This document shows, piece after piece, positions 1 through 64,000 of a stretch of DNA of 64,000 nucleotides (positions within the stretch are counted from its first letter, which is position 1; every line of letters begins with the position of its first letter). The position numbers and the translations under genes were made by a program. The notes below the pieces were generated by a model. The model had not been told where the DNA came from and did not search any database. It saw only the letters and a program-made list of their open reading frames with translations. The DNA comes from an uncultured Patescibacteria group bacterium (lineage in GTDB: Bacteria > Patescibacteriota > Microgenomatia > UBA1400 > PJMF01). The stretch covers positions 75,523 through 139,522 of the forward strand of contig CAJQIG010000004.1 of assembly GCA_905478415.1 (NCBI GenBank), given 5' to 3'.

Positions 1-210
1 AGGATCTTCTAATATCTCGATGTGTTCTCGCCACTGCACTGGCAGTTGAATCTGTTGTTCCTCGGCCAAAATTTTAACTTGGGCACGGGTAAATCCACGT
101 TTAAGTTCAGCTGTAAATGAAAAATACAGTGCAGTACTAAACAATGCACTAATCGACATAATAGTCACTACAAACCAAAGGGTTAGCTGCAACCGAGCTG
201 AACGAAACAT
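1..210 (-). CDS. Sensor histidine kinase, N-terminal fragment (runs off window start)
   Basis: Hand translation of the minus strand from ATG (cat at 208-210) gives MFRSARLQLTLWFVVTIMSISALFSTALYFSF..., a TM helix typical of a kinase N-terminus. AGGAG RBS about 13 nt upstream. Immediately downstream of the response regulator in the same orientation. Confidence 0.5.
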   Translation of the reverse strand, partial: MFRSARLQLTLWFVVTIMSISALFSTALYFSFTAELKRGFTRAQVKILAEEQQIQLPVQWREHIEILEDP

Positions 211-237
211 ACTAAACACAATCTTCTCCTTTTTGTT

Positions 238-915
238 TTACTGTTCTTGCACAGTATACCCAAAACCTCGCACAGTCTTAATGAGTGATTTGGCTTTTGG
301 AAATGGTTTTTCTAGTTTTACGCGTAAATACCCCACATATACTTCAACCGTATTTGGCAACACATTTGCATCAAATTCCCACACATGTTCAAGTAGCTGA
401 TCTTTAGAAATAACTTGACCGGCATTCTTTATCAAATAAACAAGCAAAGCAAACTCACGTCTCGAAAGATTAATTTCTGTACCCAGCCTTTGAACGGTCA
501 TTGCACCTGTATCAATTGTAAGATCAGCAAATTCTAGAACTTCCTTTTGGTATGAGTGTGGTCGTCTCCCCAAAGCCTGAACTCTGGCAATCAACTCGGC
601 AAATTCGAATGGTTTTACGAGGTAATCATCGGCTCCACCATCGAGCCCTTCAAGCTTGTCATCAAGTGTGCCTCGAGCTGTTAACATTAAAATAGGAGTG
701 ACTTTACCTTCTTTTCTCAGATCTCTACAAACTTCATACCCATTTTTTTCTGGAAGCATAATATCCAATATCATGACATCATACTGTTCATTTAAGGCCA
801 AGTCATAGCCTTCAAGACCATCGAAGGCTAAATCAACAACATGTCCATACGTTTCCAACCCCTTTTTAAGCGAGGTTGCAATGGTTCGGTTATCTTCCAC
901 AATAAGTAATTTCAT
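238..915 (-). CDS. Two-component response regulator, OmpR/PhoB family (receiver + winged helix)
   Basis: Receiver motifs (LIVEDN, ILDIMLP with phospho-acceptor Asp, MLTA) and a C-terminal winged-helix (RGFGY). Confidence 0.9.
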   Translation of the reverse strand: MKLLIVEDNRTIATSLKKGLETYGHVVDLAFDGLEGYDLALNEQYDVMILDIMLPEKNGYEVCRDLRKEGKVTPILMLTARGTLDDKLEGLDGGADDYLVKPFEFAELIARVQALGRRPHSYQKEVLEFADLTIDTGAMTVQRLGTEINLSRREFALLVYLIKNAGQVISKDQLLEHVWEFDANVLPNTVEVYVGYLRVKLEKPFPKAKSLIKTVRGFGYTVQEQ

Positions 916-1093
916 AACTTATACCATTCTACACCCACTAGCTGAGAAATACCTGAGCACCAGCTCTTTTAGAGTGGCTATTTAAACCAAAAAGTGCTAT
1001 ACTTAGCGCCTGCCTGAACTACAAGACCTGGGCTCGTCCCTGGTTTTTTTATTTGAGCACAGACAAGCAACTATAACTACATAAAGACTCACT

Positions 1094-2923
1094 ATGCAAA
1101 ACATCAGAAACATCGCCGTTATCGCCCACGTTGACCATGGAAAAACTACCCTGGTAGATGCCATGCTTAAACAAACAAATGTTTTTCGTGATAATCAGCG
1201 AGAAATGAATGTCGAACAAATTCTTGACAGCAACGACCTTGAAAGAGAACGCGGTATTACCATTTTAGCTAAGAACTGTGCTATCGAGTATGGAGATACA
1301 AAAATCAACATTATCGATACGCCAGGCCATGCCGATTTTTCTGGAGAAGTCGAGCGAACACTCTCGATGGCTGATGGAGCGCTGCTCATCATTGATGCCC
1401 AAGAGGGTCCCATGCCACAATCTAGATTTGTACTAAAGCAGGCCTTAGCATTGGGTTTAAAAGTTATAGTTGTTATCAATAAAATTGATAAAAAATTCGC
1501 CCGAACCGAAAAAGTGATCTCAAAAACTGAAGACCTTTTCTTAGAACTTGCTCACACAGAGGAGCAACTGAAATTCATTACTCTCTTTGCAGTAGCTAGA
1601 GAAGGAAAAGTCTTTAAAACAATGCCAAATGATTTTAATCAGCCTGGAAACGTTATTCCTCTTCTCGAAACAATTCTTGAAGAAATCCCCGCTCCACCTG
1701 TTTTAGATGAAGGACCATTCAAAATGGTGGTCTCTTCTCTCGAGTATGATCGTCATCTGGGTCGTATTATCATTGGTAGAATTTCTCAAGGAACTATATC
1801 AAAAAGAGAAACTGTCATTGTTACTGACAAACCAAGCAAAAATCTAACTGTAGAAAAGATTATGTTATCAAAAGGACTCGGTCGCTATGAAGTTCCTTCT
1901 GCCCACGCTGGTGATATCGTTGCCATAACGGGGATTAGTGATGTCACTATTGGCCAAACTATTTCTGATCCAAGTGATACTACTTCTCTACACACCATCG
2001 AAATCTCGGAGCCAACGCTGCATATGCAGATGGGCTCAAATACTTCTCCTTTTTCTGCTAAAGAAGGTGATTTCACTACTAGTCGCCAAATTGAAGAAAG
2101 ACTGGATCGAGAACTTGAGAGTAATCTCTCGCTTCGTGTCGAAAAGCTCGATGGCGGTCAATTTAAACTTTCTGGACGTGGAGAACTTCACCTCTCAATT
2201 TTACTTGAAAACATGCGTCGTGAAGGCTATGAGATGGAAGTGAGTAAACCTCAAGTTATTACCAAACAAGTTGATGGCATTCTCTGCGAACCAGTTGAAG
2301 AAGTCAGTATTATTGTTCCCGAAGAATTTAGTGGAGCTATTAACCAAGAACTGGGTAAGCGCTATGGAGAACTCCAAAAAATGGAGCCTGTCACAGACAC
2401 CGAAGTTGAATTCACGTACAAAATGGCTAGCCGCGGTTTAATTGGTCTCAGAAGCACTCTACTCACCCAAACTAAGGGAACCGTGATTGTGAATAGTCAA
2501 TTTCTAGCATTTGAGCCAATCGGTAAAGACATTCCACAGCTGAGAAATGGAACACTGATCTCTTCCGAAAGTGGCGTTGTCACAGCCTATGGTCTCAATG
2601 CAGCTCAAGGTCGAGGAATGACCCTTGTTAAACCAGGTGACATCATCTATGAAGGTCAAGTTATTGGTTTAAATGCAAAAAAAGAAGATATGGAAGTCAA
2701 TATCTGTAAAGGTAAGAAACTGACTAATATGAGAACTTCAGGCACTGATGGCATTACCCAAGTTATTCCACCAGTTATTCTCAGTTTAGAACAATCTCTT
2801 GAGTTTATCGAAGATGATGAGTTGCTCGAAGTCACTCCTAAATCCTTGAGAATCAGAAAAAAGCAGCTCACAACTGTCGACAGAAAACGTCAACGACGTA
2901 AAGTGCGAGAATCAGCCAACTAA
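1094..2923 (+). CDS. typA: Translational GTPase TypA/BipA
   Basis: G1 motif AHVDHGKTTLVD, DTPGH, NKID; 609 aa two-part EF-G-like architecture typical of BipA. Confidence 0.93.
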   Translation: MQNIRNIAVIAHVDHGKTTLVDAMLKQTNVFRDNQREMNVEQILDSNDLERERGITILAKNCAIEYGDTKINIIDTPGHADFSGEVERTLSMADGALLIIDAQEGPMPQSRFVLKQALALGLKVIVVINKIDKKFARTEKVISKTEDLFLELAHTEEQLKFITLFAVAREGKVFKTMPNDFNQPGNVIPLLETILEEIPAPPVLDEGPFKMVVSSLEYDRHLGRIIIGRISQGTISKRETVIVTDKPSKNLTVEKIMLSKGLGRYEVPSAHAGDIVAITGISDVTIGQTISDPSDTTSLHTIEISEPTLHMQMGSNTSPFSAKEGDFTTSRQIEERLDRELESNLSLRVEKLDGGQFKLSGRGELHLSILLENMRREGYEMEVSKPQVITKQVDGILCEPVEEVSIIVPEEFSGAINQELGKRYGELQKMEPVTDTEVEFTYKMASRGLIGLRSTLLTQTKGTVIVNSQFLAFEPIGKDIPQLRNGTLISSESGVVTAYGLNAAQGRGMTLVKPGDIIYEGQVIGLNAKKEDMEVNICKGKKLTNMRTSGTDGITQVIPPVILSLEQSLEFIEDDELLEVTPKSLRIRKKQLTTVDRKRQRRKVRESAN

Positions 2924-2929
2924 AGCCCT

Positions 2930-3148
2930 TTACTTAACTCTGATTTTTATTGGCGTATCATCAAACTCAACACCATCGTACATATCGAGTGCAAGCTGTG
3001 CATCGGTGGCGGACATTTCAAACTCCACACAGTTCAATGCATGGGTCCCAGAGTACTTAAATTGAGTCACCTCGCCTACTTCTTCGAAAAGTTCGATGAT
3101 ATCATCTTTAGAAAGATAGTTTGGTAAAGAACAAACATGCATTTTCAT
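2930..3148 (-). CDS. Small RRM-type RNA-binding protein
   Basis: 72 aa; the beta-alpha-beta pattern (MHVCSLPNYLSKDDIIELFEEVGEV...) resembles RNP1/RNP2 of RRM proteins. Confidence 0.7.
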   Translation of the reverse strand: MKMHVCSLPNYLSKDDIIELFEEVGEVTQFKYSGTHALNCVEFEMSATDAQLALDMYDGVEFDDTPIKIRVK

Positions 3149-3257
3149 GGTGTGTACTCGACTTATTTCAAGTCTAGGGCTTCCTTCCAGCCAAAATAAT
3201 TAGATACGTGTCTGCACAAATTTTATACCTTTTTATCTCACAGAAAAGGAGCAATTT

Positions 3258-3785
3258 TTGGACTCTTTTCGAGGCCTCTCAAAGTGTTACACTGTCACTA
3301 CTATGCACACCCTTACAGCTGGCAATAAAGCTCCATTAGAAATTACAGTCCAGAACGAACAAGAACAGCCTGTTTCACTCAAAGAGAAAAAGGGCACGTA
3401 CGTGGTCCTCTATTTTTATCCCAGAGACAATACTCCAGGATGTACCACTGAAGCCTGTAGCTTTCGGGATACTACAGCGGACCTGAAAGCCTTAGGAGTT
3501 GAAGTCATTGGGGTTAGTGCAGATAGTGTCAGTTCACATGAAAAATTTAAACAAAAACACAAACTCCCATTCGAACTTTGGTCAGATCCAGAAAAAAAAC
3601 TCATTGATGCATTTGGGGCTTTAGGAGAGAAAAAACTATTTGGAAAAACCTATATTGGCATCAAACGCATAACTTTTGCTCTTAATCCAGATGGAGTCAT
3701 CATTAAAGTCTGGTCTAAGGTCTCTCCCCAAAAACATGGTAGTGAAGTACTTAATTTTTTCAAAGAAATCATCTCAAAAATATAA
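3258..3785 (+). CDS. bcp: Thiol peroxidase / peroxiredoxin, Bcp family
   Basis: VVLYFYPRDNTPGCTTEACSFRD peroxidatic-Cys motif. TTG start at 3258 preceded by AAAGGAG RBS at 3245-3251. Confidence 0.85.
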   Translation: MDSFRGLSKCYTVTTMHTLTAGNKAPLEITVQNEQEQPVSLKEKKGTYVVLYFYPRDNTPGCTTEACSFRDTTADLKALGVEVIGVSADSVSSHEKFKQKHKLPFELWSDPEKKLIDAFGALGEKKLFGKTYIGIKRITFALNPDGVIIKVWSKVSPQKHGSEVLNFFKEIISKI

Positions 3786-3845
3786 AGGTATCTGCCTCTT
3801 TCCCACTAGTCAGCAACCGCAAGTATTCTGTACACTAGAAGCACT

Positions 3846-4676
3846 ATGGAAAATCTGCCCCAAACTGAACCTGTTGTTCCACAGCCAGATCAACAACCAA
3901 TCACTCCAACACCACAACCTACCACGATAACGGCAACTCAAGAACAACAGCCACTACAATCACCGCTCACAACTACTACTCCTGTCGTAACCCCCACACC
4001 TCAAAAAACAAATAGCTTCATACTTCTCATCATTGGAATACTACTCTTACTCTTTTTGGGAGTTGGTGGCTTCCTCTTCTATAAAAACCTCACCACCCCC
4101 GAGAGCATTCCTCTCACCGGGATTGCAACTGACTATGGTTTTACGTTAGAAATTCCAGAAACTACGGAAGCTTCCCCATCAACAGTTGTGGATGAAGCAA
4201 GAGGTTGGAAAGAATATAACAACTACGAACTTGAATACTCCTTTAAACATCCTCAGCAAGAAGTAAACCTCACCACTTCATGTACTCCCTATTTCGAAAA
4301 TGGAATACAAAAAGGTGAATTTAAATATATTTTCTATGATTCATCGGCGATCACAAACAACCAAGAATTGATGGCAGTCTGTGAACCAGAATATGAAAAC
4401 AAGTACCTTAAACTCACCCATAGTAGCTCTCAACAAACATGTGCAGGATCTACTCAAAAAATCACTGTTGCAGGAGTAACAGCCACCCAATGCTCTGGTA
4501 AAACAGACTCAAACACCTCAACTGAAACCAGTGTCAGCTTGTTTATTCCTATTCAAAATAGATTTGTCATTATCGAGGTGAACTCGAAAGAGTATCTTCC
4601 AGTACTTCAAAACAGTATTGATACCTTCGCTTTTGAAACCCGAGAACCAATTTCGATTGAAGAAGAAACCCCATAA
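3846..4676 (+). CDS. Hypothetical membrane-anchored protein with Pro/Thr/Gln-rich N-terminus
   Basis: Low-complexity PT-rich N-terminus, one TM helix (FILLIIGILLLLFLGVGGFLFY), then a Cys-containing extracytoplasmic domain. Confidence 0.5.
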   Translation: MENLPQTEPVVPQPDQQPITPTPQPTTITATQEQQPLQSPLTTTTPVVTPTPQKTNSFILLIIGILLLLFLGVGGFLFYKNLTTPESIPLTGIATDYGFTLEIPETTEASPSTVVDEARGWKEYNNYELEYSFKHPQQEVNLTTSCTPYFENGIQKGEFKYIFYDSSAITNNQELMAVCEPEYENKYLKLTHSSSQQTCAGSTQKITVAGVTATQCSGKTDSNTSTETSVSLFIPIQNRFVIIEVNSKEYLPVLQNSIDTFAFETREPISIEEETP

Positions 4677-4712
4677 GGTACCTTGAGATCTCCTTTAAGC
4701 ACCATTCTTTGA

Positions 4713-5240
4713 TTAAGTACTCTCTGGTAACACTACTCGCTCATGTTCAAACGTCTCTAAATCAAGCAGCACGAAACTACTTTCTTTATCAGGCTCTTGT
4801 GGCAACCACTTATCTTTGGTAACTGTATTGCCTGGATTTATGAACAATGTCTTTCCAAACTCTTTTATACGGTACAGATGATCATGACCGCCGATACAAA
4901 GATCATACTTTTGAGCTTCTGCAACTCGTTCACTCATATCAGAAAAATGGTGCATAAATATGCTCTTGCCCTCTAAGTCTAGTAGCATGGTATCTCCATA
5001 ACATGTCATGTTTTCATAGCCATTGGCACGATTTGTCAGGCCCACTCGCTCCCCATCATTATTTCCTAAAATAAAATGAAGATGCCCTGAGTAGTGCTCG
5101 TGAAACCGATGTAAAATACCGGGATTAATTAAGTCACCAGCGTGAAGCGCAATAGAGATATTATGGGTATTGAGATACTCAATAATCCAGACAATTGCTG
5201 GTGTGTTGTCGTGAGTATCGGAGATGAGAGCGATTTTCAT
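4713..5240 (-). CDS. Metallophosphoesterase (YfcE/MJ0936-like)
   Basis: Calcineurin-like motifs: ISDTHDN, GDLIN, GNND, GGHDH. Confidence 0.8.
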   Translation of the reverse strand: MKIALISDTHDNTPAIVWIIEYLNTHNISIALHAGDLINPGILHRFHEHYSGHLHFILGNNDGERVGLTNRANGYENMTCYGDTMLLDLEGKSIFMHHFSDMSERVAEAQKYDLCIGGHDHLYRIKEFGKTLFINPGNTVTKDKWLPQEPDKESSFVLLDLETFEHERVVLPEST

Positions 5241-5255
5241 AGTGTTGTTAGTATA

Positions 5256-5753
5256 TCACTGCAACCATGCTTCAATAGACTTACGAACCGACACAGTATC
5301 AACAAACTGTTCAGCGTGCATGCCAGCCTGACGAGCAGCTGTAATGTTATGAATTGAGTCATCAATAAACATAATGTTACTTATTGGCTCACCTACTAGT
5401 GCTGAAATCTGTTTGTAAGCTGCGGGATCAGTCTTGGCAAAGCCAACAGAAGGCACCGTAAAAACTGTTTCAAAGACCTCCATCACTCGATCCTTGATTT
5501 CTGGGGCATCCTGTACCGTTCCCGTTGTAAAGATATGCTTTTGAATTCCTTCCAAAGACTGAATGTAGGACAGAAGTTCAGTATTTAGTTGATACATATC
5601 GAGAAAATTAAAACCTCTTTCTTGAATTTTTTTGTAGAGCCCATTGAGGCTCCCTTGATAACTCAGGTCTTTTGGGAACAGAATAACTTGTGAAAAATCA
5701 GAGAGAAGAACTTTCATATAGATAAGTATGTCTGAGAGAAAAAAATCTTGCAA
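5256..5753 (-). CDS. HAD-superfamily hydrolase-like protein (possibly degenerate motif I)
   Basis: C-terminal HAD motifs (K...FIDDS) are present. The N-terminal DxD is replaced by LLSDFS. Confidence 0.45.
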   Translation of the reverse strand: MQDFFLSDILIYMKVLLSDFSQVILFPKDLSYQGSLNGLYKKIQERGFNFLDMYQLNTELLSYIQSLEGIQKHIFTTGTVQDAPEIKDRVMEVFETVFTVPSVGFAKTDPAAYKQISALVGEPISNIMFIDDSIHNITAARQAGMHAEQFVDTVSVRKSIEAWLQ

Positions 5754-5810
5754 GTTGTAAAAAAATACTAACTATCAAAAAAAACAAATCACCTATACTA
5801 TACAAGGAAG

Positions 5811-7013
5811 ATGCACTATTCTCAGATAAAAACCATTGTCCTTGGCACCGAAAACCTTGAAAGATGGAGTCAACACAAAAATGATTTTTTCAATTGTCTT
5901 GCCATCCCGATTACCCACGAGCCCCTCTCATCCCAAATAGCTTCACTACAAAAGTATGTAACCCTTTGTAAGAACTTAGAATCTATTGTCGGTCTTAATG
6001 ACCGAGCAATCCTCATTATTTCACTGCTTGAAAATAACCAAATACAAGTCTTAGATGCTCAGACTGTCGTACAGTTTCAACATAAAGAGTCTTTTTTGAA
6101 ACTCCTTTCAAAACTCGCTATTCCCATTATGAACTGGCAGACAATTTCTTCTACCCAAGAGGAAACCATACAGCTTAAGTTTCCATTCTTTATTAAACCA
6201 ATCCGAGGCGCTTTTTCAGAAAAAACTGGCAAAATACATTCCCTTGTTGAGTTGAAGAATCATTTTTCAAAGTACTCGGTCAATGAGAAGATTGATCCTA
6301 CAATCAAAAAATTATTTATGTGTGAAAACACGGAACATCTCAACTCATATATTATTCAAGAATTTGTCTCAGCCCCTCAATACACTGTGGACTTTTATGT
6401 CAGATCTGGAAAAGTAATTATTGAAGCTATCACTGAAAGTTTAATAGATTCTCACTACCAAAGTTTTATTGGTTTCGAAACTCCGTCTCTCTTGCCAAAA
6501 GAATGCGTACAGGATCTTAAGAACTATATCCAGAAAATTACTACGCATCTAGCACTGCCTAATGCTTATTTTAATGTTGAATTTTTTGTTAAAGATAACC
6601 AAATTCTTATTATTGAATGGAACCCTCGGCTTTCAGCCCAATTTTTAAAAATGTTTGAGTACTCTTTAGGAAAAAACTATTTACAATCAGTACTGCACTT
6701 GGGCCAAGGAGAAGAGGTACTAAATACTAAGGAAGAAGAAACAAAAATTGCTCATATTTTCGTCCTAAGAAAAAAACGAGACCAAGTAATGCAACGAACA
6801 CTCTCAAAATCTGAAGTTGCAGTAATCGAAAAAAAATATGATCTCTTAGAACTCAAAATCACTGCTCTTCCAAATAAAAAACTCTCTGAAGTCAGACAAG
6901 ATAGCCAAAGCTTTAGATTCGGCTACGCAACTCTAGCTGGTTCATTTTTGGATAGGGCTGCTACTCATAGAGCCTTACAGACAGAACTTGAAGCTCTCTT
7001 TTTAGATAGTTAA
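5811..7013 (+). CDS. ATP-grasp domain protein (unknown ligase)
   Basis: FPFFIKPIRGAFSEKTG, IIQEFV, IIEWNPR motifs resemble ATP-grasp B/C-loop signatures. Confidence 0.5.
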   Translation: MHYSQIKTIVLGTENLERWSQHKNDFFNCLAIPITHEPLSSQIASLQKYVTLCKNLESIVGLNDRAILIISLLENNQIQVLDAQTVVQFQHKESFLKLLSKLAIPIMNWQTISSTQEETIQLKFPFFIKPIRGAFSEKTGKIHSLVELKNHFSKYSVNEKIDPTIKKLFMCENTEHLNSYIIQEFVSAPQYTVDFYVRSGKVIIEAITESLIDSHYQSFIGFETPSLLPKECVQDLKNYIQKITTHLALPNAYFNVEFFVKDNQILIIEWNPRLSAQFLKMFEYSLGKNYLQSVLHLGQGEEVLNTKEEETKIAHIFVLRKKRDQVMQRTLSKSEVAVIEKKYDLLELKITALPNKKLSEVRQDSQSFRFGYATLAGSFLDRAATHRALQTELEALFLDS

Positions 7014-7019
7014 GCGCTT

Positions 7020-7256
7020 CTACTCGACAGTATACTTAAGCCCTTCAATCACTGCCTTAAGCTTCTTAGGCTGTACCTTGGTTGGATCGTACTCAATTGT
7101 TGTCTGTGAAGCTGCGTAGCTCGTAGTGGCCTGCAATACCCCAGCTACATCCTCGAGCTCTCCATCGATACTCATACTGCAGCTGGTGCAATGCATACCA
7201 CTAATCTTAAACACAACTTTTTCTCCAACTGGTTTTTTCTTTAGAAAATTGAACAT
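7020..7256 (-). CDS. copZ: Heavy-metal-associated (HMA) copper chaperone, CopZ-like
   Basis: GMHCTSC metal-binding motif; 78 aa; first-but-last gene (3' end) of the cop operon. Confidence 0.8.
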   Translation of the reverse strand: MFNFLKKKPVGEKVVFKISGMHCTSCSMSIDGELEDVAGVLQATTSYAASQTTIEYDPTKVQPKKLKAVIEGLKYTVE

Positions 7257-7265
7257 ACCTACCTC

Positions 7266-8375
7266 CTATATAACTTCCATTGTGCCACTATACATACCCA
7301 TTGAACAAGTATAGGTATACCGTCCTGGCTTCTTTGGTATAAATGTAACGGTTTGCCTATCAGTTGACTCTAAAAACTTTGAAATACCAAACTCTTTGAA
7401 AACAAATGATAACGCGCACGAATAGACTCCATTACTTTGTAACGTTAATTGAACTGGAACTCCACTTTCAACCTTAAAATAATTGGGGCTATATCCGTTG
7501 CTCAACACATTCAGTGTCACTTGTTGCACTCCGTTTGTAACTGCAGTTGTAGTGGTATTCGAAAATCTATCACCAGAAAAAAAGTAAGTGACCGGCCTTA
7601 CAATTCGGTTAAGCGTTAGTGGTGAGTCCATGACCAATAGTACTCCATTCACACTGTATACAGCCATGCCAACGAGCACGTAGGCAGCAACTTTCATAAA
7701 GGTTTGATACCAGCCTTCACTGAGTTTTGCAGTTGCAACACCAATCAACGCAAAGAGAGGAAGCGTTCCTAATACAAACGAAAACATAATCACGGCCCCT
7801 TGAAAGGGATTACCAGAATTTATAGCTAATACTTCCATTGCTTGTGTAACTCCACACGGAATAAAAACCGTCATTAACCCCAGCACAGCTGGAGCAAATA
7901 AAGCTCTGCTCTGACTGGTATTTCGAACTAGTCGTTGCAAAAACTTTGGTGGCTGAAAAGCTACATACCTAAAAATTGGGTGTACATCTAACAGATTCAT
8001 AGCTGTAGCAAACATGAAGAGAGCAGTGAAGACCTGGAAGCCAAGTCGAACTCCCAAACTCAAAGTAATTGCCGAACCTGCTAACCCGAGTAAAAATCCA
8101 AGGACTGTATGAGCTACTAACTTTGTTGTCAAAAACATGGCCACTGGCATCCAATCAAGCGAATCAAAGGACTTCAAAGAAAAATTATTCTTTTGTAACG
8201 TCTGCAAGTAGGCAGACTTTTTCTTTTCTTTTATCTTTTTTTTGTCAGAGATAATTTCGTCACGTTCTTGGTCTTTTTGATTTGCAATCACACTGGTCAA
8301 CAAACCACCTTGCATAGCTACACACGAGAGGCCTCCAGTTGTTAAGCCCGTTAAAAAAATAAGTAAAGTATTCAT
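7266..8375 (-). CDS. DsbD_2-like polytopic membrane protein fused to a C-terminal cupredoxin-like Cys/Met-rich domain
   Basis: TM motifs GGLSC and IPCGVT in helices. The C-terminal beta-rich domain ends YTYTCSMGMYSGTMEV (cupredoxin-like). Tight spacing to copA and copZ (8-9 nt). Confidence 0.55.
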   Translation of the reverse strand: MNTLLIFLTGLTTGGLSCVAMQGGLLTSVIANQKDQERDEIISDKKKIKEKKKSAYLQTLQKNNFSLKSFDSLDWMPVAMFLTTKLVAHTVLGFLLGLAGSAITLSLGVRLGFQVFTALFMFATAMNLLDVHPIFRYVAFQPPKFLQRLVRNTSQSRALFAPAVLGLMTVFIPCGVTQAMEVLAINSGNPFQGAVIMFSFVLGTLPLFALIGVATAKLSEGWYQTFMKVAAYVLVGMAVYSVNGVLLVMDSPLTLNRIVRPVTYFFSGDRFSNTTTTAVTNGVQQVTLNVLSNGYSPNYFKVESGVPVQLTLQSNGVYSCALSFVFKEFGISKFLESTDRQTVTFIPKKPGRYTYTCSMGMYSGTMEVI

Positions 8376-8383
8376 GGTGTTGC

Positions 8384-10636
8384 TTATTCTAAATGAGTAG
8401 TTTTTAATCGTAAGGCATTCAGGACTACACTCACACTTGAGAAAGCCATGGCCGCACCTGCTAACACCGGATTCAGTACAATTCCAAAGGTGGGATAGAG
8501 AACACCCATTGCTACTGGAATGAGCACCACGTTATATCCAAAAGCCCAAAATAAGTTTTGACGAATGTTGCGCATAGTAGCCTTAGAGAGTGAGAGCGCC
8601 GTTGGCACTAAACTAATGTCACTTCTCAGAAGCGTGACCCCAGCTGACTCAATCGCCACATCAGTTCCACCTCCCATAGCAATACCAACGTCGGCAGTAG
8701 CCAATGCTGGTGCATCATTTATGCCATCACCAACCATAGCGACAACTGGATATTTTTTGCGCAACTCCCGAATAGTCTTCTCTTTTTGATCTGGAAGAAC
8801 CTCAGCAACAACCTCTGTAATGTCAACTTCTTTAGCTATGGCTAATGCAGTACTCTTATTATCTCCCGTTAACATAATGCTGGTCACACCCATCTTCTTG
8901 AGTGTTTCTATAACTGATGCAGACTTTTCTTTGACTGGATCAGCTATTCCAAAGAATGCAACCAGTTTTCCCTTTACCGCCATAAATGTGACAGTCTGTC
9001 CTTTTTCCATCAGGCCCTGAATTTCATTTGTATACTGTTCTGGAATAGAAATAGTTTGTTCTGCTAGTAACTTTTGACTGCCAATCACAATAGCTATACC
9101 GGCAACTTGAGCAGTTACCCCCTTTCCACTGATATCTTTAAATTTCTGCACTTCTAGAGATGATTTAGACGGTAGTTTCTCTTTGGCATAGAGTGCTAAA
9201 GCTGTAGCCAGTGGATGATGAGAGAGTTCCTCTACTGCATACAACTGTGCTACCGTTTCTTTTTCTGCACCTGTGACAAAAACTGCAGCTTGAACTGTCG
9301 GACTTCCTTCAGTCAATGTGCCCGTTTTATCGAAAACAACTGCGCTGACTTTGTTCGCAATTTCTAGTGCCCGAGCATCTTTGATTAACACTCCTAACTG
9401 TGCTCCTTTACCCATACCAACCATCAGGGATGTTGGTGTTGCCAAACCTAAAGCACAAGGGCAAGCAATAATTAGTACATTGATCATACTTACTAGTGCA
9501 AATAAAAACCGTGGTTCTGGACCAATGATCATCCAAACACCAAAAGTAGCTACTGCTATTACAATCACAACTGGCACAAAATAAGATGCAATCGTATCAA
9601 CGAGTGCTTGAATTGGTGGCCGAGACCCCTGAGCCTCTTTCACAGACCGAATAATAGCAGCTAGCATCGTCTCACTACCTACTTTGGTAGCTTTCATCTC
9701 AAAACTACCAGATTTGTTGAGCGTTGCACCAACAACTGCATCACCAACTTGCTTACTCACGGGCATACTTTCTCCCGTTACCATACTTTCATCAATAGAA
9801 CTTTCTCCTTTACTCACTTGCCCATCAACAGCAACTTTTTCTCCTGGCTTAACCAGTAAGGTATCTCCAACTTTGACTTGGTCTGTAGGAACTTCAACCC
9901 ACTCTCTACCTTTTTTAACTAGAGCAGTTTTGACCTGTAAATTAAGTAATTCTTTAATTGCAGAAGATGTTTGAGCTTTAGCCCGAATCTCGAGATACTT
10001 ACCAAGTAAGATAAACGTGATAATAGCTGCTGCAGCTTCAAAGTACACATGAGTCTCAATCCCAGCTTCCGTAAACTGCGCACCAAAGATTGTTACTACC
10101 ACTGAGTAAAAGTATGCCACCGAAGTTCCAAGCACCACCAAAGTATCCATATTAGCAGAAAAATTTTTCAGACCAGACCAAGCTCCCTGATAAAAACGCT
10201 TTCCAACCCAAAACTGGACAGGTGTTGCTAGAACCATCAAAACCCAAGGGTTATGTAAGAACTCAGGCACTGCTGGCACCATACTTGCTATTAGTAGCAC
10301 TGAAAGCACTCCACTCACCTGCAACTTTGACTTCAGCGATTGCAACTCCTTAGCCCGCTCGACTTCAGCAATATCTCCATCATCTTCAATATGAGCTACA
10401 TACCCCACAGAACTCACTGCAGCTACAAGTGTATCTGTAGTTACCTGGTCACTGTTGAAAGTAACGGTGGCTTGTTCGTTGGCGTAGTTGACCGCGGCTT
10501 CAGTTACTCCAGTGGTCTTACTCAATTTTCTAGAGATATTAGTAGCACAACTAGCACAGTGCATACCCGAGACATGAAAGGAAAGTGTGCTTTTATTGTC
10601 TGTTTTAGTCGACATATTTTTGGGGTTCCTTTTCAA
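8384..10636 (-). CDS. copA: Copper-translocating P1B-type ATPase
   Basis: N-terminal HMA GMHCASC, CPC in TM6, [15 protein letters not shown]. Confidence 0.93.
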
Positions 10637-11087
10637 ATACTTTTAAACAACCACTGGCACAGAAATAAAAATCATGACCTTCATGCTTGGTGTGAAAGCC
10701 TGCTGTCTTGGGAGAAACTCTCATATGGCAAACGGGGTCTGTAACTACTGGCACTAGCTCTTTCATTTTTAATGTAAGCTCATTGGCCATTTGAGTACCT
10801 GTGTTCTGATCAACAAGCACCTCACGTAGGAGGTCACTGGCCGCAATAATTTTGGGACTACTGACCTTGTAGTACACCTGTTTTCCATCGCGACGACTCT
10901 CAACAATTTGCGCATCTCGAAGCACCATCAGATGCTGACTAATATTTGCCTGAGGCAAGTCAAGCATGGTATGAATATCACCTACTGGCAACTCTTGGTC
11001 TCGAAGTAAGTGAATAATTTCTAATCGCCTAGGATGTGCAATTGCTTTGAGCAAGTGGGCATGCAGTTCGAAAATTTGTGAATACAT
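10605..11087 (-). CDS. ArsR/SmtB-family metalloregulator fused to a C-terminal YHS/TRASH metal-binding domain
   Basis: [15 protein letters not shown]...[10 protein letters not shown], plus DPVCHMRV...[24 protein letters not shown]. Overlaps the copA start. Confidence 0.8.
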
Positions 11088-11106
11088 ATTCGAATTTTAG
11101 AATATA
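11087..11106. promoter_or_regulatory. Imperfect inverted repeat ATATTCGAAttttaGAATAT at the regulator start; candidate ArsR/SmtB-type operator
   Basis: Palindromic arms ATATTC/GAATAT read directly; resembles SmtB/CzrA AT-rich 12-2-12 operators. Confidence 0.3.
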
Positions 11107-11375
11107 TAGGGGTCACTTGTCAACATCAAGATACAAGCTTAAAAGCAGCTCATAACTTGCAATTATAATGTTTACATGTTATACTTACGGTTCTCTTTTA
11201 TTAAAAGAGCCAAATGGGTTTAAGCTCGCATTAGTTTTTGAAAAAAACTTTCCTGAATTTCACTGCTTCTTGTCTTTCACCTTTTGTAATTATCTGTCTT
11301 GCATAATGGTAAGACATAATAGTTGGTGTGTTTTCTTAGTGGAAACAACTTTCCGGCTAGAAGAAAGAAGTATAT

Positions 11376-12605
11376 ATGTATCGACAACGAAATTCGTCCT
11401 CGAATTCGAACTCTAAGAGAGATCAACGGGGCAACTATGGTAAGAGACGTAGCTCAGGTGGTTTTGGAAGATCAAGAGGGGGCTCTAGAAATTCTAGAAG
11501 AATGTCCTCATTTGATCCTTCAATGCTCATTCAAAGAGCAGTCCCTGAAGCACCGAAACCAGAATATGTTTCAACTAATCTGTTTGTTGATTTTGCTATT
11601 CATGCAGACCTCAAAAGAAATATTGTTGAGCGTGGTTATGAAACGCCAACTCCTATCCAAGATCAAGTCATTCCTCATATTTTAGACGGTCGTGACGTTA
11701 TTGGTCTAGCTAGTACCGGAACAGGAAAAACAGCTGCCTTTTTAATTCCTCTGATTCATGATGTGTATGAAAGAGAAAATCATAAAGTCTTGATTATGGC
11801 TCCTACCCGAGAACTAGCAGTACAAATTGAAGCTGAGTTCAAACTATTCTCTCAAGGAATGGGACTCTACTCTGCACTTTGTATTGGTGGGGCTTCGATG
11901 GGTCGTCAAATTGATAACCTTCGCAGAAAACCAGAATTTGTAATTGGAACTCCAGGTCGATTAATTGACCTAGAGCGTCAAAGAAAAATTAACTTTAACT
12001 CATTTTCAGCTATTGTTTTAGACGAAGTTGACCAGATGCTTGATATGGGATTTATTAATGACATGAAATATGTCATCGATAAACTCCCTAAAGAACGTCA
12101 CTCACTCTTTTTCTCAGCTACGTTAGCTGACAAGATGACTGACATCGTCAATAGTTTTCTACAAAACCCTGTAAAAGTTCAAATTGAAAAACAAAAAGCA
12201 GCTACTAATGTTAATCAAGATATTGTGAAGCTCAAAGGTCAATCAAAAGTTGATGTCCTTCATGACCTACTCAACACCGAAGGGTTTGATAAAGTCTTAG
12301 TGTTTGGTAGAACCAAACATGGTCTCGACAAGCTATCTAAGATCCTCTACCAAAGAGGTGTCCGAGTCGCTGCCATTCATGGTAATAAAAGCCAAAATCA
12401 GCGACAGCGATCTCTGCAACAATTTAAGCGAAACGCGGTACAAGTGTTACTCGCAACAGATATTGCATCAAGAGGTCTCGATATTGATGATGTTACTCAC
12501 GTGATTAATTATGATCTTCCTCAAACGTACGAAGATTATATTCATCGTATTGGTAGAACTGGTCGTGCTAATAAAACTGGTACTGCCTTAAGTTTTGTTG
12601 ACTAA
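11376..12605 (+). CDS. DEAD-box ATP-dependent RNA helicase with N-terminal Arg/Gly/Ser-rich extension
   Basis: Q motif (TPTPIQ), ASTGTGKT, motif II reads DEVD rather than DEAD, SAT, HRIGRTGRA. N-terminal RGG-like region. Confidence 0.9.
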   Translation: MYRQRNSSSNSNSKRDQRGNYGKRRSSGGFGRSRGGSRNSRRMSSFDPSMLIQRAVPEAPKPEYVSTNLFVDFAIHADLKRNIVERGYETPTPIQDQVIPHILDGRDVIGLASTGTGKTAAFLIPLIHDVYERENHKVLIMAPTRELAVQIEAEFKLFSQGMGLYSALCIGGASMGRQIDNLRRKPEFVIGTPGRLIDLERQRKINFNSFSAIVLDEVDQMLDMGFINDMKYVIDKLPKERHSLFFSATLADKMTDIVNSFLQNPVKVQIEKQKAATNVNQDIVKLKGQSKVDVLHDLLNTEGFDKVLVFGRTKHGLDKLSKILYQRGVRVAAIHGNKSQNQRQRSLQQFKRNAVQVLLATDIASRGLDIDDVTHVINYDLPQTYEDYIHRIGRTGRANKTGTALSFVD

Positions 12606-12627
12606 CTAACTGCAATTTCTAAGTAAC

Positions 12628-12657
12628 AAAAAGCCCCTCTGTTTGAGGGGCTTTTTA
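12628..12657. terminator. Rho-independent terminator (bidirectional) between the helicase and the RimK-like gene
   Basis: AGCCCCTC-tgttt-GAGGGGCT stem flanked by an A-run and a T-run. Confidence 0.7.
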
Positions 12658-12678
12658 GTTCTATCTTACTTCTAATTA

Positions 12679-13734
12679 TTACTTTGTTTGTTCCTTTAAT
12701 TCTGGAAACAGCAAGTATAAAAACTCTCGGGCTGCGTGTCTATTTTTGCCCACGTAGGGGTAATCATGAATATCAAAACCGGGAGAATCATTTATTTCAA
12801 GAATCACATATCGATCTTTTGTCTGCGGTTTAGTAATATCGGTACTCATAAAATCAAGGCCGGTAAAAGAAAGCCCTGGGATTGTTCTAATAGCTGTCAA
12901 AGCAATCTCATTCACACTTGGATGAACCTTATCAGTGTAGTCTATGGCATCTCCACCTTGAGATATATTTGAGATCTTCCTGAGAAAGATCTGTTTACCA
13001 TCCTCAACCACAGAATCTAGAGATAGTGCTTGATTTGCCAAATTTTCTTTCAGCTTCTTATCCATTCTGATTTTGAGATGAGTTTTCTTAATTCCTTCTG
13101 CACTTCGTATCTCCTCGGCATTCTTTGTGATAATCAGCTGTTTAATGGTGTCAGTACCATTCCCTGTAACATTGGCGGGGATTCGCTTCAAGACACCAAT
13201 AACTTTGTCCCGAGTTACTAGAACACGGTACTCTTCTCCAGGAAACATCTCCTCGACAATAATAGTATACTTTTTCTTTGTTGAGTATGAAAAAGCCATA
13301 GCAATAGCTTCTAGATACTGTTCATAGGTCGACACACTTAAGGTAATGTTTTCTCCCCAGGTTCCATCTCCTGGTTTAACTACTAACGGTTTTTCAAGTG
13401 AATCAAAAATTTCAGCTAAGTCAGCATCACTTTGCTCATGAGTAACCCGAAACCCACGAGGAACACTGATGCCAGCCTGTTGCAACAAATTGCTCGTCAT
13501 CTTTTTATTATTACAGGCATATTTTGCAAGTGCTGTCGTTGATGAGGGAATTTGATGATAATATGATCTCTCAATGCCACGGTACGTTAAGGTCACAATT
13601 TGTGTACCAGGAATGATTTTCCAAACAATGCCATGTTTCTCTGCTTCCTCAATCACTAATCGAGAGCTATTGCTCAGGTTTTTATTTTTCTTAAGTCCAG
13701 TTGGAGAATAGTACTTATATATCAATTTTGACAA
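12679..13734 (-). CDS. ATP-grasp ligase, RimK/cyanophycin-synthetase-like
   Basis: PLVVKPGDGTWGENI, EEMFPGEEYRV, ILEINDSPGF motifs. Confidence 0.6.
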   Translation of the reverse strand: MSKLIYKYYSPTGLKKNKNLSNSSRLVIEEAEKHGIVWKIIPGTQIVTLTYRGIERSYYHQIPSSTTALAKYACNNKKMTSNLLQQAGISVPRGFRVTHEQSDADLAEIFDSLEKPLVVKPGDGTWGENITLSVSTYEQYLEAIAMAFSYSTKKKYTIIVEEMFPGEEYRVLVTRDKVIGVLKRIPANVTGNGTDTIKQLIITKNAEEIRSAEGIKKTHLKIRMDKKLKENLANQALSLDSVVEDGKQIFLRKISNISQGGDAIDYTDKVHPSVNEIALTAIRTIPGLSFTGLDFMSTDITKPQTKDRYVILEINDSPGFDIHDYPYVGKNRHAAREFLYLLFPELKEQTK

Positions 13735-13915
13735 AAATGTCCTTTCTTATGACACAAGCGCATAAGTTCTGAAACAGAACTTGGTCTACAAGTCGTCACG
13801 GTATTACATTCAGAAATAAATTTCTAGATACTCCACTGAGTGGAAAAACTCTCTAAAGAGTAAGTATGTGGCCCTTATTATACCAGATTTTTGTGTCTTA
13901 TAGTATTTCAATTTT

Positions 13916-14215
13916 CTAATCACTAAGTCTGATTATAAAAGTAACCCTTTTCCCCAACGTCATACCTTCTTTTTCACGGACCGCAACTTTAAGTGGTAAC
14001 ATAAACGAACTGCTCTTTTTGTCTGGAAAAATGGAAGTTTCCCAAGTAGTAGCTCCAACTTGGACAGATACTCTGAGCGATCCCCAACCTCGCTTTGCAT
14101 GACTGAAAAAATAATTAATTTCTTTAGCTATATCGACCGGTAAAGTTGTGAAGTACCAGGCTGCTTTTCCTGGGTGTACGAAAACTTTTGTTTTGAAATG
14201 GTATGTCTTTGTCAT
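13916..14215 (-). CDS. DUF1905-family protein (YdeI-like)
   Basis: KTYHFKTKVF...GWGSLRVSVQVGATTWETSIFP. The start is trimmed to Met21 because a minus-strand terminator hairpin at 14243-14269 lies inside the longer ORF. Confidence 0.55.
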   Translation of the reverse strand: MTKTYHFKTKVFVHPGKAAWYFTTLPVDIAKEINYFFSHAKRGWGSLRVSVQVGATTWETSIFPDKKSSSFMLPLKVAVREKEGMTLGKRVTFIIRLSD

Positions 14216-14242
14216 ATGGAGCTTACTTATTATAGCGTATAT

Positions 14243-14269
14243 ACAAAAATACCTCCCGGGAAGGGAGGT
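14243..14269 (-). terminator. Rho-independent terminator of the PH-domain gene
   Basis: ACCTCCC-gggaa-GGGAGGT 7-bp stem followed on the minus strand by a TTTTT run. Confidence 0.65.
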
Positions 14270-14295
14270 ATGCATCGTTATTTATTGATCAAATT

Positions 14296-14667
14296 TTACT
14301 TGAGAACATAACGTGCTAACGTCTGTTGGACAGCCAAAATATTGCTGCCCTTCTTAAAACGCTTAATCGTCGGAGCTGATTGGCCTTTAACCCAAATTTT
14401 TAGTTCTGAGTCAAGATCCCAGCTACCCGCCGTTTCAGTAGCAAACGCAATGATACTTGACCAGGGAATAGAAAGATATTCAACTTTCTTCCCTGTTAGA
14501 CCTTGCTTATCTACTAAAATTAAGCGCTTTGGTGTAAACACCATCATGTCACGAATAATTAAAAATGCTGTTTCTACGACTTCGCCTTCAATCAGAACAT
14601 CAGCAACTTCAGCTCGTGCATCTTCAACTGTCATCTCTGTGGCGTTTCCAAGTAAACCATGAAACAT
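14296..14667 (-). CDS. Bacterial PH-domain (YdbT/bPH-like) protein
   Basis: 123 aa all-beta sequence with the bPH-like pattern; weak recognition. Confidence 0.4.
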   Translation of the reverse strand: MFHGLLGNATEMTVEDARAEVADVLIEGEVVETAFLIIRDMMVFTPKRLILVDKQGLTGKKVEYLSIPWSSIIAFATETAGSWDLDSELKIWVKGQSAPTIKRFKKGSNILAVQQTLARYVLK

Positions 14668-14824
14668 TTTTTTCTCCTTTTTTTGAACAATAAATTGTAA
14701 AGATCATTGAGCACTACACTAAAAACGCTATTTTAATGCTCACTCAAGAGTATTATCGTATTCTATAGTAGATATTTTGCTTGTCAACAATTATGGGACT
14801 ATTTACAAATAAAAGCTATTAATT

Positions 14825-15631
14825 CTATAGTTGTGGCGGAATAGGCTCAAAACTAGCTCTTGGCTTGAAGCTCGGGTTGGGCACAGAGCTGCTGATTGGG
14901 CTTGGAAGTGGCTGTGTTATCTTACCTGGAACATCTCGAAGGTTGCCTCTTTCTTCTTCTTTTTCCATAGCAGAATCATCTTGAGAATACTCTGAACTGA
15001 CTTTCAAAACACCTAAGCTTACAAGCGTGTTTTCTCTACTACCTACTGAGGTAACCATAGATGCTCGGTCAATTTTAACCTGAGTTTTCAAAGACTCAGG
15101 CTTCATTTTGAACTCAATTGTAGCCGCAAGTAACTGAGTATCACTGGCTAAGATAGTAGGATCTCTACCTAAGATAATACTCACTACCCCACTTTGATCA
15201 TCGATACTAGCTTCTTGCAAAGTAATAGAAAAATCTTTTCCAGGAAAAACGCGAAGTACTTCAACCGCATTCGAATCATAGGAAAAAACAAGTTGTGCTG
15301 CTGATGGGTTCGTCTGACCAATGGGCTCAAGCATAACACTTGAACGAAGTATCTCTCCATCGGTACTTTGTATTTCCGATTCATCAAAGTAAGCTTTTAC
15401 CCCATGTTGCATTGCAGCCTGGCTACGGTCATCGGAGTTGTAGTTAACTATCATTCTACCAACTATGAGCCCTACAATAAGTACTGTCACCACAAATCCA
15501 TTAACCAAGAAATAACGATTCTTTTTATTTTTAAAAAAGGTTTTAACAGGAGATACAGTTTTTTGAGAACTCTCATCACTGAGAACTTGCATAGGTTCGT
15601 GTATTGTTTGTTCTTCTTTTTTCATATTCAT
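14825..15631 (-). CDS. Hypothetical single-pass membrane protein
   Basis: N-terminal cytoplasmic segment, TM helix FLVNGFVVTVLIVGLIVGRMIV, extracytoplasmic domain with a Pro/Ser-rich C-terminus. Confidence 0.45.
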   Translation of the reverse strand: MNMKKEEQTIHEPMQVLSDESSQKTVSPVKTFFKNKKNRYFLVNGFVVTVLIVGLIVGRMIVNYNSDDRSQAAMQHGVKAYFDESEIQSTDGEILRSSVMLEPIGQTNPSAAQLVFSYDSNAVEVLRVFPGKDFSITLQEASIDDQSGVVSIILGRDPTILASDTQLLAATIEFKMKPESLKTQVKIDRASMVTSVGSRENTLVSLGVLKVSSEYSQDDSAMEKEEERGNLRDVPGKITQPLPSPISSSVPNPSFKPRASFEPIPPQL

Positions 15632-15632
15632 A

Positions 15633-16967
15633 TCACTGACTTATGTATGCTGTATATAAAAGGTTGTAATCAAAAATATCAATGAGACAACTACCCGTAA
15701 TATTCTTTTCACAACTTTCTGTAAGGAAGAGCTCTCTCAGAGCTGTGAAGTCCTGAACATCAATAACGTTATTACCATTGAGATCAGCTGACAGTCGTTC
15801 AACTGCCGTAATTGCTTCATTATTTGTTGTTTTCTTTGGTCGAGTTGTCGGACTTGGTCGAGGACTATTAGTTGATCCTGGTCGAGTACTTGGTGATGGC
15901 GTAGGTACAGCACTCGGTGCTGAGGTAGGAGAAGCTACAGGACTTGGGCTTGCTATCGGACTGATTGAAGGACTTGGCACTATCGTGGGATCAGGTGTTG
16001 GACTTGCCTGTGGAGAGGGAGTAATCGTTGGAGCAGGAGAGTCTCCAAAATGAGCCCAATGAAATAATCCCAAACTTAAACCAAAAGATGTATTTGAACT
16101 TACAATTACATTTAATTGAGCACTTACATCATGGCCTATTCCTGTCAAAACTTGCAGTGGTGCCACAGAAAAGTTTTGATTAACTAATAATCCCTGATAC
16201 TCACTTTGCCAACTGGTAATAGCTAGCTGCTCGCTTCCATTACTGAGTTTAACAGCCGGCTTAACACTTCCCAATGAAACCGTATTCTGGATAATCTGAC
16301 TCTGAACATCGTCACAACTAGCAAGTAAATAGCAGGCACTCGATAAGCTAGCAACAGAGCTGAAAAGTTCTGGATACTTAGTGGCATAGTAACTTGATCC
16401 AATACCACCCATAGAGAATCCCTGAATAGCACGTGCTTCTCTAGTTCCATACGTTCTAAAAGTAGCATCAACAACCGGGATCAACTCAGTAATCAACATT
16501 GTTTCTGGACAAGCTTTGGTTTGAGTACAATCTCCCACAGCATCAATGTAATTCAGTCCTTTTCCTCCGTTGGGAAAAATAACAATTGTCTTAGGGAGAG
16601 CACCGGCGTCTATAAGGCTTGGAAGACTATTGGCATTACCACTGGTTGAATTATGATAATTCCACTCATTACCATTTATTCCGTGAAGGAAGTAAATAAC
16701 CGGGTAGTATTCATTACTAGCCTCATATCCAGGGGGTAAATACACTGTATATCCTACTTCAGTTTGCATTGTGGAGCTAAAAAATGAGTAGTGGCTAATG
16801 TTAGCCGGACCATTAATTACAGATGGATAGTTCCATTTAACAGTCCCAGATTGTGCAAGCACGCTTTCTGGCTTAAAAAGTAAAAGCCCAATCAGTGAGA
16901 ATGTTACTAGTAAGAAGAGAAAACGGGACAACTTATGCATAGTTGGCATTATAAACAAATCGTTCAC
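15633..16967 (-). CDS. Secreted alpha/beta-hydrolase esterase (esterase D/PF00756-like) with Pro/Ser/Thr linker and C-terminal dockerin-like repeat
   Basis: Signal peptide; YPVIYFLHGINGN and GFSMGG nucleophile elbow; linker SPSPVASPTSAPSAVPTPSPS; C-terminal DLNGNNVIDVQDF matches a dockerin/EF-hand-like Ca-binding repeat. Confidence 0.65.
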   Translation of the reverse strand: MNDLFIMPTMHKLSRFLFLLVTFSLIGLLLFKPESVLAQSGTVKWNYPSVINGPANISHYSFFSSTMQTEVGYTVYLPPGYEASNEYYPVIYFLHGINGNEWNYHNSTSGNANSLPSLIDAGALPKTIVIFPNGGKGLNYIDAVGDCTQTKACPETMLITELIPVVDATFRTYGTREARAIQGFSMGGIGSSYYATKYPELFSSVASLSSACYLLASCDDVQSQIIQNTVSLGSVKPAVKLSNGSEQLAITSWQSEYQGLLVNQNFSVAPLQVLTGIGHDVSAQLNVIVSSNTSFGLSLGLFHWAHFGDSPAPTITPSPQASPTPDPTIVPSPSISPIASPSPVASPTSAPSAVPTPSPSTRPGSTNSPRPSPTTRPKKTTNNEAITAVERLSADLNGNNVIDVQDFTALRELFLTESCEKNITGSCLIDIFDYNLLYTAYISQ

Positions 16968-17008
16968 TCATACACAACCGCAAGTTTTTCGTATAAAAAT
17001 TAAGTTAC

Positions 17009-18469
17009 CTACTTTTCCAAGTCTAAAATTGAATCAATTCGAATCTGAGAGACAAAGTCATCAACGTGAGAAACCATGATCATGGTGCCCTGATAAGTGT
17101 CGAGCGCAGCTGCAATAACTGGTAAATGTCTGAAGTTGATGTGATTTGTTGGTTCGTCCAATATCAACAGACCAGGTGCCTGAAGCACTAATCTGGCAAA
17201 ACTAACTAATCCTTTTTGACCTTCTGAGAGATCTCTAATCTCTGTCTTAATTAATTGAGAGGTCATTAAAAAGCCTGAGGCCACAGCGCGTAGATGCTCC
17301 TCTGTACCGCTGCCATCTCCAGATAACATGGCTTCAACTAAGGATTGGTGCACAGTGTGAGAATAATCAAGTGTAGAAAAATCCTGACGATAGTAGCCAA
17401 CCCGCACTCCTGGAGAGATTTTGGCACCTACTGCAGTCCCACGAGCCATAGATTCAATCAAGGTCGTCTTCCCAATGCCATTTGGACCCTTCACCAGTAA
17501 ATGTTGATTTTTACCAAGTAAAATACGTGCTGGTTTGGTAATTTCTTGACCATCCTGCATAATGGTAAATGAATCAACAGTCATGACGGTACTTGGAACA
17601 TCCTTTTGAGCAGGAATCATAAACTTTCGAATCGTTTTATCTTCTTTACGAACTTCTACCTTTTCGCTTTCGTACGCCTCAACTTTTTCACGCATTTTTC
17701 TGGCTACGAGACGCATCTTGCCACCCTTATGGGCAAAGTAGTTAATTTTTTCTTTATTTTCCTGAATTTCTTTAGCCATACGAGCATTTTTGCGATTCTC
17801 TTTTTCAATTCTGGTCTTAATCTCTTCGACTACATCGTAGTACGTGCCAACATATTGTTCTACCTGTCGTTTATAGACATCTAGATATAAGACTCCATCG
17901 GTGAAGGTATTTAAAAAATCGGCATCATGAGAAATAACGAGGACTGTTTTTGGATAGGTCATCAAAAACACCATTAAGTGACCAATCCCCTCTGCATCTA
18001 AGTTATTTGTTGGTTCATCAAGCAGTAGAATATCTGGTTCTTGAATCAAAGCCGCTGCTAACAGCAATCGTGCCTGTTGGCCTCCCGAAAAATCATCCAC
18101 TACTTTTTCTAAATCTGCAGTCAAGTTTACTGCTCCCAGTGCTGCACTGATTCTTTTCTGCAACTCGTGAGGTTCCACATCCACCACTTTTCTAAAAAAA
18201 GCTTCGACTGTGAGTTTTCTCTCTTCTGGAGTAATAACTTGATGTGCTGTTGCTACTGTTAATTCTTTGTTGACTGCCACAATGCCAGATTGTGGCTGTA
18301 AATCGCCTGTGATCAACTTAAAAATAGTGCTTTTACCTGCCCCATTTTGGCCCATCAGTGCTACCTTCATGCCTCTACGCACCGTAAAGCTGACCTCTTC
18401 GAGAATTTCTCTTCGATAGCCATGTTCAAAGGTCACGTCGGTAAAGTTAATCACTGTTTCGTTTGACAT
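17009..18469 (-). CDS. ABC-F family ATPase (tandem ABC domains, no TMD)
   Basis: Two Walker A motifs (GQNGAGKST, GPNGIGKTT) and two LSGGQ signatures. Start moved to MSNETV (18469) to avoid overlap with the upstream peptidase gene. Confidence 0.85.
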   Translation of the reverse strand: MSNETVINFTDVTFEHGYRREILEEVSFTVRRGMKVALMGQNGAGKSTIFKLITGDLQPQSGIVAVNKELTVATAHQVITPEERKLTVEAFFRKVVDVEPHELQKRISAALGAVNLTADLEKVVDDFSGGQQARLLLAAALIQEPDILLLDEPTNNLDAEGIGHLMVFLMTYPKTVLVISHDADFLNTFTDGVLYLDVYKRQVEQYVGTYYDVVEEIKTRIEKENRKNARMAKEIQENKEKINYFAHKGGKMRLVARKMREKVEAYESEKVEVRKEDKTIRKFMIPAQKDVPSTVMTVDSFTIMQDGQEITKPARILLGKNQHLLVKGPNGIGKTTLIESMARGTAVGAKISPGVRVGYYRQDFSTLDYSHTVHQSLVEAMLSGDGSGTEEHLRAVASGFLMTSQLIKTEIRDLSEGQKGLVSFARLVLQAPGLLILDEPTNHINFRHLPVIAAALDTYQGTMIMVSHVDDFVSQIRIDSILDLEK

Positions 18470-18522
18470 ATAACAATTTGCTAGTGTATCACATTTTTGC
18501 CCTAAAAACTTGACTGATACCT

Positions 18523-19191
18523 CTATAAAAGAATAGGCAGAAGTTCTGAAAAAACCAGCCCTATTGCTCGTCTCTTCGTTTCTGTCGAACACTGGGTAGG
18601 AATTTCTGGCAAAATACCTCGCTTTGTCTTGTGGTTAAAAAGTAAGTAATCAGATAAATTTCCAGAGTGGGGATTTGGCTGCATGTGGCCTGAAGAAAAG
18701 TATCCATTCACAAATCTATGTCCAAGAGCTGGGTCGGCAGGGTCATCAACTCCGTCATACGTATCCAAATTTATTGCTGCTAATTTATTGGTAAACCGCT
18801 GCCACTTCTCCTGAGAAATAAGACCAGTATCGTAGAGATACAACTCCGAGAATTCATAATCTTCATGAATAGAAACAAACAACTCAAAAGAGTGTTGGTT
18901 AATAAGCTCCAAGTTATCTATGACTTCGGGATGAGTGCAAGTGGTAAAGAAATTTCGATTTACATCTAACCCATCTGCATTTTTTCTAGTTTTTTGAGCA
19001 ACTGCCGAAGGGCTGACTTCAGGAACATAAATAAAATCGGGTAACTGATCAGTGTGAGCTAGAATATATTCCCTTGTTGGCTCAATCACGCTCCATTCGT
19101 CACCATGGGTACCAGTATGGATCAGTAACTGAGGGTGCTCACCTTTTTGATAGTATGAGATCGTACCAAGTTTTTTTTCTTGAAGTTGCAT
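18523..19191 (-). CDS. M14-family zinc carboxypeptidase-like protein (AstE/AspA superfamily)
   Basis: HTGTHGDEW (HxxE zinc site), GLDVNRNF, SIHED motifs. Confidence 0.6.
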   Translation of the reverse strand: MQLQEKKLGTISYYQKGEHPQLLIHTGTHGDEWSVIEPTREYILAHTDQLPDFIYVPEVSPSAVAQKTRKNADGLDVNRNFFTTCTHPEVIDNLELINQHSFELFVSIHEDYEFSELYLYDTGLISQEKWQRFTNKLAAINLDTYDGVDDPADPALGHRFVNGYFSSGHMQPNPHSGNLSDYLLFNHKTKRGILPEIPTQCSTETKRRAIGLVFSELLPILL

Positions 19192-19333
19192 ACTTCACTT
19201 TCTGCTATAAAAATAACATTACAAAGTGTGGAAATTCTGTTCTTCTATTCTACTTGAGGTCTCAAGGTAATTCAATCAGCTTGTTTTTCCTATTGTATTC
19301 GGTAAAAAAACAGCGATACTATCATGTATATAT

Positions 19334-20341
19334 ATGAAACCACTCCCTAAAAAAATTGCGATTCTGTACTCAGAAGCAAAACGAAGTTACTTTCCCACCG
19401 AACAGCAATATATTTCAGAAGCAGAAGTCAAAGGCAGATCGAAGCTATTAGCCACGCACCTCGAAAAAATTGGTGTTGAAGTTGCCCTGATACCTGGAAA
19501 CGACTCTCTTTCATCCCACTTAAAACGCAGTAAGCCTGATTTTGTCATAAACTTAGTTGACTCCGTCTACGGCAAAGAATATCTTAGTGCTGTTATTCCT
19601 GGCACTCTAGAATTACTGCAAATTCCTTACACCGGTACCGGTATGCTCGGACAAGCTATTAACTCAAATAAGTTTTTTACAAAGAATTTGCTCGAACAGT
19701 ATGGTATCACTACCCCTAAGTACCAACTTATTAAAGAGGTGAACGAGCAAATTGACCCCGTGCTCGATTATCCACTGATCGCCAAGCTCAACGAGATACA
19801 TGGTTCTGTTGAAATCGATGATTCATCCGTCTGCAGTGATGAAAAAGAGCTCCATAAACGAATCCAGTACCTCATTCAAACCTACAAACAACCCGTATTG
19901 ATCGAAGAATTTTTAGTAGGCAGAGAAATTACAGTCATCGTCTTTGAAGGTCTTCACACAAAAGTGTATGCAGCGGAAAAAATATTTGACAAGCCGGCAG
20001 GCTCTAAATATAAAATTGTGACCTTCGATGATAACTGGAACGAAGATGCCGACACCATTAGCTATGTGAAATATCAATTACCACACCGAGTTAAAGAATC
20101 AATTAAACTGGCCTTTCAAGTTCTAAAAATGGAAGACTATGCCAAGTTTGATATTCGTCTCGATGAATCTGGCCGCCACTATATTATTGACTGCAACACC
20201 AATCCTGCACTTGGTCCCAAAAACATGGCCGCTATTGGGAGCATTACTGATTTATATGGCATCAACTTTGAAGAGCTGCTGACCCGTCTGATTCAAAGCC
20301 AGCTCTATGAGCAAGAACAAGAAAAACTCCAACTCTCATGA
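19334..20341 (+). CDS. D-alanine--D-alanine ligase-family ATP-grasp enzyme
   Basis: N-terminal Ddl-like pre-ATP-grasp region (PDFVINLVDSVYGKEY...IPYTGTG) followed by an ATP-grasp fold. Confidence 0.6.
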   Translation: MKPLPKKIAILYSEAKRSYFPTEQQYISEAEVKGRSKLLATHLEKIGVEVALIPGNDSLSSHLKRSKPDFVINLVDSVYGKEYLSAVIPGTLELLQIPYTGTGMLGQAINSNKFFTKNLLEQYGITTPKYQLIKEVNEQIDPVLDYPLIAKLNEIHGSVEIDDSSVCSDEKELHKRIQYLIQTYKQPVLIEEFLVGREITVIVFEGLHTKVYAAEKIFDKPAGSKYKIVTFDDNWNEDADTISYVKYQLPHRVKESIKLAFQVLKMEDYAKFDIRLDESGRHYIIDCNTNPALGPKNMAAIGSITDLYGINFEELLTRLIQSQLYEQEQEKLQLS

Positions 20342-21069
20342 GCCTCATTTCGACTAGCATTTTATCAGACCAAAGTTTGTGTCATCCAACCTGGTTGCAA
20401 TTAGAAACAACAGACACTACCACAGAAATACTCGTTTTAGAACAGCTTGAAACCCTCCTGACTGAAATTTCAAACAGAGCTCAACAGCAGAAAGTAACTC
20501 AAATTTCATTGCTATATCCAGTAGAATGGAAGACTCTCGAAGAACAATTATTGAAAAAAAAATGGCATAAAGGACTCGTAGAACTTCAGAAAGAGCTCGT
20601 CCTTCCTTTGAAAAACCGCTCTCTCAATCAAAGTATCAAGACTCATCCGCTCCCCTTTGCATCTTTACGCGAAATTCTTAAAGAACAAGCGACCTATCAC
20701 GCCACTGCGTATCCAGACTACTACGCTTCAGCCCAAACCATCGATTGGCATCGCTATGCAGCTGATATTGACGCTGATAGCACCTTACCTACTACAATTC
20801 AAGCTTCTTGGGTTGAAAACAACAAAGTTCTCGGTACCCTTATTGGAGCAAGCGATACAACAACGGCCCACATCTATGAGTTTGTCGTCGCTAAAGCAGC
20901 TCGGGGCAAAGGAGTTGGTACCCTTCTCTTAGAGAGTTTTTTACAACAAGTACCTGCCCGTGGAGCTAAAAAAACTCTCGTAGAAACCTGGTGGAATCAA
21001 CCATCACTCAGTCTCTACCTCAGGCACGGATTTACAGTAAAAAAACAAGAGTGCTATCTCCACCTATAA
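20338..21069 (+). CDS. GNAT-family N-acetyltransferase domain protein
   Basis: C-terminal motif A VVAKAARGKGVGTLLL; ATGA start/stop overlap with the Ddl-like gene. Confidence 0.55.
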   Translation: MSLISTSILSDQSLCHPTWLQLETTDTTTEILVLEQLETLLTEISNRAQQQKVTQISLLYPVEWKTLEEQLLKKKWHKGLVELQKELVLPLKNRSLNQSIKTHPLPFASLREILKEQATYHATAYPDYYASAQTIDWHRYAADIDADSTLPTTIQASWVENNKVLGTLIGASDTTTAHIYEFVVAKAARGKGVGTLLLESFLQQVPARGAKKTLVETWWNQPSLSLYLRHGFTVKKQECYLHL

Positions 21070-21322
21070 ACGGTATACTACCCTTACCAAAGAAGCCGTT
21101 ATAAACGAAAGCTATTGATGTCACAAAAACCAAAAAAGAAGCGATTAAAAAAGCCCAAAACAAAGCGAGCAGAGTTTGCACCTAAACTCTCGCTCAGTTC
21201 TCTAGCGGCTGGAAATCAACAATTTAATCAAAAAAATACCAGAACTACAAAGATTCATATCCCTCGCAAACCAAGTAGATAACCATCAAAAGCACTTTTG
21301 CAACTTTTATAAGACATTTATC

Positions 21323-21331
21323 TGGTATAAT
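21323..21331 (+). promoter_or_regulatory. Extended -10 promoter element TGgTATAAT
   Basis: TGgTATAAT read at 21323-21331, about 30 nt upstream of the 21361 start. Confidence 0.35.
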
Positions 21332-21360
21332 AGATTCTTCTTACTAAGTACATCCTAAGA

Positions 21361-21864
21361 ATGTTACGCATGAATAATTACAACAATAACTCCAATAGAT
21401 CTCAAGGTGGATACCGATCTGAAAACAGAGGCTCAAGTAGACCTCGATTTGGATCAAGAGATTCACGACAAAGTGAGATGCACGATGCAACCTGCGCTCA
21501 GTGTGGTGATAGCTGCAAAGTTCCCTTTCGTCCAACATCAGGTAAGCCAGTATTCTGTAGTAAGTGTTTCGAGAAAAAAGATCAAGGCTCATCTAACTCA
21601 AATGGCTCACGTTTTTCAGACAAGAGAAGTTTTTCTCCTCGACCTCAACAACGCCCACAAGAAGATTATTCTAAACAGCTTGGTGTCTTGAGCCATAAGA
21701 TGGATATAATCATAAAGATGCTTTCAGAAAAAAAAGTTGTAAAAAAAGCTGCTGAACCAGAAGCTGAGCAAAAAGAAGTTGCTGCTAAAACTAAGGCTGT
21801 AAAGAAAACTGCTAAACCAAAAGCTAAGAAAAAAGAGGTTGCTGTAGAAACAACAGAGGCTTAA
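21361..21864 (+). CDS. Small nucleic-acid-binding protein: N-terminal RGG-like region, CxxC...CxxC zinc ribbon (zf-trcl-like), Lys/Ala-rich histone-H1-like tail
   Basis: CAQCGDSCKVPFRPTSGKPVFCSKCF, then KKAAEPEAEQKEVAAKTKAVKKTAKPKAKKKEV. Confidence 0.55.
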   Translation: MLRMNNYNNNSNRSQGGYRSENRGSSRPRFGSRDSRQSEMHDATCAQCGDSCKVPFRPTSGKPVFCSKCFEKKDQGSSNSNGSRFSDKRSFSPRPQQRPQEDYSKQLGVLSHKMDIIIKMLSEKKVVKKAAEPEAEQKEVAAKTKAVKKTAKPKAKKKEVAVETTEA

Positions 21865-21984
21865 GAACTACTTGAACTAAGTAGGAACAGCTTCAAGAAG
21901 TTTTTCAAAAAAATAAATACATACTGCTTTTATTTATAACACTCCCTGCTCTTACTTTTAAAAAAGTAATGCTATAGTTATTCT

Positions 21985-22851
21985 ATGGCACATTCTGAAC
22001 AGGACTTTCTTGACCTCAGTGGTAAGAACCACCCTATTTCCTTTATTCCAGATCAAAAAGATGACCTTGGAGCAGGATCTGAAAAACAAAAAGAGCAAGC
22101 AATTGCCTTTTGTAAAAAAGTAGTCTATAAAGTAGAAACATATCTTCAGCATAAGTTTTCTCTGTCTGAAACAGAACTCACTGATACTCCAAAGTTTGTT
22201 TTTACTTCACTGCAAAATCATGCTGAAATAAATCCTTTAACTGGTACTATCTATGTATCCAGCGAATATCTATCAAATTTAATTCCCTTAGAACCCGTAC
22301 TTATCCACGAACTACTGCATTATTACGCCAGCCGTTGGTTTGACTTTAGAGAATTAGATCAATATCTTGTCAAAGGCAGAAAAACTGGACTTTCTATCAG
22401 GTATACTCTTGAAGGCGAGGCCGTTGATGGCTTCGGAATTTTTGATGAAGCAATTGTAGCTTTACTCACTAAAGAGATTTTTTCATTTAAAAATACTGAA
22501 TTTCCTAAGATTGAAGATAGTTACATCCTCGAACAGAAACTACTCGAAACAGTCATCACTAGGACACTTCCATTAAAAATCAAACTTTGGGATACCAATA
22601 ATGAACTCCATGACAAAATATTTACTGATTCTAACGCAGTTATTTTCGAATTGCAGAAAAGTGCGTGGGCTAAAAAGAAACCTGAACACGCACCTATTCA
22701 TCGAAATGTAGGCCGAATACTAGTTGCCTTGTTTGGAGAAAAAAATTTACATACCATTGCTACTGCAACTAGAAGACGTACCCAAGATGAATCCCCCGAT
22801 GAATATAATGCTAGAATTGTAGGTATTTTAGATATAAAAAAATCTGATTAA
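21985..22851 (+). CDS. Hypothetical protein with HExxH motif (possible metallopeptidase-like)
   Basis: LIHELLHYY contains HELLH; no other recognisable domain. Confidence 0.4.
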   Translation: MAHSEQDFLDLSGKNHPISFIPDQKDDLGAGSEKQKEQAIAFCKKVVYKVETYLQHKFSLSETELTDTPKFVFTSLQNHAEINPLTGTIYVSSEYLSNLIPLEPVLIHELLHYYASRWFDFRELDQYLVKGRKTGLSIRYTLEGEAVDGFGIFDEAIVALLTKEIFSFKNTEFPKIEDSYILEQKLLETVITRTLPLKIKLWDTNNELHDKIFTDSNAVIFELQKSAWAKKKPEHAPIHRNVGRILVALFGEKNLHTIATATRRRTQDESPDEYNARIVGILDIKKSD

Positions 22852-22858
22852 TTAAAAA

Positions 22859-22886
22859 AAGACGCCCAAATTAAGAGCGTCTTTTC
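22859..22886. terminator. Candidate bidirectional terminator between convergent genes
   Basis: AAGACGC...GCGTCTT stem flanked by an A-run and TTTT. Confidence 0.45.
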
Positions 22887-22909
22887 ATACTTAAAAACCA
22901 AATTTGACT

Positions 22910-23296
22910 CTACCGAGGTGCTTCTAACACCTCGTAGGAGAAGATGTCTGGGACCTTAATTCTGATAGGCCCAAGATAGATCATTCGGCCACGAGCTTCA
23001 AACGCAATGTAGGCATCTCTCATCATGCCATCCCAATGCATCCGTCCCCAGAAGACTCGGTACACCCGAGAATCAGTGAATTGAACCATATAATCGTGCG
23101 ATGTGGTGCAATCACCATCACTGTCACACGAAGTATTTGTTTCAACCCACTTGTCAGCCACACTGCCCTGCCCACTGGCGTCGGCAGAATAAAACCAGAT
23201 GCTGAAGATAATGATAAAACCGAAAAGTATTACATAGGCAATGCCTCGGCCACTATCTGTGCTGAACCTCGATCTTGAAGAGTAGGAATAACTCAT
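22910..23296 (-). CDS. Hypothetical small membrane-anchored protein
   Basis: One TM helix (IAYVILFGFIIIFSIWFY) plus a Cys/Asp-rich ectodomain. Confidence 0.4.
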   Translation of the reverse strand: MSYSYSSRSRFSTDSGRGIAYVILFGFIIIFSIWFYSADASGQGSVADKWVETNTSCDSDGDCTTSHDYMVQFTDSRVYRVFWGRMHWDGMMRDAYIAFEARGRMIYLGPIRIKVPDIFSYEVLEAPR

Positions 23297-23298
23297 GG

Positions 23299-23739
23299 TT
23301 ACGCCTCCCCGCGTTCATCTGCTGTTCCTTTCCAGGATAGGTAATAACCAAAACCTGTTAAAAGGATACCTAAGATAAAGAAAATTGCTTTGGGGGCAAT
23401 GATCAATAAAATAGCATTCGTAAAATATGAATATGGTATGAGTGGGATCTGTGTGGCCAGGTGTTTCAAAACCGAGCCAACAATAAAACTCACTAACGTA
23501 CCCAGTCGGGCATGCATACTCCCACTAAAGTGAGTTTTATACTGTACATTTTTATCCATGTAGTGGAATAAAATTCCCGAGCCAAAACCAATGGCCACTG
23601 GAGCGATCAAGATCGCAACCAGAATAAATGGTTTTGCAAGTACTTCGATAAACGAAAGCACCACTACCAGAACCAGTAAACCCAGCAAAGCCGCTTCCAG
23701 TTGATCGTTCTTCAAACCCTTCAAAAAGCTCATGTTCAT
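23299..23739 (-). CDS. Hypothetical 4-TM membrane protein
   Basis: Four hydrophobic helices; no recognised motif. Confidence 0.4.
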   Translation of the reverse strand: MNMSFLKGLKNDQLEAALLGLLVLVVVLSFIEVLAKPFILVAILIAPVAIGFGSGILFHYMDKNVQYKTHFSGSMHARLGTLVSFIVGSVLKHLATQIPLIPYSYFTNAILLIIAPKAIFFILGILLTGFGYYLSWKGTADERGEA

Positions 23740-24008
23740 CTCCTGTAAAAGTTAAGAAATTGTAAAGATTTTAGAGGATTGATTTCCTCAAGTAAGCAAA
23801 ACAATAGACGATACATCTACTCTTTTGCTCACTTGAGAGAATTTGTTTTAAAAGTATGTTAATGTTCAAAAGGTACCGAGAAAAGTAAATCACACGTATG
23901 GGATTTACGGCTCAACAACCTTAACCAAGTAATTATAGCAAAAAAAGCACTAAAAATCAATATTATAGGCTTTTAAAACCTATTCATATTCATATACTCT
24001 CTTAAGAA

Positions 24009-24017
24009 TGGTATGAT
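24009..24017 (+). promoter_or_regulatory. Extended -10 (TGgTATGAT) immediately upstream of hflX; implies a leaderless or near-leaderless mRNA
   Basis: TGgTATGAT ends 6 nt before ATG 24024. Confidence 0.3.
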
Positions 24018-24023
24018 CCAAGC

Positions 24024-25166
24024 ATGAACCAGAGTAAAAAAGACCATCAGCCACGCTTTCTAGTCATTCAAGTTATCCCCAAACAATCGAAAGAAAGTGA
24101 TATAGAAACCGATCTGCGTGAAACTGAACAGCTCATCAAAACATTTGGCGGCACTGTCATCAAAGAAATGATCCAGCGAATGGATCATCCAAACCCAAAT
24201 TTCTACATTGGAACTGGAAAAGTTGAAGAACTTAAACGCTGGTGTGACGCTGAGAGTATTGACATCGTAGTTGTTAATGGACTCGTTAAAAGCAGTCAAC
24301 TGTTTCGTATAGAAAAGGAGCTTTGGAGCATTTCTCCCCAAATTATGGTATGGGATCGAATTGACTTAATTCTCAATATTTTCGACCAACATGCCACTAC
24401 CATCGAATCAAAACTGCAAATTAAACTTGCCCGGGCCACCCACATGGGACCAAGAATTTATGGTCTTGGAAAGACAGAACTCTCTCGCCAGGGTGGTGGC
24501 GTTGGAACTCGTGGAAAAGGCGAAACAAATATTGAGTTTGAACGCAGGCAAATAAAAGTCGATCAGCAAAAAATCAAAAAAGAGTTAAAAAAGGTACTGA
24601 AACAAAAACAAAACAGACTTCGAAAAAGAAATGAAATGGGCATTGGCCCTGTAGCACTCGTTGGATATACCAGTGCTGGAAAGACTACGCTCTTCAACAC
24701 CCTCACCGGCAAAGAAAAAGAAATGAACAAGGGTCTCTTCACCACACTTGATACTGTGGTCGGTAAACTCAAGTCACCAAATTTTGAACAGCCAATCCTC
24801 GTTTCTGACACCATTGGTTTTATTAGTAATCTGCCTCCAGTGTTAATTGATTCGTTCAAATCAACTCTCCTTGAGTCACTGGAAGCCAAATTACTCCTCC
24901 ATGTGGTTGATGTTAATGATCCACAGATTCTTGAAAAAATTGCAGTCGTTGAAGACATTTTGAAAAGTCTTAAAGCCAATCAACCTATGATTTTAGTACT
25001 TAATAAAGTTGATTTAGTTAATAAGGAATCACTTGCTGATATTGAGAAATCAATAGAAACTTATTTTTCTGATAAAAATTCAAATCTTCAATCTATTCAA
25101 AAAATTTCTGCTCAAACTGGATCAAATATCCAAAGTCTCATTGCCGAAATTGAAGACTTCTTTTAA
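24024..25166 (+). CDS. hflX: GTPase HflX
   Basis: N-terminal HflX domain followed by a G domain (GYTSAGKTTLFN, DTIGF, NKVD). Confidence 0.9.
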   Translation: MNQSKKDHQPRFLVIQVIPKQSKESDIETDLRETEQLIKTFGGTVIKEMIQRMDHPNPNFYIGTGKVEELKRWCDAESIDIVVVNGLVKSSQLFRIEKELWSISPQIMVWDRIDLILNIFDQHATTIESKLQIKLARATHMGPRIYGLGKTELSRQGGGVGTRGKGETNIEFERRQIKVDQQKIKKELKKVLKQKQNRLRKRNEMGIGPVALVGYTSAGKTTLFNTLTGKEKEMNKGLFTTLDTVVGKLKSPNFEQPILVSDTIGFISNLPPVLIDSFKSTLLESLEAKLLLHVVDVNDPQILEKIAVVEDILKSLKANQPMILVLNKVDLVNKESLADIEKSIETYFSDKNSNLQSIQKISAQTGSNIQSLIAEIEDFF

Positions 25167-25303
25167 ACTAATGGAACCACTAGCGTATGTGTCGTTAGTT
25201 ATTTTATCGATTGGTGCCAACCTCATACCAATCGATTTTTTATATGAGTATTCATGTGTTACCCTATTAACTACAATAGTTACCAAACTAAAGGAACATT
25301 CCT

Positions 25304-25549
25304 ATGAAAACAATGACCTGCAACCAACTTGGAGGAGCTTGTGACACCCAATTTCATGCTGAAACTTTTGAAGAAATGGCTGAGCTCAGCAAAACCCATG
25401 CTATGGAGATGGCTAAAAAAAATGATGCTGCTCACATAAAAAAAATGGAAGAAATGAAAAACCTGATGATGACAACTCCAGAAAAAGCTCAAGAGTGGTT
25501 TGCAAACACAAAAAAAATGTTTGATGAACTACCGGAAGATGCATCATAA
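25304..25549 (+). CDS. DUF1059-family small protein
   Basis: MKTMTCNQLGGACDTQFHAETFEEMAELSKTHAMEM... matches the DUF1059 pattern. Confidence 0.65.
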   Translation: MKTMTCNQLGGACDTQFHAETFEEMAELSKTHAMEMAKKNDAAHIKKMEEMKNLMMTTPEKAQEWFANTKKMFDELPEDAS

Positions 25550-25586
25550 CAATTTGAAAATCAAAGAGTGATATACTATCTACTCT

Positions 25587-26483
25587 ATGCATCAAAACCT
25601 CACTGTCAAAAAAACTGATTGGAAAAACTACGAACTCATCGACACAGGTGACGGTCAAAGACTAGAAAAATTTGGTGATTATACCGTAGTTCGACCATAC
25701 CCGGAAATTACCTGGTCAAAATCACAACCGCAAAGTGTCTGGGATGCTGCTGATGCAGTTTTTATACGAACCCGTGGTGACAAGGGACGTTGGGAAACAA
25801 AAAAACAGTTACCAAAATCATGGCCAATGCACTGGCAGGATCTGACCGCGACCGTTTACCCTTCACCTTTTAAACACACTGGAGTTTTCCCTGAACAAAG
25901 TGCTCACTGGGATTGGATGCGACAGTTACTGATCGAGCAAAAAAATTCAAATCCAGAGTATCAACCACATGTTCTTAACTTATTTGCCTACACTGGCATG
26001 GCTAGTGTCGTCTGTGCAAGTACTGGTGCTAAAGTGACGCATGTTGACTCTTCACGAGCATCAATTGGGTGGGCAAAACAGAATCAAGCGGCTTCGGGGC
26101 TAGATAGTCGGTCGATCCGTTGGATTCTTGATGATGTCATAAAATTTGTCTCTAGAGAAGTAAAACGTGGCGTCACATATGATGGCATTATTATGGATCC
26201 ACCGGTATATGGCCACGGCATCACTGGAGAAATTTGGGACTTCAAATCTTCTTTTCCAGAACTGTTACATCTCTGTCGTCAAATTTTAGTGGAAGACCCG
26301 CTCTTCGTTTTGATTAATGCGTATGCTGTTTCCATTTCTTCAGAAGATTTAGAAGAAAGATTACAAAAACTCATGAAAAACCATACCGGCACTATTTCTT
26401 CAGGTGAGTTATCTTTGGAAGAAACAGAATCTAAGCGGTTGCTTTCAACTGGAATATTTGCCCGATTTGAAAACAAAGTTTAA
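25587..26483 (+). CDS. Class I SAM-dependent RNA methyltransferase (RlmI/YccW-like)
   Basis: Methylase core LFAYTGMASVV...HVDSS...IIMDPP. Confidence 0.65.
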   Translation: MHQNLTVKKTDWKNYELIDTGDGQRLEKFGDYTVVRPYPEITWSKSQPQSVWDAADAVFIRTRGDKGRWETKKQLPKSWPMHWQDLTATVYPSPFKHTGVFPEQSAHWDWMRQLLIEQKNSNPEYQPHVLNLFAYTGMASVVCASTGAKVTHVDSSRASIGWAKQNQAASGLDSRSIRWILDDVIKFVSREVKRGVTYDGIIMDPPVYGHGITGEIWDFKSSFPELLHLCRQILVEDPLFVLINAYAVSISSEDLEERLQKLMKNHTGTISSGELSLEETESKRLLSTGIFARFENKV

Positions 26484-26486
26484 AAA

Positions 26487-27785
26487 TTATACTGGATCAA
26501 ATCCCGCATACTTAAATAATTTTTTTGACTTACTCTCATAAATCCAGATAAAATTTTCATTTGGTCTGTAAAGTAAGTGCCATCTATTTACTTCTCCTTT
26601 TGATAAAGGAATTTCAATTTTTCCAACAAGATTAGTTTCTCCCACAGATCCATCCGAAGCAACACCACTCACCATTTCTTGTACTTGCGGCTCTGTTAAT
26701 CCAAGTAAAGCTGAGCCAGTCATAAGGTGCGTTCTATTTTCTCCCAAGTCTGGTCTATACTTTCTAGAACTCTCAAGATCAACTTGCTCAACCCCCGCAA
26801 TTGCATCACTTGGATCTTTCTCATGAAAATACTCGACGGTATCAAATTGCACACTGCCAAAAGGTCCTGAAACGAGAATTACATCCAGATCTTCTCTTCG
26901 TTGTAGCATTAGAACAGCGCCAGCTGCCTCAGACCAAGTAGATTGATGTATCAGTGAAATCATTCCCGTTTCCCGATTTTTGATAAGAGCTGCCCCACAC
27001 TGAACAAATCCACGACTATACATTGTTTCTCCTTGTGAGCAAAGTGTCCAACCTTCACTACCCGAAAGTAAACCCATTGTTTCCTCCTGGGTTGCAAACG
27101 GTTTGGTATATATATCATCACTTTCTGAAAACTCAACACCTTCTAGTACTTCCAAAGGTTCTCTCTGAATGCTTTCAATTTTTTCAGGCAAATAAACCAT
27201 CACTCCTTCAGGAATAATGGGTAAATACATTTCTAGAGATGCAGAGAAAATGCCATCAAGCCCCTGTTCTGCATAGAGATTCATTGATGGGTTTTGTTTA
27301 AAGTACTCAACGAATTCAGAAATGGGAACGGCTATCAAGCAGGGGTCTTTCCGTTCACCCACGTACGAGTTATACACTTTATCTGAAGCTTCATCAAAGA
27401 AAAAGGTAAAGGATCCTCTAATGCCATTTTCTAAATCTTCCATAGAACCACCTCGGTAGACATAGGGAGTATCAAATTTTTTTGAGAAAATTTCCATAAA
27501 CCTAATAACAAACGCATTCACATGGATACCTGTTTCGGGTAAATCACTAAGTTTTTCAATAGGATCTTGATTTAAGGCAGTAAGCAGTTCCTGATTTAAC
27601 TCAACAACTTCTGGCTCAAAAACTGTAGGATCTAGTAGCCAACCTGGATCTTCAAGGATCTCTAAAAGAATCTCCGCAACTACTTCATCCCATCGTTCAA
27701 TTACAATATCAGATAACTCAGCATCTTTAGCAACTCTATCAATTTGTTCTATTGCTCGCTCTGAAACTGAAATTTCGTGCATCAT
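26487..27785 (-). CDS. Hypothetical acidic protein, 432 aa
   Basis: Long ORF, no recognisable motif. Confidence 0.4.
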   Translation of the reverse strand: MMHEISVSERAIEQIDRVAKDAELSDIVIERWDEVVAEILLEILEDPGWLLDPTVFEPEVVELNQELLTALNQDPIEKLSDLPETGIHVNAFVIRFMEIFSKKFDTPYVYRGGSMEDLENGIRGSFTFFFDEASDKVYNSYVGERKDPCLIAVPISEFVEYFKQNPSMNLYAEQGLDGIFSASLEMYLPIIPEGVMVYLPEKIESIQREPLEVLEGVEFSESDDIYTKPFATQEETMGLLSGSEGWTLCSQGETMYSRGFVQCGAALIKNRETGMISLIHQSTWSEAAGAVLMLQRREDLDVILVSGPFGSVQFDTVEYFHEKDPSDAIAGVEQVDLESSRKYRPDLGENRTHLMTGSALLGLTEPQVQEMVSGVASDGSVGETNLVGKIEIPLSKGEVNRWHLLYRPNENFIWIYESKSKKLFKYAGFDPV

Positions 27786-27861
27786 GGTAAACGTTCACTC
27801 TTTAATAATTATTTGTGAAATAGCCCTACTTCACTCCCGCGGACAGTTTCTCCTATTCTGA

Positions 27862-28791
27862 TCACAGGTCTAGTCCTTTAGTAGCAAGCAATCTCAATTC
27901 AGTACCATCTGGACCTGTCTCTGCACCAAAGTTGAAAGGTTTAAAAAAGTTATCCGGAACTTTAATAGACAAGACGGCATATGACCCCCTCTCCCAATTA
28001 GACTCCACATCATCTGAATGATAGTAAGAAGCAAACATATTTTTTTCTTCTTCTGAAAAAATATCACTGGGAGTTGATAAGTAGTACGAAGCATATACTC
28101 TCGAAATGCCAGCAGCTTTCAAAGCTTCAACCGCTCTCCAAGTAATAGCAGTCACCATGACCTCAAACTTGAGATCTGGACGGGCATTTAAGATGCTTTT
28201 TATATTTGTCACTATTCTTGCACCAGAGTATGAGGCATCATCATAAACAACTACTGTAGATCCAAGCGGATACTTTTCTGTACTGTTCAGTCCCTCACTC
28301 CCATCATCATCGTAGTAGTCATCTGCTGTCACAAATGTTATGTTTTCTGACTGAGGACTCACAATAGGTTGAAAAACATCCATTGCAGCAATTTTAAAAC
28401 CACTCTCACCAATCATGTCCGGCAAAACTATTACTGGCGATTCTTCTGCCAACTGCTCTATTTTTTCTACAATTTGAGAAATTGCCTCAATAAACTGAGC
28501 TCTATTCACAACCTCAACTTTAGAAAACACTTTTTTCAATAAATCTAAATCTTGCTCCTGTTCAGTCCAGTTTGCAATAAATGCTCTCAGCATGTCCTGA
28601 GGCTGTAATACATTTCGCTCCTCCGCAGGCAGCTCAATAATGGTACCAGGAAGTGAGAGTTGTTCTTTGAGTGCAGCTTTATCGATATCACCCTCCAGAG
28701 AAATTTCGACAAGTGGAGCTAGATGATTCTGGCCCACTTCTTTGTTTTTATCATGCTCACCAGTAACTGCTGCTATCTTAGTTTCGTTCAT
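27862..28791 (-). CDS. Hypothetical protein with possible PRTase-like motif
   Basis: TVVVYDDASYSGARIV resembles the PRPP-binding loop of phosphoribosyltransferases; weak. Confidence 0.35.
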   Translation of the reverse strand: MNETKIAAVTGEHDKNKEVGQNHLAPLVEISLEGDIDKAALKEQLSLPGTIIELPAEERNVLQPQDMLRAFIANWTEQEQDLDLLKKVFSKVEVVNRAQFIEAISQIVEKIEQLAEESPVIVLPDMIGESGFKIAAMDVFQPIVSPQSENITFVTADDYYDDDGSEGLNSTEKYPLGSTVVVYDDASYSGARIVTNIKSILNARPDLKFEVMVTAITWRAVEALKAAGISRVYASYYLSTPSDIFSEEEKNMFASYYHSDDVESNWERGSYAVLSIKVPDNFFKPFNFGAETGPDGTELRLLATKGLDL

Positions 28792-28872
28792 TACACTACT
28801 CTTTCTTCATCAGAATATCCTAAAAAAAGAGGGAAGACAAGATCGAGCATTTTTAAGGTATAATCATCCTTC

Positions 28873-30495
28873 ATGCTAATTGGAGTTAAACATCTATCAA
28901 AATCAGTTGGGGCTAAAAATCTTTTCAAAGATATCAGTTTTACTATTGCAGCTGGAGAAAAGATTGCCTTGATAGGTCGAAATGGATATGGCAAAACTAC
29001 TCTTCTCAAGATCCTCAGTGGAGAAGATCATAATTTTCTTGGCCAAGTCGAAAGCAAAAAAGGATTGAGAATCACCTTAACAAAACAAGAACATATTCAT
29101 GAAGCAGAGCAATCTGCGTTGGACTACATTTTAAAGAGTGTTCCCCACTTTCACAACTATAAAAAAATTATGGACGACTATGAACAAGGTCGAAACACAA
29201 ACCTCAATCAGTACTTAAAAATTTTGGAGTACTGTACCGAAAACAGACATTTTAATATTGAGTCCGCAATCGAAAGCACCCTCTTAGACTTTAATCTTTC
29301 GAGTGAATCTATTCTGGGTCCACTCTCAAAACTCTCGGGTGGTCAAAAACGATATGTTGAGATGACACGGATGATGTTCTCAAAATCTGACCTGCTCTTG
29401 GTCGATGAACCGACTAACCACATGGATTATCAGGGGAAAAAACGATTTATCAGTTGGATGAAAGCGGTACCGCAAACTGTCGTCGTTGTCACTCACGATC
29501 GAGATGTTCTGAGAAATGTGACAAGGATTATCGAACTTAAAGAACACAAAATTGATATCTTCAAAGGCAACTACGATAGTTATATTTCTCAAAATGCCAA
29601 TCAGACACTCACTTCTGTCAAACTCTACTCTGACCAATTAAATCGACTTAAAGAAGCCAAGAAAAAAGTTGATTGGGGACTAAAAATGCGCGCCAAAAGT
29701 AAAGCCTGGAAAATACGGTACGACCACTGGCTGAGAGACTACGAAAAAATAAAAGCAGCGACTGTCAAACCCTCCTTTTGGATCGATCAGGATTCAGTTG
29801 AAGCACTCGATAAAAAGGTTGTTGATTCATATCACAAGTTTAAACAAAAGAATATTAAAATCTCTACTCCTACTGGTGATAAAGGTGGCTCGCAACTCAT
29901 TAGAATTAAAAATCTAGCCCTCGGATATGATGAACCAGTATTTAGTAACCTCGACTTCTCTGTCGGGGCAGCCGATCGGGTATTTATCAAAGGTAAAAAT
30001 GGGGCCGGTAAAAGCACACTTGTCCGAACACTCATGTCTCTGTCAAAAAAAGCCACTCCTCAAGCTCTACAAATTGAAGGGGAAATCACTCTCAGTGAAG
30101 ACCTCAGAATTGGTGAGTACGAACAAGAAATTAGTAAAAAATATCTATCACTACCATTACAGGAAGCAATCTTTCGAAGCTACCAGGAAAAGAAACTCCC
30201 AATAGATCTTCAAAAAGTCAGAAAACTGCTGGCGCAGTACTTGTTTGATCCAATTCTTGATGGAAATCAAACTATCATGAACTTATCAGGTGGACAAAAA
30301 GCACGATTTCAACTCATCAAAATGTTTATTGGAGAACCCAATCTTTTAATTTTGGATGAGCCAACAAACCACCTAGACTTACCCTCAATTGAAGAGCTTG
30401 AAAATGCGCTCTCAGCCTTTAAAGGCTCGATTCTCTTTATCTCTCACGACACCTACTTTATTAAGCGGATGAGTGGGAAAATAGTAAAGATATAG
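28873..30495 (+). CDS. ABC-F family ATPase (second paralog)
   Basis: GRNGYGKTT and GKNGAGKST Walker A motifs; two LSGGQ signatures. Confidence 0.85.
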   Translation: MLIGVKHLSKSVGAKNLFKDISFTIAAGEKIALIGRNGYGKTTLLKILSGEDHNFLGQVESKKGLRITLTKQEHIHEAEQSALDYILKSVPHFHNYKKIMDDYEQGRNTNLNQYLKILEYCTENRHFNIESAIESTLLDFNLSSESILGPLSKLSGGQKRYVEMTRMMFSKSDLLLVDEPTNHMDYQGKKRFISWMKAVPQTVVVVTHDRDVLRNVTRIIELKEHKIDIFKGNYDSYISQNANQTLTSVKLYSDQLNRLKEAKKKVDWGLKMRAKSKAWKIRYDHWLRDYEKIKAATVKPSFWIDQDSVEALDKKVVDSYHKFKQKNIKISTPTGDKGGSQLIRIKNLALGYDEPVFSNLDFSVGAADRVFIKGKNGAGKSTLVRTLMSLSKKATPQALQIEGEITLSEDLRIGEYEQEISKKYLSLPLQEAIFRSYQEKKLPIDLQKVRKLLAQYLFDPILDGNQTIMNLSGGQKARFQLIKMFIGEPNLLILDEPTNHLDLPSIEELENALSAFKGSILFISHDTYFIKRMSGKIVKI

Positions 30496-30540
30496 CAGGT
30501 AATAATTAGTCACTGTTTTGAGTACATCAGTGTACTGTTC

Positions 30541-30924
30541 CTACTCCAAATCCGGATGCAAAACCTTATCATTCTTTATAACATCGTGCTGATTCACTCT
30601 TTGTGGCACAAACCTAAAAGCCACCATTTTGCATACTTCGCCAAATGGATTAGAAAAAGTATGAGGAGTGTCTTCAACCTGGACTACATCACCCGGAACG
30701 ATGGTCTTTTCTTGTCTTTGTTGTCCGTCTAAATAGTGAAGTATAACTTTACCTTCTACAATGTAGAGCGTCTCACTAATAATCTCATGATGATGCCACG
30801 GTTGCACAACTTTTGGGGCTAACTCACCATAGTGCACTTCATACTCATCAAAAATGTAATAAGAAATGTCTGTACCATCTTCTCTGTTTCTACTAATGGC
30901 ATCTGATTTTTTTGTTATTTTCAT
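30541..30924 (-). CDS. Cupin-domain protein
   Basis: PWHHHEIISETLYIVEGK cupin motif 1 and the beta-barrel pattern. Confidence 0.65.
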   Translation of the reverse strand: MKITKKSDAISRNREDGTDISYYIFDEYEVHYGELAPKVVQPWHHHEIISETLYIVEGKVILHYLDGQQRQEKTIVPGDVVQVEDTPHTFSNPFGEVCKMVAFRFVPQRVNQHDVIKNDKVLHPDLE

Positions 30925-30943
30925 ACAAGCGCACTTACGTTAT

Positions 30944-31522
30944 TTATGTATACAAAACTACATGTTCACATTCATTCAGAACCAAGATAGGTAGGTCAGA
31001 ACTTTTACGCAGTAATTGGAGTTTCTTTTCTTTTTCTTCTTCTAGATCCCAATGACAGAGTGTCTGAATTGGTAACAATCCCAAACCTTTATGAACTGTG
31101 TTTGAATCTTGGCTATCAAAAGAGAGCACATACTGTTGAGAAGCAAAAAACATTCCCATTGAGCTGCCAATAAAAACCCTACCGGCAAGTTTTTCTTTTA
31201 TTGAAATAAAATCTGGATACAGTGGCTCAAGTAACTCCGCTTCGCCACCAGCTACATATAAAACATCAGAATCATCCAACTTCCTTAACAAATCCCTAGG
31301 ATTTTCTGCTATTAGAATCTTGACCTCTTTTTCTGAATTATTCTTAATACTTGCAGTGTCTCTTTGAATAAGTAAATCCCATTTTTCTGTTTCACTTGAA
31401 AAATAACAAAGTAAAATTGTTACCGTCTCTTTAGCAACTAGCTCAGTAAATTGAGCAAAGAAAGCTTCATTTTGTGCATTTCTTTTTGAGGTTCTGCCAC
31501 CGTGTAAAATATATGTTGTCAT
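30944..31522 (-). CDS. Peptidase S51 family (dipeptidase E/cyanophycinase-like), paralog 1
   Basis: VLYVAGGEAELL and IGSSMG motifs, cf. the S51 GGNTF/GSSAG pattern. Confidence 0.55.
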   Translation of the reverse strand: MTTYILHGGRTSKRNAQNEAFFAQFTELVAKETVTILLCYFSSETEKWDLLIQRDTASIKNNSEKEVKILIAENPRDLLRKLDDSDVLYVAGGEAELLEPLYPDFISIKEKLAGRVFIGSSMGMFFASQQYVLSFDSQDSNTVHKGLGLLPIQTLCHWDLEEEKEKKLQLLRKSSDLPILVLNECEHVVLYT

Positions 31523-32166
31523 TACTGAATTTCCATAATTTTATATGTAGCATCTTCAACAAAAATATATTGTGTATCTCTTAAGAGAATGATTTTGTAG
31601 TCTTCTGCGTAAATAGATTCAAGAGACTTCATTTGTCTTTCTTTAAATCGCTCATGTCCCCAGTGTGGAAACATGATGAAATCAACCAAATTTAGAGCAT
31701 CGTATGATTTTAATTCTGAGGCTTTACTTGGGTCATCAAAAAATGTAATCGGGTTAATATTAGGACATACAAGTAATGAACCTGCACTCGAACCTATGTA
31801 CACTACATCTCTCTCCAGTAAGTTTTGAACCACTTTTTTAAAGTTGCACTTATTTGCCTGTTCAAGTAAATAAAAAGTATTCCCTCCAGCCACAAACAAG
31901 ACATCGATCGTTGCTAAGGCTGCTGATACTTCTTCGTAACTCTTTCCGGTAACTGAGTAATCAAAAACATCAAAGCCTTGTTTTACTAAGGCATCTCTAT
32001 CATCATCGAGCCAAGCCAAATCCCCTCTTTCTGCTTCAGACGCTGTGTCTATAAAAGCAACTTTTAAACCGGGAACTGGCTTGTCAAAGTAGTTCACTAC
32101 ATCGTGCAGAACGGTACTTGCTGATGACGTGAGAAATAGTTTGCGCATATGAAGTAAGTATACCAA
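31522..32166 (-). CDS. Peptidase S51 family (dipeptidase E-like), paralog 2
   Basis: LFVAGGNTFYLL and IGSSAGS, with a His downstream; canonical PepE-like. Confidence 0.7.
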   Translation of the reverse strand: MVYLLHMRKLFLTSSASTVLHDVVNYFDKPVPGLKVAFIDTASEAERGDLAWLDDDRDALVKQGFDVFDYSVTGKSYEEVSAALATIDVLFVAGGNTFYLLEQANKCNFKKVVQNLLERDVVYIGSSAGSLLVCPNINPITFFDDPSKASELKSYDALNLVDFIMFPHWGHERFKERQMKSLESIYAEDYKIILLRDTQYIFVEDATYKIMEIQ

Positions 32167-32181
32167 AAATCTGAGTATCTA

Positions 32182-33165
32182 CTATAAATATAAAAAGTTA
32201 AACAAATATCCAATTAAAATTATTCCCACAATCGTTATCCCAAAGAAGAGTGCTAACAACTGCCACCGCATGACCTTCTTGAGTATGAGTGCTTCAGGAA
32301 TAGAGAGTGTGACCGTTGCAGTCATAAATGCTAAAGCTGTTCCTAATGGAATTCCCTTTCCTACAAACGCTTCAACCACGGGTATCACAGAGACAGAGTT
32401 AGCATAGAGAGGTACTCCCAAAATAACTGCTGCTGGGACACTCCACCATGTTTTCATTCCCAGATACTGTTCCAGTAAGCTCTGTGGTACATAACCATGG
32501 ATGATAGCTCCTATCGCTACGCCTAAAATGACATAGGGATACACTTTTTTCGTAATTCCCCAACCATCTACCCACCATAATTTTATTTTCTCTCCTAATT
32601 TTAGCTCGTTTCCTTCATTCTCCATTAACACTTGAGAATGATTTTTGAATTTCAAAAGAGACGATTCTACATAGTTTTCCATCTTCAATTTTTCAATCAA
32701 GATGCCCCCTAAGATACTGACTCCAATACCTACCAGGTTATACACAATTGTTGTCTTCATTCCAAATAATGCTGGGAAAAGAAATAGTGAAGACTCATTC
32801 ACTAATGGTGAACTAATCAAAAAGGTGAACGTAACTCCCATTGGTATTCCAGCCGAAAGAAAACCAATAAATAATGGAATAGATGAACAAGAACAGAAAG
32901 GTGTGACCACGCCAAGCAACGCCGCCAAAAGATAGTCCATCCCGTACCAGCGTCTCTTAGTAAGGACATCTCGCACTTTTTTCATCGGAAAATAAAATCG
33001 AGTAATTGCCATTAAATAATTAATAAAAATCAAGAGAATACCAATTTTGAGTACATCGTAGATAAAGAAACTACTAGCATTTCCTAAGTAACTATCTTGA
33101 GCTATGTTCAACCATAGATACGTAACTTTATCGGCAAAGGTTTGTAGAGGACTAAATATGTCCAT
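32182..33165 (-). CDS. arsP: ArsP/YraQ-family permease (putative organoarsenical or metalloid efflux)
   Basis: VVTPFCSCSSIPLF matches the ArsP TPFCSCS motif; 8-10 TM helices. Confidence 0.7.
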   Translation of the reverse strand: MDIFSPLQTFADKVTYLWLNIAQDSYLGNASSFFIYDVLKIGILLIFINYLMAITRFYFPMKKVRDVLTKRRWYGMDYLLAALLGVVTPFCSCSSIPLFIGFLSAGIPMGVTFTFLISSPLVNESSLFLFPALFGMKTTIVYNLVGIGVSILGGILIEKLKMENYVESSLLKFKNHSQVLMENEGNELKLGEKIKLWWVDGWGITKKVYPYVILGVAIGAIIHGYVPQSLLEQYLGMKTWWSVPAAVILGVPLYANSVSVIPVVEAFVGKGIPLGTALAFMTATVTLSIPEALILKKVMRWQLLALFFGITIVGIILIGYLFNFLYL

Positions 33166-33400
33166 AGATTTTTTCCTTGACCTTATCTTTATTCGAATTG
33201 AAACCGACCATAACGACTTTTCCGTCGACTACTAAAACTGGACTGCTCATTGCACCGGTTTTTAAAATTTCCTGGATACCTTTGTCACCGGTTATATACT
33301 CAACAACGTCAGTTTCATTCACTTCTGCGACAATTGTTTTTACCAGTTCATGTAATTTTTGACAAGTCTGACACCCGGAACCTAAAACTTTTATTTTCAT
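33152..33400 (-). CDS. Thioredoxin-fold redox-active disulfide protein (Thioredoxin_3-like)
   Basis: GSGCQTC motif; 82 aa; overlaps the arsP start. Confidence 0.7.
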   Translation of the reverse strand: MKIKVLGSGCQTCQKLHELVKTIVAEVNETDVVEYITGDKGIQEILKTGAMSSPVLVVDGKVVMVGFNSNKDKVKEKIYGHI

Positions 33401-33412
33401 ATCACATTCCTT

Positions 33413-33733
33413 CTACATACTAAATACCAACTCAACTATCCTTACTCCTTTTGGAGTCAAGCTGTAATAAACCTGCAAGCCTGTTTTTTTTCCTACAATT
33501 AGTTTAGCTTTTCGTAAATCAGCTAAGTGGTGAGATAACAAACTTTGAGATAACTGGACATGTTCAGAAAACTCACACACACAGTGAGTGCCTTGTCTAA
33601 GAATACAAAGAATTTTTAGTCTACTTGGCTCAGCAACTAATTTGAGAAGTGTAGACAAACTATCAATACGACTAAACTCTGTATCACTTGGCTGGCAACA
33701 ACTATATGAATGCATATTCATATAGTACATCAA
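33413..33733 (-). CDS. arsR: ArsR-family repressor with CVC metalloid-binding motif
   Basis: HTH plus HCVCEF, matching the ArsR As(III) site ELCVCDL. Confidence 0.8.
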   Translation of the reverse strand: MMYYMNMHSYSCCQPSDTEFSRIDSLSTLLKLVAEPSRLKILCILRQGTHCVCEFSEHVQLSQSLLSHHLADLRKAKLIVGKKTGLQVYYSLTPKGVRIVELVFSM

Positions 33734-33846
33734 AAAAATATAAATGCCAATGTGAAGTGGAAGGTTTATTAGAAATTACTAAAGCTGATACAAACAATTT
33801 TAGAGAGTTGTTTTCACACATCGTTACAAACAAAACCCAACTAAAA

Positions 33847-34044
33847 TTAAGATTCGTACTCTTTTGTTGCACCGTTCTCTAGTGCTCTTTCAGCATTAGC
33901 TTTAGACATCATTGCACAAACAGTTGTTCCACACTTCTCGTGCTTCCCTTTGGCCATGAAACCACCTTTTTTAGTTTTGTGAATCCCTGGTGCTGACAAT
34001 TCAACGCCTTTTTCCTTACATTTAACGCAGTATCCTGTGACCAT
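33847..34044 (-). CDS. DUF5679-family small zinc-ribbon protein
   Basis: CVKCKEK...KCGTTVCAM Cys pattern typical of DUF5679. Confidence 0.55.
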   Translation of the reverse strand: MVTGYCVKCKEKGVELSAPGIHKTKKGGFMAKGKHEKCGTTVCAMMSKANAERALENGATKEYES

Positions 34045-34223
34045 GTCGATCTCCCTTTAAATTATATCTTGTTGCATTATAACGCCATTTTATGTTGATT
34101 CATACCTTAAAGGTAAAAGCAGGCAAACCTAGAGGTTGTTTTTCCTAGCAAACTTAGAATTTCGTGTCAGAAAAAAATAAATAAAGTTGAGGCTCGCTGT
34201 CGTGGATGAAGTTAGGAACTGTT

Positions 34224-34427
34224 TTATTTAGCTTCTTCTATCTGTTTAGGTGGACATTTACTATCTGCATAAGAACAAAAAACACAACAATCACCTTTTT
34301 TAGGAGTCATTGTCTTTTCACATTTCTCACACTTGAAAAAGTGCTGACAAGCATCTGTCGGCATTTCAGAAATTTGATCATGACCACAAAAGGGGCAAGT
34401 TATTGTAGCAGTTGTTTTTATTTCCAT
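34224..34427 (-). CDS. Cys-rich small zinc-ribbon protein (10 Cys in 67 aa)
   Basis: CPFCGH...CQHFFKCEKCEK...GDCCVFCSY...CPP. Confidence 0.4.
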   Translation of the reverse strand: MEIKTTATITCPFCGHDQISEMPTDACQHFFKCEKCEKTMTPKKGDCCVFCSYADSKCPPKQIEEAK

Positions 34428-34570
34428 GCTTCCATCATAGCAGGTTCGAGCCTCCTATTCGGGTTATAAAAAATACTCGAGGAAAAACCTCGTGCTCCCC
34501 GCTCTTGAAGAAGTTAGGAACGGATTACTTTTAACAAACTACATGCCACCACAATCTCTGTAAGCCCTAT

Positions 34571-35002
34571 CTAGTTCACTTTTCTAACCTTCACCAAGTC
34601 ATCAACACCCTCAACAGAAATCTGCCTACCATTAACACCATCAATTACCATCGCATTTGGTAAATGTGCGTATCGGTACTTGTATTTGCCCTCAGTCTGC
34701 TCCCAAACTTGACCATTCTGAAACTGAAACTTCATTCCATGATTAAAACCTTCAAATTTTGAGGTAATTCTGCCCTCAGTCACTATTTGAATTTGTTGCA
34801 CCTCTACCGTGTCATTCATTCCTTCAATACTGATAACATAACTACCAGTAGAATTAGGTTTAATGACCACAGCAGGTCGATAAGCATAATGGTAGTTATA
34901 CTTATACACACTCTGCTGCCAAACTTGTCCATTATCTAGTTTAAAGACGGATTCACCATCAAACCCATGGAACTCACCTTCTATGTGACTATGTATTGTC
35001 AT
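34571..35002 (-). CDS. Hypothetical protein with two tandem ~67-aa beta-rich repeats (possible di-Ubl/beta-grasp)
   Basis: Internal duplication: GEFHGFDGESVFKLDNGQVWQQSVYKYNYHYAYRP... vs SKFEGFNHGMKFQFQNGQVWEQTEGKYKYRYAHLP... Last gene of the cassette operon. Confidence 0.5.
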   Translation of the reverse strand: MTIHSHIEGEFHGFDGESVFKLDNGQVWQQSVYKYNYHYAYRPAVVIKPNSTGSYVISIEGMNDTVEVQQIQIVTEGRITSKFEGFNHGMKFQFQNGQVWEQTEGKYKYRYAHLPNAMVIDGVNGRQISVEGVDDLVKVRKVN

Positions 35003-35351
35003 AATTTTCCTCCAATTCTCTGTACCATACTATTCTACCGCTATTTAACCAAAAGTGGCTTTTACATCCCTTTAGTCTCCATATTGAAGGAGATAGCGAA
35101 GGTCGTTTCTTTTTTACTGTCATCTCCCAACGAGGATGCACATCTTCTTGACAATTTAAATAGATTTTTGCTCCACAACCACAAGGGCACTTGAGAATGA
35201 AATACCATTGATAGCCATTTTCGCCGACCACATATAAGACCTTGTCCTTTACTGACTTTGGATTAAAACTCTGCACTGAAACAATTTTAAAGTATTCATC
35301 AAACCCAATTTTATTTCTAAGCCAACGGACAAAAGTATTTACTATTTTCAT
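34989..35351 (-). CDS. Zinc-binding Cys/His cluster protein (possible treble-clef/RING-like), 120 aa
   Basis: LKCPCGCGAKIYLNCQEDVHPRW...KGCKSHFW; 4-nt overlap with the JAB-E1 gene. Confidence 0.45.
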   Translation of the reverse strand: MKIVNTFVRWLRNKIGFDEYFKIVSVQSFNPKSVKDKVLYVVGENGYQWYFILKCPCGCGAKIYLNCQEDVHPRWEMTVKKKRPSLSPSIWRLKGCKSHFWLNSGRIVWYRELEENYDNT

Positions 35352-36745
35352 AGTGATGGGTATCCCAGTACTACTTTCTGGTCACCTAGACCAATCTTTT
35401 TCACTAAACTAGTATCTATTCCTCTTGATTTGATTGGCTCAATATAACTATCCAAAAGACTCATCCTCAAGCTCACAATTTCAGTATCTAAACCAAATCT
35501 AAGACCATGTAGTCTATTAAGTAACTCTAGTATTCCAAAGCTAGCAGCGAATGAGTTAGGAGTAATAACTGCAGGAACTTCTTCTGGTAGTCCAGGTAAG
35601 TAACCCTCATCAAGCTGCTTTCTGTATTCTTCTCTGTTGGAGGCTTTCATAGATGCAGCAGCTAATTGTGATGAATTAAAAATCCCCCGTTTATGAAGTG
35701 ACTCACCTGGTAAAATATAGTCTGCTCTTGCTGATACATGCTCAACCCCTCCATTACCATCAATCAAAATTTTCACTCCTACATCTATTATTGGAATTAG
35801 ATAGTATGTCCCCATGCGGTTGATAACCTGCCTTGCATATACATCATCAACACAGCTAAATAAAACATCGCACCCTTTCAAAAAATCAACTGCAGCTCGG
35901 CTTGCGATACTTTCTTGCATTACATTAACAGTTGTTCCTAAACCAAGTTCATTTGCATATCTAACAAATACATCTACCTTTGACGACTTATTTTTGACAT
36001 CTCCTGTTGTCGCCCCAACAATTCTATTAAGATTTTTTGCTTCAACTATGTCTGGGTCAATCAAGGTAAGAGACTGAACTCCATAATGAAGCAGCTGTTG
36101 GATAACTAAACTTCCTGTACCAGAACAACCAATTACTCCAACACGAAGCTTTTTTAGTTTTGATAAGGTTTCTGACCCAAAAACCTGATGTGACCTTTTT
36201 TCATGCTCAGCTAATTCACCGATATTTTTTATTTTGGGCGATATTCTGTCCCCAACCATAAGAACGTCATCCACATCTTCAAATTTTTCTTGATTGAAAA
36301 CTCTTGCTTTTATTACACCATCTGGCAAAAGTATTGCACTCATGAATGAATTCTCTCTTCCTAGCCAAGAATGGACAGTATTTGCTAGCGACTTATCAGA
36401 GATATCATCTGCATTCGAGAATGTCTCAATGCCCGAGGGGTGACTATGAATCTTAAGTATTCCATAGGAACCATCAATGTATTCACTCAATTTTTCTGCC
36501 AGAAGAGCCGTCTTCCAAGTTATATGAGATTTAGAACGACTCTTAATTTCTTCTAAATTAAAAGGGACTATCTCGTGAACCAAAAAAATAATTTCACCTT
36601 TACTTTCTGCAACTCCACATACAACAATAGCCACCGATTCCTTTGAGTCCCCAGGGTAAAGATAACCTTTTATTTCTGTTAGCTGCGGTTCTGTAATTCT
36701 CAGCCTAATCGATTTTTTCATGCTAATGTCTCTTTTTCCAACCAA
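35348..36745 (-). CDS. JAB/JAMM deubiquitinase-like domain fused to E1-like (ThiF/MoeB) adenylyltransferase domain
   Basis: N-terminal JAMM motif E...HSHPSGIETFSNADD (HxHx7Sx2D). C-terminal Rossmann VGVIGCSGTGS...LIDPDIVEAKNLNR typical of E1/ThiF. Confidence 0.8.
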   Translation of the reverse strand: MVGKRDISMKKSIRLRITEPQLTEIKGYLYPGDSKESVAIVVCGVAESKGEIIFLVHEIVPFNLEEIKSRSKSHITWKTALLAEKLSEYIDGSYGILKIHSHPSGIETFSNADDISDKSLANTVHSWLGRENSFMSAILLPDGVIKARVFNQEKFEDVDDVLMVGDRISPKIKNIGELAEHEKRSHQVFGSETLSKLKKLRVGVIGCSGTGSLVIQQLLHYGVQSLTLIDPDIVEAKNLNRIVGATTGDVKNKSSKVDVFVRYANELGLGTTVNVMQESIASRAAVDFLKGCDVLFSCVDDVYARQVINRMGTYYLIPIIDVGVKILIDGNGGVEHVSARADYILPGESLHKRGIFNSSQLAAASMKASNREEYRKQLDEGYLPGLPEEVPAVITPNSFAASFGILELLNRLHGLRFGLDTEIVSLRMSLLDSYIEPIKSRGIDTSLVKKIGLGDQKVVLGYPSL

Positions 36746-37440
36746 GTAGTAACCTGGAGAATGTGTGTGCCAACCCCATCTACATCAGACCTCCATTCAT
36801 CAGCGCTTTTTCTATGTCTTGACCACCTTTGGAAAGATTGACCCTTAATTTGTTGTTCTGATATTTTTTCTACAGTTTTTTTTGAATTTAGAGTTAAATG
36901 TGGGTGAAAGTATGCCATATCAATCTGCACATCTGGATATGCTGGAGGAATCATCAATGCTAAAGTTGCTCTCTTTTGGTCATATCCATGCGGAACTTCA
37001 AAGTCATAGAGAAGGAGCCAGTTACTGGCTCCTTCCTTTATTGCTTCCCATTTTTTGAAAGATTTAGTGAGATGGCTTTTGTCATCTTCAGGTAAATCAA
37101 AATCATTCCCATCACCCTCTGTTTGGTCAAGTGGCATTGTTATGAATCGTTCTACACCAGGTCGTGTTAAGTTGATTATTTCGTCATAATCAATGCGTTG
37201 AACTTGTCCTCCATGTAGTTTTTGACTAATCATAAACTGCTCCACGGGTGTTTTACCTGCAAGCTCGAGCAACGAACGACCTGATATGGTTTCTGTATTA
37301 ACCACGAAATGCTGGCGGTCGATGAGAATTTTATATCTACGTCCTTTCGGAATAGGCTTTTTAGACCTTGCATGAGCTTGGAGGTCAATTACCTCAGCTT
37401 TACTAGCTTCTACTGTTTTGTTGGGGGTGTCATTAGACAT
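36718..37440 (-). CDS. Ubiquitin-like (multiubiquitin-type beta-grasp) domain fused to an E2/UEV-like domain that has no cysteine
   Basis: N-terminal YKILIDRQHFVVNTETISGRSLLELAGK...IDYDEIINL beta-grasp pattern. C-terminal LALMIPPAYPDVQIDMAYFHPHL resembles the UBC fold up to the HPN-like motif, but there is no Cys anywhere in the protein. Confidence 0.55.
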   Translation of the reverse strand: MSNDTPNKTVEASKAEVIDLQAHARSKKPIPKGRRYKILIDRQHFVVNTETISGRSLLELAGKTPVEQFMISQKLHGGQVQRIDYDEIINLTRPGVERFITMPLDQTEGDGNDFDLPEDDKSHLTKSFKKWEAIKEGASNWLLLYDFEVPHGYDQKRATLALMIPPAYPDVQIDMAYFHPHLTLNSKKTVEKISEQQIKGQSFQRWSRHRKSADEWRSDVDGVGTHILQVTTWLEKETLA

Positions 37441-37533
37441 ATCCCTCCTTTATCGCCTGTCCAAAGCAATACTTTATATAAACAGGGTTTTCAATAGAAA
37501 CTGTATGCTATACAATGAAAGTGTAACGTCACT

Positions 37534-37607
37534 GCAACAGTTGTTTCATTCCAACCCTGTGTGAGTTGGACTAAAAACTAGTTATACACCAACGAAACAG
37601 CTGTTGC
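37534..37607. promoter_or_regulatory. Pair of near-palindromic 14-bp sites GCAACAGTTGTTTC / GAAACAGCTGTTGC in the divergent promoter region; candidate XRE-repressor operators
   Basis: Two inverted copies (13/14 identical) at 37534-37547 and 37594-37607, between the Ubl operon and the XRE gene. Confidence 0.4.
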
Positions 37608-37639
37608 AAGTGTTAAACACTTAGGATATACTAACTACT

Positions 37640-38002
37640 ATGAGCAAACTTACAATTCAACGTATTGGCATCGAGATAAAAAACAAAAGAGGCACCAAAG
37701 GATTAAGAGAAACAGCTAAAATAATCGGAGTAAGTGCTGCAACACTTTCAAGAATTGAATCTGGAAAACAACCCGATTTAGATACATTTGTCAAAATCTG
37801 TAAGTGGCTCGAAATCAACCCCTCAGAAATACTTTCTTTTGAAGAAACTCAGCCCTTTTCCTCAGACGACGTTAACAACAATAGTTTCACATCAGCACAT
37901 TTAAGAGCAAATAGAGAACTCTCTCCTGAAACCGCTAGTCATTTAACACAGGCTATACTTTCCATGCGTGAATTCCTCTCTATGAACGATGATGTTTCAT
38001 AA
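37640..38002 (+). CDS. XRE-family helix-turn-helix transcriptional regulator (CapH/ImmR-like)
   Basis: LRETAKIIGVSAATLSRIESGKQ HTH_3 motif. Confidence 0.75.
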   Translation: MSKLTIQRIGIEIKNKRGTKGLRETAKIIGVSAATLSRIESGKQPDLDTFVKICKWLEINPSEILSFEETQPFSSDDVNNNSFTSAHLRANRELSPETASHLTQAILSMREFLSMNDDVS

Positions 38003-38010
38003 GGGGTGTC

Positions 38011-38577
38011 ATGTCAAACTTCAAACTTAACCCAGGATTCAAGAGATGGTGCGAGAAAGCTGCAACTGCTTTTCGAAGTGAATTTGGTCTCCTGGCAACT
38101 GCTGCTCTTCCATCAGAAAAAATGGCTGAATATCTGAATGTTCAGGTTGTTGAATTTTCTGAGTTGAGAATCCCTGCTGAATCTAAGACATATTTGCTGA
38201 CACAAGGTTCCAAAGAATGGTCTGCAGCAACTGTATCTAGCTCAAAAAAAACAGTTATTTTAATCAATGAAAGTCATACTGAGGAAAGAAAAAACAATAG
38301 CCTTATGCATGAGCTCTCTCATATTATTTTGAAGCACGAGCCATCAAAGTTTACCAACCTACTCGAAGCTGGTATTTCCTTTCGCACATACGATGAAAAG
38401 CTTGAAAAAGAAGCTGATTGGCTCGCCGCAACACTACTTCTTCCCAAAGATGTTTTAGAAACTATTGGAGCAATAGTTTCTAAGGCTGATATAGAGAGAA
38501 AACACACCGTAAGTCCAGAGCTTCTTAGATTTAGGTTGAATCTAACTGGAATTGGTAAGAAAATTAAAAATCAATAA
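38011..38577 (+). CDS. ImmA/IrrE-family zinc metallopeptidase (CapP-like)
   Basis: SLMHELSHIILKHE HExxH motif; located immediately downstream of the XRE gene. Confidence 0.7.
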   Translation: MSNFKLNPGFKRWCEKAATAFRSEFGLLATAALPSEKMAEYLNVQVVEFSELRIPAESKTYLLTQGSKEWSAATVSSSKKTVILINESHTEERKNNSLMHELSHIILKHEPSKFTNLLEAGISFRTYDEKLEKEADWLAATLLLPKDVLETIGAIVSKADIERKHTVSPELLRFRLNLTGIGKKIKNQ

Positions 38578-38582
38578 AAGAA

Positions 38583-39035
38583 CTAACCCAAAGTAACATA
38601 GAAAAATGTTCTTTTTATTATCAGGTGACATGCAGATACCAAGAACGATGATATTGTTGAAAAAAGTATAAAAGCTATGATATCAGTTTCGTAAAAAATT
38701 TCTGCATTATGCTCATTGCAACTTATATAGCTCACCACCTGCCCCTCTTCATATCCTTGACTTCTTAAACTCTTAAATTCCTGTACCTTGGCTGGAGAAA
38801 TGCCCTGAGGAAGAATTACCTCATCTTTCTTCCCAAACCCTTTAAATTCATATTCTGGTTTAGACAAATAAGTTGAGCAGTCTTTATATCCATCCGTTGG
38901 TTTCTGAGACATCGAATAGCTAACACCAAACCCCACCAAGACAGTAAAAATAAGACCAAAAGTGTAAATTACTTTTATCAACCTTGTAAAGGGATTTTTC
39001 TCAAGTATATTTTGGTTTTGTTCGTTTTTTTTCAT
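38583..39035 (-). CDS. Hypothetical membrane protein
   Basis: N-terminal and C-terminal TM helices; no recognisable motif. Confidence 0.4.
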   Translation of the reverse strand: MKKNEQNQNILEKNPFTRLIKVIYTFGLIFTVLVGFGVSYSMSQKPTDGYKDCSTYLSKPEYEFKGFGKKDEVILPQGISPAKVQEFKSLRSQGYEEGQVVSYISCNEHNAEIFYETDIIAFILFSTISSFLVSACHLIIKRTFFYVTLG

Positions 39036-39096
39036 ATTTTCTTTGGCATGTACGCCAAAGACATTTTATCTCAACTTTGGCATAAAGACCATATAC

Positions 39097-39327
39097 ATGT
39101 TGAATAAAAATCAAATTGATTTAATCAAACAAACATTTGGTGAAGTAGTAAAAGAACTCAGAGACCAACACAACTTATCTCAAGAAAAACTTGGATTCGC
39201 TGCCGACCTCGACTTAACATCAATCAATGAAATTGAAAAAGGTCACAGAAACCCAAAGCTAACTACAGTATGCAAGCTTGCAAAAGCACTTGGAGTTAGC
39301 CCTTCTGCCTTATTAAAAAACCTTTAG
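39097..39327 (+). CDS. XRE-family HTH regulator (small)
   Basis: LRDQHNLSQEKLGFAADLDLTSINEIEKGHRNPKLTTVCKLAKALGV; start taken at MLNK. Confidence 0.6.
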   Translation: MLNKNQIDLIKQTFGEVVKELRDQHNLSQEKLGFAADLDLTSINEIEKGHRNPKLTTVCKLAKALGVSPSALLKNL

Positions 39328-39677
39328 ATTTCATCGTCCTCATCTACAAACATAATTTTCATTGGTTGGCTACTAACCTCTACTTCAATAGTTCCAAACT
39401 CTTCTCTAGCTTTCTTCTCTAAATACCACTTCGCCACTCCTACACTGTCTAAATTATCAAAAATAGTTTTTCTTGCTTTTAACACCGGATTAATTTTCCA
39501 GGTGTTTTTTTGCTCCGAAAACTCATTATTTTCTTGTTGATATAGGTAGAGTGTGCTTTGAGAAATATCTGCGTAAATACAGGCTTCTCTATCAGTACAT
39601 CCCATCAAAAAAGCTTCTCTTAATCTCGAAATAGTTTCTGGAGTCATGATAGTTGGTCTACCTAATTGTTCGCTCAT
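39324..39677 (-). CDS. Hypothetical HTH-containing protein (terminase-small-subunit/transposase-HTH-like)
   Basis: RPTIMTPETISRLREAFLMGCTDREACIYADISQSTLY resembles HTH_23-like folds; weak. Confidence 0.35.
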   Translation of the reverse strand: MSEQLGRPTIMTPETISRLREAFLMGCTDREACIYADISQSTLYLYQQENNEFSEQKNTWKINPVLKARKTIFDNLDSVGVAKWYLEKKAREEFGTIEVEVSSQPMKIMFVDEDDEI

Positions 39678-40024
39678 GCTTCTAGTCTAACAATTTTTAT
39701 TTCAAAACATTACTTTCTTGAAAAGTAATTTTCTCAAGGAGCTGAGCAATTTTTTCTAAAAGGTAAGGTTTTGCAATCGAAATCTGTAAGCTGTAAGAAC
39801 AAGCGGGCTTCATGTGAGTCCCCATCAGTACATCTTCTAGCCCCAGGTGTACTGACAGGGGTTCAAATCTCCCAAAAACGCAAAAATGAACAAATCAGCA
39901 AACCCATTGCCAAAAGAAGCAGTGGAAGAATACCAGCGTATCTATTTCAGTGCCTATGGAAAGCAGCTTCCATACGAGGAAGCTGAATTAAGTGGTGCCA
40001 AACTCATACAACTGATTATGTTAA

Positions 40025-40600
40025 TTGAAAGGGCTGAGGATGCAAACAATCAACCTTAATCCTTTACATGGTATTAAACAAATGAGCATGGGTTACTTTA
40101 CAATTCCAAGGGTTGTCATATTGGAGTTAATAAAAGAAAAACATCTAAACCTTACAGAACTCGGCTATTTTATTATCTTGATTACTATAGCTGATTGGGA
40201 CAAAGGTAGATTCCGTAATGGCTTTATACGTTACGAAATAAGTGAATTAGCAAAGGTGCTAGAAATATCTGAATCTAGCTTGTACAAGTATATAGCTAAG
40301 TTTAAAAAAATTGGACTCATAACTGAGACAAGAAATGTTTGTAAAATTGAAAATTATAAAGATTTTACTCTACGAGGCTCCCAAGAAATAAGCAAAGTAC
40401 CTCTTTCAATAGAAAAATACCTAGTACTATTTCCACATTTAGCTAGTGAAGATTCCAACATCATGGAACATGCCCAGGCTAACACAGCATCTAACTTTAA
40501 TAATTCTTTTAAGAGTTCTTTGGGGGATTCTTTAGGAGTTGGATTACAAGAGGAAAGAAAAAAGCTAATCAAATCTAAAACAGTAAAGAGTATAAAATAG
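40025..40600 (+). CDS. Hypothetical island protein (possible winged-helix DNA-binding)
   Basis: No recognisable motif; position upstream of the recombinase. Confidence 0.35.
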   Translation: MKGLRMQTINLNPLHGIKQMSMGYFTIPRVVILELIKEKHLNLTELGYFIILITIADWDKGRFRNGFIRYEISELAKVLEISESSLYKYIAKFKKIGLITETRNVCKIENYKDFTLRGSQEISKVPLSIEKYLVLFPHLASEDSNIMEHAQANTASNFNNSFKSSLGDSLGVGLQEERKKLIKSKTVKSIK

Positions 40601-40608
40601 GAGTTATT

Positions 40609-42216
40609 ATGAAACGTGTTTTTATGTACTGCAGAAAATCAAGTGAAGATAAGGGTAAACAGATACTCTCAATAGACGACCAAAAACGTGAATTATGGCG
40701 AATTGCTAAAAACCTAAACTTAAAAGTAATTGATGAGCCAATCGAAGAAGTAAAGTCAGCTAAAGCACCAGGAAGACCAAAGTTTAGTGAGTTGGTAAAA
40801 AAAATCTATAATAATGAAGCTGATGGTATTTTATGTTGGAAACTAGACCGACTTGCTAGAAATCCCATTGATGGTGGCAACATCATTTGGATTGTAAAAG
40901 ACCAAGGAAAGGTTATTTACACACCTTCTCAAACCTTCTCCCATCAGTCAGAAAATACTATCATGATGTACATCGAGTTTGGTATGGCACAAAAATACAT
41001 TGATGATTTAGGAAAAAGCGCAAAAAGAGGCATGAAAACAAAAGCTGAGATGGGGTGGTATCCTGCTCATGCTCCACTTGGTTATGAAAATACACCTGGT
41101 GAAAAGAAAGGTTCAAGAAAAATAATAAGTGATAATAATTTCAAGCTAGTTCAACGGTGTTTTTACGAAATTCTCAAAGGCAAACAAGCTTCACATGTTT
41201 GGAGAAAAGCTAGAGAAAAATGGGGGTTAAAGTCAAAAAAAGGGAATCCCGTTGCTCACTCTACTTTTTACAACATATTAACTCACCCCTTTTACTATGG
41301 TGAATATGAGTGGCCTCGTGGTAGTGGAAATTGGTACCAGGGAAAGCATGAGCCAATGATTACCAAAGAGCAATTTGATGTTGTGCAAAAAATGTTAGGA
41401 AAAAATGGAAAGCCAATCTCTAGGAGTCATACTTTTGATTTAACTGGACTCTTTAGATGTTCAATCTGTAGCTGCGCAATTACTGCCACAAAAAAAACTA
41501 AACACTATAAAACTACAGGAAGAATTGCAGAATACACCTATTATCACTGTTCCAAGAAAAATCAAAATATCAAGTGTTCACAACCCCCTGTCAGTGAAAA
41601 AGACTTCGAGAACGAAATTATGAAGCAACTAATGATGCTCAGACCTCCAGAGGAGTTTGTGACTTGGGCGAAAAAATGGATTAAAACTGTACATGACTAC
41701 GAATCTCAAACAGAAGAAGAAATACTTGCATCTCAAAATAAAGAGCTTGAATCAGTCGAAAATCAGCTGAGCAATTTACTTGATTTGCGTATCAGAAGTG
41801 ATATTGACGACTCAACATATAGGAGCAAAAAAACACTCCTTGAACAGGAAAAATTGACTGTTAAAAGAAAGATTAACGAATCAGGAAACAACCTTTCATC
41901 TCTTAGAATTAGAGTAGAGAACGCTATCGACATAGCCTATGGCTCACATCTAAGGTTTAAGACTGGAAAACGTGAGACAAAACAAGAGATTCTAGTGAGC
42001 CTTGGCTCGAACCTCATCTTAAATCATAAAAAAATACGGATAGACCTGTTAAAACACTTTGAAGTCTTTAGAGATAATGAAAAATGGGAAGATACATATG
42101 AAGATTGGCTCGAACCTCAAAAATACATGGAACTATTCGAAAAAAGACCTGATTTGCGACCTGCAAATCCAGTATGGCTCCCCCGGGAGGATTCGAACCT
42201 CCAACCTACCGGTTAA
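40609..42216 (+). CDS. Large serine recombinase (resolvase/invertase N-domain + recombinase domain + zinc ribbon). The 3' end of the ORF reads into tRNA-Asn, so the true stop may be earlier.
   Basis: YCRKSSEDKGKQ...SIDDQ (catalytic Ser); recombinase-domain and CxxC...C zinc-ribbon region; 535 aa. Confidence 0.8.
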   Translation: MKRVFMYCRKSSEDKGKQILSIDDQKRELWRIAKNLNLKVIDEPIEEVKSAKAPGRPKFSELVKKIYNNEADGILCWKLDRLARNPIDGGNIIWIVKDQGKVIYTPSQTFSHQSENTIMMYIEFGMAQKYIDDLGKSAKRGMKTKAEMGWYPAHAPLGYENTPGEKKGSRKIISDNNFKLVQRCFYEILKGKQASHVWRKAREKWGLKSKKGNPVAHSTFYNILTHPFYYGEYEWPRGSGNWYQGKHEPMITKEQFDVVQKMLGKNGKPISRSHTFDLTGLFRCSICSCAITATKKTKHYKTTGRIAEYTYYHCSKKNQNIKCSQPPVSEKDFENEIMKQLMMLRPPEEFVTWAKKWIKTVHDYESQTEEEILASQNKELESVENQLSNLLDLRIRSDIDDSTYRSKKTLLEQEKLTVKRKINESGNNLSSLRIRVENAIDIAYGSHLRFKTGKRETKQEILVSLGSNLILNHKKIRIDLLKHFEVFRDNEKWEDTYEDWLEPQKYMELFEKRPDLRPANPVWLPREDSNLQPTG

Positions 42217-42249
42217 CAGCCGGGCGCTCTGCCATTGAGCTACAGGGGA
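42175..42249 (-). tRNA. tRNA-Asn (anticodon GTT), CCA encoded
   Basis: Hand-folded cloverleaf: acceptor UCCCCUG/CGGGGGA, D-stem GCUC/GAGC, anticodon loop CUGUUAA, T-arm GGAGGUUCGAAUCCUCC, discriminator G plus CCA. Close to E. coli tRNA-Asn. Confidence 0.85.
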
Positions 42250-42357
42250 TTGTGTCGGAATGTGATGTTTATATAAAAGCAGGTACCAAACCACAAACAG
42301 AATTAAAAGAACTTTGTTATTTTACCACACCTGGAAAGCAAGTAAACAAGAACCAAC

Positions 42358-43818
42358 CTATCTTAAGCTACTACTTTGAATCTCGGAAGCAGTAATACTC
42401 GTAAACACACCTGGTTCATAGGCGTGCATAATCTCAGTTATTAATTTTTCGAAGTTGCGATTAAAATCTATTCTGAGTCGAACTATCTCTATATCAAAAA
42501 CCTCTATTTCTTCCTTAAGGGCCTTTCTTTCTTCTCCATTCTCCTCTGGAGTCTTCATAAACTGTTCTTTGAGAGGTTTGAGTAACTGCCACTGAGCTGC
42601 AATTTTTTCATGTTGAGAAACTACCCGATCTGCAATATCTCTCAAGGGTGGGTGTGTTGCTATAAAATCAAGGTATTCAGACAAATAAGCTCTATCTTTA
42701 TATCGTGGATCCTGTTCGCCTACCAGCAGGAGTGTCAGCAAAAAAATTTGCTCATTATCCGCTCTCATAACAGCCACAACTTTTTCAAAGTCTTCAGGTG
42801 GCGAGTTATTTAAATGATAGTTTATAGCCTCACAGGAAAAATTACTTCCATATGAATCGAAGATACACTTTTTCAAGTAGTCTGATAGAGACGCACTTCC
42901 CAGCACATCGTTACTGTAGACAAGGTTATACTTCTGAAAAGAAGATGGATCATTTCCAGTAAAAATGTCAGAAATGTTTAAACCTGAGATCACATCTTGC
43001 ACTGTGTCACGAGGTTGTTTGAGATCTTCGGGATGTGCATGAACTTTAGGAACTGGGTAGAGTTGTCCCCAAAGCCAAAACAAATCTTCTTGATTCTCAC
43101 CTGCGACTGGATTGGGGCGACTTTTTAGATGTGGAAACTCTCCCTTACCATGGGTCAAAATAGCCCGGGTAATAACCTTAGTAATAACTTCAACCTCTTC
43201 AGGTGAAAGGTCAATAAGGCCCTTCTCAGCTGCCATTTTTAAGGCCTCTCCAACTAACTGGCCACCCGTCAAAGTACTTGCTAACTCATGGAGCGTCAGC
43301 TTCATATTGCCATTCTGGTCATACTTATGAGAATCGTGAACCAATGCTGCCATCTGTAAAATCATGTTATTGGGATAAAATTTCTTAGCAAGATCAGCAA
43401 CTGCTTGATAATGCAGCAACTCATTCCGAACAACATCAGGATTCACTCCCTTATTGACTAGAGAAGCCTCAATTGCAGTCAACAGAACACCATTCCAGCC
43501 ATCAGCCCCAAACAAAAGTGTTTGAATGGCAGGGTTTTCTAAAAATTTCGTATTGACCGTATCTACAAGGTCGCGTTCTTCTTCAGTGAATACAGAAGCT
43601 TCAACTTTTTTTCTCTCCACTTGTAAGGGTGAGTGTAAGAAGGCTTCGACTTTTTCTTCTTTCGTCCCTGCCTGAGCAATTGCCTCAAACGTTTCTGTGC
43701 CTTTTTGATAGGCACCTCTCACTGCCTCACTCTTCAGCAAGTCAGCTGCAAATATCTGTCTCTCTGGAAGAGACACAGACACCTCTGTTTCTACAACTAA
43801 TGATCTGTCTTCAAACAT
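42358..43818 (-). CDS. HD-domain phosphohydrolase-like protein
   Basis: LHYQAV...AALVHDSHK matches the H...HD motif. Confidence 0.5.
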   Translation of the reverse strand: MFEDRSLVVETEVSVSLPERQIFAADLLKSEAVRGAYQKGTETFEAIAQAGTKEEKVEAFLHSPLQVERKKVEASVFTEEERDLVDTVNTKFLENPAIQTLLFGADGWNGVLLTAIEASLVNKGVNPDVVRNELLHYQAVADLAKKFYPNNMILQMAALVHDSHKYDQNGNMKLTLHELASTLTGGQLVGEALKMAAEKGLIDLSPEEVEVITKVITRAILTHGKGEFPHLKSRPNPVAGENQEDLFWLWGQLYPVPKVHAHPEDLKQPRDTVQDVISGLNISDIFTGNDPSSFQKYNLVYSNDVLGSASLSDYLKKCIFDSYGSNFSCEAINYHLNNSPPEDFEKVVAVMRADNEQIFLLTLLLVGEQDPRYKDRAYLSEYLDFIATHPPLRDIADRVVSQHEKIAAQWQLLKPLKEQFMKTPEENGEERKALKEEIEVFDIEIVRLRIDFNRNFEKLITEIMHAYEPGVFTSITASEIQSSSLR

Positions 43819-43835
43819 ATTCTGACACCTAATAA

Positions 43836-45026
43836 TTAATGACTATGCCCCTTGATCATACCACTTTTGGCTACTTTCTTAATGTGTTCAGCATTTAAAA
43901 AGTACACTGCCAACAAGGTTGTCACTGGTACCGCCATCACCAGCCCAATCGAGCCAGTTAGTGTCCGAACAACCTCCTCAGCAATAATTTGGTCATTTAT
44001 CTTTACCCAAGCTGGAATATCAGTATTTACAAAAAAGAGTAAAAAAAGCGGTAAACTTGTACCTGCGTAGGCTAGAACAAGTGTATTTACCAATGAAGCC
44101 ACATGGTCTTTACCTACTTCAAGTGCTCTAAAGTACAACTCTTGTTTGGAAATCTTTTTTTGCACTGCAAGTAACTGTTCAACCACGGAAACCTGTGCAA
44201 TCACGATATCATCCAAAACACCGAGTGCTCCAATAATGATTCCGGCTAAAAACAGCCCTTGCAAATTAATGTTGCCATAGTTAGCAAACTGTAAAAAATA
44301 AGATTCTTCGTCACCCAGGCCCAGTAAGTGAGAGGCTGAAACCACCAGGCTTGAAAGTACAACCACCACCAGTAAAACTGCCACAATAGCACCAAAAGCA
44401 ATGTGTGATTTTCTGTTAAAACCATGTGCTAAATAAATCGTCATGAAGCCAACCATAACTGAAGCAATCACACTCACCACAATCGGACTTGAACCAGATA
44501 AAATCGCTGGCAACATATATCCTCCCAGCACCAAGAACGTTGAAAGCATACCAATAATCGAGAGAATGCCTCGGATACCACCAACAGCCGCCACTAACAA
44601 GAAAAATGCTAGAGTCACAAACAGAAGGATAGGAATCCTAAACATATCTACTAATACAGTAAACTCATTATTTTCAGCATCAGTTTGAGTCGTCAAAATA
44701 ACCTTATCACCAACTTTAAAACGTTGGCCTTCAAGAATTGGTTGAAATTCATTCCCCACCATAACCTCTGAAATTTCGTCAGTTTCCTGATTCTTGACTC
44801 GCAACTTCTGGGTATAAACGGTAGTGCCATCAACTTCAAAAACTTGCTCTTCTATAACTGCTAGGACATTCCCAAGATCATACGTTTGCTTGGTAACAAA
44901 ATTTTCTATGACCACTTGATCAGCTGCTTCAGTTGCAAGAGCAGCTTCCTCTTGAGCAGAAACTGGAATAGCACGCAAAAAAAATAACAGTATCAATAGA
45001 GTACATATATAAAAAAGTTTTTTCAC
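43836..45026 (-). CDS. YibE/F-family polytopic membrane protein
   Basis: Signal/TM, soluble N-domain, then a multi-TM region with LGVLDDIVIAQVS typical of YibE/F. Confidence 0.55.
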   Translation of the reverse strand: MKKLFYICTLLILLFFLRAIPVSAQEEAALATEAADQVVIENFVTKQTYDLGNVLAVIEEQVFEVDGTTVYTQKLRVKNQETDEISEVMVGNEFQPILEGQRFKVGDKVILTTQTDAENNEFTVLVDMFRIPILLFVTLAFFLLVAAVGGIRGILSIIGMLSTFLVLGGYMLPAILSGSSPIVVSVIASVMVGFMTIYLAHGFNRKSHIAFGAIVAVLLVVVVLSSLVVSASHLLGLGDEESYFLQFANYGNINLQGLFLAGIIIGALGVLDDIVIAQVSVVEQLLAVQKKISKQELYFRALEVGKDHVASLVNTLVLAYAGTSLPLFLLFFVNTDIPAWVKINDQIIAEEVVRTLTGSIGLVMAVPVTTLLAVYFLNAEHIKKVAKSGMIKGHSH

Positions 45027-45100
45027 AGTAGATCATAGTATATCGAGATTTATGCAAAAGGTCACTGTACAAACATCCCTGGACCGGTAGAATAGTCTCT

Positions 45101-46213
45101 ATGACCAAACGTATTCTCCTTGTCTCTGACACTTATTTGCCAACTATTAGCGGGGTCACTACCGTAGTATCAGAGTATAAAAAAGAACTCGAAGCATTAG
45201 GTCACACAGTTGCGGTCTTAGTCCCAGAGACAAAAGAAGCAGCGGATGAAAAAAATGTCATCACTGTTCCTGGTCTTCAAAGCATTTTACGATCAGACAC
45301 TGTAGTTCCACTTTACTTCATCGGACTAAAAAAAGAAGTGGCTGCTTTTAATCCTGATGTTATTCATATTCATAGCCCGGGCCCATTAGGCCTTTGGGCA
45401 CGTAAGTGGGCAAAGAAAAATGACGTTACAGTAGTCACAACTGTCCATGGTACCCCAGATTTTTCTGCTAGCTATCTTCCCTTTAGCTACCTATACGAAG
45501 ACTTTATTAAAGAAAGTGGTTGGAAGTTTTGGGAATGGTTCTTAGAAACAAGTGAAGTAGTAGTAGCTCCTTCTTATTTTATTGTAGAAAAACTACAAGA
45601 GATTGGCATTAAAAGCACCATAATCAGAGCTCCCTTTTGGATTGAACCGTACCGACTAGAAAAGAATAATAATAAAAAGAATGTCACCAATTTCCTGTTC
45701 TTTGGGCGACTTGATCCTGATAAAAACCTACCATTTTTACTTGAGAGTTGGTCAAAAATGAATGGTCACAGTGCCCACTTAACTATTGCTGGCAGAGACC
45801 TCGAAAATCAAAAAGAAGATTTACAGACATTGGCAAAAACTTTTGGTTGCGAAGCCACTGTCACCGTTTTGGGAAAAGTCAGTGAAAAAAAGAAGCTCAA
45901 CCTTTTCTCACACGCAGACTTTTTCGTCATGCCTTCAAAAGTTGAAGTCCAAAGTATTGTCACCTATCAAGCAGCTCTGTCTGGAATTCCGGTATTGGTG
46001 GCGCGCGCCAGCGCGCTCCCTGAGATTGTAGCTCACTCAACTGCTCCAGATCTTATTTTTGACCCTGATGATCCAACCTCGCTCACCAAACTACTAAAAA
46101 AATGTTGTAAAGAAAAAGCCACCTATACCAAAAACTATTCTCTCTCAGAAGATTTTAAAAAATCTTTTACTAAAGAAAAAATCCTCCACGACCTAGTCGA
46201 AAAGATATACTAA
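45101..46213 (+). CDS. Glycosyltransferase family 4 (GT-B, group 1)
   Basis: N-terminal LVSDTYLPTISGV and C-terminal E-x7-E region with the GT4 pattern. Confidence 0.75.
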   Translation: MTKRILLVSDTYLPTISGVTTVVSEYKKELEALGHTVAVLVPETKEAADEKNVITVPGLQSILRSDTVVPLYFIGLKKEVAAFNPDVIHIHSPGPLGLWARKWAKKNDVTVVTTVHGTPDFSASYLPFSYLYEDFIKESGWKFWEWFLETSEVVVAPSYFIVEKLQEIGIKSTIIRAPFWIEPYRLEKNNNKKNVTNFLFFGRLDPDKNLPFLLESWSKMNGHSAHLTIAGRDLENQKEDLQTLAKTFGCEATVTVLGKVSEKKKLNLFSHADFFVMPSKVEVQSIVTYQAALSGIPVLVARASALPEIVAHSTAPDLIFDPDDPTSLTKLLKKCCKEKATYTKNYSLSEDFKKSFTKEKILHDLVEKIY

Positions 46214-46306
46214 GTTCATATCTCATCACTGTTATGTTATAATATGGGTCGCTTTTGTAGTTATCGCAACTGCAATAAAGCAGTGTTCGTTAACAGTTGT
46301 AAAACT

Positions 46307-46371
46307 GTAGCCAGATTTTTTTGTTTTGCTGTTGCCCAATTGGTGACAGAAGGATAAAAAAATCTGGCTAC
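46307..46371. repeat. Perfect 16-bp inverted repeat GTAGCCAGATTTTTTT / AAAAAAATCTGGCTAC with a 33-nt loop
   Basis: Read directly; lies between the GT4 gene and the downstream GTG-start gene (RBS AAGGAG at 46404). Confidence 0.6.
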
Positions 46372-46418
46372 TGCATACTCTTATTTTGCCAGAAATATTC
46401 TTTTTAAGGAGATAAAAA

Positions 46419-46994
46419 GTGGAAAAAAACACTCCAAAGTGGTTGGTAAAAAGCAGTTTTTTGAGTTTGGGTTTCTTAGCTGGCTACGGCTTAAGTCAAT
46501 TAATTGAAAGAATTCGGCGAGAAAACGCAACAGATTGGCGAAAAGTGGTTGAAGAAGTTGCTGCCAAGACTGGCATGAAAATTTTGGTTAACCCCACACC
46601 CCAAGAACTGGCCCAAGCCACAGGATCGGATGCCCTGTTGGTTGAAACTGGTACCCTAGTAGCAACAAAAATCACCAAAAACAACGAAATTTCAATCTCG
46701 ATCGAGGACAAAGAAGGAACATTCAGGGGAGAACTTGGCATAGGTGTTCGCTCTGATCATCCTGGACAACTCGACTTTTGGATGTTTGATAAAAATGATC
46801 TAGAAACAACGGCTCAGCTCTTTGCATTCGGCATTAAGGCTGAAGAAGATGAAAGTAACACAATCTTTTTCACCCAGGATACAATTATTAAACTCGAAAG
46901 CGCCACCTTAAGAGCCGAACTTCGGCTTGATAATGTCATTTTTGCCGATGATGGTGATCGGGCAACCTACACCATTTCTGTCTGGAAAAAATAA
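46419..46994 (+). CDS. Hypothetical membrane-anchored protein
   Basis: GTG start with AAGGAG RBS; N-terminal TM helix. Confidence 0.45.
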   Translation: MEKNTPKWLVKSSFLSLGFLAGYGLSQLIERIRRENATDWRKVVEEVAAKTGMKILVNPTPQELAQATGSDALLVETGTLVATKITKNNEISISIEDKEGTFRGELGIGVRSDHPGQLDFWMFDKNDLETTAQLFAFGIKAEEDESNTIFFTQDTIIKLESATLRAELRLDNVIFADDGDRATYTISVWKK

Positions 46995-47015
46995 TTAATT
47001 CGTTTTGCAACTAAT

Positions 47016-47044
47016 AAAAAAGGCGCTTTCCAGCGCCTTTTTTC
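47016..47044 (+). terminator. Rho-independent terminator
   Basis: GGCGCT-ttcc-AGCGCC followed by TTTTTT. Confidence 0.7.
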
Positions 47045-47201
47045 ATATCATTTTTAATACTGATATGGTATACTTTCACACTCTTGTGTTCGTTATCGCT
47101 TCGAACAATAAGAACGCACATTATACATGCACCCATCTTTTTGGTCAGATATATGTGTCTCTCTTTTTCAGAGATAGATATATCTGGCTAAATCGATTTA
47201 T

Positions 47202-47387
47202 ATGGCCAGAATATTTCTTACAAAGGAGAAACTCTTGAACAAAAAGAAAAAGTTTTCGCTTTTAGCCGCAATTTTGGCTGCTGCTTCGGCAGCGGGATAC
47301 TGGTTCTACATTCAGAACCAGGAAGAAATTGACGGACAGATAACTGAATATACATTTCGGATCAAAGATTACATTGAATTAATGTAG
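47202..47387 (+). CDS. Small single-TM protein, 61 aa
   Basis: LLAAILAAASAAGYWFYI helix; weak. Confidence 0.3.
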   Translation: MARIFLTKEKLLNKKKKFSLLAAILAAASAAGYWFYIQNQEEIDGQITEYTFRIKDYIELM

Positions 47388-47405
47388 CCCGGCCGTTGCA
47401 TGTTT

Positions 47406-47437
47406 CAAAAAAACCGTGTCATTGACACGGTTTTTTA
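47406..47437. terminator. Bidirectional rho-independent terminator downstream of rpoD
   Basis: AACCGTGTC-attg-ACACGGTT flanked by A- and T-runs. Confidence 0.7.
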
Positions 47438-47457
47438 CTTTTTATTTCAATTAATAA

Positions 47458-48585
47458 CTAATCCAGAAAGTCCTGTAACTTCTTACGTCGACTTGGATGC
47501 TTTAGCTTTCTTAGTGCCTTGGCCTCAATCTGACGGATACGTTCGCGAGTCACACCAAACTGTTTTCCAACTTCTTCCAAAGTCATCATCTTGTTGCCGC
47601 TTAAGCCAAAACGCATCTTCAAAACTTTTGCTTCACGGTCACTCAAAGCTCCAAGTACTTCTTCGACATTTTCACGCAGCATCTGCATACTGGTAGCTTC
47701 GTACGGAGAGACTTGACCATCGTCAGAAATAAAGTCACCTAAGACACTGTCGTCGTCACCATCTCCGACTGGAGACTCAAGTGAAGTCGTGTTTTGAGAA
47801 ATCTTGAGAATTTCACGGACCTTTTCAGGATCCATCTCCATGACTTTACCAATTTCTTCTGGACTAGGTTCTCGACCAAGATCCTGCATGAGACGACGAG
47901 AAGTTCTCATCAGCTTGTTGATGGTCTCAACCATGTGTACTGGAATACGAATAGTTCGAGCTTGATCAGCAATAGAGCGAGTAATAGCTTGGCGAATCCA
48001 CCAGGTGGCATAGGTAGAAAATTTAAAACCTTTAGTCCAGTCAAATTTTTCAACTGCACGAATCAGCCCTTTGTTACCCTCTTGGATAAGATCCAAAAAG
48101 GTCATTCCACGACCAATATATTTTTTTGCAATCGAAACAACTAATCGAAGGTTAGCATCGATCAAACCTTTTTTAGCAATGGGATCGCCAGCTTCAACTT
48201 TTTGAGCCAGTCTAATTTCTTCTTCACGAGTTAAGAGTGGAATACGACCAATTTCTTTTAGGTACATTCTGACAGGATCAGCAACGGTGCGGTCTTTGAG
48301 CGTTGAAAGGGTAGCGAGCTCTTGGGTAAGATCGTCTTCACCTGGCTCCTCTTTCTTTTGAGCTACTGATTCAAAGATATCAGTACCGAGTTTAATCAAA
48401 TTATCGTATAAATCATCGAGAGCCTCGACATGATCTTCTGGTTCGACAAAAGCGGTCAGAATATCATCTTGGGTAATATATCCCTGTTTCTTTGCAAGCT
48501 TAATAAGCTTTTCAATATCTTTTTGGAGAGCTGCGGACATTTTTGACATACGTAAAAAAAGAGAGCTGGAAATTACCAGCGACAC
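47458..48585 (-). CDS. rpoD: RNA polymerase primary sigma factor
   Basis: Regions 1.2-4 present, with [18 protein letters not shown] and [13 protein letters not shown]. Confidence 0.93.
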
Positions 48586-48830
48586 CTACTACTTTCTGTT
48601 TCTGTATAATTATACACCCATTTGTCAAGGTCGCAACTCTGTATCTGGAAGAGAAACTGCACACTCAGTCACCAAAAACCTATATTTTTTGATTATATGT
48701 TTTCTCATGATATAATTACAATCACTTTGTGGTGTTAACAGCTCAATCTTGAGTTTCTTACCACTGCACTGTTTTTTAAAAACTTCATTCTTATGTCTAG
48801 ATTTTTCAATCTAGAAAGCGAGGAAAAATC

Positions 48831-49151
48831 GTGAGATCTCCTGAAAAAAAAACAAGTAGACTGGGTAAATGGCTCCTAGGCTTGGGAATCGCACTCCCAA
48901 TTTTGGTTGTCGTTTTATGGTTAGTTGGATATGTGGGGATGTACTGGATGGTATCCAGTCTCCTGGTACATTACTTTGGTGCACTCATCCTTAGCGCCAA
49001 ATGCGCAATCTGGTTTGTTTTGTTCTTTGTTTGGGCCTGGTTATACACCGGGCTTATTGCTGGAACAGCGGCTATTTTAGGCATTTCGGCAGGTGGTGCT
49101 TTCACCATCGGTGGATTGTGGGCATCATTCCGGGGTTCCTGGTCGAAGTAA
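48831..49151 (+). CDS. Small hypothetical membrane protein
   Basis: Three hydrophobic helices; GTG start. Confidence 0.4.
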   Translation: MRSPEKKTSRLGKWLLGLGIALPILVVVLWLVGYVGMYWMVSSLLVHYFGALILSAKCAIWFVLFFVWAWLYTGLIAGTAAILGISAGGAFTIGGLWASFRGSWSK

Positions 49152-49165
49152 GTTGAAGTTTTATA

Positions 49166-49196
49166 AAATGCGCAGGCCAAAAACCTGCGCATTTTT
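49166..49196. terminator. Bidirectional rho-independent terminator downstream of gdhA
   Basis: AAAATGCGCAGG-ccaaaaa-CCTGCGCATTTT. Confidence 0.65.
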
Positions 49197-49218
49197 CGTG
49201 TATACTCTTTTTTTTCTT

Positions 49219-50511
49219 TTATACTCGACCACGAAGCAACATTAAATCAACCACACTTTTCACGGCTTTCATATACGTAGCCATGCGCATTGACTGTTTA
49301 GAGGTTTCTTTCACTTTCCAAATTTCGATAAAAGCTCTATCCATAAGCGGTTGCAACTTGGCCAAAACTTCGGCATGAGACCAATAGTACCCATGTAAAT
49401 TTTGAACCCACTCAAAGTATGAAGTCGTAACTCCACCAGCATTTGCCAAAACATCTGGAATCAAAACAATGCCTTTTTTTTCAAGCAGAGCATCAGCTTC
49501 TGGCGTAGTTGGACCATTGGCCATTTCAATAATTGCCGCAGCCTTAATTTTAGGAGCTATCTCAGCCGTTATGACATTCTCAAGTGCGGCTGGTACCAGC
49601 ACAGTGACATCAAGGGCAAGTAGCTCCTCGTTAGTAATAGCTTTTCCCCCACTCAATGTGCCAGTTTTTTGTTTGGTAGCGAGTACTTTTTCAGGATCAA
49701 GTCCTTCAGGGTTGTAGATTGCTCCCTTTGAGTCAGAAAGCGCTACCACAGTGTACCCACGATCAAATGCATGTTTTGCAAACCAGTACCCAACATTTCC
49801 AAAGCCTTGAATAGCAATGCTGACTTTTTTCTTGTCACTCCATTTCATTTTCTCTGCAAGTTTTTCAAGTACATAGATTCCACCCAAACCAGTTGCTTCT
49901 TCTCTACCCTGTGAGCCACCAAGTTCTAACGGTTTCCCCGTAAAAGTAGCTACAGGATTTTCTCCCTGACTTTTATTTGTTTCGAGTTGAAACTGCTCAT
50001 ATTCATCAACCATCCATGCCATAATTTGACCATTGGTATTGACATCAGGAGCAGGCACATCAACCCAAGGACCAATGTACGGAGCTAAAAATCGAGCATA
50101 GGCGCGACTGAGTCTCTGCAACTCACCAGCGCTGAGTATGCGTGGATTTACTATAACTCCACCTTTACCTCCACCATAAGGAATACCAGTAACTGCACAT
50201 TTCCAGGTCATCCAAGTTGATAACGCCATAACTTCGTCACGGCTCACATTTTCATGAAATCGAATGCCTCCTTTGTAAGGACCGCGGGCATTATCGTGTT
50301 GTGAGCGAAAAGCTGTAAATTCACGACTAGACCCATCATCCATCTGGATGGTGAGTGATTCCTCAAAAACTCTATCTGGAGTTTTTAGCTTATCGATAGC
50401 AGTATCAAATCGAGACTGTACTTCATCAGCGTATTCATTTCTCAAGATCTTGGCAACTTGTTCTAACTGTATTACCGCATTTTCATGCGCACTGTGCGTC
50501 TTCATACTCAA
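49219..50511 (-). CDS. gdhA: Glutamate dehydrogenase (Glu/Leu/Phe/Val dehydrogenase family)
   Basis: Catalytic KGGIRF and IPYGGGKGG; NAD(P) Rossmann GFGNVG. Confidence 0.9.
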   Translation of the reverse strand: MSMKTHSAHENAVIQLEQVAKILRNEYADEVQSRFDTAIDKLKTPDRVFEESLTIQMDDGSSREFTAFRSQHDNARGPYKGGIRFHENVSRDEVMALSTWMTWKCAVTGIPYGGGKGGVIVNPRILSAGELQRLSRAYARFLAPYIGPWVDVPAPDVNTNGQIMAWMVDEYEQFQLETNKSQGENPVATFTGKPLELGGSQGREEATGLGGIYVLEKLAEKMKWSDKKKVSIAIQGFGNVGYWFAKHAFDRGYTVVALSDSKGAIYNPEGLDPEKVLATKQKTGTLSGGKAITNEELLALDVTVLVPAALENVITAEIAPKIKAAAIIEMANGPTTPEADALLEKKGIVLIPDVLANAGGVTTSYFEWVQNLHGYYWSHAEVLAKLQPLMDRAFIEIWKVKETSKQSMRMATYMKAVKSVVDLMLLRGRV

Positions 50512-50587
50512 CCTTTCATCTTTTTTTAGGATCTAGAAGCAAAGCTTAGCACCTCCTAAACTACTTCTCATTTTTTTTAATTATTTT

Positions 50588-51655
50588 TTATGAATCTTGT
50601 CGTTCAAGCCATCGCTCAGCGTCAAGTGATGCAGCACAACCTTGTCCCGCTGCAGTAACCGCTTGCTTATACCTCACATCAACATTATCTCCTGCTGCAA
50701 ACACACCTTCGACTGAAGTCATGCTTGGATACTGTACTAATCCATCAGCTAAAGCGGCTTGTGCATGCTGCACACCAACCTCAGTAGCACTTTGGCGAGT
50801 TACTACGTAACCGTGTCCATCTAGTTCTATTTGCTCAGCAAATATTCCTGTTTGAGGACGATGCCCAATAGCAATGAAAACACCTTGAGCCGGTAGTATT
50901 TTTTCTTCACCATTTTCTTTAACTTTAACCTGTTCAACTACTTGAGTTCCAATTATTTCCTCAAGAGTAGTGTTCCACAGTACCGAAATTTTTTCGTGGT
51001 TTAAGACACGCTCCTGCATAATTTTGCTGGCTTTAAAGCTATCACGACGATGAATCACTGTTACGTGACTCGCAAACTTCGCAAGCGCTAACGCATCCTC
51101 CATAGCACTGTCTCCACCGCCTACCACATAGGTTTCTTTCTCTCTAAAGAAGGCAGCATCACAAACAGCACAGTAACTCACTCCTTTGGCTGAGAATTCT
51201 TCCTCTCCTAGAATACCAGGCTTAATTGGTGAAGCTCCGGTCGCAATAATCACGGCATCAGCTATAAATTCTGGCTCACCTGTTTTTATTTTTGCAGAAA
51301 GTTCTTTTTGTTCATCAACCGTTAAGTCTGCTAACTTTTGAGGATCGGTTCCTTCTGGAAGTGTAGTCCAAATTTTAAAGGGACGAGCAGAAAAATCGAC
51401 AGCTGTCACATGAATATCTTGAACAGTTGTGCCAAAGCGTTCTGCTTGCTTACGAAACTGCATCATCATTTTTGGCCCCATAATTCCTTCAGGGAATCCA
51501 GGAAAATTTTCAACGTCTGTTGTAAACATTAGTTGTCCACCTGATTGATACCCAGCAAAAACTGTGGTCTCAAGTTGGGCTCTGCTGGTATAAATAGCAG
51601 CGGTATATCCTGCTGGACCAGAACCAATAATAGCAATCTTTACAGCTTTTGACAC
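50588..51655 (-). CDS. trxB: Thioredoxin reductase
   Basis: FAD-binding GSGPAGYTAA, redox CAVCD, NADPH-binding GGGDSA. Confidence 0.9.
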   Translation of the reverse strand: MSKAVKIAIIGSGPAGYTAAIYTSRAQLETTVFAGYQSGGQLMFTTDVENFPGFPEGIMGPKMMMQFRKQAERFGTTVQDIHVTAVDFSARPFKIWTTLPEGTDPQKLADLTVDEQKELSAKIKTGEPEFIADAVIIATGASPIKPGILGEEEFSAKGVSYCAVCDAAFFREKETYVVGGGDSAMEDALALAKFASHVTVIHRRDSFKASKIMQERVLNHEKISVLWNTTLEEIIGTQVVEQVKVKENGEEKILPAQGVFIAIGHRPQTGIFAEQIELDGHGYVVTRQSATEVGVQHAQAALADGLVQYPSMTSVEGVFAAGDNVDVRYKQAVTAAGQGCAASLDAERWLERQDS

Positions 51656-51694
51656 AACTATCCTTTTCTTTTCAATTTCTATTTAGTACAAAGC

Positions 51695-52039
51695 TTACTC
51701 TTTCAGAGCAGCTTCAATCATATCTACATAGCCCTGCTCACCAGGAAAGCCAACTTTTTGATCAGCAACTTCACCATCTTTAATGACAACAACTGTTGGG
51801 ATACTCATCACACCATAGTTAGCAGCTGTTTGACCATTCTCGTCAACATTAACCTTAACAATGTGAGCTTTGCCTTCGTAGGTACCAGCTAGTTTATCGA
51901 CAATTGGGGCTGCCATTTGACAAGGGCCACACCACTCTGCATAAAAATCAACAAAGACTGGTTGACCTGCTTCTTTTGCTTTATCAATATTTTCCTGGAA
52001 ATCTGCATCGCTCCAGTGGGCTGCTTTTGAATCTGCCAT
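51695..52039 (-). CDS. trxA: Thioredoxin
   Basis: WCGPC active site. Confidence 0.9.
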   Translation of the reverse strand: MADSKAAHWSDADFQENIDKAKEAGQPVFVDFYAEWCGPCQMAAPIVDKLAGTYEGKAHIVKVNVDENGQTAANYGVMSIPTVVVIKDGEVADQKVGFPGEQGYVDMIEAALKE

Positions 52040-52101
52040 AGTTTCTCCTTTTTTATTACTTTCGGTATTTCCTACCTACTACTTTACTACTATAGAACGT
52101 A

Positions 52102-52341
52102 CTATTCATACTTAAAAAGTTCTTTTAAGACAACATCAAGGTCATCGGTTCTTGATTCTCGAGAACACTTACCAGCTTCACCAGTGAGCATATCTCGAGC
52201 GGTACGACCTAAAGAACTGCGAACCGCAATAATTTGACGACAAATGTCGATACACGCACGCTCTTCTTCGTACATCTTAATGACACCATCAATCTGACCA
52301 CGAATTCGTTTAAGCTGAGCTAGTTTGGGATCTATTACCAT
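52102..52341 (-). CDS. CsoR/RcnR/CstR-family (DUF156) metal- or persulfide-sensing repressor
   Basis: LKRIRGQIDGVIKMYEEERACIDICRQIIAV. Two Cys and no His in the sensing positions (CstR-like). Start trimmed to Met13 because the 5' end of the longer ORF is the operator palindrome. Confidence 0.7.
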   Translation of the reverse strand: MVIDPKLAQLKRIRGQIDGVIKMYEEERACIDICRQIIAVRSSLGRTARDMLTGEAGKCSRESRTDDLDVVLKELFKYE

Positions 52342-52352
52342 GCTTTTTAATA

Positions 52353-52369
52353 TACCCCCAGGGGGTATG
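52353..52369. promoter_or_regulatory. Perfect palindrome ATACCCCCaGGGGGTAT; candidate CsoR-family operator upstream of the csoR-like/trxA/trxB operon
   Basis: Read directly; closely resembles the B. subtilis CsoR operator TACCCTACGGGGGTATGGTA. Confidence 0.55.
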
Positions 52370-52385
52370 GGTGTCAAGAGAGAAT

Positions 52386-54167
52386 TTATGCCTGCTTCCG
52401 CAGTAACACAATCTCTTTAAGCAGCTGGTTTTGCTTTTCTTCTTCGACAGAAGTTTTATCTGGCTTGTCGTCGAGTAGGGCTAACTGACGAGTAATTTGG
52501 TTAATTCGCTCGACAATACTGACTTTTTTAAGTTTTTTAAGTGCCGAGTTCCACTCGGTTTCAGAATCTGGATCAACGTTACGCTTTTGGTGTTCTATAT
52601 TTGCTTGCAATTCAAAAATAGTTTGTTTGAGATCTTCTGGCAAGTGTGAAACAAACTGCTTAATATCAACCGAACCTTCAAGGTCGGCCATTGAACGAAT
52701 AATTTGATTTACACCAGGGGTCTCAAAGTTAAACTCACTTATTTCTATAGCTCGATCTAACCATTTCTTTTCGTGAGCTGAGAAAAGAAGGAAAATGCAG
52801 TACTGCTCTTGCACTTCTTTTGGTGAAAGCACTTTGGCAGGTTTTTGTTCCTTTTCTGATTGTTTCACTTTAGCAGGAGTGATTTTTTTATGTTTTTTAT
52901 AGGAATCAACGTCATCTTTGACACTGCTTACTTGTGTTCCCAACTGTGTAGCTACTTTTTTAACATAATGTTCAAGCTCTACGGCGTGACTCACACTCGC
53001 AAGCATGGGAGCCAACTCCTCCATAATTTTTCGCTTTCCCGTTGGGGATTGGGCATCAAACTGGGTAAAGGCTGCAGCAATCAGAAAATCATATGCTGTC
53101 ACACTTTGTTTCGAGATATCTCGCCATACTTTTGGATCTTTTCGAATTAATTCGTCTGGATCTTTACCTTCTGGAACCTGGAGCACACGCAGTTCTACTC
53201 CGGTCGATTTAAGAACTTCGATCGATTTTTTGGTAGCCTTCACACCAGCACTATCACTATCTAGAGCCAAGATAACTGTTTCGGCTACCCGTGCCAGTAA
53301 CTTGGCATGATCCTCAGTAAGAGCCGAGCCTTTAATAGCAACAATATTGTTCACATGGGCCTGCTGCGAAGTAATGACATCGAACTCACCTTCAACCACA
53401 ATCACTTGTTTTTCTTTACGAATATGCTGAAAAAGTTCACTAAAACCAAATAACATCTTACTTTTGTGGTAGAGCAATGTTTCTGGAGAGTTAATATACT
53501 TGGCATCTTTTGCAGTCGAATCCAGTAAGCGCCCCGAGAAACCAACGACGCGACCTCTGATATCTCGTAAAGGAAACATCACCCGACCTCTAAAGCGGTC
53601 ATAGTAACGATTATTTTTCCCTTTAATAACCAGACCTGCCTGTTCTAGCAACAGTAACGAGTATTTTTTCTTATTATGTAAAAACTTGATCAGCCCATCC
53701 CATTCGGGCATCGCATATCCCAACTGAAAAAGAGTAATCGAACTATTCGAAACTTTTCTATCTGCTAAGTAGGCGCGAGCATCTGCACCTGTTTTATGAG
53801 TGGTCAATAAGTAGTGGTAGTATTCTTTGGCTAAATTAAGAACTTCGATAATTTGTTCACGCAAGGCGTCATCACTGGACTTTTTATATGCTTCAAGAGT
53901 AATGTTGGCTTTATCTGCTAAATCTTGGAGAGATTCGGCAAAAGTCATACCTTCGTACTTTTCTAAAAAGGTAAAGACATCACCACTCTCGCCACACCCA
54001 AAGCACTTGTATCGTTGCAATCGTTCATCAACAAAAAAGGAGGGACTTTTCTCTCCATGAAAGGGACAGAGACCTTTAAAATAGGTCCCACTACGCTGCA
54101 AAGTTATTCGGGAACCAATAACCTCAACAATATCGGTGGCATCTTTGACTTCTTGAATTTGAGACAT
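52386..54167 (-). CDS. dnaG: DNA primase
   Basis: Zinc finger CPFHGEKSPSF; TOPRIM EGEFD...DSDSAG. Confidence 0.9.
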   Translation of the reverse strand: MSQIQEVKDATDIVEVIGSRITLQRSGTYFKGLCPFHGEKSPSFFVDERLQRYKCFGCGESGDVFTFLEKYEGMTFAESLQDLADKANITLEAYKKSSDDALREQIIEVLNLAKEYYHYLLTTHKTGADARAYLADRKVSNSSITLFQLGYAMPEWDGLIKFLHNKKKYSLLLLEQAGLVIKGKNNRYYDRFRGRVMFPLRDIRGRVVGFSGRLLDSTAKDAKYINSPETLLYHKSKMLFGFSELFQHIRKEKQVIVVEGEFDVITSQQAHVNNIVAIKGSALTEDHAKLLARVAETVILALDSDSAGVKATKKSIEVLKSTGVELRVLQVPEGKDPDELIRKDPKVWRDISKQSVTAYDFLIAAAFTQFDAQSPTGKRKIMEELAPMLASVSHAVELEHYVKKVATQLGTQVSSVKDDVDSYKKHKKITPAKVKQSEKEQKPAKVLSPKEVQEQYCIFLLFSAHEKKWLDRAIEISEFNFETPGVNQIIRSMADLEGSVDIKQFVSHLPEDLKQTIFELQANIEHQKRNVDPDSETEWNSALKKLKKVSIVERINQITRQLALLDDKPDKTSVEEEKQNQLLKEIVLLRKQA

Positions 54168-54260
54168 GGTGTTACTTCATTCTATACTGTATCAAATCAG
54201 ATCGCTAGCAGTAGCTAGCATTCTTGACCCTCTGTGAGATACTACAGTGAAAGGAATCAT

Positions 54261-54626
54261 ATGAAAACAACAAATACTGATACTCAAAATAATAGCGTGC
54301 CACATCACAGTACTCCTTTTTCGAAGTACTTTAATATTCTCAGTGACATCGATAAAAATAAGCGCTACTCAAAAGAGTATGGCTCAATCTTGATACTCAG
54401 CCTAGTTGAGGAAGTTGGCGAAATGGCTCGCGCCTACTTGGCAGAACATGGACGTAAAAAAAGCAATCTTTCGGCCCAAGCTGATGAAACCTACGAGCAA
54501 GAACTTGGCGACATCCTTTTAGTTATTCTTCGCTTTGCCCGCATTAAACACATTGATCTAGACGAACGGTTAATGTACTCACTTAATAAGATCTTGGCTC
54601 GAAAAGAAAAACCCAAGGGAAGTTAA
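54261..54626 (+). CDS. MazG-like nucleotide pyrophosphohydrolase
   Basis: EEVGEMARA...ELGDILLVIL EExxE/D motifs; start at MKTTN with GAAAGGA RBS. Confidence 0.65.
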   Translation: MKTTNTDTQNNSVPHHSTPFSKYFNILSDIDKNKRYSKEYGSILILSLVEEVGEMARAYLAEHGRKKSNLSAQADETYEQELGDILLVILRFARIKHIDLDERLMYSLNKILARKEKPKGS

Positions 54627-54671
54627 GCCTCCCAGCTGTAAAGAGCTTCGATCTAGTGATACACTGAGAAA

Positions 54672-56258
54672 GTGCGACAGCTACTTACCTTTTTCTCTAG
54701 CAAAAAAACTCGTCCCCATGCAGTAGCACTGGTTTGTTTTATAGGTTTTTTTGCCCTCTTTTTTGTTCGCCAGATTAATTTGGTAACCGCTGATCTCGGG
54801 CGCCATATTGTCAACGGCCGAGAAATTCTCTCTGGAATAAACCATTCCGAAGTTTTTTCAACCAACTACTACTCTTATTCTCACCCAGATGCACCCTTCA
54901 TAAATCATCACTGGTTCTATGGCGTCATTGTCTACTCTGTGTATCAGGTTGTGGGTTTTACGGGCCTGAGTCTTTTCAACCTAGTTATAGCCACTCTTGC
55001 TTTTGGACTTATCTTAAGTTGGACATATAAAAAGCATGGCCTCTGGCCCACTCTCTTGAGCGGATTGCTCTCGATTCCCTTGATTACCACTCGAACAGAT
55101 GTTAGACCAGAAACACTCAGTTTACTTGGAGTCGCTCTCTACTTTGTTGTTTTGGATCAATTTGTGCATAAAAAACTTTCTGTATCATGGCTCTGGATTT
55201 TATTGCTCACTACTCAATTGATCTGGCAAAATACTCATTTATTCTTTGTTCTTGGCCTGTTTGAAGTTTTCATCTTCTGGATCTCTGCAATTATCAACAA
55301 AAAACGCCTTGAGATCATACAATTAGGGCTTTTAGGCATTGTCTCAGCCTTAGTGACACTCATCAATCCTAATGGCGTAAACGGGGCCTTGATGCCGTTT
55401 AGAATATTTTCGAGCTACGGCTATGAAGTCTACGAAAACCAACCACTGTTATTCTTGTTGCAACGCTTTCCAACCCCAACATTGATGTACGAACTGCTGT
55501 TTGCAGGTATCGGACTCGTTGGGATCCTTTCTTTTGCCTGGTTCTGCAAGAAAAAAACTACCTCTTTTTTCTATCTAACTACTTTCTTCATAGTACTTGG
55601 GATTGCCACCTTCAAAGTAATCCGCCTCGAGTCATTTTGGGGACTACTTGGTATCCCCTTTAGTGCCGCACTCCTTGCACTCTGGCAACCACAAGCAACT
55701 CGATTTATAGAAACCATTCAAAAAAGACCACTTGTGCTTATGTTCGCTTCGACAGCACTGTTTGGAGTTGTGCTATTGATGATCTGGGCTGGAATTTTCT
55801 TACCCTTTTCTCGACTTCTTGGGCTTGGCCTCATACCAAAATCCACCACATCAGTTGACTTTATCAAAGAAGAGCAACTGAGCGGTCCCATTTTTAATAA
55901 CTATGATATTGGTGGCTTCCTGATCTTTTACCTTTTTCCTGCAGAAAAAGTGTTTGTAGATAATAGGCCAGAAGCATACCCTGTTGATTTTTTTGAAGAA
56001 GAATATCGTGCTCCTCAAAATAAACAAGAACCATGGAAACAACTGGATAAAAAGTATCACTTCAACCTAATTGTTTTCAACCGTCTTGACTACACACCCT
56101 GGGGACAAGCATTCCTGGTAGCACGCATTCAAGATCCAGAGTGGGCACCAATCTTTGTTGATGACCAAGTTATCATTTTCCTCAAAAATACAGACAGGAA
56201 TGTTAGTGAGATCGAACGATTACGACTTCCTGCTGAAATGTTTGGGATACGAAAATGA
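54672..56258 (+). CDS. Polytopic membrane protein (GT-C-like glycosyltransferase candidate)
   Basis: About 12 TM helices with a C-terminal soluble domain; no firm motif. Confidence 0.45.
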   Translation: MRQLLTFFSSKKTRPHAVALVCFIGFFALFFVRQINLVTADLGRHIVNGREILSGINHSEVFSTNYYSYSHPDAPFINHHWFYGVIVYSVYQVVGFTGLSLFNLVIATLAFGLILSWTYKKHGLWPTLLSGLLSIPLITTRTDVRPETLSLLGVALYFVVLDQFVHKKLSVSWLWILLLTTQLIWQNTHLFFVLGLFEVFIFWISAIINKKRLEIIQLGLLGIVSALVTLINPNGVNGALMPFRIFSSYGYEVYENQPLLFLLQRFPTPTLMYELLFAGIGLVGILSFAWFCKKKTTSFFYLTTFFIVLGIATFKVIRLESFWGLLGIPFSAALLALWQPQATRFIETIQKRPLVLMFASTALFGVVLLMIWAGIFLPFSRLLGLGLIPKSTTSVDFIKEEQLSGPIFNNYDIGGFLIFYLFPAEKVFVDNRPEAYPVDFFEEEYRAPQNKQEPWKQLDKKYHFNLIVFNRLDYTPWGQAFLVARIQDPEWAPIFVDDQVIIFLKNTDRNVSEIERLRLPAEMFGIRK

Positions 56259-56277
56259 CGCGCCCTGCGGCGCGTCA
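56256..56277. terminator. GC-rich palindromic hairpin between convergent genes
   Basis: TGACGCGCC-ctgc-GGCGCGTCA. Confidence 0.45.
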
Positions 56278-56307
56278 TTACAACACAAACTGTTTCTCCC
56301 TCTTCCT

Positions 56308-57033
56308 TTATTCCTCCACTGGCAATGCATCTGGTTCTGCCATCAGCTCTTCGAGCCGCTCCTCAACCGACAGCAACTCTTCCTCATTTTCATCTTCTGG
56401 GTATTTCTCAGCCTTATGAATCAGCCAAGCTTCCCAAACAAGGGCAGCGCCAATCAGCATCGGAATTGCACCCCAAATCAAATAGGGCATGGGTGCAACT
56501 ACTGTCCAGGCAAACGAAAAAAGGACCATGGCCCAGGAGTTATAGTTCCTGTTCCAAGCAACCATTTTTTTATTGGTGATCACCAAAGTGCGGACTAGTA
56601 CATAGTACGCAACAGTGATTACTGTCACCAACGTCATCATCTGCAAAGTTAGTGGCCAACCTAAAAACAAGCCAACAATGACCCGCAGGTACCCTACAGG
56701 GACAGACAACAGCAAACTCCATTTGTAGGTCATTTCTAAAAGCGTGAGCTCTGCAGCGTCGCGCATCGAGTCCATTGACCAAAAAATCTCAAAAAGAGTA
56801 ATTAACAAGACTAAATAGATCAGTCCTACCGCTATAAAACCAAACAAGGCAGTTGTAGTTAAAAACCAACCATACAGAAACCAGATGGCAGGTATTCCAA
56901 CGACAACTCCTAAAAAGCGAAACAAAGTAGAATCAAAGAGATTCTTGAAATTGGGCATGTAAGCTCCTTTTCCTTTTGGGAAAAACAATCTGTTAAAGAA
57001 AACCGCGAAACTTCCCACGATGGGAGTCCGCAA
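56308..57033 (-). CDS. Hypothetical polytopic membrane protein
   Basis: Six predicted TM helices; acidic C-terminus. Confidence 0.45.
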   Translation of the reverse strand: MRTPIVGSFAVFFNRLFFPKGKGAYMPNFKNLFDSTLFRFLGVVVGIPAIWFLYGWFLTTTALFGFIAVGLIYLVLLITLFEIFWSMDSMRDAAELTLLEMTYKWSLLLSVPVGYLRVIVGLFLGWPLTLQMMTLVTVITVAYYVLVRTLVITNKKMVAWNRNYNSWAMVLFSFAWTVVAPMPYLIWGAIPMLIGAALVWEAWLIHKAEKYPEDENEEELLSVEERLEELMAEPDALPVEE

Positions 57034-57120
57034 CTAATATCTAACTGGAGATTATACTATGGGATTTATGAAAACGCAAAAAGACGCCTCACAATGGAAG
57101 CGTCTTTATATAATTGGCAA

Positions 57121-57630
57121 TTATCGACGAATGCGGCCACGCACTTGGCTGAGCAGCAACTCAACCTGTACACGGCGCATCTCCATCACAATCCGGGGAT
57201 AAATGCTAAAGGGCAATGCCCCTAAAATGAATATAATTGCCCCCACGATGGCAAGTAACATTGATGGGGGGAAGACTATTAAAAGTAGTCCCATTCCCAT
57301 CAGGAAACCCGGATTAATCGAGGTAATAAAGAATCTCAGTTCCTCATCACCCCAAACGTTTCCAGATCCAAACTGCCAAAGCCAAATAGCTCCTGCCCAA
57401 ATTAATGGGATCAGCATCAGGGGGGTATCCAACAGCACCGTCAAAATAGCTATAACAGGAACTGAATACTTCATAACCTCTTTCACCGCTGGTTTCAAAT
57501 TTGAATCCAACAACGCCCAACGTTGGTCCGGGCGCATTTTTTCAAGATCGAGTTCATTCACGTCATCCATCAAAAACCTCCAATTTATTAAAAAACAGCA
57601 ACCAAGCTTCGCGTTTGAGGCAAGTTGCAT
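57121..57630 (-). CDS. Hypothetical membrane protein
   Basis: Four TM helices. Confidence 0.45.
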   Translation of the reverse strand: MQLASNAKLGCCFLINWRFLMDDVNELDLEKMRPDQRWALLDSNLKPAVKEVMKYSVPVIAILTVLLDTPLMLIPLIWAGAIWLWQFGSGNVWGDEELRFFITSINPGFLMGMGLLLIVFPPSMLLAIVGAIIFILGALPFSIYPRIVMEMRRVQVELLLSQVRGRIRR

Positions 57631-57687
57631 AACAATAAAAATTGCTCACTCATTATATTATAGGATTAAAATAAAGTCAAGAAAAAG

Positions 57688-57709
57688 GGCGCTGGTGTTA
57701 GCAGCGCCC
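57688..57709 (-). terminator. Candidate minus-strand intrinsic terminator at the end of a long non-coding region
   Basis: GGGCGCTG-gtgtta-CAGCGCCC followed on the minus strand by CTTTTTC. Confidence 0.4.
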
Positions 57710-58198
57710 GTATAAAAAAACAAAAAATGTACTTTGAGCAAGTAGTGAGGTACGTTACCTCACAGGAGAGTCACGGCTCATATTCAAATCATCTCCTAAA
57801 TATTAGTAGATAGAAATTTTCCTGGAACAAACAAAGTTATTTAAATCACATCATAGGCAGGCACCTCCACAGTGAGCTCGTCTGTTCTCAGACGGAGAAG
57901 TGTGGATCACCCCCTTTTGCATGAATTTTTATAGCGCTCATAGTTTGCTCCTTCCTCCTCAACTTTTTAGTAAAAGTCGGATAGGATGTTGAGGAAGAAA
58001 AAAGGCACACCAGCACGACCAGTATACCTTTATGCTTCCCCAACACTATGGTTGAAAAAGAGAATGCATATTTTTTATTCTTAACGATCAGTTATAAAGA
58101 AAAGAAATCGAGTTATATCAACCTTTTTCTTTACAACACAAGTAACGAAAGATTATAGCACACAAAAAATCTACTTCAATACATCTTGGTTACACATC

Positions 58199-59884
58199 TT
58201 ATAAGATTCGTTTGAAGAGTTTATGAAGATCATGCATTTCCAAATCTATATAGACTGGTCGACCATGAGGGCAAGTAAACTGTGTTTTTGTAGAGAACAG
58301 TTTTTCGAGTAATCGCCTTCTCTCATCTTGCGCTAGTGGTTCTCCGGCTTTAATAGCAGTTCTACAAGCCAGGAAAGCTAACGTTCTATGGGTGGTACTA
58401 TCAAGTTCTGAGATTTCTCTATCCGAAAGTAGATCTGCAGCAAACTCAGAAAAAAGTTCGGTGAAATTTCGACCAGAAAAAAGAGTTGGGACCGCTTTGA
58501 CTTTAATTGCATCACCAAGGAACTGTAATAAAAAACCCATTTCCTGCAGAATGGCTTGCTTTTCAGAAAGGGCTGCGAACTCTTCAGTTGAAAGTGTGAC
58601 TGTAACCTGAGGACGAACCTTCGTCACCAGCTGTGACTTTTTAGCTTCAAACGCTTCCAAAAATTGTTGATATAAAATCCGCTCATGGGCAGCATGCTGA
58701 TCAATAATGACAATACCATGGGATGTTTGCGCTATCAGGTACAAATTATGAACTTGTAAAATTTCGGCCGAATCATCAAGTGAAAAATCCTTGACAGTCC
58801 ATGGATCAATGTCTGATCGAAGAACCGAAGCCGTCACTGGCTCCATAGTTTTAGTCCGAAGCAGAGCCTCAAAACCTTGGCCATGACTGGTATAGTGCAA
58901 ATCTTCGCGCTCGAGCACTTCGACAACAGCCTGCTGCACTAAAGTTCTCACAGCTGTCTCGTTGTAGAACGTGACCGTATCTTTTTTAGGATTTACATTC
59001 ACATCAACCATTTCCTGTGGCAGTGTCAGATACAGAATAAAAACAGGAAATGACCGAGGTTCGAGCAGTGTTCCATAGGCATCCTTTACAACTTTGGCAA
59101 GATCTGACCGATGTGTGGGTCGACCATTGATGAATAAAAACTGTCTGTGACTTCCCTTGTTAGCCAGTTGGGGAGCTCCCAGAAAACCAGCTACTGTGTA
59201 ATGCTGATCACTATATTCAAAAGGAAATAAAACTCCCGAGTGTAACCGTAAGACAGCAGCTATACGTTCTTCTGGAGTTTGGGCTGGGACATCAATAACT
59301 GTTTTTGTGTTATGAATGAGCGAAAACGCCACTTCAGGATGAACCAAAATCAGCGGAACAACTACCGAGAGAATCTTCTTCTGCTCTGTTGCCTCTGATT
59401 TCAAGAATTTTTTTCGGGCTGGAGTTGCTTCAAATAGTTTCGTTACAGTCACGCTTGTTCCTGGTGACATACCCACTTGAGTCACTGCTCCCAATTTCCC
59501 CTGCGTCACCGTCAGCTGAGAACCAATTTTTTCTTCAGCCACTCGGCTTGCCAAGGTGACTGCAGCTACAGTCGCCATACTTGCTAGCGCTTCTCCTCGA
59601 AACCCAAAAGAAAGTAACTGCGCCAAGTCTTCGACCGTTGCAATTTTACTGGTACTCTGTGGTTGAACTGCCAATGACAATTCTTCCGAGTACATACCAC
59701 AGCCGTTATCGGCAACCGTGATTCTATGTGTTCCACCTTTTTCTAAAATAATATCTATAGCAGTTGCCCCGGCATCCAAAGCATTTTCTACAAGCTCTTT
59801 CACTACCGAAGCTGGGTTCTCAATCACCTGGCCAGCCGCAATTTGAGCTTTGAGATCAGCTGAAAGTTCTTTAATGCGAATCAT
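58199..59884 (-). CDS. mutL: DNA mismatch repair protein MutL
   Basis: GHKL ATPase N-terminus (ELVENALDAGAT, DNGCGM) and C-terminal dimerisation domain. Confidence 0.9.
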   Translation of the reverse strand: MIRIKELSADLKAQIAAGQVIENPASVVKELVENALDAGATAIDIILEKGGTHRITVADNGCGMYSEELSLAVQPQSTSKIATVEDLAQLLSFGFRGEALASMATVAAVTLASRVAEEKIGSQLTVTQGKLGAVTQVGMSPGTSVTVTKLFEATPARKKFLKSEATEQKKILSVVVPLILVHPEVAFSLIHNTKTVIDVPAQTPEERIAAVLRLHSGVLFPFEYSDQHYTVAGFLGAPQLANKGSHRQFLFINGRPTHRSDLAKVVKDAYGTLLEPRSFPVFILYLTLPQEMVDVNVNPKKDTVTFYNETAVRTLVQQAVVEVLEREDLHYTSHGQGFEALLRTKTMEPVTASVLRSDIDPWTVKDFSLDDSAEILQVHNLYLIAQTSHGIVIIDQHAAHERILYQQFLEAFEAKKSQLVTKVRPQVTVTLSTEEFAALSEKQAILQEMGFLLQFLGDAIKVKAVPTLFSGRNFTELFSEFAADLLSDREISELDSTTHRTLAFLACRTAIKAGEPLAQDERRRLLEKLFSTKTQFTCPHGRPVYIDLEMHDLHKLFKRIL

Positions 59885-59893
59885 ACTAGTACC

Positions 59894-62482
59894 CTACACC
59901 TTTTTTTTGAGCTCCTCAAGAAGTTGTAAGGCTTCGAGCGGAGTACAGGAATCAAGGTCAGTAGTTTTTAGAATCCTCACCACTTCACTCACCCCAGAAA
60001 CTTTTGTATCTAAATCACTTGGCACTACAGAAACAGTCTGAGCAGCTTGTGCTTCAAGCTCAACTAACAGGACCTCAGCCCGTTTGGTAACTTCTGGTGG
60101 GACACCAGCCATTTTAGCAACTGCTACACCAAAACTGTGAGAAGCTCCTCCTTCAAGCACTGTATGTAAGAAGGTTGGTGGATCCGTGGTATCGTCGATC
60201 GCTACATGTACATTTTTAATACTCTTTTTAAAAACCTTTTCGAGTTGTTGGAGTTCGTGGTAATGAGTTGCAAACAAGGTCTTTGGTTTTGAGTCGGTAG
60301 ATGAAACTAAGTATTCAGCAATTGCCCATGCAATACTAATACCATCGTAGGTGCTAGTACCACGACCAATTTCATCCATAATAATCAGGCTTTTGCTGGT
60401 TGCATGGCGTAAAATGGTGGCGGCTTCGACCATCTCCACCATAAAAGTAGACATGCCCGAAGTAATAAAATCTGAAGCCCCACTCCGCACAAAGATACGG
60501 TCGACTACACTAATTTGAGCTTCTCGGGCAGGCACAAAGCTCCCAATATGCGCTAATAAAACGATGAGAGCAACCTGACGCATATAGACTGACTTACCGG
60601 CCATATTTGGGCCAGTGATGAGGAGCAGCTGATGATCACTGGCATTCAAAAAGGTATCATTGGGCACAAACTGACCTCGCTCCTGAATGGTTTCAACAAC
60701 CGGATGACGACCAGCAGTTATCTTAATTTCATCACTCAAGCCAACCACGGGTTTGCAGTAACGTTTTTCGACTGCATTTTGAGCGAAGGCGAGTAAACAA
60801 TCAAGCTCTGCAATCGAGACAGCCGCAGTTTGCATAACTACCAGATAGGTGAGTACTTTCTCCACAACTTCTGCAAAAAGAGCTACTTCTAAGGTTTCTA
60901 TCTTTTCTTCTGCTGTTACAATTCTCTCTTCGTATTTTTTAAGCTCAGGGGTGATGAAACGCTCCCCGTTTACGAGTGTTTGCTTGCGATCGTACTCACC
61001 CGGAACTAAATGAACATACGATTTACTGACTTCAATATAGTAGCCAAAGACTTTGTTACTTTTCACTTTCAGCGACGTAATACCTGTTTTCTCCCGCTCA
61101 GTTTTTTCAAACTCTAGTATCCAATCGGTATCTCCTTTTTTTAGTGCGTATAATTCGTCTAACTCTTTACTTATGCCACGAGCAATAACGCCACCCTTTT
61201 TGACATCGACTCGTGGATCTTCTAACAAATGCGTATCTAAGTAGGTGACTAATTCTGAAAGTTGTTCTGAGAGTCCTTCGCAAGATTCTTGAATATGAGC
61301 TGCAGCACAGGTCTCTAAGTTAGTTTTGACTTCGAGCATATGAGCCAAGGAATGTTTTAGTCGAATGAGCTCTGGAGGAATTCCCAAACCTACTGAAAAA
61401 CGAGAAATACTTCGTTCAACATCATGTATTTGGGAAATTGTTTTTTGAGTCTTCTCTCTGAGTTGTTGGTTTTGTGCTAACTCTTCGACAGCTTGCAAAC
61501 GACGACCAATAGCTTTTTTTGTCACTAGTGGCTCTACTATCCAACGACGTACCATCCGAGCTCCTAGTGCGCTCTTAGTTGTGTCAAGAGTGTCTAAGAG
61601 TGAACCTTTAGCTCCGCCTTCCCTAATAGTTTTGAATAGCTCTAAATTAGAAATAGTTGAACGATCGAGCACAACTGCATGCCCCGCTGCTAGTTGTCCT
61701 GGAGCCTGTAAATGCACTACCGTCGTCTTTTGAGTTGTCGTCACATATCCAAGCAATGCGGCTGCCGCCACTTGAGCTTGAATTTTTTTTTCAATTCCAA
61801 AACCAGATAGTGTGGCAACTTTAAAGTGCTCTTTTAAATATGATCTAGCATCAGTTGTGTACTGTTCCCACTCGTGAAATACTGTCAAATTGCAGTCTTG
61901 GTAGTCCGTAAAAAAAGATATAACTTCATACTGAGCATAGTCATCTTTAGCTAAAATAACCTCTCGAGGTTCGTATGTCAAAATAATAGTATCAAGCTCT
62001 TTCTTCCATGTGGCTACTGGAAATTCAGATGTGTAAAAACTACCTGTCGAAATATCTGCCAGTGCACACCCCACCCATTTTTTACCAATCGAGACGGCAC
62101 AGACATAATTATTTTTGCGGGCATGGAGTGACGCATCACTCATAACCGTGCCGGGCGTTACTACTCTAACTACTTCCCGTTCGACAATACCTTTTTTATT
62201 TGGCTCAGACATTTGCTCGCAGATAGCAACTTTGTAACCGGCTGCAACTAACTTTGCCAAATAAGAATCGGCAGCATGAAATGGTACACCTGCCATAGGC
62301 ACATGACCATCTTTGCCTCTAGGCCGAGCAGTGAGTGTAATACCTAATACCCGAGCACCAAGCTCTGCATCTTCCAAAAAAAGTTCGTAAAAATCTCCTA
62401 ATCTGAAAAAAAGCAAACAATCGGGATACTGACGTTTAATCTCCAGATACTGTTGCATCATGGGAGTCTGAAATTCTCGCAT
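59894..62482 (-). CDS. mutS: DNA mismatch repair protein MutS
   Basis: Walker A GPNMAGKS and MDEIGRGTST; 862 aa. Confidence 0.93.
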   Translation of the reverse strand: MREFQTPMMQQYLEIKRQYPDCLLFFRLGDFYELFLEDAELGARVLGITLTARPRGKDGHVPMAGVPFHAADSYLAKLVAAGYKVAICEQMSEPNKKGIVEREVVRVVTPGTVMSDASLHARKNNYVCAVSIGKKWVGCALADISTGSFYTSEFPVATWKKELDTIILTYEPREVILAKDDYAQYEVISFFTDYQDCNLTVFHEWEQYTTDARSYLKEHFKVATLSGFGIEKKIQAQVAAAALLGYVTTTQKTTVVHLQAPGQLAAGHAVVLDRSTISNLELFKTIREGGAKGSLLDTLDTTKSALGARMVRRWIVEPLVTKKAIGRRLQAVEELAQNQQLREKTQKTISQIHDVERSISRFSVGLGIPPELIRLKHSLAHMLEVKTNLETCAAAHIQESCEGLSEQLSELVTYLDTHLLEDPRVDVKKGGVIARGISKELDELYALKKGDTDWILEFEKTEREKTGITSLKVKSNKVFGYYIEVSKSYVHLVPGEYDRKQTLVNGERFITPELKKYEERIVTAEEKIETLEVALFAEVVEKVLTYLVVMQTAAVSIAELDCLLAFAQNAVEKRYCKPVVGLSDEIKITAGRHPVVETIQERGQFVPNDTFLNASDHQLLLITGPNMAGKSVYMRQVALIVLLAHIGSFVPAREAQISVVDRIFVRSGASDFITSGMSTFMVEMVEAATILRHATSKSLIIMDEIGRGTSTYDGISIAWAIAEYLVSSTDSKPKTLFATHYHELQQLEKVFKKSIKNVHVAIDDTTDPPTFLHTVLEGGASHSFGVAVAKMAGVPPEVTKRAEVLLVELEAQAAQTVSVVPSDLDTKVSGVSEVVRILKTTDLDSCTPLEALQLLEELKKKV

Positions 62483-62570
62483 ACGTACTTCACTATAGCA
62501 GGTTCTTTTAGAAGAGAAAGAGAAAAAGTTCTAAAAAGTAGGTCTTAAAAATAGCTCGTAGTGTATCTTG

Positions 62571-63302
62571 TTACTCAACCGCCATTACGTGAGTACTTCC
62601 ATTAGGATATACTCTGATTTCGCAGACTTCTTTTCCAGGAAATTGTTGTTCTAAAGTTGTCATAAAATGTTCGAGCCAGAATCTATCACAGAGCTGACTT
62701 CTTATCGGTAAAATACTAGTAAAGTACTGATAAAGGTGCGCAAAGTGAGTCGTATAGAGTTGATCAACATCACTTTCTAATTTTCTTGCATGCACCGACC
62801 GTTTTGTCTGTACCGAATAATGATCAGAGCCAAACAGTATTCGAACATGTAATGCATTCTTTTGTAACTCAACATGCTCTAAATGAACTAATACTAATTT
62901 GTCTTTTTGATCCAAGATAAAAGTATCTATCATATTTTGCTGTTTGCTATCTGTAATATCAGCAACAGGTAACCATGGCAGAGATGTTTGTTTCCTGTTC
63001 ATTCCTCCGCTAGCCACCCTCAAGATAACTCCTGGATGTTCACCTAATTCAGCACAGTGCAACTCTAACAAAGCATCTAAACTGCGCTTGAGATTTCCAT
63101 GAATCAACGCATCACTACTTGCCTGGTTAGCCACAACGACTGCAGTTGGTAATGAACAAAAGCCAAGTTGATGGAGTTGTATCCGGGAGACTGCCTTAGG
63201 CGTTAAATCCCGCTCAGATATATCGTGAGAACAAAGAAGCGCTGGATACTTCTCAGTAAGCACAAAAGGCTCGTGCCTTTTTTTTTCAAAATGCATAACC
63301 AT
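62571..63302 (-). CDS. Hypothetical protein
   Basis: No confident motif. Confidence 0.35.
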   Translation of the reverse strand: MVMHFEKKRHEPFVLTEKYPALLCSHDISERDLTPKAVSRIQLHQLGFCSLPTAVVVANQASSDALIHGNLKRSLDALLELHCAELGEHPGVILRVASGGMNRKQTSLPWLPVADITDSKQQNMIDTFILDQKDKLVLVHLEHVELQKNALHVRILFGSDHYSVQTKRSVHARKLESDVDQLYTTHFAHLYQYFTSILPIRSQLCDRFWLEHFMTTLEQQFPGKEVCEIRVYPNGSTHVMAVE

Positions 63303-63544
63303 ACCCCTAACAAACCCCTACTTATTAAGTGAGCTTATACTCACCACAACGCATTGTAACCCATACATCCATCTATATCAAATTGCAACAAAATATTTAC
63401 TTTTATTTTTCGATTAATATTCCATAGTATTGAAGTAAGTGAGTTTTTAAGATATAATACCTCGATACAGAAAAAAATATGTGCTCAGATAGGGTTAGAA
63501 TAACCTACTAACTGAGCGCAGTCGCTATTTAATAAAGGAGAAGA

Positions 63545-63775
63545 ATGATGCATCCCTTCTGGGAAGTTGTTCTAACATGGTTATTGATGAAAGTCCTGTT
63601 GTTTGGAACAGGCCTGATTGCCGGAGTAATTGTTGCTCTCCTTGGATCCTGGATCCAAGGAATCTTGATTGTTCTAGTTTTTATTGGATCAATCTTGGCA
63701 TGCTGGACACTATTGCAGCATACCTTTGCTGAAAGGAGTATTTTCATAGGCATAATAATTTCTCTACTTATATAA
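63545..63775 (+). CDS. Small 2-TM membrane protein
   Basis: Two hydrophobic helices. Confidence 0.3.
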   Translation: MMHPFWEVVLTWLLMKVLLFGTGLIAGVIVALLGSWIQGILIVLVFIGSILACWTLLQHTFAERSIFIGIIISLLI

Positions 63776-63800
63776 ATTTTACAATCAAAGGAGACACCCA

Positions 63801-64000
63801 ATGAGTAAGGTTTGGCAAAAAATTATAGTAGGCTTCATCTCTGGAGTAGGCTTAACAAAAATAGCCCAAGTACTACTGGCTGGAATTTATTTCTTGCTGT
63901 TCGGAACCACAGCCTTTACCGGGACTGCTGGCCTTCTAGCAGCAACAGTACTATTGTTAGTACCACCCATAGTGGCGGTACTCATCCTCAATCGACATAT
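63801..64000 (+). CDS. Small membrane protein, partial (runs off window end)
   Basis: ATG preceded by AAAGGAG; hydrophobic; truncated by the window edge. Confidence 0.3.
   Translation, partial: MSKVWQKIIVGFISGVGLTKIAQVLLAGIYFLLFGTTAFTGTAGLLAATVLLLVPPIVAVLILNRH

Follow-up and report, generated by a model that had tools for sequence, protein, structure and literature searches.

Type I Bub operons, formerly called 6E.1, consist of the three genes BubAB, BubCD and BubE (Ye, Gong, Chambers & Corbett, bioRxiv 10.1101/2024.11.21.623953) and have also been described together with CapH and CapP (bioRxiv 10.1101/2024.11.21.623966); a divergent CapH and CapP pair is found in 31% of Bub operons (bioRxiv 10.1101/2024.11.21.623953). 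A further mark of the type is oxyester chemistry, with a crossover-loop Tyr in the E1 and a catalytic Ser in the E2. The Bil (bacterial ISG15-like) system, BilABCD, has four genes, and its E2 has been proposed to recognise the target. The commonest cargo of CapH/CapP is CBASS, and Lau et al. also reported operons of the type 'DUF2188 + hypothetical protein' under these regulators (bioRxiv 10.1101/2022.04.27.489752). The Multi_ubiq (PF14452) or polyUbl proteins of the 6e operons are built from small tandem repeats of 60-70 aa (PMC1779556).

We analysed a stretch of 64,000 nucleotides from an uncultured Patescibacteria group bacterium (contig CAJQIG010000004.1; the window), in which an operon of this known kind carries a fourth gene. 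The gene encodes a 143-aa tandem beta-repeat protein, hereafter TR, which is similar to the Multi_ubiq proteins in the size and tandem arrangement of its repeats and in the kind of operon. Neither a TR-like gene in the papers on Bub, Bil and CapH/CapP or in the 2006 Aravind-group paper (PMC1779556), nor a fifth gene of the Bil system in the Bil papers, has been described. The accessible literature thus describes neither the appended TR gene nor the fact that it recurs in Bil, Bub and 6E-like operons.

A Type I Bub operon with a fourth gene

The operon and the regulator genes divergent from it comprise the following features:
37640..38002 (+), CapH-like HTH repressor, divergent from the operon (Pfam HTH_3, E 5e-9; PADLOC capH, weak)
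38011..38577 (+), CapP-like Peptidase_M78 of the IrrE/ImmA family (PF06114, E 1.1e-16; PADLOC capP, E 1.4e-13)
36718..37440 (-), bubAB, Multi_ubiq Ubl fused to Prok-E2_E, 240 aa (Multi_ubiq, E 1.2e-13; Prok-E2_E, E 8.8e-34)
35348..36745 (-), bubCD, JAB peptidase fused to a ThiF-type E1, 465 aa (ThiF, E 8.9e-30; Prok-JAB, E 2.5e-4; PADLOC E1-E2 models)
34989..35351 (-), bubE, DUF6527 serine protease family (PF20137, E 4.7e-23)
35009..35013 (-), Shine-Dalgarno sequence GGAGG of TR, 6 nt before its ATG and within the 3' end of bubE (sequence reading)
34571..35002 (-), TR gene, fourth and last in the operon (ORF, homologues, AlphaFold2)
34784..35002 (-), TR repeat 1, residues 1-73, with GxFxGF, NGQVWQQ and YKYNYHYAYRP (internal BLASTP and repeat HMM)
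34574..34783 (-), TR repeat 2, residues 74-143, with FEGF, NGQVWEQ, KYKYRYAHLP and the end VRKVN (internal BLASTP and repeat HMM)
34468..34492 (-), terminator-like hairpin CGAGG-TTTTT-CCTCG with a T-run, ~80 nt past the TR stop (consensus match)

The Ubl-E2 fusion, the JAB-E1 fusion and a DUF6527 protein with a zinc and dyad pattern are the features by which Type I Bub operons are recognised. In BubE, the spacing CPCGC...SxxxxxxCxxH, read by eye, appears to fit the published C4 zinc site and the Ser/His dyad. By its gene content the operon is accordingly assigned to Type I Bub (6E.1), with the genes BubAB, BubCD and BubE under CapH/CapP control and TR as the fourth gene. It shares with the published operons the same three upstream genes, the divergent CapH and CapP and the location on a mobile island, and differs from them by the extra gene of an unannotated family that overlaps bubE. 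Several further metagenome assemblies from this organism contain the identical four-gene operon.

The Ubl domain of BubAB (37114-37440, -) ends at Gly109 in the sequence ..QTEG|DGNDF.., and this glycine aligns with the C-terminal glycine of the free Ubls from three TR-linked operons (L016, L090 and L032). Hence, the operon already owns its modifier. QTEG|DG at Gly109 is a probable site at which JAB cleavage frees the Ubl from the E2.

The operon adjoins the gene of a large serine recombinase, with a tRNA-Asn gene nearby. The recombinase has 535 aa (40609-42216, +), with Resolvase, Recombinase and Zn_ribbon_recom domains in the identical locus L001, and the 3' end of its gene overlaps the tRNA-Asn gene on the opposite strand (42175-42249, -). 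Because of this arrangement, the Bub operon is considered to lie on a recombinase-bearing island. Convincing att direct repeats were looked for around the island and none were found.

The TR gene starts with an ATG at 35002 and stops with a TAG at 34573-34571 on the minus strand. Its ATG lies inside the bubE reading frame, the stop of which overlaps the TR start by 14 nt. With the bub genes upstream on the same strand and the terminator-like hairpin behind it, TR is the terminal gene of the operon, as the first-pass annotation had it; the hairpin itself is a match to a consensus, and the number of such sites is not above that expected from shuffled sequence. TR would hence be co-transcribed with bubE and is probably translationally coupled to it.

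TR is a two-repeat, all-beta protein

The first-pass annotation had described TR as two tandem beta-rich repeats, and this description holds. A BLASTP comparison of residues 1-74 with residues 75-143 gives 25 identities over 67 positions (37%), with 60% positives, one gap and E = 1e-15. This similarity is far above chance and shows an internal duplication. The motifs that had been quoted are all present in the translation, with NGQVWQQ at residues 24-30, NGQVWEQ at 96-102, KYNYHYAYRP at 34-43 and KYKYRYAHLP at 106-115. A repeat HMM built from homologues finds two copies in the protein, with E values of 4e-30 and 5e-28. TR has more than 150 homologues at E <= 1e-3, mostly of 140-147 aa and with the two-repeat layout kept, and is thus a genuine conserved gene. 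A signal peptide is absent, hydrophobic stretches do not exceed four residues, and the protein begins directly with repeat 1; the 140-147-aa clade as a whole is likewise of the cytoplasmic type, starting with repeat 1 and having no signal peptide.

For the two repeats together, an AlphaFold2 model from a 45-sequence alignment reached a pLDDT of 96.6 and a pTM of 0.88. DSSP assigns eleven strands and no helix to this model, and a long strand of residues 65-79 bridges repeat 1 into repeat 2. A single repeat was modelled with a pLDDT of 90.7 and showed six strands, with a helix again absent. The beta-grasp fold is a mixed beta-sheet that grips a central alpha-helix, and the helix is obligatory. 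As neither model contains a helix, TR has no beta-grasp fold. The first-pass annotation had proposed a di-Ubl or multiubiquitin protein and had named a predicted fold unrelated to the beta-grasp as the outcome that would speak against it; this is the fold that was obtained.

Comparison with known structures and profiles gave no sign of a ubiquitin-like protein either. In a Foldseek search of the PDB, the best E values were 0.067 for the two-repeat and 0.84 for the single-repeat model, with TM scores of at most 0.32 and no ubiquitin-like match, and a search of BFVD with the two-repeat model returned nothing significant. The matches to sliding clamps, lectins, SAWADEE, SSB and RCC1 (best E 0.02-0.8 in PDB and BFVD, TM <= 0.32) were treated as noise. 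Searches of Pfam, NCBIfam, PADLOC and PDB sequences with the TR protein or the 45-member alignment also gave nothing significant, and Multi_ubiq was not matched; weak matches to MORN_2 and DUF2207 were put down to the YxYxY composition. When the TR repeat profile was compared by hhalign with an alignment of the operon's own Ubl family, the probability was 0.1%. The alternative idea of a target mimic or phage protein found no support, as tblastn against 50,697 phage records gave no match and the BFVD search no significant viral structural similarity.

Compared with Multi_ubiq (PMC1779556), TR is all-beta instead of a beta-grasp with a helix, shares no sequence or profile similarity, and lacks a C-terminal glycine. 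The protein ends in ..VKVRKVN, in line with the remark that it lacks Gly-Gly, and the C-termini of the family are basic, of the form ..V(R/K)R(V/I)(K/R) or ..VRR[VIK], and without glycine. In size, all-beta make-up, tandem use and an hFxGW-like motif, TR is similar to small beta-barrels of the Tudor/MBT/SAWADEE and SH3-like kinds, of which the SH3/Tudor-like ones have a five-stranded topology. The closest of these, L3MBTL1 by sequence (E 1.4) and SAWADEE by Foldseek (E about 0.2), are both below significance.

The TR repeat defines a large family

When 1.84 billion cluster representatives were searched with a profile, the repeat was found in 2,738 clusters, defined at 50% identity, at E <= 1e-3 and in 1,341 at E <= 1e-10. 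In GTDB species genomes, at least 310 TR loci from many phyla were confirmed. The TR repeat is thus a large domain family that has neither a Pfam or NCBIfam model nor a detectable structural relative. Its unit of ~68 aa is marked by GxFxG(W/F), NGQxWxQ, an aromatic ladder ending in proline, and six beta-strands, all of which are present in both repeats of the window protein. N-G-Q-V-W-Q and one proline are invariant across 39 diverse members, and the cytoplasmic clade adds a Tyr/Lys ladder with the consensus RYKYKYKYKYRP. No catalytic signature was found in the TR alignments, in which only G, F, N, G, Q, W, Q, Y and P are invariant, and a conserved pattern of Asp, His, Cys or Ser hinting at catalysis is absent from the family.

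The number of repeats per protein is one in proteins of 70-90 aa, two in the 143-aa cytoplasmic clade, and three or four in others, such as P0121-P0126. Very often the unit is located at the C-terminus of secreted proteins, lipoproteins or large proteins, for example PG-binding-like and PKD-like ones. In one protein of 831 aa (P0176), a TR pair forms the C-terminal region behind an FGE-sulfatase and a P-loop STAND-like NTPase. The C-terminal repeat region, which the module forms in this STAND NTPase and in many secreted proteins, is the usual place of binding or sensor domains. The STAND-fused and multi-unit forms hint at a sensor or binding role, possibly in closed oligomeric assemblies.

TR recurs next to Ubl-conjugation operons

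The link to E1/E2/JAB operons that the first-pass annotation had drawn is real and recurrent, as Bil, Bub and 6E-like operons ending in TR are found elsewhere. Apart from the window, TR follows Ubl-conjugation genes at the following loci:
L016 (Dehalococcoidales MAG): CapH, CapP-like, Multi_ubiq ending in Gly, Prok-E2_E, Prok-JAB, ThiF, TM protein, TR
L090: CapH/CapP, Multi_ubiq-like, 110-aa protein, JAB-like, ThiF, TR (overlaps the E1 stop by 4 nt)
L108: ThiF, then TR
L106 and the P0014 contig: JAB, BilD_N E1, then TR
L032-L035 and L041/L042/L054 (two Bil groups, seven species genomes): 73-77-aa single-repeat TR, 30-45 nt after BilD

In the Bil operons, one- and two-repeat relatives thus come after BilD in parallel to the window TR after BubE. 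The Bil and single-repeat-TR cassettes of L032-L035 and L041/L042/L054 are near-identical in different species genomes of Chloroflexota, Acidobacteriota and Herpetosiphon, which suggests that they were recently transferred horizontally. The TR gene of L032 has genes for TM proteins and for a 72-aa 'YIxNGYIYGP' repeat protein behind it.

On the Rhizobium leguminosarum plasmid pRL1 (L116), a single-repeat TR reading frame (5989-6195, +) and a Type I Bub operon (6934-10450, -) are oriented towards each other. Here the TR reading frame comes after WYL and a pair of a RecB-like nuclease and a DNA2/NAM7 helicase, and the Bub operon has an additional ClpP gene.

In raw tallies, Ubl genes accompany 4 of the 11 two-repeat homologues examined from metagenomes, and 8 of 80 genome loci. 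An initial screen by phmmer with the window Bub proteins had found ThiF in only 1 of these 80 genome loci, as it was insensitive to diverged E2, Ubl and BilD. The picture of a chance passenger given by this screen was overturned by the Pfam-annotated contexts and by jackhmmer. Including the window, we estimate at least eight independent joins of TR to Ubl operons, covering Type I Bub, BubE-less 6E-like and Bil operons. In a neighbour-joining tree, TRs linked to Ubl genes branch in several places among those linked to DUF2188 or S24, and the window TR groups with L008 and L089. This scatter argues for repeated independent joining or shuffling and against one ancestral operon. Hence, in the cytoplasmic clade the association of TR with Ubl operons and with damage-responsive regulators is recurrent and polyphyletic.

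TR without Ubl genes and Bub operons without TR

A second recurrent context consists of CapH and CapP, a LexA/S24 or a MerR/HTH regulator divergent from a DUF2188-TR or small-gene-TR pair. Examples of this type, with no Ubl genes in the module, are L008, L011, L089, L093, L105, L109, L110 and L111. Those with CapH/CapP and DUF2188 share their layout, with TR in the place of the hypothetical protein, with the CapH/CapP-controlled 'DUF2188 + hypothetical protein' operons of Lau et al. (bioRxiv 10.1101/2022.04.27.489752), to which they were compared by description only; the window differs in that DUF2188 is absent and the Bub genes fill its place. DUF2188 has no solved structural relative. In L109, a 72-aa BubE (PF20137) fragment (2274-2492, -) was noticed ~3 kb from the CapH/CapP-DUF2188-TR module and beside an HD-domain gene, which may be the remnant of a degraded Bub operon. 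Other neighbours of TR are defence or mobile genes, namely RhuM, AAA_15/21, HEPN, DUF4365, HerA, an R-M system and SIR2/STAND.

Most members of the TR family are not adjacent to Ubl genes. Conversely, the closest Type I Bub operons found (L086/L087 and the plasmid loci L118-L120) end with BubE, and TR is absent within 4 kb. Among plasmid records, 112 match BubCD and 12 match TR, with little overlap between the two sets and in organisms that differ almost completely. TR is therefore no general Bub component, and most Bub operons, sampled in this direction from Bub and Bil to TR in plasmids and a few loci, do not have it.

Possible role of TR

The best explanation overall, which we would defend with about as much confidence as doubt, is that TR is a cytoplasmic, non-enzymatic, two-domain all-beta protein that accompanies Ubl conjugation as a portable accessory partner. 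That it is portable is suggested by the separate events in which members of the clade became attached to Bil, Bub and 6E-like operons. TR is a tandem duplication of the ~68-residue, six-stranded module of the large unannotated family. In the proposed mechanism, DNA damage or phage infection would lift the repression by CapH/CapP, so that TR would be made together with the Ubl, the E2, the E1 and the two peptidases. The putative conserved face of the protein would consist of NGQVWQQ together with the ladder of Tyr and Lys, where K34 and K106 belong to the conserved 'YKY'. This face may bind the molecule to be modified, or TR itself may receive the Ubl, with the conserved lysine of 'YKY' in each repeat, K34 and K106, as candidate acceptor sites. 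We infer a binding function for TR, a role alongside the conjugation machinery and the importance of particular residues, the term 'binding module' being taken from composition and domain position. A non-catalytic binding or acceptor partner is the most likely description that the sequence allows.

That TR is itself a di-Ubl, activated and conjugated by the operon's E1 and E2 through an atypical C-terminal chemistry, draws its appeal from the E1/E2/JAB context and the repeat size only, and we consider it to have almost no chance of being correct. The models without a helix, and hence without a beta-grasp, the lack of a ubiquitin-like Foldseek match and of a Multi_ubiq match in Pfam, and the hhalign result all contradict it. 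So do the basic family C-termini, the Ubl with a conserved glycine that BubAB already supplies, and the presence of the module in proteins that are secreted and as the C-terminal part of large ones; the di-Ubl identity was thus rejected. Another reading is an envelope or extracellular binding protein that is unrelated to cytoplasmic conjugation, since many single- and C-terminal-repeat relatives have signal peptides, lipoboxes, or PG-binding-like or PKD-like regions. The window protein, however, begins with repeat 1, has no signal peptide and no hydrophobic run of more than four residues, and the entire 140-147-aa clade resembles it in this, which makes an envelope role very improbable.

A stronger rival is that TR is an autonomous stress or defence cargo, with the function that it also has in the DUF2188-TR mini-operons; it would have nothing but the damage-inducible promoter in common with the Bub genes and would have been shuffled to the 3' end of the operon within the mobile island. 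The modules without Ubl genes under CapH/CapP, LexA/S24 or MerR/HTH regulators, the varied defence or mobile genes among the remaining neighbours, and the closest Bub operons, which function as three genes, are all in agreement with such a cargo, and the nearest relatives of the window TR, L008 and L089, are themselves of the DUF2188 or small-gene type. The finding of TR with DUF2188 alone under the same regulators indicates that it can act without a conjugation system, and together with the many family members away from Ubl genes and the many Bub operons without TR it also weighs against an accessory partner. On the other hand, Ubl-conjugation operons are rare, yet they form the most frequent single class of TR neighbours; the at least eight independent joins span three operon families; no CBASS operon was seen beside TR, and the start/stop overlaps with bubE or the E1 suggest co-production. 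We therefore regard an autonomous cargo as possible but doubtful.

Returning to the accessory partner, TR may be an overlooked partner of bacterial ubiquitination systems. If it acted as a receptor or acceptor, it would correspond in function to an E3 substrate adaptor or to a target dedicated to conjugation, and could reveal what Bub modifies; even as a partner in the general sense, it would offer a handle on the targets of Bub conjugation. Bil and Bub choose their substrates without an E3, and the repeated recruitment of TR to the 3' end of three Ubl-operon families, under the same damage-responsive regulators, makes it a concrete candidate, amenable to testing, for the specificity or acceptor factor that is still missing. 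The broader proposal, that TRs are a shared but so far unrecognised component of the Bil, Bub and 6E-like systems and serve there as a portable subunit, either substrate receptor or acceptor, whose fold is unseen in the PDB, is tentative, and we think it rather unlikely in this full form. With ~2,700 clusters, cytoplasmic, secreted and STAND-fused forms, and no structural relative, the repeat merits definition as a family.

Other features near the operon

Between the terminator of the Bub operon and the next operon lie two small reading frames, one encoding a zinc-ribbon-like protein of 67 aa with multiple cysteines (34224-34427, -) and the other a 65-aa DUF5679 protein (33847-34044, -). The former is flanked by a 38-nt imperfect direct repeat with 71% identity (34192-34229 and 34494-34531). 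Just downstream of the island, a small operon (32182-33733, -) encodes an ArsR-type HTH protein, a thioredoxin_3 protein and an ArsP-family permease, and is followed by two adjacent Peptidase_S51 genes.

Follow-up and report, generated by a model that had tools for sequence, protein, structure and literature searches.

A JAMM peptidase-E1 fusion assigned to BubCD of a Type I Bub operon on a tRNA-Asn island in a Patescibacteria-like genome

The reading frame studied here lies in a stretch of 64,000 nucleotides (the window) from an uncultured Patescibacteria group bacterium. It encodes a JAB/JAMM peptidase fused to an E1-like adenylation domain and is part of a transcription unit of four genes, named in Table 1 according to the reading that we defend below. 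A gene for a ubiquitin-like protein (Ubl) fused to an E2 precedes it, and genes for a DUF6527 protease and for a small protein of two repeats follow. The successive reading frames overlap, as ATGA between bubAB and bubCD and by 4 nt between bubCD and bubE, an arrangement that we read as translational coupling of the operon genes. A pair of regulatory genes on the other strand diverges from the operon, and a large serine recombinase gene and a tRNA gene lie beyond them.

Table 1. Features of the locus, numbered from the first letter of the window.
Feature	Coordinates	Strand	Basis or remarks
Terminator-like hairpin with T-run	34478..34492	-	Downstream of the 143-aa gene; weak call from consensus scan
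143-aa two-repeat all-beta protein	34571..35002	-	Fourth gene of the transcription unit; 14-nt overlap with bubE
bubE, DUF6527 serine protease	34989..35351	-	PF20137, E = 4.7e-23; 4-nt overlap with the bubCD stop
bubCD, JAB/JAMM peptidase-E1 fusion	35348..36721	-	457 aa; phmmer, AF2 fold, ATGA overlap with the bubAB stop
E1 adenylation domain of BubCD, ~residues 166-457	35348..36226	-	Pfam ThiF; R233 and Y374 invariant (119/119)
JAMM peptidase domain of BubCD, ~residues 1-165	36227..36721	-	E28, zinc ligands H92/H94/D105, plus S102
bubB part of bubAB	36718..37113	-	Cysteine-free E2 (Prok-E2_E), D174/S207/H209
bubA part of bubAB	37114..37440	-	~35-aa lysine-rich tail and single beta-grasp Ubl, residues 1-109, ending LDQTEG109
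Candidate CapH operators, two AACAG(T/C)TGTT palindromes in 18-nt inverted repeats	37533-37550, 37591-37608	.	Divergent promoter region 37533..37608
CapH-like XRE-family HTH repressor	37640..38002	+	HTH_3, E = 5.4e-9; paired with the downstream M78 peptidase
CapP-like M78 (IrrE/ImmA) metallopeptidase	38011..38577	+	Peptidase_M78, E = 1.1e-16; PADLOC capP, E = 1.4e-13
Large serine recombinase of the island	40609..42216	+	Resolvase, Recombinase and Zn_ribbon_recom domains; ORF runs into the tRNA gene
tRNA-Asn(GTT)	42175..42249	-	ARAGORN

The initial annotation had started the fusion gene at a TTG codon (36745), which would add 8 residues to the protein that begins at ATG 36721. We consider ATG 36721 most likely to be the true start. 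This codon and the stop of the upstream gene overlap within ATGA, and its exact 457-aa product is recorded on 18 metagenome contigs from several samples, whereas an exact database look-up of the 465-aa version found no record; the TTG start is therefore probably wrong. Residue numbers given here follow the 457-aa protein. Translation of 35348..36745 on the minus strand gives LKIHSHPSGIETFSNADD, then VIGCSGTGS, then LIDPDIVEAKNLNRIVG. The JAMM signature KIHSHPSGIETFSNADD is located N-terminal to the ThiF-type nucleotide loop and to the motif DPDIVEAKNLNR. On the DNA, the HxHx7Sx2D motif falls at about 36407-36448, the R233 codon at about 36023-36025 and the Y374 codon at about 35600-35602. The motifs first proposed for this protein stand in part. 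HxHx7Sx2D does lie ahead of the E1 region, but the nucleotide loop is G198-C-S-G-T-G203, that is, GxSGxG and not a literal GxGxxG, and NLNR in DPDIVEAKNLNR is preceded by K, not by S.

Domain models gave a clear result for one half of the protein only. Pfam ThiF covered residues 187-324 (E = 8.9e-30), whereas Prok-JAB reached 21.4 bits (E = 2.5e-4), below its gathering score of 25. Hence, the domain HMMs, which had been put forward as a check of the fusion, are insufficient by themselves for the JAB call. This call is made secure by the full-length match to BubCD of Citrobacter, by the invariance of the E/HxH/S/D residues in 119 homologues and by the match in fold. On the same grounds, the original proposal of a JAMM peptidase N-terminal to an E1 within one chain is borne out.

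A phmmer search of the PDB retrieved Citrobacter BubCD with E = 3.2e-62, aligning residues 13-465 (numbered on the longer, 465-aa ORF) with residues 7-455 of 458. Five entries for the Citrobacter protein were matched over their full length (9EA4, 9EA5, 9EA8, 9EAE and 9EAV). The other PDB matches, to UBA6, ThiF, MoeB, UBA5, MccB and Cap2, covered the adenylation core only and had E-values of 1e-8 or weaker. In agreement with this search, the first eight Foldseek matches of the AlphaFold2 model of BubCD, built with 58 homologues as input (mean pLDDT 92.7), were all BubCD crystal structures, with E-values down to 2e-43 and TM-scores of 0.81-0.86. The initial annotation had made its reading depend on the presence of a JAMM fold on modelling, and such a fold is present: both domains superimpose on 9EAV and 9EA4 with TM-scores of 0.84-0.86. 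The next Foldseek matches (UBA5, MccB, ThiF) were limited to the E1 half, with a query-normalised TM of about 0.45. Sequence identity to the Citrobacter orthologue is about 31% in the structural alignment. The family itself is large and uniform in length, with 455 matches at E<=1e-10, nearly all of 455-475 aa. The nearest relative, 45% identical, lies in a locus (L096) with the same gene order as the window. A scan of genome contigs with BubCD peptides yielded a single, distant ThiF locus.

The residues expected of both active sites are conserved throughout the family. E28, H92, H94, S102 and D105 of the JAMM domain are present in BubCD and invariant in 119/119 homologues. The same alignment of 119 members shows D222, N230, N232, R233, D292 and D313 of the E1 domain to be invariant and likewise present, and the crossover-loop residue Y374 is also found in every one of the 119 sequences. 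No cysteine occurs in the crossover segment (residues 345-385). In the phmmer alignment, the JAMM residues, R233 and Y374 map onto E28, H91, H93, D104, R227 and Y370 of the Citrobacter enzyme. From this conservation and from the Citrobacter orthologue, we infer the catalytic roles of BubCD. The protein deviates from its family at nine positions that are conserved in at least 90% of the 119 sequences, including H20Y, C59I and H126F in the JAB domain.

The gene upstream of bubCD is a single ORF of 240 aa, in which Pfam recognizes Multi_ubiq (E = 1.2e-13) followed by Prok-E2_E (E = 8.8e-34). The first of these matches supports the early suggestion that the N-domain of this protein is a Ubl, and in a PDB search the BubA part matched residues 155-229 of Citrobacter BubA as well as other multi-ubiquitin structures. 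The BubB part aligns with Citrobacter BubB (E = 5e-17) through the active-site motif QRWSRHR, and S207, H209 and D174 correspond to S333, H335 and D299 of the latter. An HMMER scan recovered 847 relatives of BubAB, and the best 150 were aligned with it (151 rows). Among these best 150 relatives, G109 is conserved in 133 of the 134 sequences that cover its column. Moreover, stand-alone BubA homologues terminate at precisely this column (LPLDQTEG), and stand-alone E2s start two or three residues beyond it. Of the 151 rows, 134-136 retain D174, S207 and H209, and most of the others have gaps there. The whole BubAB protein is devoid of cysteine.

Downstream of bubCD, the product of bubE belongs to PF20137, a family that Pfam now names 'BubE'. 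It carries four cysteines (C55/C57/C59/C96) and a Ser/His dyad (S89/H99), preceded by an N-terminal extension rich in hydrophobic residues. The pattern CPCGC...SPS..GCKSHF is common to the three BubE sequences aligned, and the spacing of these motifs agrees with the sites described in the Citrobacter protein, namely C57/59/61/99, S92 and H102 (PMC11601596).

With regard to the control of the operon, the two palindromes in the divergent promoter region may be operators for CapH. The consensus scans for promoters and terminators returned no more sites than were found in shuffled sequence, so that both the operator and the terminator calls are weak. CapH and CapP together accompany 31% of 544 Bub operons, and the Bub model operons are also carried by mobile elements at tRNA genes (PMC11601596). 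In the window, the tRNA-Asn(GTT) gene, where the island ends, is its likely integration site, and the GC content of the island (0.35-0.38) is slightly lower than that of the flanks (about 0.40). As to the host, the named homologues closest to TypA of the window belong to Candidatus Woesebacteria (80% identity), candidate division WWE3 and 'Patescibacteria group', so that the genome is taken to be that of a CPR/Patescibacteria-like bacterium. No att-type direct repeat of the 3' end of the tRNA gene was found within 20000-43000, which leaves the left boundary of the island undefined. A variant contig, 90% identical (L095), carries the same island; hence, no empty site was recovered.

Altogether, we assign the ORF, with a probability of roughly 0.93, to BubCD of a Type I Bub operon, bubAB-bubCD-bubE (formerly '6E.1/DUF6527'), located on a tRNA-Asn serine-recombinase island beside divergent CapH/CapP genes. 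The initial annotation regarded fusions of this kind as not characterised. This view no longer holds, as the BubCD family is represented by five PDB entries and by published biochemistry. Since the structure and chemistry of the family were solved in 2024-2025, the locus provides a new example of a system already known, rather than of an uncharacterised one.

The closest point of reference is the Type I Bub operon of Citrobacter sp. RHBSTW-00271 (Ye, Gong, Chambers & Corbett; PMC11601596). Both operons encode a two-domain JAMM-E1 protein of nearly the same length (457 aa in the window, 456 aa in Citrobacter). The catalytic residues agree throughout, down to the crossover tyrosine, and neither protein has a catalytic cysteine. 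In both, BubAB is encoded upstream, with its junction glycine and a Ser/His/Asp E2 triad, the DUF6527 protein BubE downstream, and a mobile element located at a tRNA gene carries the operon. The differences are also clear. BubA of the window has one beta-grasp domain, whereas Citrobacter BubA has three and forms filaments; a one-domain Ubl is found in 40% of Bub operons (PMC11601603). H20, C59 and H126 of the JAB domain are replaced by Y, I and F in the window protein, and the operon of the window contains an additional co-transcribed gene, encoding the 143-aa protein, after bubE. Finally, the host is Patescibacteria-like, with the BubCD proteins as distant as noted above.

Homology, fold, operon architecture and the complete set of catalytic residues are observed in the window operon itself, and we infer by orthology every enzymatic step and the regulation. 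Thus read, the JAMM domain (E28, H92, H94, D105 and Zn2+) would cut BubAB after G109, so that a separate E2 and a Ubl of one domain, with a free glycine at its C-terminus, are released. The C-terminal E1, as a homodimer, would then bind the Ubl and adenylate G109 with ATP (R233, D222, D292). Y374 would accept the Ubl as an oxyester, no catalytic cysteine being involved, and the Ubl would be handed to S207 of BubB, with H209 and D174 assisting, before it reaches lysines of the targets. BubE, a predicted Zn-binding Ser/His protease, would strip the conjugates. CapH is expected to repress the operon until it is cleaved by CapP upon DNA damage or infection. Each of these steps has been demonstrated or proposed for the proteins of Citrobacter (PMC11601596). 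For the Citrobacter orthologue, both the cleavage of BubAB after the homologous glycine and the ATP-dependent, Tyr/Ser-dependent conjugation of the Ubl have been demonstrated; the Tyr oxyester intermediate was inferred from mutagenesis and models and was not trapped (PMC11601596). By analogy with this activity, the early proposal of Ubl-precursor processing by the JAB domain is likely to apply to the window protein. Anti-phage or stress defence is the probable function of Bub, although this is unproven even for the model operons, and no Bub operon tested has conferred protection against phages (PMC11601596).

Several other explanations deserve consideration. One is that the JAB domain serves chiefly as a deconjugase (DUB), recycling conjugates of Ubl and target next to the E1 instead of processing the precursor. 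The JAB peptidases of CBASS and Bil do deconjugate (PMC11601596, Discussion), and in related operons (the P0135 and P0137 loci) the JAB-E1 fusion is still kept even though BubA and BubB are encoded by separate genes and BubA ends in DQTEG. At these loci, the JAB domain must therefore do something other than cut a fusion. In the window, however, BubA and BubB are fused, so that BubAB must be cut at G109 before adenylation can take place. Moreover, with the Citrobacter proteins, conjugates build up even when the JAB domain of BubCD is intact, the enzyme cuts BubAB, and the protein that removes the conjugates is BubE (PMC11601596). We consequently hold a primary role in deconjugation to be improbable and favour precursor processing, to which some deconjugation may be added. 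Alternatively, the operon could be a remnant that decays on a mobile element and no longer functions. This idea draws on the nine altered family-conserved positions of BubCD and on the fact that a phenotype is known for no Bub operon. Such a remnant is very unlikely because every catalytic residue is intact in the three proteins; in addition, the frames are full length and translationally coupled, and an identical BubCD protein occurs on 18 contigs from several samples.

The E1 half might also be taken for a ThiF/MoeB-type adenylyltransferase of a sulfur carrier or cofactor pathway that includes a JAB protein (CysO/Mec+ or SAMP-like), and thus for an enzyme of thiamine, molybdopterin or cysteine biosynthesis and not of protein conjugation. 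ThiF and MoeB are indeed the best NCBIfam models for BubCD, and ThiF is the closest non-Bub fold to the E1 half in Foldseek. These models score far below their equivalog cut-offs, however, with 73.8 bits against 275 for TIGR02356 and the MoeB models likewise far short of theirs. No ThiS/MoaD, rhodanese or biosynthetic genes are found nearby; instead, the neighbours of bubCD encode BubE and a Multi_ubiq Ubl with its E2, and the operon shares a mobile island with CapH/CapP. The scores and the gene context together exclude such a role, which we find barely credible. A misassigned thioester E1 system of the Bil or CBASS type has just as little to recommend it. The PADLOC E1-E2 (Cap2) models match the adenylation domain (E ~1e-11), but they span the Rossmann core only, and the locus has DUF6527 and no CD-NTase, E2-E1 fusion or E1 of the IAD-AAD-CYS type. 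[quoted passage not shown] The thioester chemistry implied when the protein was first labelled an E1 is likewise to be abandoned, as the Bub family uses Tyr/Ser oxyesters.

Placed among related systems, the window operon is thus best read as Type I Bub. It shares with Type II Bub, which consists of BubA, an E2-E1 fusion (BubBD) and BubE, the families of the E1, the E2 and DUF6527 and the Tyr/Ser oxyester chemistry. In Type II, however, the E2 is fused to the E1, the JAB domain is usually missing and the E2 relies on Ser, Lys and His, whereas the Type I operon of the window has Ser, His and Asp. The Bil (bacterial ISG15-like) operon BilABCD also unites a Ubl, an E2, a JAB peptidase and an E1 and is defence-associated, but it encodes them in separate genes, its E1 is eukaryote-like (IAD-AAD-CYS), it works through cysteine thioesters and it lacks DUF6527. 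In contrast, the E1 of the window is a single adenylation domain fused to the JAB domain, and the E2 is without Cys. Cap2 and Cap3 of Type II CBASS resemble the locus in the E1 adenylation core, the JAB peptidase and the CapH/CapP regulators; Cap2 differs in that it conjugates the CD-NTase and not a Ubl, has an E2 and not a JAB domain as fusion partner, and uses cysteine chemistry, and in Type II CBASS the JAB peptidase is separate and the genes adjoin a CD-NTase and an effector. The homodimeric E1-like enzymes ThiF/MoeB and UBA5 have the same adenylation fold (target-normalised TM of about 0.7-0.8), but they are without a JAB domain, have other partners and operate through a thiocarboxylate or a Cys thioester.

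Regarding significance, the JAB-E1 fusion, its structure, the processing of the precursor and the cysteine-free oxyester chemistry have already been described, and the window adds little to the understanding of Ubl conjugation. Its contribution is to place Type I Bub in a Patescibacteria/CPR-like genome, that is, in a small and usually defence-poor one. The minimal one-domain Ubl might also be handier than the filament-forming, three-domain BubA of Citrobacter. On the targets of Bub, and on what it protects against, this locus by itself sheds no further light.

The remaining gene of the transcription unit encodes the 143-aa protein, which we regard as the only mildly new item of the locus. Its two repeats are 37% identical and carry the motif NGQVWQQ..YxYxYxY.P. 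No family for it was found in Pfam, NCBIfam or PADLOC, and its 150 homologues are hypothetical proteins of about 142-146 aa. The AF2 model (pLDDT 96.8) is all-beta and without helix, and a Foldseek search against the PDB returned no fold match and no beta-grasp hit. The product of 34571-35002 had been listed among the candidate Ubl partners of the E1. We reject this candidate, since its fold is other than a beta-grasp and its C-terminal residue is not glycine.

Homologues of the 143-aa protein are found in mobile or defence contexts, including TIR, PemK/SLFN, NUDIX/HEPN, AbiE and a methyltransferase with a helicase. Among 80 metagenome loci, many of them too short to judge, an E1 was found near the homologue only at one (L015), which is another copy of the window's own operon. 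The protein is thus not a general Bub component, although the closest Bub operon (L096, with the 45% identical BubCD) has a one-repeat homologue after bubE. An unrelated Ubl/JAB/E1 operon with CapH/CapP (L013/L014) closes with a two-repeat homologue, whose gene overlaps the one before it by 4 nt, and at another locus (L011) a homologue adjoins a remnant of the E1 of this type of operon. A further homologue (L016) lies in a CapH/CapP-controlled operon without Ubl genes. That the protein is a true accessory, for instance a target, sensor or effector, of some CapH/CapP-controlled Ubl-conjugation operons appears unlikely, and we treat its gene as a passenger with a weak link to CapH/CapP-controlled modules. 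In six loci, a DUF2188 gene lies directly upstream of the homologue, and the closest homologues are those that pair with DUF2188.

We found that bubE, the DUF6527 gene of the window's Bub operon, is co-transcribed with the gene of an unannotated 143-aa protein built from two repeats, each following the motif G.F.G...F.L.NGQVWQQ..YxYxYxY.P. An AF2 model of this protein is all-beta (pLDDT 96.8), and a PDB fold search with the model returned no match. We collected homologues of the protein (n=150), which are absent from Pfam, NCBIfam and PADLOC.

Members of this family also lie in other kinds of operon. In two comparison loci, L013 (4049-6438) and L014, a compact operon that differs from the window's and stands divergent from a CapH/CapP-like pair ends with such a gene and has no DUF6527 gene. 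In L011, a remnant of the C-terminus of that operon's E1 is found directly upstream of another family member. At L016 (5459-8027), a CapP/CapH-like pair is divergent from an operon that holds a family member, and Ubl genes are absent from this interval. Moreover, DUF2188 is encoded immediately upstream of repeat-family members at six loci (L012, L016, L017, L018, L022 and L029).

BubA and BubB are described as fused in all Type I operons (PMC11601596). In L097 (4210-6799) and at the P0135 locus, we found Bub operons with a JAB-E1 fusion and BubE in which BubA and BubB are encoded by two genes, BubA ending in ...DQTEG. An ECF-sigma-like gene adjoins both operons in place of CapH/CapP. In these split operons, separation of Ubl from E2 cannot require the JAB domain.

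In the JAB domain of the window's BubCD, the JAB-E1 fusion, residues 20, 59 and 126 are Y, I and F, where at least 95% of 119 homologues have H, C and H; C35 is retained. The three substitutions might indicate that this lineage has lost a structural metal site or cluster.

The divergent region between capH and bubAB spans 200 bp and contains two palindromic AACAG(T/C)TGTT sites, within an 18-nt inverted repeat, as candidate operators for the CapH repressor. The peptidase gene capP is flanked by a 76-aa HTH gene and a 150-aa gene; in L096, the closest homologous Bub operon, genes of 89 and 153 aa match these in order and size.

Features of the window and of related operons
Feature	Position	Strand	Size	Description
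143-aa protein	34571-35002	(-)	143 aa	unannotated; two 37%-identical repeats
BubCD residue 20 codon	~36662-36664			H to Y
BubCD residue 59 codon	~36545-36547			C to I
BubCD residue 126 codon	~36344-36346			H to F
Palindromic sites	37533-37550 and 37591-37608			candidate CapH operators
First cysteine-rich ORF	within 33847-34427	(-)	67 aa	CxxC pairs, weak Zn-ribbon match
Second cysteine-rich ORF	within 33847-34427	(-)	65 aa	DUF5679
L013/L014 operon, Ubl			94 aa	weak Multi_ubiq
L013/L014 operon, unknown protein			110 aa	
L013/L014 operon, JAB-like protein			167 aa	HVHTHGH motif
L013/L014 operon, E1			279 aa	ThiF
L013/L014 operon, last gene			145 aa	4-nt overlap; homologue of the 143-aa protein
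L016 operon genes				small HNH-like protein, DUF2188, 145-aa repeat-family member, 198-aa unknown

At 40609-42249, a large serine recombinase ORF enters a tRNA-Asn gene by ~40 nt, on opposite strands. A search between 20000 and 43000 for an att-type direct repeat of the tRNA-Asn 3' end, which would mark where the island ends on its left, found none. Further island genes encode two HTH proteins, a membrane protein of 150 aa and a wHTH protein of 191 aa.

The top named homologues of TypA (1094-2923) come from Candidatus Woesebacteria (80%), WWE3 and Patescibacteria. Among contigs with these genes, the longest measures 584 kb. The window thus appears to derive from a CPR/Patescibacteria genome, yet one that encodes MutS/MutL and the Bub island. 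Directly downstream of the operon lie two small cysteine-rich ORFs, the first of which is called on some contigs only; past them are genes for ArsR, a thioredoxin-like protein and an ArsP permease.

Follow-up and report, generated by a model that had tools for sequence, protein, structure and literature searches.

Background

The closest described systems are the Type I Bub operons, which encode BubAB, a fusion of a ubiquitin-like protein (Ubl) and an E2, BubCD, a fusion of a JAB peptidase and an E1, and BubE, a DUF6527 protein (Ye, Gong, Chambers & Corbett, bioRxiv 10.1101/2024.11.21.623953). In the Citrobacter system the JAB domain of BubCD cleaves BubAB after G229, freeing a conjugatable Ubl; the ATP-dependent conjugation of BubA is lost with Y370F or with S333A/H335A, in E. 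coli as well as in vitro, and the conjugates are erased by wild-type BubE and restored with its S92A or H102A variants (10.1101/2024.11.21.623953). S333 has been placed at the position of the E2 cysteine, and in the crystal structure the E1 tyrosine adjoins the Ser/His pair of BubB; the oxyester intermediates were deduced from mutants and structures and were not chemically trapped (preprint 10.1101/2024.11.21.623953). The Cys-less E2, a real biochemical oddity, was thereby resolved in the literature of 2024–2025 in terms of Tyr and Ser oxyesters, with structures deposited in 2025. None of the Bub operons tested in E. coli protected against phages, and the authors, arguing from context, favour a role in defence or stress response (10.1101/2024.11.21.623953); given the lack of protection, "defence" is a deduction from context.

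Results and discussion

A Type I Bub operon

The window (the whole stretch of DNA that was analysed, 64,000 nucleotides) is chromosomal, with MutS, MutL, DnaG and TypA encoded in it. Its TypA has Candidatus Woesebacteria, WWE3 and Patescibacteria as closest named neighbours, and on this basis the host probably belongs to the candidate phyla radiation. It contains an operon of four genes:

36718..37440, minus strand: bubAB, Ubl-E2 pre-protein (240 aa, ATG start, 0 Cys)
35348..36721, minus strand: bubCD, fusion of a JAB/JAMM peptidase with an E1 (457 aa, ATG start at 36721)
34989..35351, minus strand: bubE, predicted DUF6527 serine-protease-type deconjugase (120 aa)
34571..35002, minus strand: 143-aa gene, tandem β domain of ~70 aa, overlapping the bubE stop by 14 nt

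All sequence hallmarks of Type I Bub are present, i.e. the Ubl-E2 fusion, the Gly at the domain junction, an E2 with Ser/His/Asp, the JAB-E1 fusion and DUF6527, and we put the probability that the locus is a Type I Bub ("6E.1", DUF6527) operon, with BubAB as its pre-protein and Ser/Tyr chemistry, at roughly 88%. The domain architecture, gene order, catalytic residues and fold are established for the present locus; cleavage and conjugation by its BubAB and BubCD, as well as deconjugation by BubE, are predicted by analogy with the homologs from Citrobacter and E. coli, and its regulation, targets and role we infer. PADLOC (2023 library, which has no Bub model) returned only generic E1-E2, capP and HTH matches, and the NCBIfam profile search gave no match for BubAB, BubE or the 143-aa protein.

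The genes follow each other in the order BubAB, BubCD, BubE with 4-nt overlaps: the ATG of bubCD overlaps the bubAB stop as ATGA, and 4 nt are shared by the bubCD stop and the start of bubE. The mechanical ORF of bubCD begins at a TTG at 36745 (465 aa), while gene callers choose the 457-aa form, whose numbering is used below. Conservation was assessed in two samples: 57 BubAB homologs from a general protein search without a motif filter, and 80 loci, the best 80 of 448 matches to GTDB species representatives, fished with the peptide pattern WSRHR; the host's own genome is not one of these 80. Among these best 80 of the 448 matches, BubCD comes after BubAB in 79 of the 80 loci and is then followed by BubE in 74.

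The fold and domains of BubAB

The pre-protein is composed of two parts:

BubAB residues 1-109: BubA part, a single β-grasp with the C-terminal DQTEG109
BubAB residues 110-240: BubB part, a UBC-like fold with D174, S207 and H209

Pfam searches identified Multi_ubiq in residues 36-102 (E 1.2e-13) and Prok-E2_E in residues 116-237 (E 8.8e-34, with model positions 1-123 of 123 matched), and both matches far exceed chance. A search of PDB sequences matched the BubA part to domain 3 of Citrobacter BubA (9ea8_B) and BubB to its Citrobacter counterpart (9eae_C, E 5.4e-17, identity about 31-32%). The fold was then modelled with AlphaFold2 from the 57-sequence alignment (mean pLDDT 90.1), a check proposed in the preliminary description of this DNA, which had recognised a multiubiquitin-type Ubl domain and an E2/UBC fold. 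In the model the N-terminal half fits β-grasp 3 of BubA with a TM score of 0.80, and the predicted BubB superimposes on Citrobacter BubB at 1.3-1.4 Å, so that the UBC fold of BubB is confirmed at the level of the predicted structure; the Pfam matches, the Citrobacter structures and the model agree on both domains.

The segment that had been quoted as evidence for the E2, ALMIPPAYPDVQIDMAYFHPHL (BubAB residues 161-182), was described as carrying an HPN-like HPH motif. This likeness stands by position only and does not extend to conservation, with P180 alone kept and H179 and H181 variable in both alignments. Of the hallmarks of canonical E2s, the UBC fold is present in BubB, and the catalytic Cys and the HPN motif are absent.

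The C-terminus of BubA and the JAB domain

The junction Gly of BubAB and the key residues of BubCD correspond to those of the Citrobacter proteins as follows:

BubAB G109 to Citrobacter G229: JAB cleavage site, C-terminus of the Ubl
BubCD E28, H92, H94 and D105 to Citrobacter E28, H91, H93 and D104: JAB peptidase
BubCD R233 to Citrobacter R227: adenylation
BubCD Y374 to Citrobacter Y370: E1 crossover loop

BubCD aligns with Citrobacter BubCD (9ea4_A) over the full length (phmmer E 3.2e-62). Its Pfam matches are ThiF (E 8.9e-30) and Prok-JAB (E 2.5e-4), the latter with 21.4 bits and hence below the gathering score of 25 bits, so the JAB assignment rests on the full-length BubCD alignment and the conserved E/HxH/D residues. 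There is a single adenylation domain, of the homodimer type of E1 (ThiF/UBA5-like matches). None of the six listed BubCD residues (E28, H92, H94, D105, R233 and Y374) varies across the 75 genomes, out of 75, drawn from the best 80 of the 448 GTDB loci. The crossover loop is devoid of Cys; the Cys residues of BubCD are located elsewhere.

It had been noticed that the β-grasp does not end in Gly-Gly, which is correct: the junction between BubA and BubB reads ...LDQTEG109-DG. On that ground the N-terminal domain was proposed to act as an adaptor or to present substrates and not to be the conjugated tag; in such a model it would stay attached to the E2, and the arrangement of Ubl and E2 in one polypeptide would agree with this. 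This idea is nevertheless unsupported, because the invariant Gly aligns with a known JAB cleavage site: G109 of DQTEG is invariant in the 57 homologs, as well as in 64 sequences from the best 80 of the 448 GTDB loci, and it falls on chain position 78 (G229) of 9ea8_B, the mapped site in Citrobacter BubA, after a one-residue extension of the alignment. In addition, the adjacent JAB domain keeps all its catalytic residues and the operon encodes no other Ubl (no second Ubl gene appears among its ORFs), which together make a permanently attached adaptor very improbable. In many Ubls (ThiS/MoaD-type) one C-terminal Gly is enough for adenylation.

The active site of BubB

The predicted active site of the E2 part aligns with that of Citrobacter BubB:

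BubAB D174 to Citrobacter D299: E2 active site
BubAB S207 to Citrobacter S333: E2 active-site serine
BubAB H209 to Citrobacter H335: E2 active site

All 57 homologs retain S207 and H209, and the conservation of D174 is 90% or more. That these Ser and His residues are also invariant in the 80 GTDB loci is a circular result, since the loci were selected with WSRHR, and the independent support comes from the alignment of the 57 homologs. The preliminary description had offered three ways in which an E2-like protein without Cys might work, of which the third, a non-Cys mechanism, is the one favoured by these data: the three residues are conserved and equivalent to S333, H335 and D299, and S333A/H335A is inactive in the homolog.

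According to another of these options, the Ubl would pass straight from the E1 (BubCD) to the targets, with BubB acting only as a specificity factor. The minimal homodimeric E1 does have a conserved nucleophile of its own, Y374, and a BubA-BubCD species was found to arise in the absence of BubB (10.1101/2024.11.21.623953). The same species is still present in Y370F and was judged to be off-pathway, while the conjugates required BubB with intact S333/H335 (10.1101/2024.11.21.623953). Direct transfer from the E1 conflicts with these mutant data, with the location of the E1 tyrosine beside the Ser/His pair of BubB in the crystal structure and with the conservation of Ser/His/Asp, and we regard it as a highly unlikely course of the reaction.

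The remaining option was a dead, UEV-like scaffold, which would bind the Ubl or present substrates while conjugation is carried out elsewhere. A conserved nucleophile triad of the kind seen in BubB is absent from UEVs: S207, aligned with Citrobacter S333 at the position of the E2 Cys, does not vary, nor does H209, and D174 hardly does. The loss of conjugation with S333A/H335A in vitro and in cells contradicts the scaffold as well, and a catalytically dead BubB appears very improbable.

The observation that started this analysis, namely that the 240-aa protein contains no Cys and can form no thioester, holds true, as its translation has 0 Cys. Among 64 homologs from the best 80 of the 448 GTDB loci, half have an E2 part free of Cys, and at every alignment column of the E2 halves a Cys occurs in no more than 9 of the 64 sequences; judged from these alignments, the absence of Cys is a trait of the family. 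A hidden frameshift, i.e. a sequencing or assembly artefact masking a true protein with a catalytic Cys, had been suggested for re-inspection, and can be dismissed, because the two alternative frames of that strand are closed by 16 and 31 stops and several metagenome assemblies, made independently, encode an identical protein on a total of 22 contigs, to which the end-to-end coverage of the Prok-E2_E model and the lack of a conserved Cys across the whole family can be added.

BubE

BubE belongs to PF20137 (E 4.7e-23), a family named BubE in a newer Pfam release. Its key residues are equivalent to those of the Citrobacter protein:

BubE C55, C57, C59 and C96 to Citrobacter C57, C59, C61 and C99: zinc site
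BubE S89 and H99 to Citrobacter S92 and H102: protease dyad

The S-7-C-3-H spacing is the same as that of S92/C99/H102 in Citrobacter, and all 74 of the 74 sequences from the best 80 of the 448 GTDB loci keep the four zinc-site Cys residues together with S89 and H99.

The regulatory pair upstream of bubAB

Upstream of bubAB and divergent from the operon lie an HTH gene and an M78 peptidase gene, separated from it by an intergenic region with an inverted repeat:

37441..37639, no strand: divergent intergenic region, with an 18-nt inverted repeat at 37533-37550 / 37591-37608 (89% complementary)
37640..38002, plus strand: capH-like HTH repressor (120 aa; Pfam HTH_3, E 5.4e-09)
38011..38577, plus strand: capP-like Zn-metallopeptidase (188 aa; Pfam Peptidase_M78, E 1.1e-16; HELSH motif)

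The product of the last gene was also matched to capP by PADLOC (E 1.4e-13), and the inverted repeat may serve as the operator for CapH. A pair of CapH and CapP is found at 31% of Bub operons (10.1101/2024.11.21.623953). The closest non-identical BubAB shows 58% identity, and the whole CapP-CapH-BubAB-BubCD-BubE cassette is common to both; to every other BubAB in the databases searched the present protein is at most 58% identical. The CapH/CapP-like pair is kept in the nearest Bub relative, and the CapH-like protein has a 58% identical orthologue at the equivalent position of a related locus.

Proposed mechanism

By analogy with the described systems, the CapH repressor would keep the operon off until DNA damage or infection activates CapP, by which the repressor is removed. 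The BubAB pre-protein would then be cut after G109 by the JAB domain of BubCD, giving BubA, a Ubl ending in Gly, and BubB, the Cys-less E2. The E1 domain of BubCD is expected to adenylate G109, whereupon Tyr374 of the crossover loop would receive BubA as an oxyester; BubA may next move to Ser207 of BubB, forming a second oxyester with the help of His209 and Asp174, and onward to Lys residues of target proteins through an isopeptide bond. BubE, a putative Zn-stabilised Ser89/His99 protease, would strip BubA off again. The biological output of Bub would presumably be anti-phage or stress defence.

The mobile element

The operon is carried by a small mobile element with a serine recombinase gene at a tRNA:

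40609..42216, plus strand: large serine recombinase of the element (Resolvase/Recombinase/Zn_ribbon_recom; NCBIfam CcrB/XisF-like)
42175-42249, minus strand: tRNA-Asn, overlapped by the 3' end of the recombinase gene

The stretch from the capP-like gene to the recombinase gene holds genes for an HTH repressor-like protein, a protein resembling a small terminase (phrog_4102, 2e-15) and a DnaD-like loader (phrog_186). The GC content of the element is 36.9%, against 39-41% in the flanks. Searches for its boundaries found neither att-type direct repeats nor a second copy of the 3' end of tRNA-Asn, and a search for an empty-site variant by means of the flanking 486-aa protein found the element present in all contigs. 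One relative has a type II CBASS as its neighbour, together with a reverse transcriptase. The tRNA-associated mobile element, the CapH/CapP pair and this relative next to CBASS and reverse transcriptase make up a context that fits a role in defence or stress.

The 143-aa gene

The gene that follows bubE is probably co-transcribed with it. Its product, with no match to any Pfam family, has a 79-aa single-domain homolog after bubE in the nearest Bub relative; the homologs of the 143-aa protein are mostly located in other island contexts, near RM, HEPN, TIR or PemK genes, or near LexA-like repressors. The gene was considered as a general component of Bub and rejected, being found in 0 of 80 loci (the best 80 of the 448 GTDB matches). 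One could speculate that it represents a lineage-specific fifth component (target, sensor or effector) of a compact Bub with a single β-grasp, residing on small, satellite-like serine-recombinase elements in Patescibacteria. We consider this rather doubtful, but if true, it would offer the first handle on what Bub conjugation does.

Comparison with known systems

By itself the locus leaves the current knowledge of Bub unchanged. It adds a divergent, compact example, with a one-domain Ubl, in a Patescibacteria host and on a small mobile element, which may be used in comparative work on the essential features of Bub, its biological role and its targets; the interest that remains lies in the function of Bub, in the Patescibacteria host and in the possible accessory gene of 143 aa.

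The system most similar to the present one is the Type I Bub of Citrobacter sp. RHBSTW-00271 (PDB 9ea4, 9ea8, 9eae and 9eav), which exhibits the identical order of three genes with the same fusions and has every catalytic and zinc residue in common with it. The two also share an E2 free of Cys and an E1 crossover loop free of Cys, as well as the location on a mobile element adjoining a gene for a tRNA, and regulators of the CapH/CapP type are frequent at Bub operons. They differ in BubA, which has one β-grasp here and three in Citrobacter, in their hosts (Patescibacteria-like here, a proteobacterium for the Citrobacter system), and in the extra 143-aa gene coupled to bubE here. The Ubl_1 class with a single β-grasp makes up 40% of Bub Ubls (10.1101/2024.11.21.623966). 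Since BubA has a single β-grasp, the Ca2+-dependent filament formation of Ubl_3 proteins would not be expected here.

Type II Bub (6E.2, with BubA, BubBD and BubE, e.g. in E. coli ZDHYS365) likewise employs an E1 Tyr and an E2 Ser, a Ubl of the multiubiquitin type and a DUF6527 protease. It is distinguished by a fusion of E2 with E1, a free-standing Ubl and usually the lack of JAB, whereas the present locus shows the Type I fusions; the E2 Ser is accompanied by Lys and His in Type II Bub and by His and Asp here.

Bil (bacterial ISG15-like, BilABCD) is also a bacterial system of Ubl, E2, JAB and E1 that attaches the Ubl to lysines and occurs in defence islands, and an anti-phage function has been demonstrated for it. 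It relies on catalytic Cys residues and a eukaryote-like IAD-AAD-CYS E1, is encoded by separate genes and lacks DUF6527, while the present locus has fused genes, an E1 with a single adenylation domain and no catalytic Cys. The Cap2/Cap3 proteins of type II CBASS (an E2-E1 fusion and a JAB) act through Cys thioesters, conjugate the C-terminus of the CD-NTase rather than a Ubl, and have no DUF6527 partner. Finally, the eukaryotic UEVs (Tsg101, Mms2) are non-catalytic ubiquitin binders without a conserved active-site nucleophile, in contrast to BubB, where an invariant Ser/His pair (S207/H209) and a near-invariant Asp (D174) occupy the active-site region.

Start codon of bubCD and sequences bordering the operon

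The mechanical reading frame of bubCD, the JAB-E1 fusion gene (35348-36745, minus strand), opens with a TTG codon and encodes 465 aa; an ATG located 24 nt downstream yields a 457-aa form and overlaps the stop codon of bubAB as ATGA. The ATG is the start chosen by the gene callers, and in the numbering of the 457-aa form the JAB glutamate is E28, matching Citrobacter. The 199-bp divergent region separating bubAB from the capH-like gene contains an 18-nt inverted repeat (arms 37533-37550, TGCAACAGTTGTTTCATT, and 37591-37608, AACGAAACAGCTGTTGCA; complementarity 89%), which is a candidate operator. Immediately past the terminator-like hairpin of the operon, an imperfect 38-nt direct repeat (copies 34192-34229 and 34494-34531, identity 71%) flanks a short reading frame:

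34224-34427, minus strand, 67-aa Cys-rich zinc-ribbon-like ORF

The slot between the capP-like gene and an HTH gene is occupied by a protein with no family match:

38583-39035, minus strand, 150-aa protein

It exhibits hydrophobic segments close to both ends, which are possibly membrane-spanning. The locus of the nearest non-identical BubAB (L093) carries in the same slot a 153-aa gene (1608-2069), with no detectable similarity between the two protein sequences.

Relatives and taxonomic spread

The nearest named relatives of TypA (1094-2923) belong to Candidatus Woesebacteria, WWE3 and Patescibacteria, and the longest contig bearing the identical proteins spans 584 kb; the operon's host probably belongs to the Patescibacteria (CPR). 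None of the best 80 of 448 Bub loci matched in GTDB species representatives comes from Patescibacteria (CPR). In the relative P0005 (loci L095 and L096; BubAB 50% identical) the operon directly adjoins a type II CBASS (CD-NTase, Cap2, Cap3 and a SAVED effector). A reverse transcriptase also lies upstream, and the setting is that of a defence island.

Probable small integrative element

It seems that the Bub operon travels on a small integrative element. Four genes of this element and an overlapping tRNA-Asn occupy approximately 39043-42249:

39043-39327, HTH repressor-like gene
39324-39677, small-terminase-like gene
40025-40600, DnaD-like loader
40609-42216, large serine recombinase, 3' end overlapping tRNA-Asn
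42175-42249, minus strand, tRNA-Asn

Within the window, the GC content of the element is 36.9%, compared with 39-41% in its flanks. Searches for att repeats and for an empty site of this element found neither, and its left boundary is therefore undefined. The set of recombinase, DnaD-like loader, small-terminase-like and HTH repressor-like genes is reminiscent of phage satellites.

Follow-up and report, generated by a model that had tools for sequence, protein, structure and literature searches.

Two plus-strand genes that diverge from an operon of ubiquitin-like (Ubl) genes are likely to form a transcriptional switch of an XRE-family repressor and an M78-family peptidase. Such a switch would belong to the class that includes DdrO/IrrE, ImmR/ImmA, and CapH/CapP, here as a module with a Type I Bub operon for its cargo. 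The genes lie in the window, a 64,000-nucleotide stretch of DNA (Table 1). The original prediction had described them as a CapH/CapP-like pair in damage-responsive control of the Ubl cassette. Our analysis partly supports the likeness to CapH/CapP: CapP gives the best structural and profile matches to the peptidase, whereas the HTH protein resembles CapH in its general layout only and the peptidase lacks the GAF domain of CapP. The pair appears to be a GAF-less sister architecture, nearer to ImmA in build.

A Type I Bub operon with a divergent gene pair

The minus-strand operon (34571-37440) consists of bubAB, bubCD, bubE, and one extra gene, and judged by its encoded domains it is a Type I Bub (6E.1) operon. 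The bubAB product was matched by the Pfam models Multi_ubiq (E 1.2e-13) and Prok-E2_E (E 8.8e-34), and an AGGAGG lies 8 nt upstream of its ATG. The bubCD product was matched by ThiF (E 8.9e-30) and by Prok-JAB (E 2.5e-4, below the gathering score). When the translation of bubE was compared with the published description, C55xC57xC59, S89, C96, and H99 showed the spacing of the zinc finger and Ser-His dyad of Citrobacter BubE (PMC11601596). The same set of a Ubl-E2 BubAB, a JAB-E1 BubCD, and a DUF6527 BubE was described for Bub operons by Chambers, Ye et al. 2024 (PMC11601596); the window operon carries this set too, with a tRNA gene and a recombinase gene close by. It differs from the described Type I operons in its JAB domain, which scores under the Pfam threshold, and in its additional fourth gene, which is translationally coupled to bubE with an overlap of 14 nt. 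A stretch of ~70 aa is duplicated within this gene, which found no family match among the Pfam, PADLOC, and NCBIfam models; a single-unit, 79-aa homologue occupies the same position in an orthologous locus, L008. The window sequence is also present in marine SOLA22 metagenome assemblies.

Table 1. Features of the Bub operon and the divergent gene pair, in window coordinates
Feature	Position	Strand	Basis
Fourth operon gene, 143 aa	34571..35002	-	ORF list
bubE, DUF6527 serine protease	34989..35351	-	Pfam DUF6527 (E 4.7e-23)
bubCD, JAB-peptidase and E1 (ThiF) fusion	35348..36745	-	Pfam
bubAB, fusion of ubiquitin-like and E2-like domains, first operon gene	36718..37440	-	Pfam
Divergent control region between bubAB and the HTH gene, 199 bp	37441..37639		ORF bounds
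Conserved block GTATGCTATACAATGAA between the distal operator and bubAB	37502..37518		L008 spacer alignment
Distal candidate operator GCAACAGTTGTTTC, half-sites GCAAC and GTTTC with 4-bp spacer	37534..37547		
Proximal candidate operator GAAACAGCTGTTGC	37594..37607		
Promoter-like element TTGCAA-17-TATACT for the HTH-M78 operon	37604..37632	+	Consensus scan
CapH-like XRE HTH repressor gene, 120 aa	37640..38002	+	Pfam HTH_3, ORF list
CapP/ImmA-like M78 zinc metallopeptidase gene, 188 aa	38011..38577	+	Pfam Peptidase_M78

The repressor gene and its predicted cleavage site

As had been predicted, both genes of the pair are transcribed away from the Ubl operon, and the peptidase gene begins 8 nt downstream of the HTH gene. 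The product of the HTH gene contains LRETAKIIGVSAATLSRIESG and was matched by the Pfam models HTH_3 (E 5.4e-9) and HTH_26 (E 1.7e-8). The annotated ATG is the earliest possible start, and homologues align from the same residue. The XRE HTH domain of the protein covers residues 6-64. It is followed by a disordered linker, at about 65-82, and further on by a helix near the C-terminus (96-116). In the AF2 model, which had a mean pLDDT of 75 and values below 50 for residues 68-81, five helices span the N-terminal domain, while the C-terminal part shows an extended conserved segment followed by the helix, which is single and confidently modelled. Conservation in this part follows the motif A86-H87-L88-R89-A90...P95-E96-T97-A98...L102. 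Among 46 aligned homologues, R89 and L102 were invariant, H87 and A90 were kept in at least 90%, and the dipeptide [L/F]88-R89 was invariant or nearly so.

The most likely cleavage site of the HTH protein is predicted to be L88|R89 (codons 37901-37906). Such a hydrophobic-Arg pair in the repressor C-terminus would resemble the experimentally mapped site of CapH, F82|R83. It is also the same type of dipeptide as the experimentally mapped L106|R107 of DdrO, where cleavage removes the dimerisation region. ImmR is cut in its C-terminal part as well, at F95|M96 (PMC12828697).

Like CapH, the window repressor combines an N-terminal XRE HTH with a short C-terminal region. However, the PADLOC capH model did not match the protein at E 0.01 or better, and a profile of its C-terminal region (A4) matched nothing relevant in the PDB, the C-terminal dimerisation/tetramerisation domain of CapH (residues 67-107) included. 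Homology to CapH is therefore seen only at the level of the generic HTH fold, and in a Foldseek search the N-terminal domain of CapH (7T5U, TMt 0.66) appeared at rank 35 amid generic XRE domains. The C-terminal region showed no detectable sequence similarity to that of CapH and was modelled as one helix rather than as a two-helix V. As the first C-terminal helix of CapH is itself predicted to unwrap in the monomer (Calloji et al. 2026, PMC13228613), a monomer model cannot settle the matter of a two-helix C-terminal domain.

An M78 peptidase without a GAF domain

The assignment of the downstream gene to the ImmA/IrrE (M78) peptidases, for which a profile search had been proposed, was confirmed. 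Pfam Peptidase_M78 (PF06114) matched at E 1.1e-16, with 61 bits against a cutoff of 22, and the product contains MHELSHIIL with its HExxH intact. In a family alignment with 15 relatives (A1), the invariant residues included H100-E101-x-x-H104, E132/E134, and R93. CapP was the best match by three routes: the best PADLOC model was capP (E 1.4e-13), a profile search against the PDB gave CapP 7T5T as its top match (E 5.6e-5, covering residues 76-172 of 291), and a Foldseek search with the AF2 model (pLDDT 90.5) again placed 7T5T first (E 1.3e-5), with IrrE/PprI next. The Foldseek alignment (198 columns, TMq 0.52) is one of folds and not of residues.

These relatives raise the possibility that the switch responds specifically to DNA damage in the way of CapH/CapP, with ssDNA binding the peptidase and licensing cleavage. 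Further points in its favour are the invariant R93, which aligns with the ssDNA-contacting residues R90 of CapP and R85 of IrrE, and the four short helices modelled at residues 146-187, which may match the central domain of CapP that is packed against ssDNA. The overall architecture of the protein argues against it, however. CapP (~290 aa) consists of a peptidase, a central HTH-like linker, and C-terminal GAF domains (Lau et al. 2022, bioRxiv 10.1101/2022.04.27.489752). In CapP and IrrE, the peptidase and GAF domains flank the groove that holds ssDNA, and the GAF-domain residues Y264 and W280 add to ssDNA binding (PMC13228613). IrrE likewise binds ssDNA and has HTH-like and GAF-like domains (PMC13228613, PMC12828697).

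The window protein, by contrast, is a single M78 domain that ends at residue 188. The PADLOC capP profile was covered only at positions 31-118 of 242, and the best 150 representatives of the peptidase family, which comprises at least 454 clusters at 50% identity, matched end to end at lengths of 140-244 aa; members of the subfamily are all about 190 aa long. By this profile coverage and these lengths, the GAF domain is absent from the peptidase and its subfamily. The internal cysteine-switch loop, which is not a strictly defining feature as only 33% of CapP proteins have it, is absent as well, as the stretch from H104 to E132 is free of Cys in the window protein and 14 relatives. With neither feature present, the published ssDNA groove is incomplete in this peptidase, and ssDNA gave no stimulation of the GAF-less ImmA in vitro (PMC12828697). 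As the peptidase is without the GAF domain that CapP and IrrE use for ssDNA, DNA-damage sensing is not to be assumed; we consider a specific response to damage doubtful, and this part of the original prediction was not supported.

In build, the peptidase is closer to ImmA of B. subtilis ICEBs1 and phage phi105 (169 aa), which is also a stand-alone, GAF-less M78 protein encoded beside an XRE repressor (PMC12828697); this likeness is drawn from the published description of ImmA.

The gene pair is a conserved module with varying cargo

The HTH and M78 genes form a conserved two-gene module that is modularly attached to Bub, E1/JAB, and CBASS operons. A cognate HTH gene was found directly upstream of the peptidase relative in 47 of 53 genome loci. 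The cargo at these 53 loci included 15 Bub or Multi_ubiq operons, at least 9 other E1/JAB operons, and 12 CBASS operons, and the divergent linkage to such operons recurs in at least 8 phyla. Each of the four nearest relatives of the HTH gene is followed by an M78 gene of 196-208 aa, and their loci include two further Bub operons and one CBASS operon; the RefSeq plasmid pACMV5 shows the same arrangement. The expectation that pairs of this kind stand beside CBASS and other defence operons was borne out, with the same HTH and M78 subfamily lying by CBASS or Bub operons in dozens of genomes.

An HTH gene followed by an M78 gene, both divergent from a defence-type operon across a promoter region that the two units share, is also the arrangement of CapH+CapP, the CBASS regulators of E. 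coli MS115-1 and Thauera sp. K11. DdrO and IrrE/PprI of Deinococcus differ in this respect: their genes are neither adjacent nor divergent from one cargo operon, and DdrO controls a regulon. The association with a Bub operon is in itself known and ordinary. CapH/CapP-like pairs on 6e systems have been published, and CapH+CapP pairs accompany 168 of 544 Bub operons (31%; PMC11601596).

A large serine recombinase gene (40609-42216) abuts a tRNA-Asn gene 2 kb downstream of the pair. Bub operons are frequently carried on mobile elements (PMC11601596), and together with the ImmA-like, stand-alone build of the peptidase this could suggest an immunity switch of an integrative element, in which the pair would control excision by the recombinase rather than the Bub operon, as ImmR/ImmA do for ICEBs1. 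No relevant att-type direct repeats of at least 12 nt were found for the tRNA-Asn region; long repeats are not required by a serine integrase. Yet a homologue of the recombinase was nearby at only 1 of the 53 genome loci, and in L064, a locus of a related lineage, both the Bub module and the pair occur while the recombinase is missing. ImmR/ImmA control genes for the excision and transfer of mobile elements, whereas the cargo in the window is a Bub operon, and in the relatives the pair stays divergently attached to its cargo operon whatever the flanks. Relatives of this type are moreover essentially absent from phage genomes, with one marginal match among 50,697 phage records, and the candidate operators described below are in the spacer that separates the pair from bubAB, away from the recombinase gene. 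We therefore consider control of excision very unlikely.

Paired candidate operators in the shared spacer

Two inverted 14-bp near-palindromes had been noted in a shared region of about 200 bp, and both are present in the 199-bp spacer as described. Each takes the form G[A/C]AAC-N4-GTT[T/G]C. The distal site is self-complementary at 5 of 7 positions and the proximal one at 6 of 7, and the two are complementary to each other at 13 of 14 positions, a value that none of 500 dinucleotide-preserving shuffles of the spacer reached (maximum 12). A repeat finder lengthened the arms to 18 nt (37533-37550 and 37591-37608; 89% complementary). The degenerate pattern GMAACAGYTGTTKC occurs twice in the window, both times at these sites; as it was derived from them, it is informative only by its absence elsewhere. 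At 37614-37618 there is a further, degenerate half-site, TAAAC, which reads GAAAC in L008 and L064.

The reading of these dyads as candidate operators gained support from L008, whose HTH protein is 58% identical to that of the window and whose spacer aligns with the window spacer in conserved blocks. The counterparts of the distal and proximal sites are GCAACAGCGGTTTC, at -100 from the ATG, and GAAACTGCTGTTGC, at -44, and they are placed alike relative to TTGCAA and the -10 element. Of the four related spacers in which half-site enrichment was examined, two independent ones, those of L064 (P 0.007) and L063 (P 0.001), were enriched; in L064, the half-sites are kept in a direct rather than an inverted arrangement. 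The operator sequence is conserved only among the closest relatives. The window motif was found in none of 48 more distant loci, many of which have paired inverted repeats of their own at about -80 and -25, so that the generality extends to the architecture and not to the operator sequence. The layout differs from that of CapH, which has one 22-bp site upstream of the -35 element, while the window has two dyads with centres 60 bp apart. This spacing is 56 bp in L008, which means that helical phasing is not conserved; looping between the operators by a tetramer was for this reason not adopted.

The last four bases of the proximal site overlap the -35 hexamer of the promoter-like element upstream of the HTH gene. 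A consensus scan alone did not identify promoters at a significant level (5 sites vs 3.7 expected), and it is conservation that marks out this element, which reads TTGCAA-16-TATAAT in L008, 6 nt before the ATG, and TTGCAA-17-TATCAT in L064. In the window, the -10 hexamer ends 7 nt before the ATG and there is no Shine-Dalgarno sequence; from this spacing, the HTH-M78 mRNA is probably leaderless. On the minus strand, scanning and manual inspection found no sigma-70-like promoter for bubAB. Two candidates picked by hand, GTTACA-16-TACAGT and TTGCAA-17-TATAAC, were rejected, as they are not conserved in L008 or L064. The bub promoter may instead lie in the conserved block on the bubAB side of the distal operator, where a -10-like TACAAT is present on the plus strand.

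Another XRE gene, at 39043-39327 and thus 1 kb away, could in principle use the candidate operators. It was set aside as the true regulator, since the partner that the peptidase gene keeps in 47 of 53 genomes is the first HTH gene.

The inverted repeat might also act as a hairpin in RNA or DNA, such as an attenuator, terminator, or insulator, instead of as a pair of protein-binding sites. If transcribed, it would fold into an 18-bp RNA stem (z -2.8 for the plus strand and -3.7 for the minus strand). On the plus strand, a G-U pair could accommodate the one mismatch between the arms, in the window and L008 alike, and the promoter-like TTTTCA-17-TACAAT upstream on the same strand would transcribe through the repeat. 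However, each arm is itself a dyad, as a dimeric HTH protein needs and a long-range stem does not, and the proximal arm falls on the conserved -35 hexamer. The half-sites of L064 are direct rather than inverted, the stem is not followed by a T-run, and the scan for terminators gave none, all of which leaves us with little belief in a hairpin function.

Least probable of all is a self-contained toxin-antitoxin or addiction module of the XRE + COG2856 type that stands beside the Bub operon by chance: the best NCBIfam match of the peptidase was the "spr1629 family repressor/antitoxin" (30.6 bits against a cutoff of 335), PADLOC models of RmrA, an HTH-M78 fusion, matched as well, and 7T5T was named "CapP toxin" by its PDB depositors, but the matches to toxin-antitoxin models extend no further than the generic core of the peptidase or HTH, divergent Bub, E1/JAB, or CBASS operons recur beside the pair across phyla, and the paired candidate operators sit in the shared promoter region.

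Proposed switch

Under the repressor-peptidase switch that we favour, the HTH protein would dimerise through its C-terminal helix and bind both dyads in the spacer. The proximal dyad lies over the -35 element of the pair's own promoter, which suggests autoregulation; binding at the distal dyad, on the bubAB side, would repress the bub operon. On a signal, the zinc peptidase would cut the C-terminal motif of the repressor, most likely at L88|R89. Loss of the dimerisation helix would release the repressor from DNA and induce bubAB-bubCD-bubE and the fourth gene. In this model, we infer DNA binding, cleavage, the position of the cut, and the direction of regulation.

What the signal might be bears on how the subfamily is classed. 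Tentatively, the GAF-less, switch-less peptidases of ~190 aa and their repressors with the motif A-H-[L/F]-R-A...P-E-T-A could represent a distinct class of conflict-operon regulator that responds to a signal other than free ssDNA, although we would not count this as probable. Under such a reading, RecA filaments, a phage protein, or a metabolite would be examples of possible signals.

Implications

Knowledge of what activates the ubiquitination-like Bub (6E/DUF6527) operons is one of the few ways into their biological role. The locus described here offers a clean example, with candidate operators, a promoter that is probably leaderless and autoregulated, and a predicted cleavage site, all placed at the level of single bases. 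What goes beyond the literature is an architectural point only: a GAF-less peptidase subfamily is present on this operon and on many CBASS and E1/JAB operons. Since this subfamily is without the GAF domain, on which current models of DNA-damage sensing rely, the rule that CapH+CapP means DNA-damage responsive may not hold for a sizeable share of these operons. If the subfamily does prove to be a distinct class, at least two types of input would act on Bub and CBASS operons through modules that look alike.

A candidate repressor and a peptidase divergent from a Bub operon

The original prediction of an HTH protein and an HExxH peptidase encoded divergently from a ubiquitin-like (Ubl) operon was borne out by both ORFs, by their Pfam matches, including one to the Peptidase_M78 HMM, and by their orientation. 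The 2 genes lie on the same strand, 8 nt apart. The facing operon, of 4 overlapping or abutting genes, begins 199 bp from the HTH gene.

Features of the HTH-M78 pair, its control region and the flanking genes
Feature	Position	Strand	Description
Fourth operon gene	34571-35002	-	143 aa; 14-nt overlap with bubE
bubE	34989-35351	-	DUF6527 (Pfam)
bubCD	35348-36745	-	JAB + ThiF (Pfam; JAB sub-threshold)
bubAB	36718-37440	-	Multi_ubiq + Prok-E2_E (Pfam)
Conserved block	37502-37518		GTATGC(T/G)ATACAATGA
Distal candidate operator	37534-37547		GCAACAGTTGTTTC; spacer between bubAB and HTH gene
Small inverted repeat	37551-37569		CCAAC-N9-GTTGG
Proximal candidate operator	37594-37607		GAAACAGCTGTTGC; spacer between bubAB and HTH gene
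HTH gene	37640-38002	+	120 aa, includes LRETAKIIGVSAATLSRIESG; Pfam HTH_3 (E 5.4e-9), also HTH_26
M78 peptidase gene	38011-38577	+	188 aa, includes MHELSHIIL; Pfam Peptidase_M78 (E 1.1e-16)
Gene without family match	38583-39035	-	150 aa
XRE gene	39043-39327	+	94 aa
Large serine recombinase gene	40609-42216		535 aa
tRNA-Asn(GTT)	42175-42249	-	overlaps recombinase 3' end

Judged from their domains, the 3 annotated operon genes have the architecture of Type I Bub (bacterial ubiquitin-like) operons, formerly 6E.1 or DUF6527, as defined in PMC11601596. C55xC57xC59, S89, C96, and H99 of BubE are spaced like the zinc finger and Ser-His dyad of Citrobacter BubE (PMC11601596). As published, Type I Bub has three genes, and the fourth gene falls outside that definition; it had no match in Pfam, NCBIfam, or PADLOC. 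A unit of about 70 aa occurs in it twice, in tandem; a single 79-aa copy of this unit occupies the same position in L008, the locus with the closest relatives (HTH protein 58%, peptidase 49% identical), where bubE-bubCD-bubAB is likewise divergent from HTH-M78. CapH and CapP, the repressor and peptidase of CBASS, have been reported as a pair on 168 of 544 Bub operons (31%; PMC11601596), and an earlier study (Lau et al. 2022, bioRxiv 10.1101/2022.04.27.489752) mentions CapH/CapP-like pairs on "6e" systems, so the core of the finding is in print. The window pair is another case of this pairing and therefore not new in kind.

A second divergent pair, encoding the 150-aa protein and the 94-aa XRE protein, directly follows the peptidase gene. 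The best PADLOC matches of the XRE protein were restriction-modification "Control_protein" models (E 3.5e-18), with capH at E 3.2e-9; no restriction-modification genes were found near its gene. An equivalent pair (157 aa and an 89-aa HTH protein) also comes after the peptidase gene in L008/L009.

The pair as a conserved module with varied cargo

A word-indexed search returned 16 close peptidase relatives, all of 149-201 aa. In an exhaustive profile search, at least 454 cluster representatives (clustered at 50% identity) scored E 1e-30 or better; the top 150 all measured 140-244 aa and matched end to end. Scanning one genome per species gave 53 peptidase loci in at least eight phyla. The pairing is conserved: at 47 of the 53 loci, a homologue of the window HTH protein, C-terminal region included, ends at most 200 nt upstream of the peptidase on the same strand. 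The cargo, i.e., the operon divergent from the pair, is modular. Clustering of neighbouring genes and Pfam annotation of cluster representatives identified CBASS at 12 loci (a CD-NTase with a SAVED or a Cap15 effector), Type II-like Bub (Multi_ubiq, DUF6791-ThiF, DUF6527) at 8, Multi_ubiq with a 140-aa protein and ThiF, without BubE, at 6, and other E1/E2/JAB systems at no fewer than 9. Type I Bub accounted for 1 locus, to which L008/L009 and L064, reached by other search routes, add more; the remaining loci were unclassified or at a contig edge. Each of the four nearest HTH-protein relatives (50-53% identical) is followed by an M78 gene of 196-208 aa, with Type II Bub, split Type I Bub, or CBASS facing, or an SMC-like/HATPase/TCAD9 set co-directional. 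On the Acidiphilium RefSeq plasmid pACMV5, multiubiquitin-E2-ThiF is divergent from HTH-ImmA/IrrE. Full-length relatives were present on 42 plasmids, and a phage collection of 50,697 records contained one marginal match. The pair thus accompanies conflict-type operons rather than the excision functions of phages or ICEs.

At L007 (Logan SRR20820731, 363-5053), a 37%-identical peptidase and its HTH partner adjoin HMUDK_hel, MazG_C, and Nmad2 genes. Their domains, assigned to nucleotide-modification conflict systems, point to a further cargo type, neither Ubl nor CBASS.

The recombinase gene carries Resolvase, Recombinase, and Zn_ribbon_recom domains in L001, a locus identical to that of the window. 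Its overlap with tRNA-Asn suggests that a small integrative element has inserted at the 3' end of this tRNA. Near tRNA-Asn, a search for att-like direct repeats of at least 12 nt found none. That the pair is an ImmR/ImmA-type switch for this adjacent element, as in ICEBs1, is unlikely. The linkage data count against such a role, as does L064 (JGI 3300044712), which has the module but no recombinase. L064 represents a related lineage (3297-9419 versus window 32182-38577; ArsP 68%, HTH_5 58%, thioredoxin-like 53% identical). Its Bub module, with Ubl and E2 as separate genes, adjoins the same HTH_5-Thioredoxin_3-ArsP cluster on the opposite side, and has thus moved or inverted relative to it. The recurrent divergent cargo also argues against a stand-alone XRE/COG2856 toxin-antitoxin pair.

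Candidate operators and promoters

Both inverted 14-bp near-palindromes predicted for the shared spacer are present. They grow to 18-nt arms with 89% complementarity in a repeat finder, and 0 of 500 dinucleotide-preserving shuffles of the spacer reached the 13/14 inverted match; the degenerate operator motif has no further occurrence in the 64-kb window. The sites are conserved in L008, whose spacer holds GCAACAGCGGTTTC and GAAACTGCTGTTGC at a separation of 56 bp. The 4 sites have the consensus GCAACAG-NN-GTTTC, in which two 5-bp half-sites, G[A/C]AAC and GTT[T/G]C, flank a 4-bp spacer with a free centre, a layout that would be expected for a dimeric HTH protein. The half-site is enriched in the spacers of L064 (4 copies versus 0.7 expected, P 0.007) and L063 (5 versus 0.8, P 0.001), 2 related loci left out when it was derived. 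The CBASS-linked L065 spacer has no copy. The window's operator sequence was not found in more distant loci; in many of these, an inverted pair of another sequence, significant in its own right, lies at about -80 and -25 relative to the HTH start.

The proximal site overlaps a putative promoter, running into TTGCAA in both the window and L008, with a -10 hexamer 16-17 nt after TTGCAA (TATACT in the window, TATAAT in L008, TATCAT in L064). This -10 ends 7 nt (window) or 6 nt (L008) upstream of the ATG, and the HTH gene lacks a Shine-Dalgarno sequence in both loci, so that the HTH-M78 mRNA probably has no leader and is probably autoregulated at its -35. The inverted repeat is unlikely to act as an RNA hairpin: it folds well as RNA (z -2.8 and -3.7), but each arm is a dyad on its own, the -35 lies at the proximal arm, and in L064 the half-sites persist without being inverted.

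For bubAB, no minus-strand promoter passed a consensus scan, and manual candidates were not conserved. The 17-bp block between the distal site and bubAB is conserved in L008. Within it, on the plus strand, lies a -10-like TACAAT, which the scan reported as TTTTCA-17-TACAAT; the block may belong to the bub promoter, or may instead form a distal promoter from which transcription would cross both operators. Between its dyads, L008 also has a small inverted repeat (AGAGC-GCT-GCTCT, ~3334-3346), unlike the window's in sequence.

The HTH protein and the peptidase

The HTH domain (residues 6-64) is generic, with the CapH N-terminal domain ranking 35 among XRE folds in a structure search. It is followed by a disordered linker, a conserved motif, and a helix (96-116). 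Across 46 homologues, the motif reads A-H-[L/F]-R-A-[D/E/N]-[R/K]-x-[L/I/M]-x-P-E-T-A-x-x-L, with R89 and L102 invariant; cleavage has been mapped at dipeptides of the same type as its [L/F]88-R89, between L106 and R107 in DdrO and between F82 and R83 in CapH. By sequence, the C-terminal region had no match to the PADLOC capH model or to PDB chains.

The peptidase active site is intact, H100-E101-x-x-H104, E132/E134, and R93 being invariant in the family alignment. Its AF2 model (pLDDT 90.5) matched Thauera CapP best (7T5T, E 1.3e-5), then IrrE and PprI; CapP was likewise the best PDB match of the family profile (E 5.6e-5), and capP the best PADLOC model (E 1.4e-13). All CapP matches end at the peptidase domain (capP profile 31-118 of 242; CapP residues 76-172 of 291). 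CapP and IrrE have three domains: peptidase, HTH-like linker, and GAF. The activating ssDNA sits in a groove between peptidase and GAF, where GAF residues Y264 and W280 aid binding (PMC13228613). The window protein has no GAF: it stops after a few short helices (146-187), and it has no Cys at the cysteine-switch position. The likewise GAF-less Bacillus subtilis ImmA (169 aa) showed no ssDNA boost to ImmR cleavage (De Groot and colleagues, PMC12828697). CapH/CapP-like control, as originally proposed, is thus right in kind; with GAF and cysteine switch missing and ImmA unstimulated by ssDNA, its damage-responsive part is not sustained, and ssDNA or DNA damage is a doubtful trigger.

A proposed repressor-cleavage switch

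The best-supported reading, in which we infer DNA binding, cleavage, and the direction of control, is a four-step switch. The HTH protein would dimerise via its C-terminal helix and occupy both dyads, which would repress its own promoter and, if it acts like all members of the class studied so far, the divergent bub operon. On a signal, the peptidase would cut at or near L88-R89 and remove the dimerisation helix, and the bub genes would then be induced. What is modestly new is the subfamily of the attached peptidase, which is large, has neither GAF nor cysteine switch, and comes with a repressor family of its own; for this subfamily, the DNA-damage label is an assumption and not a result.
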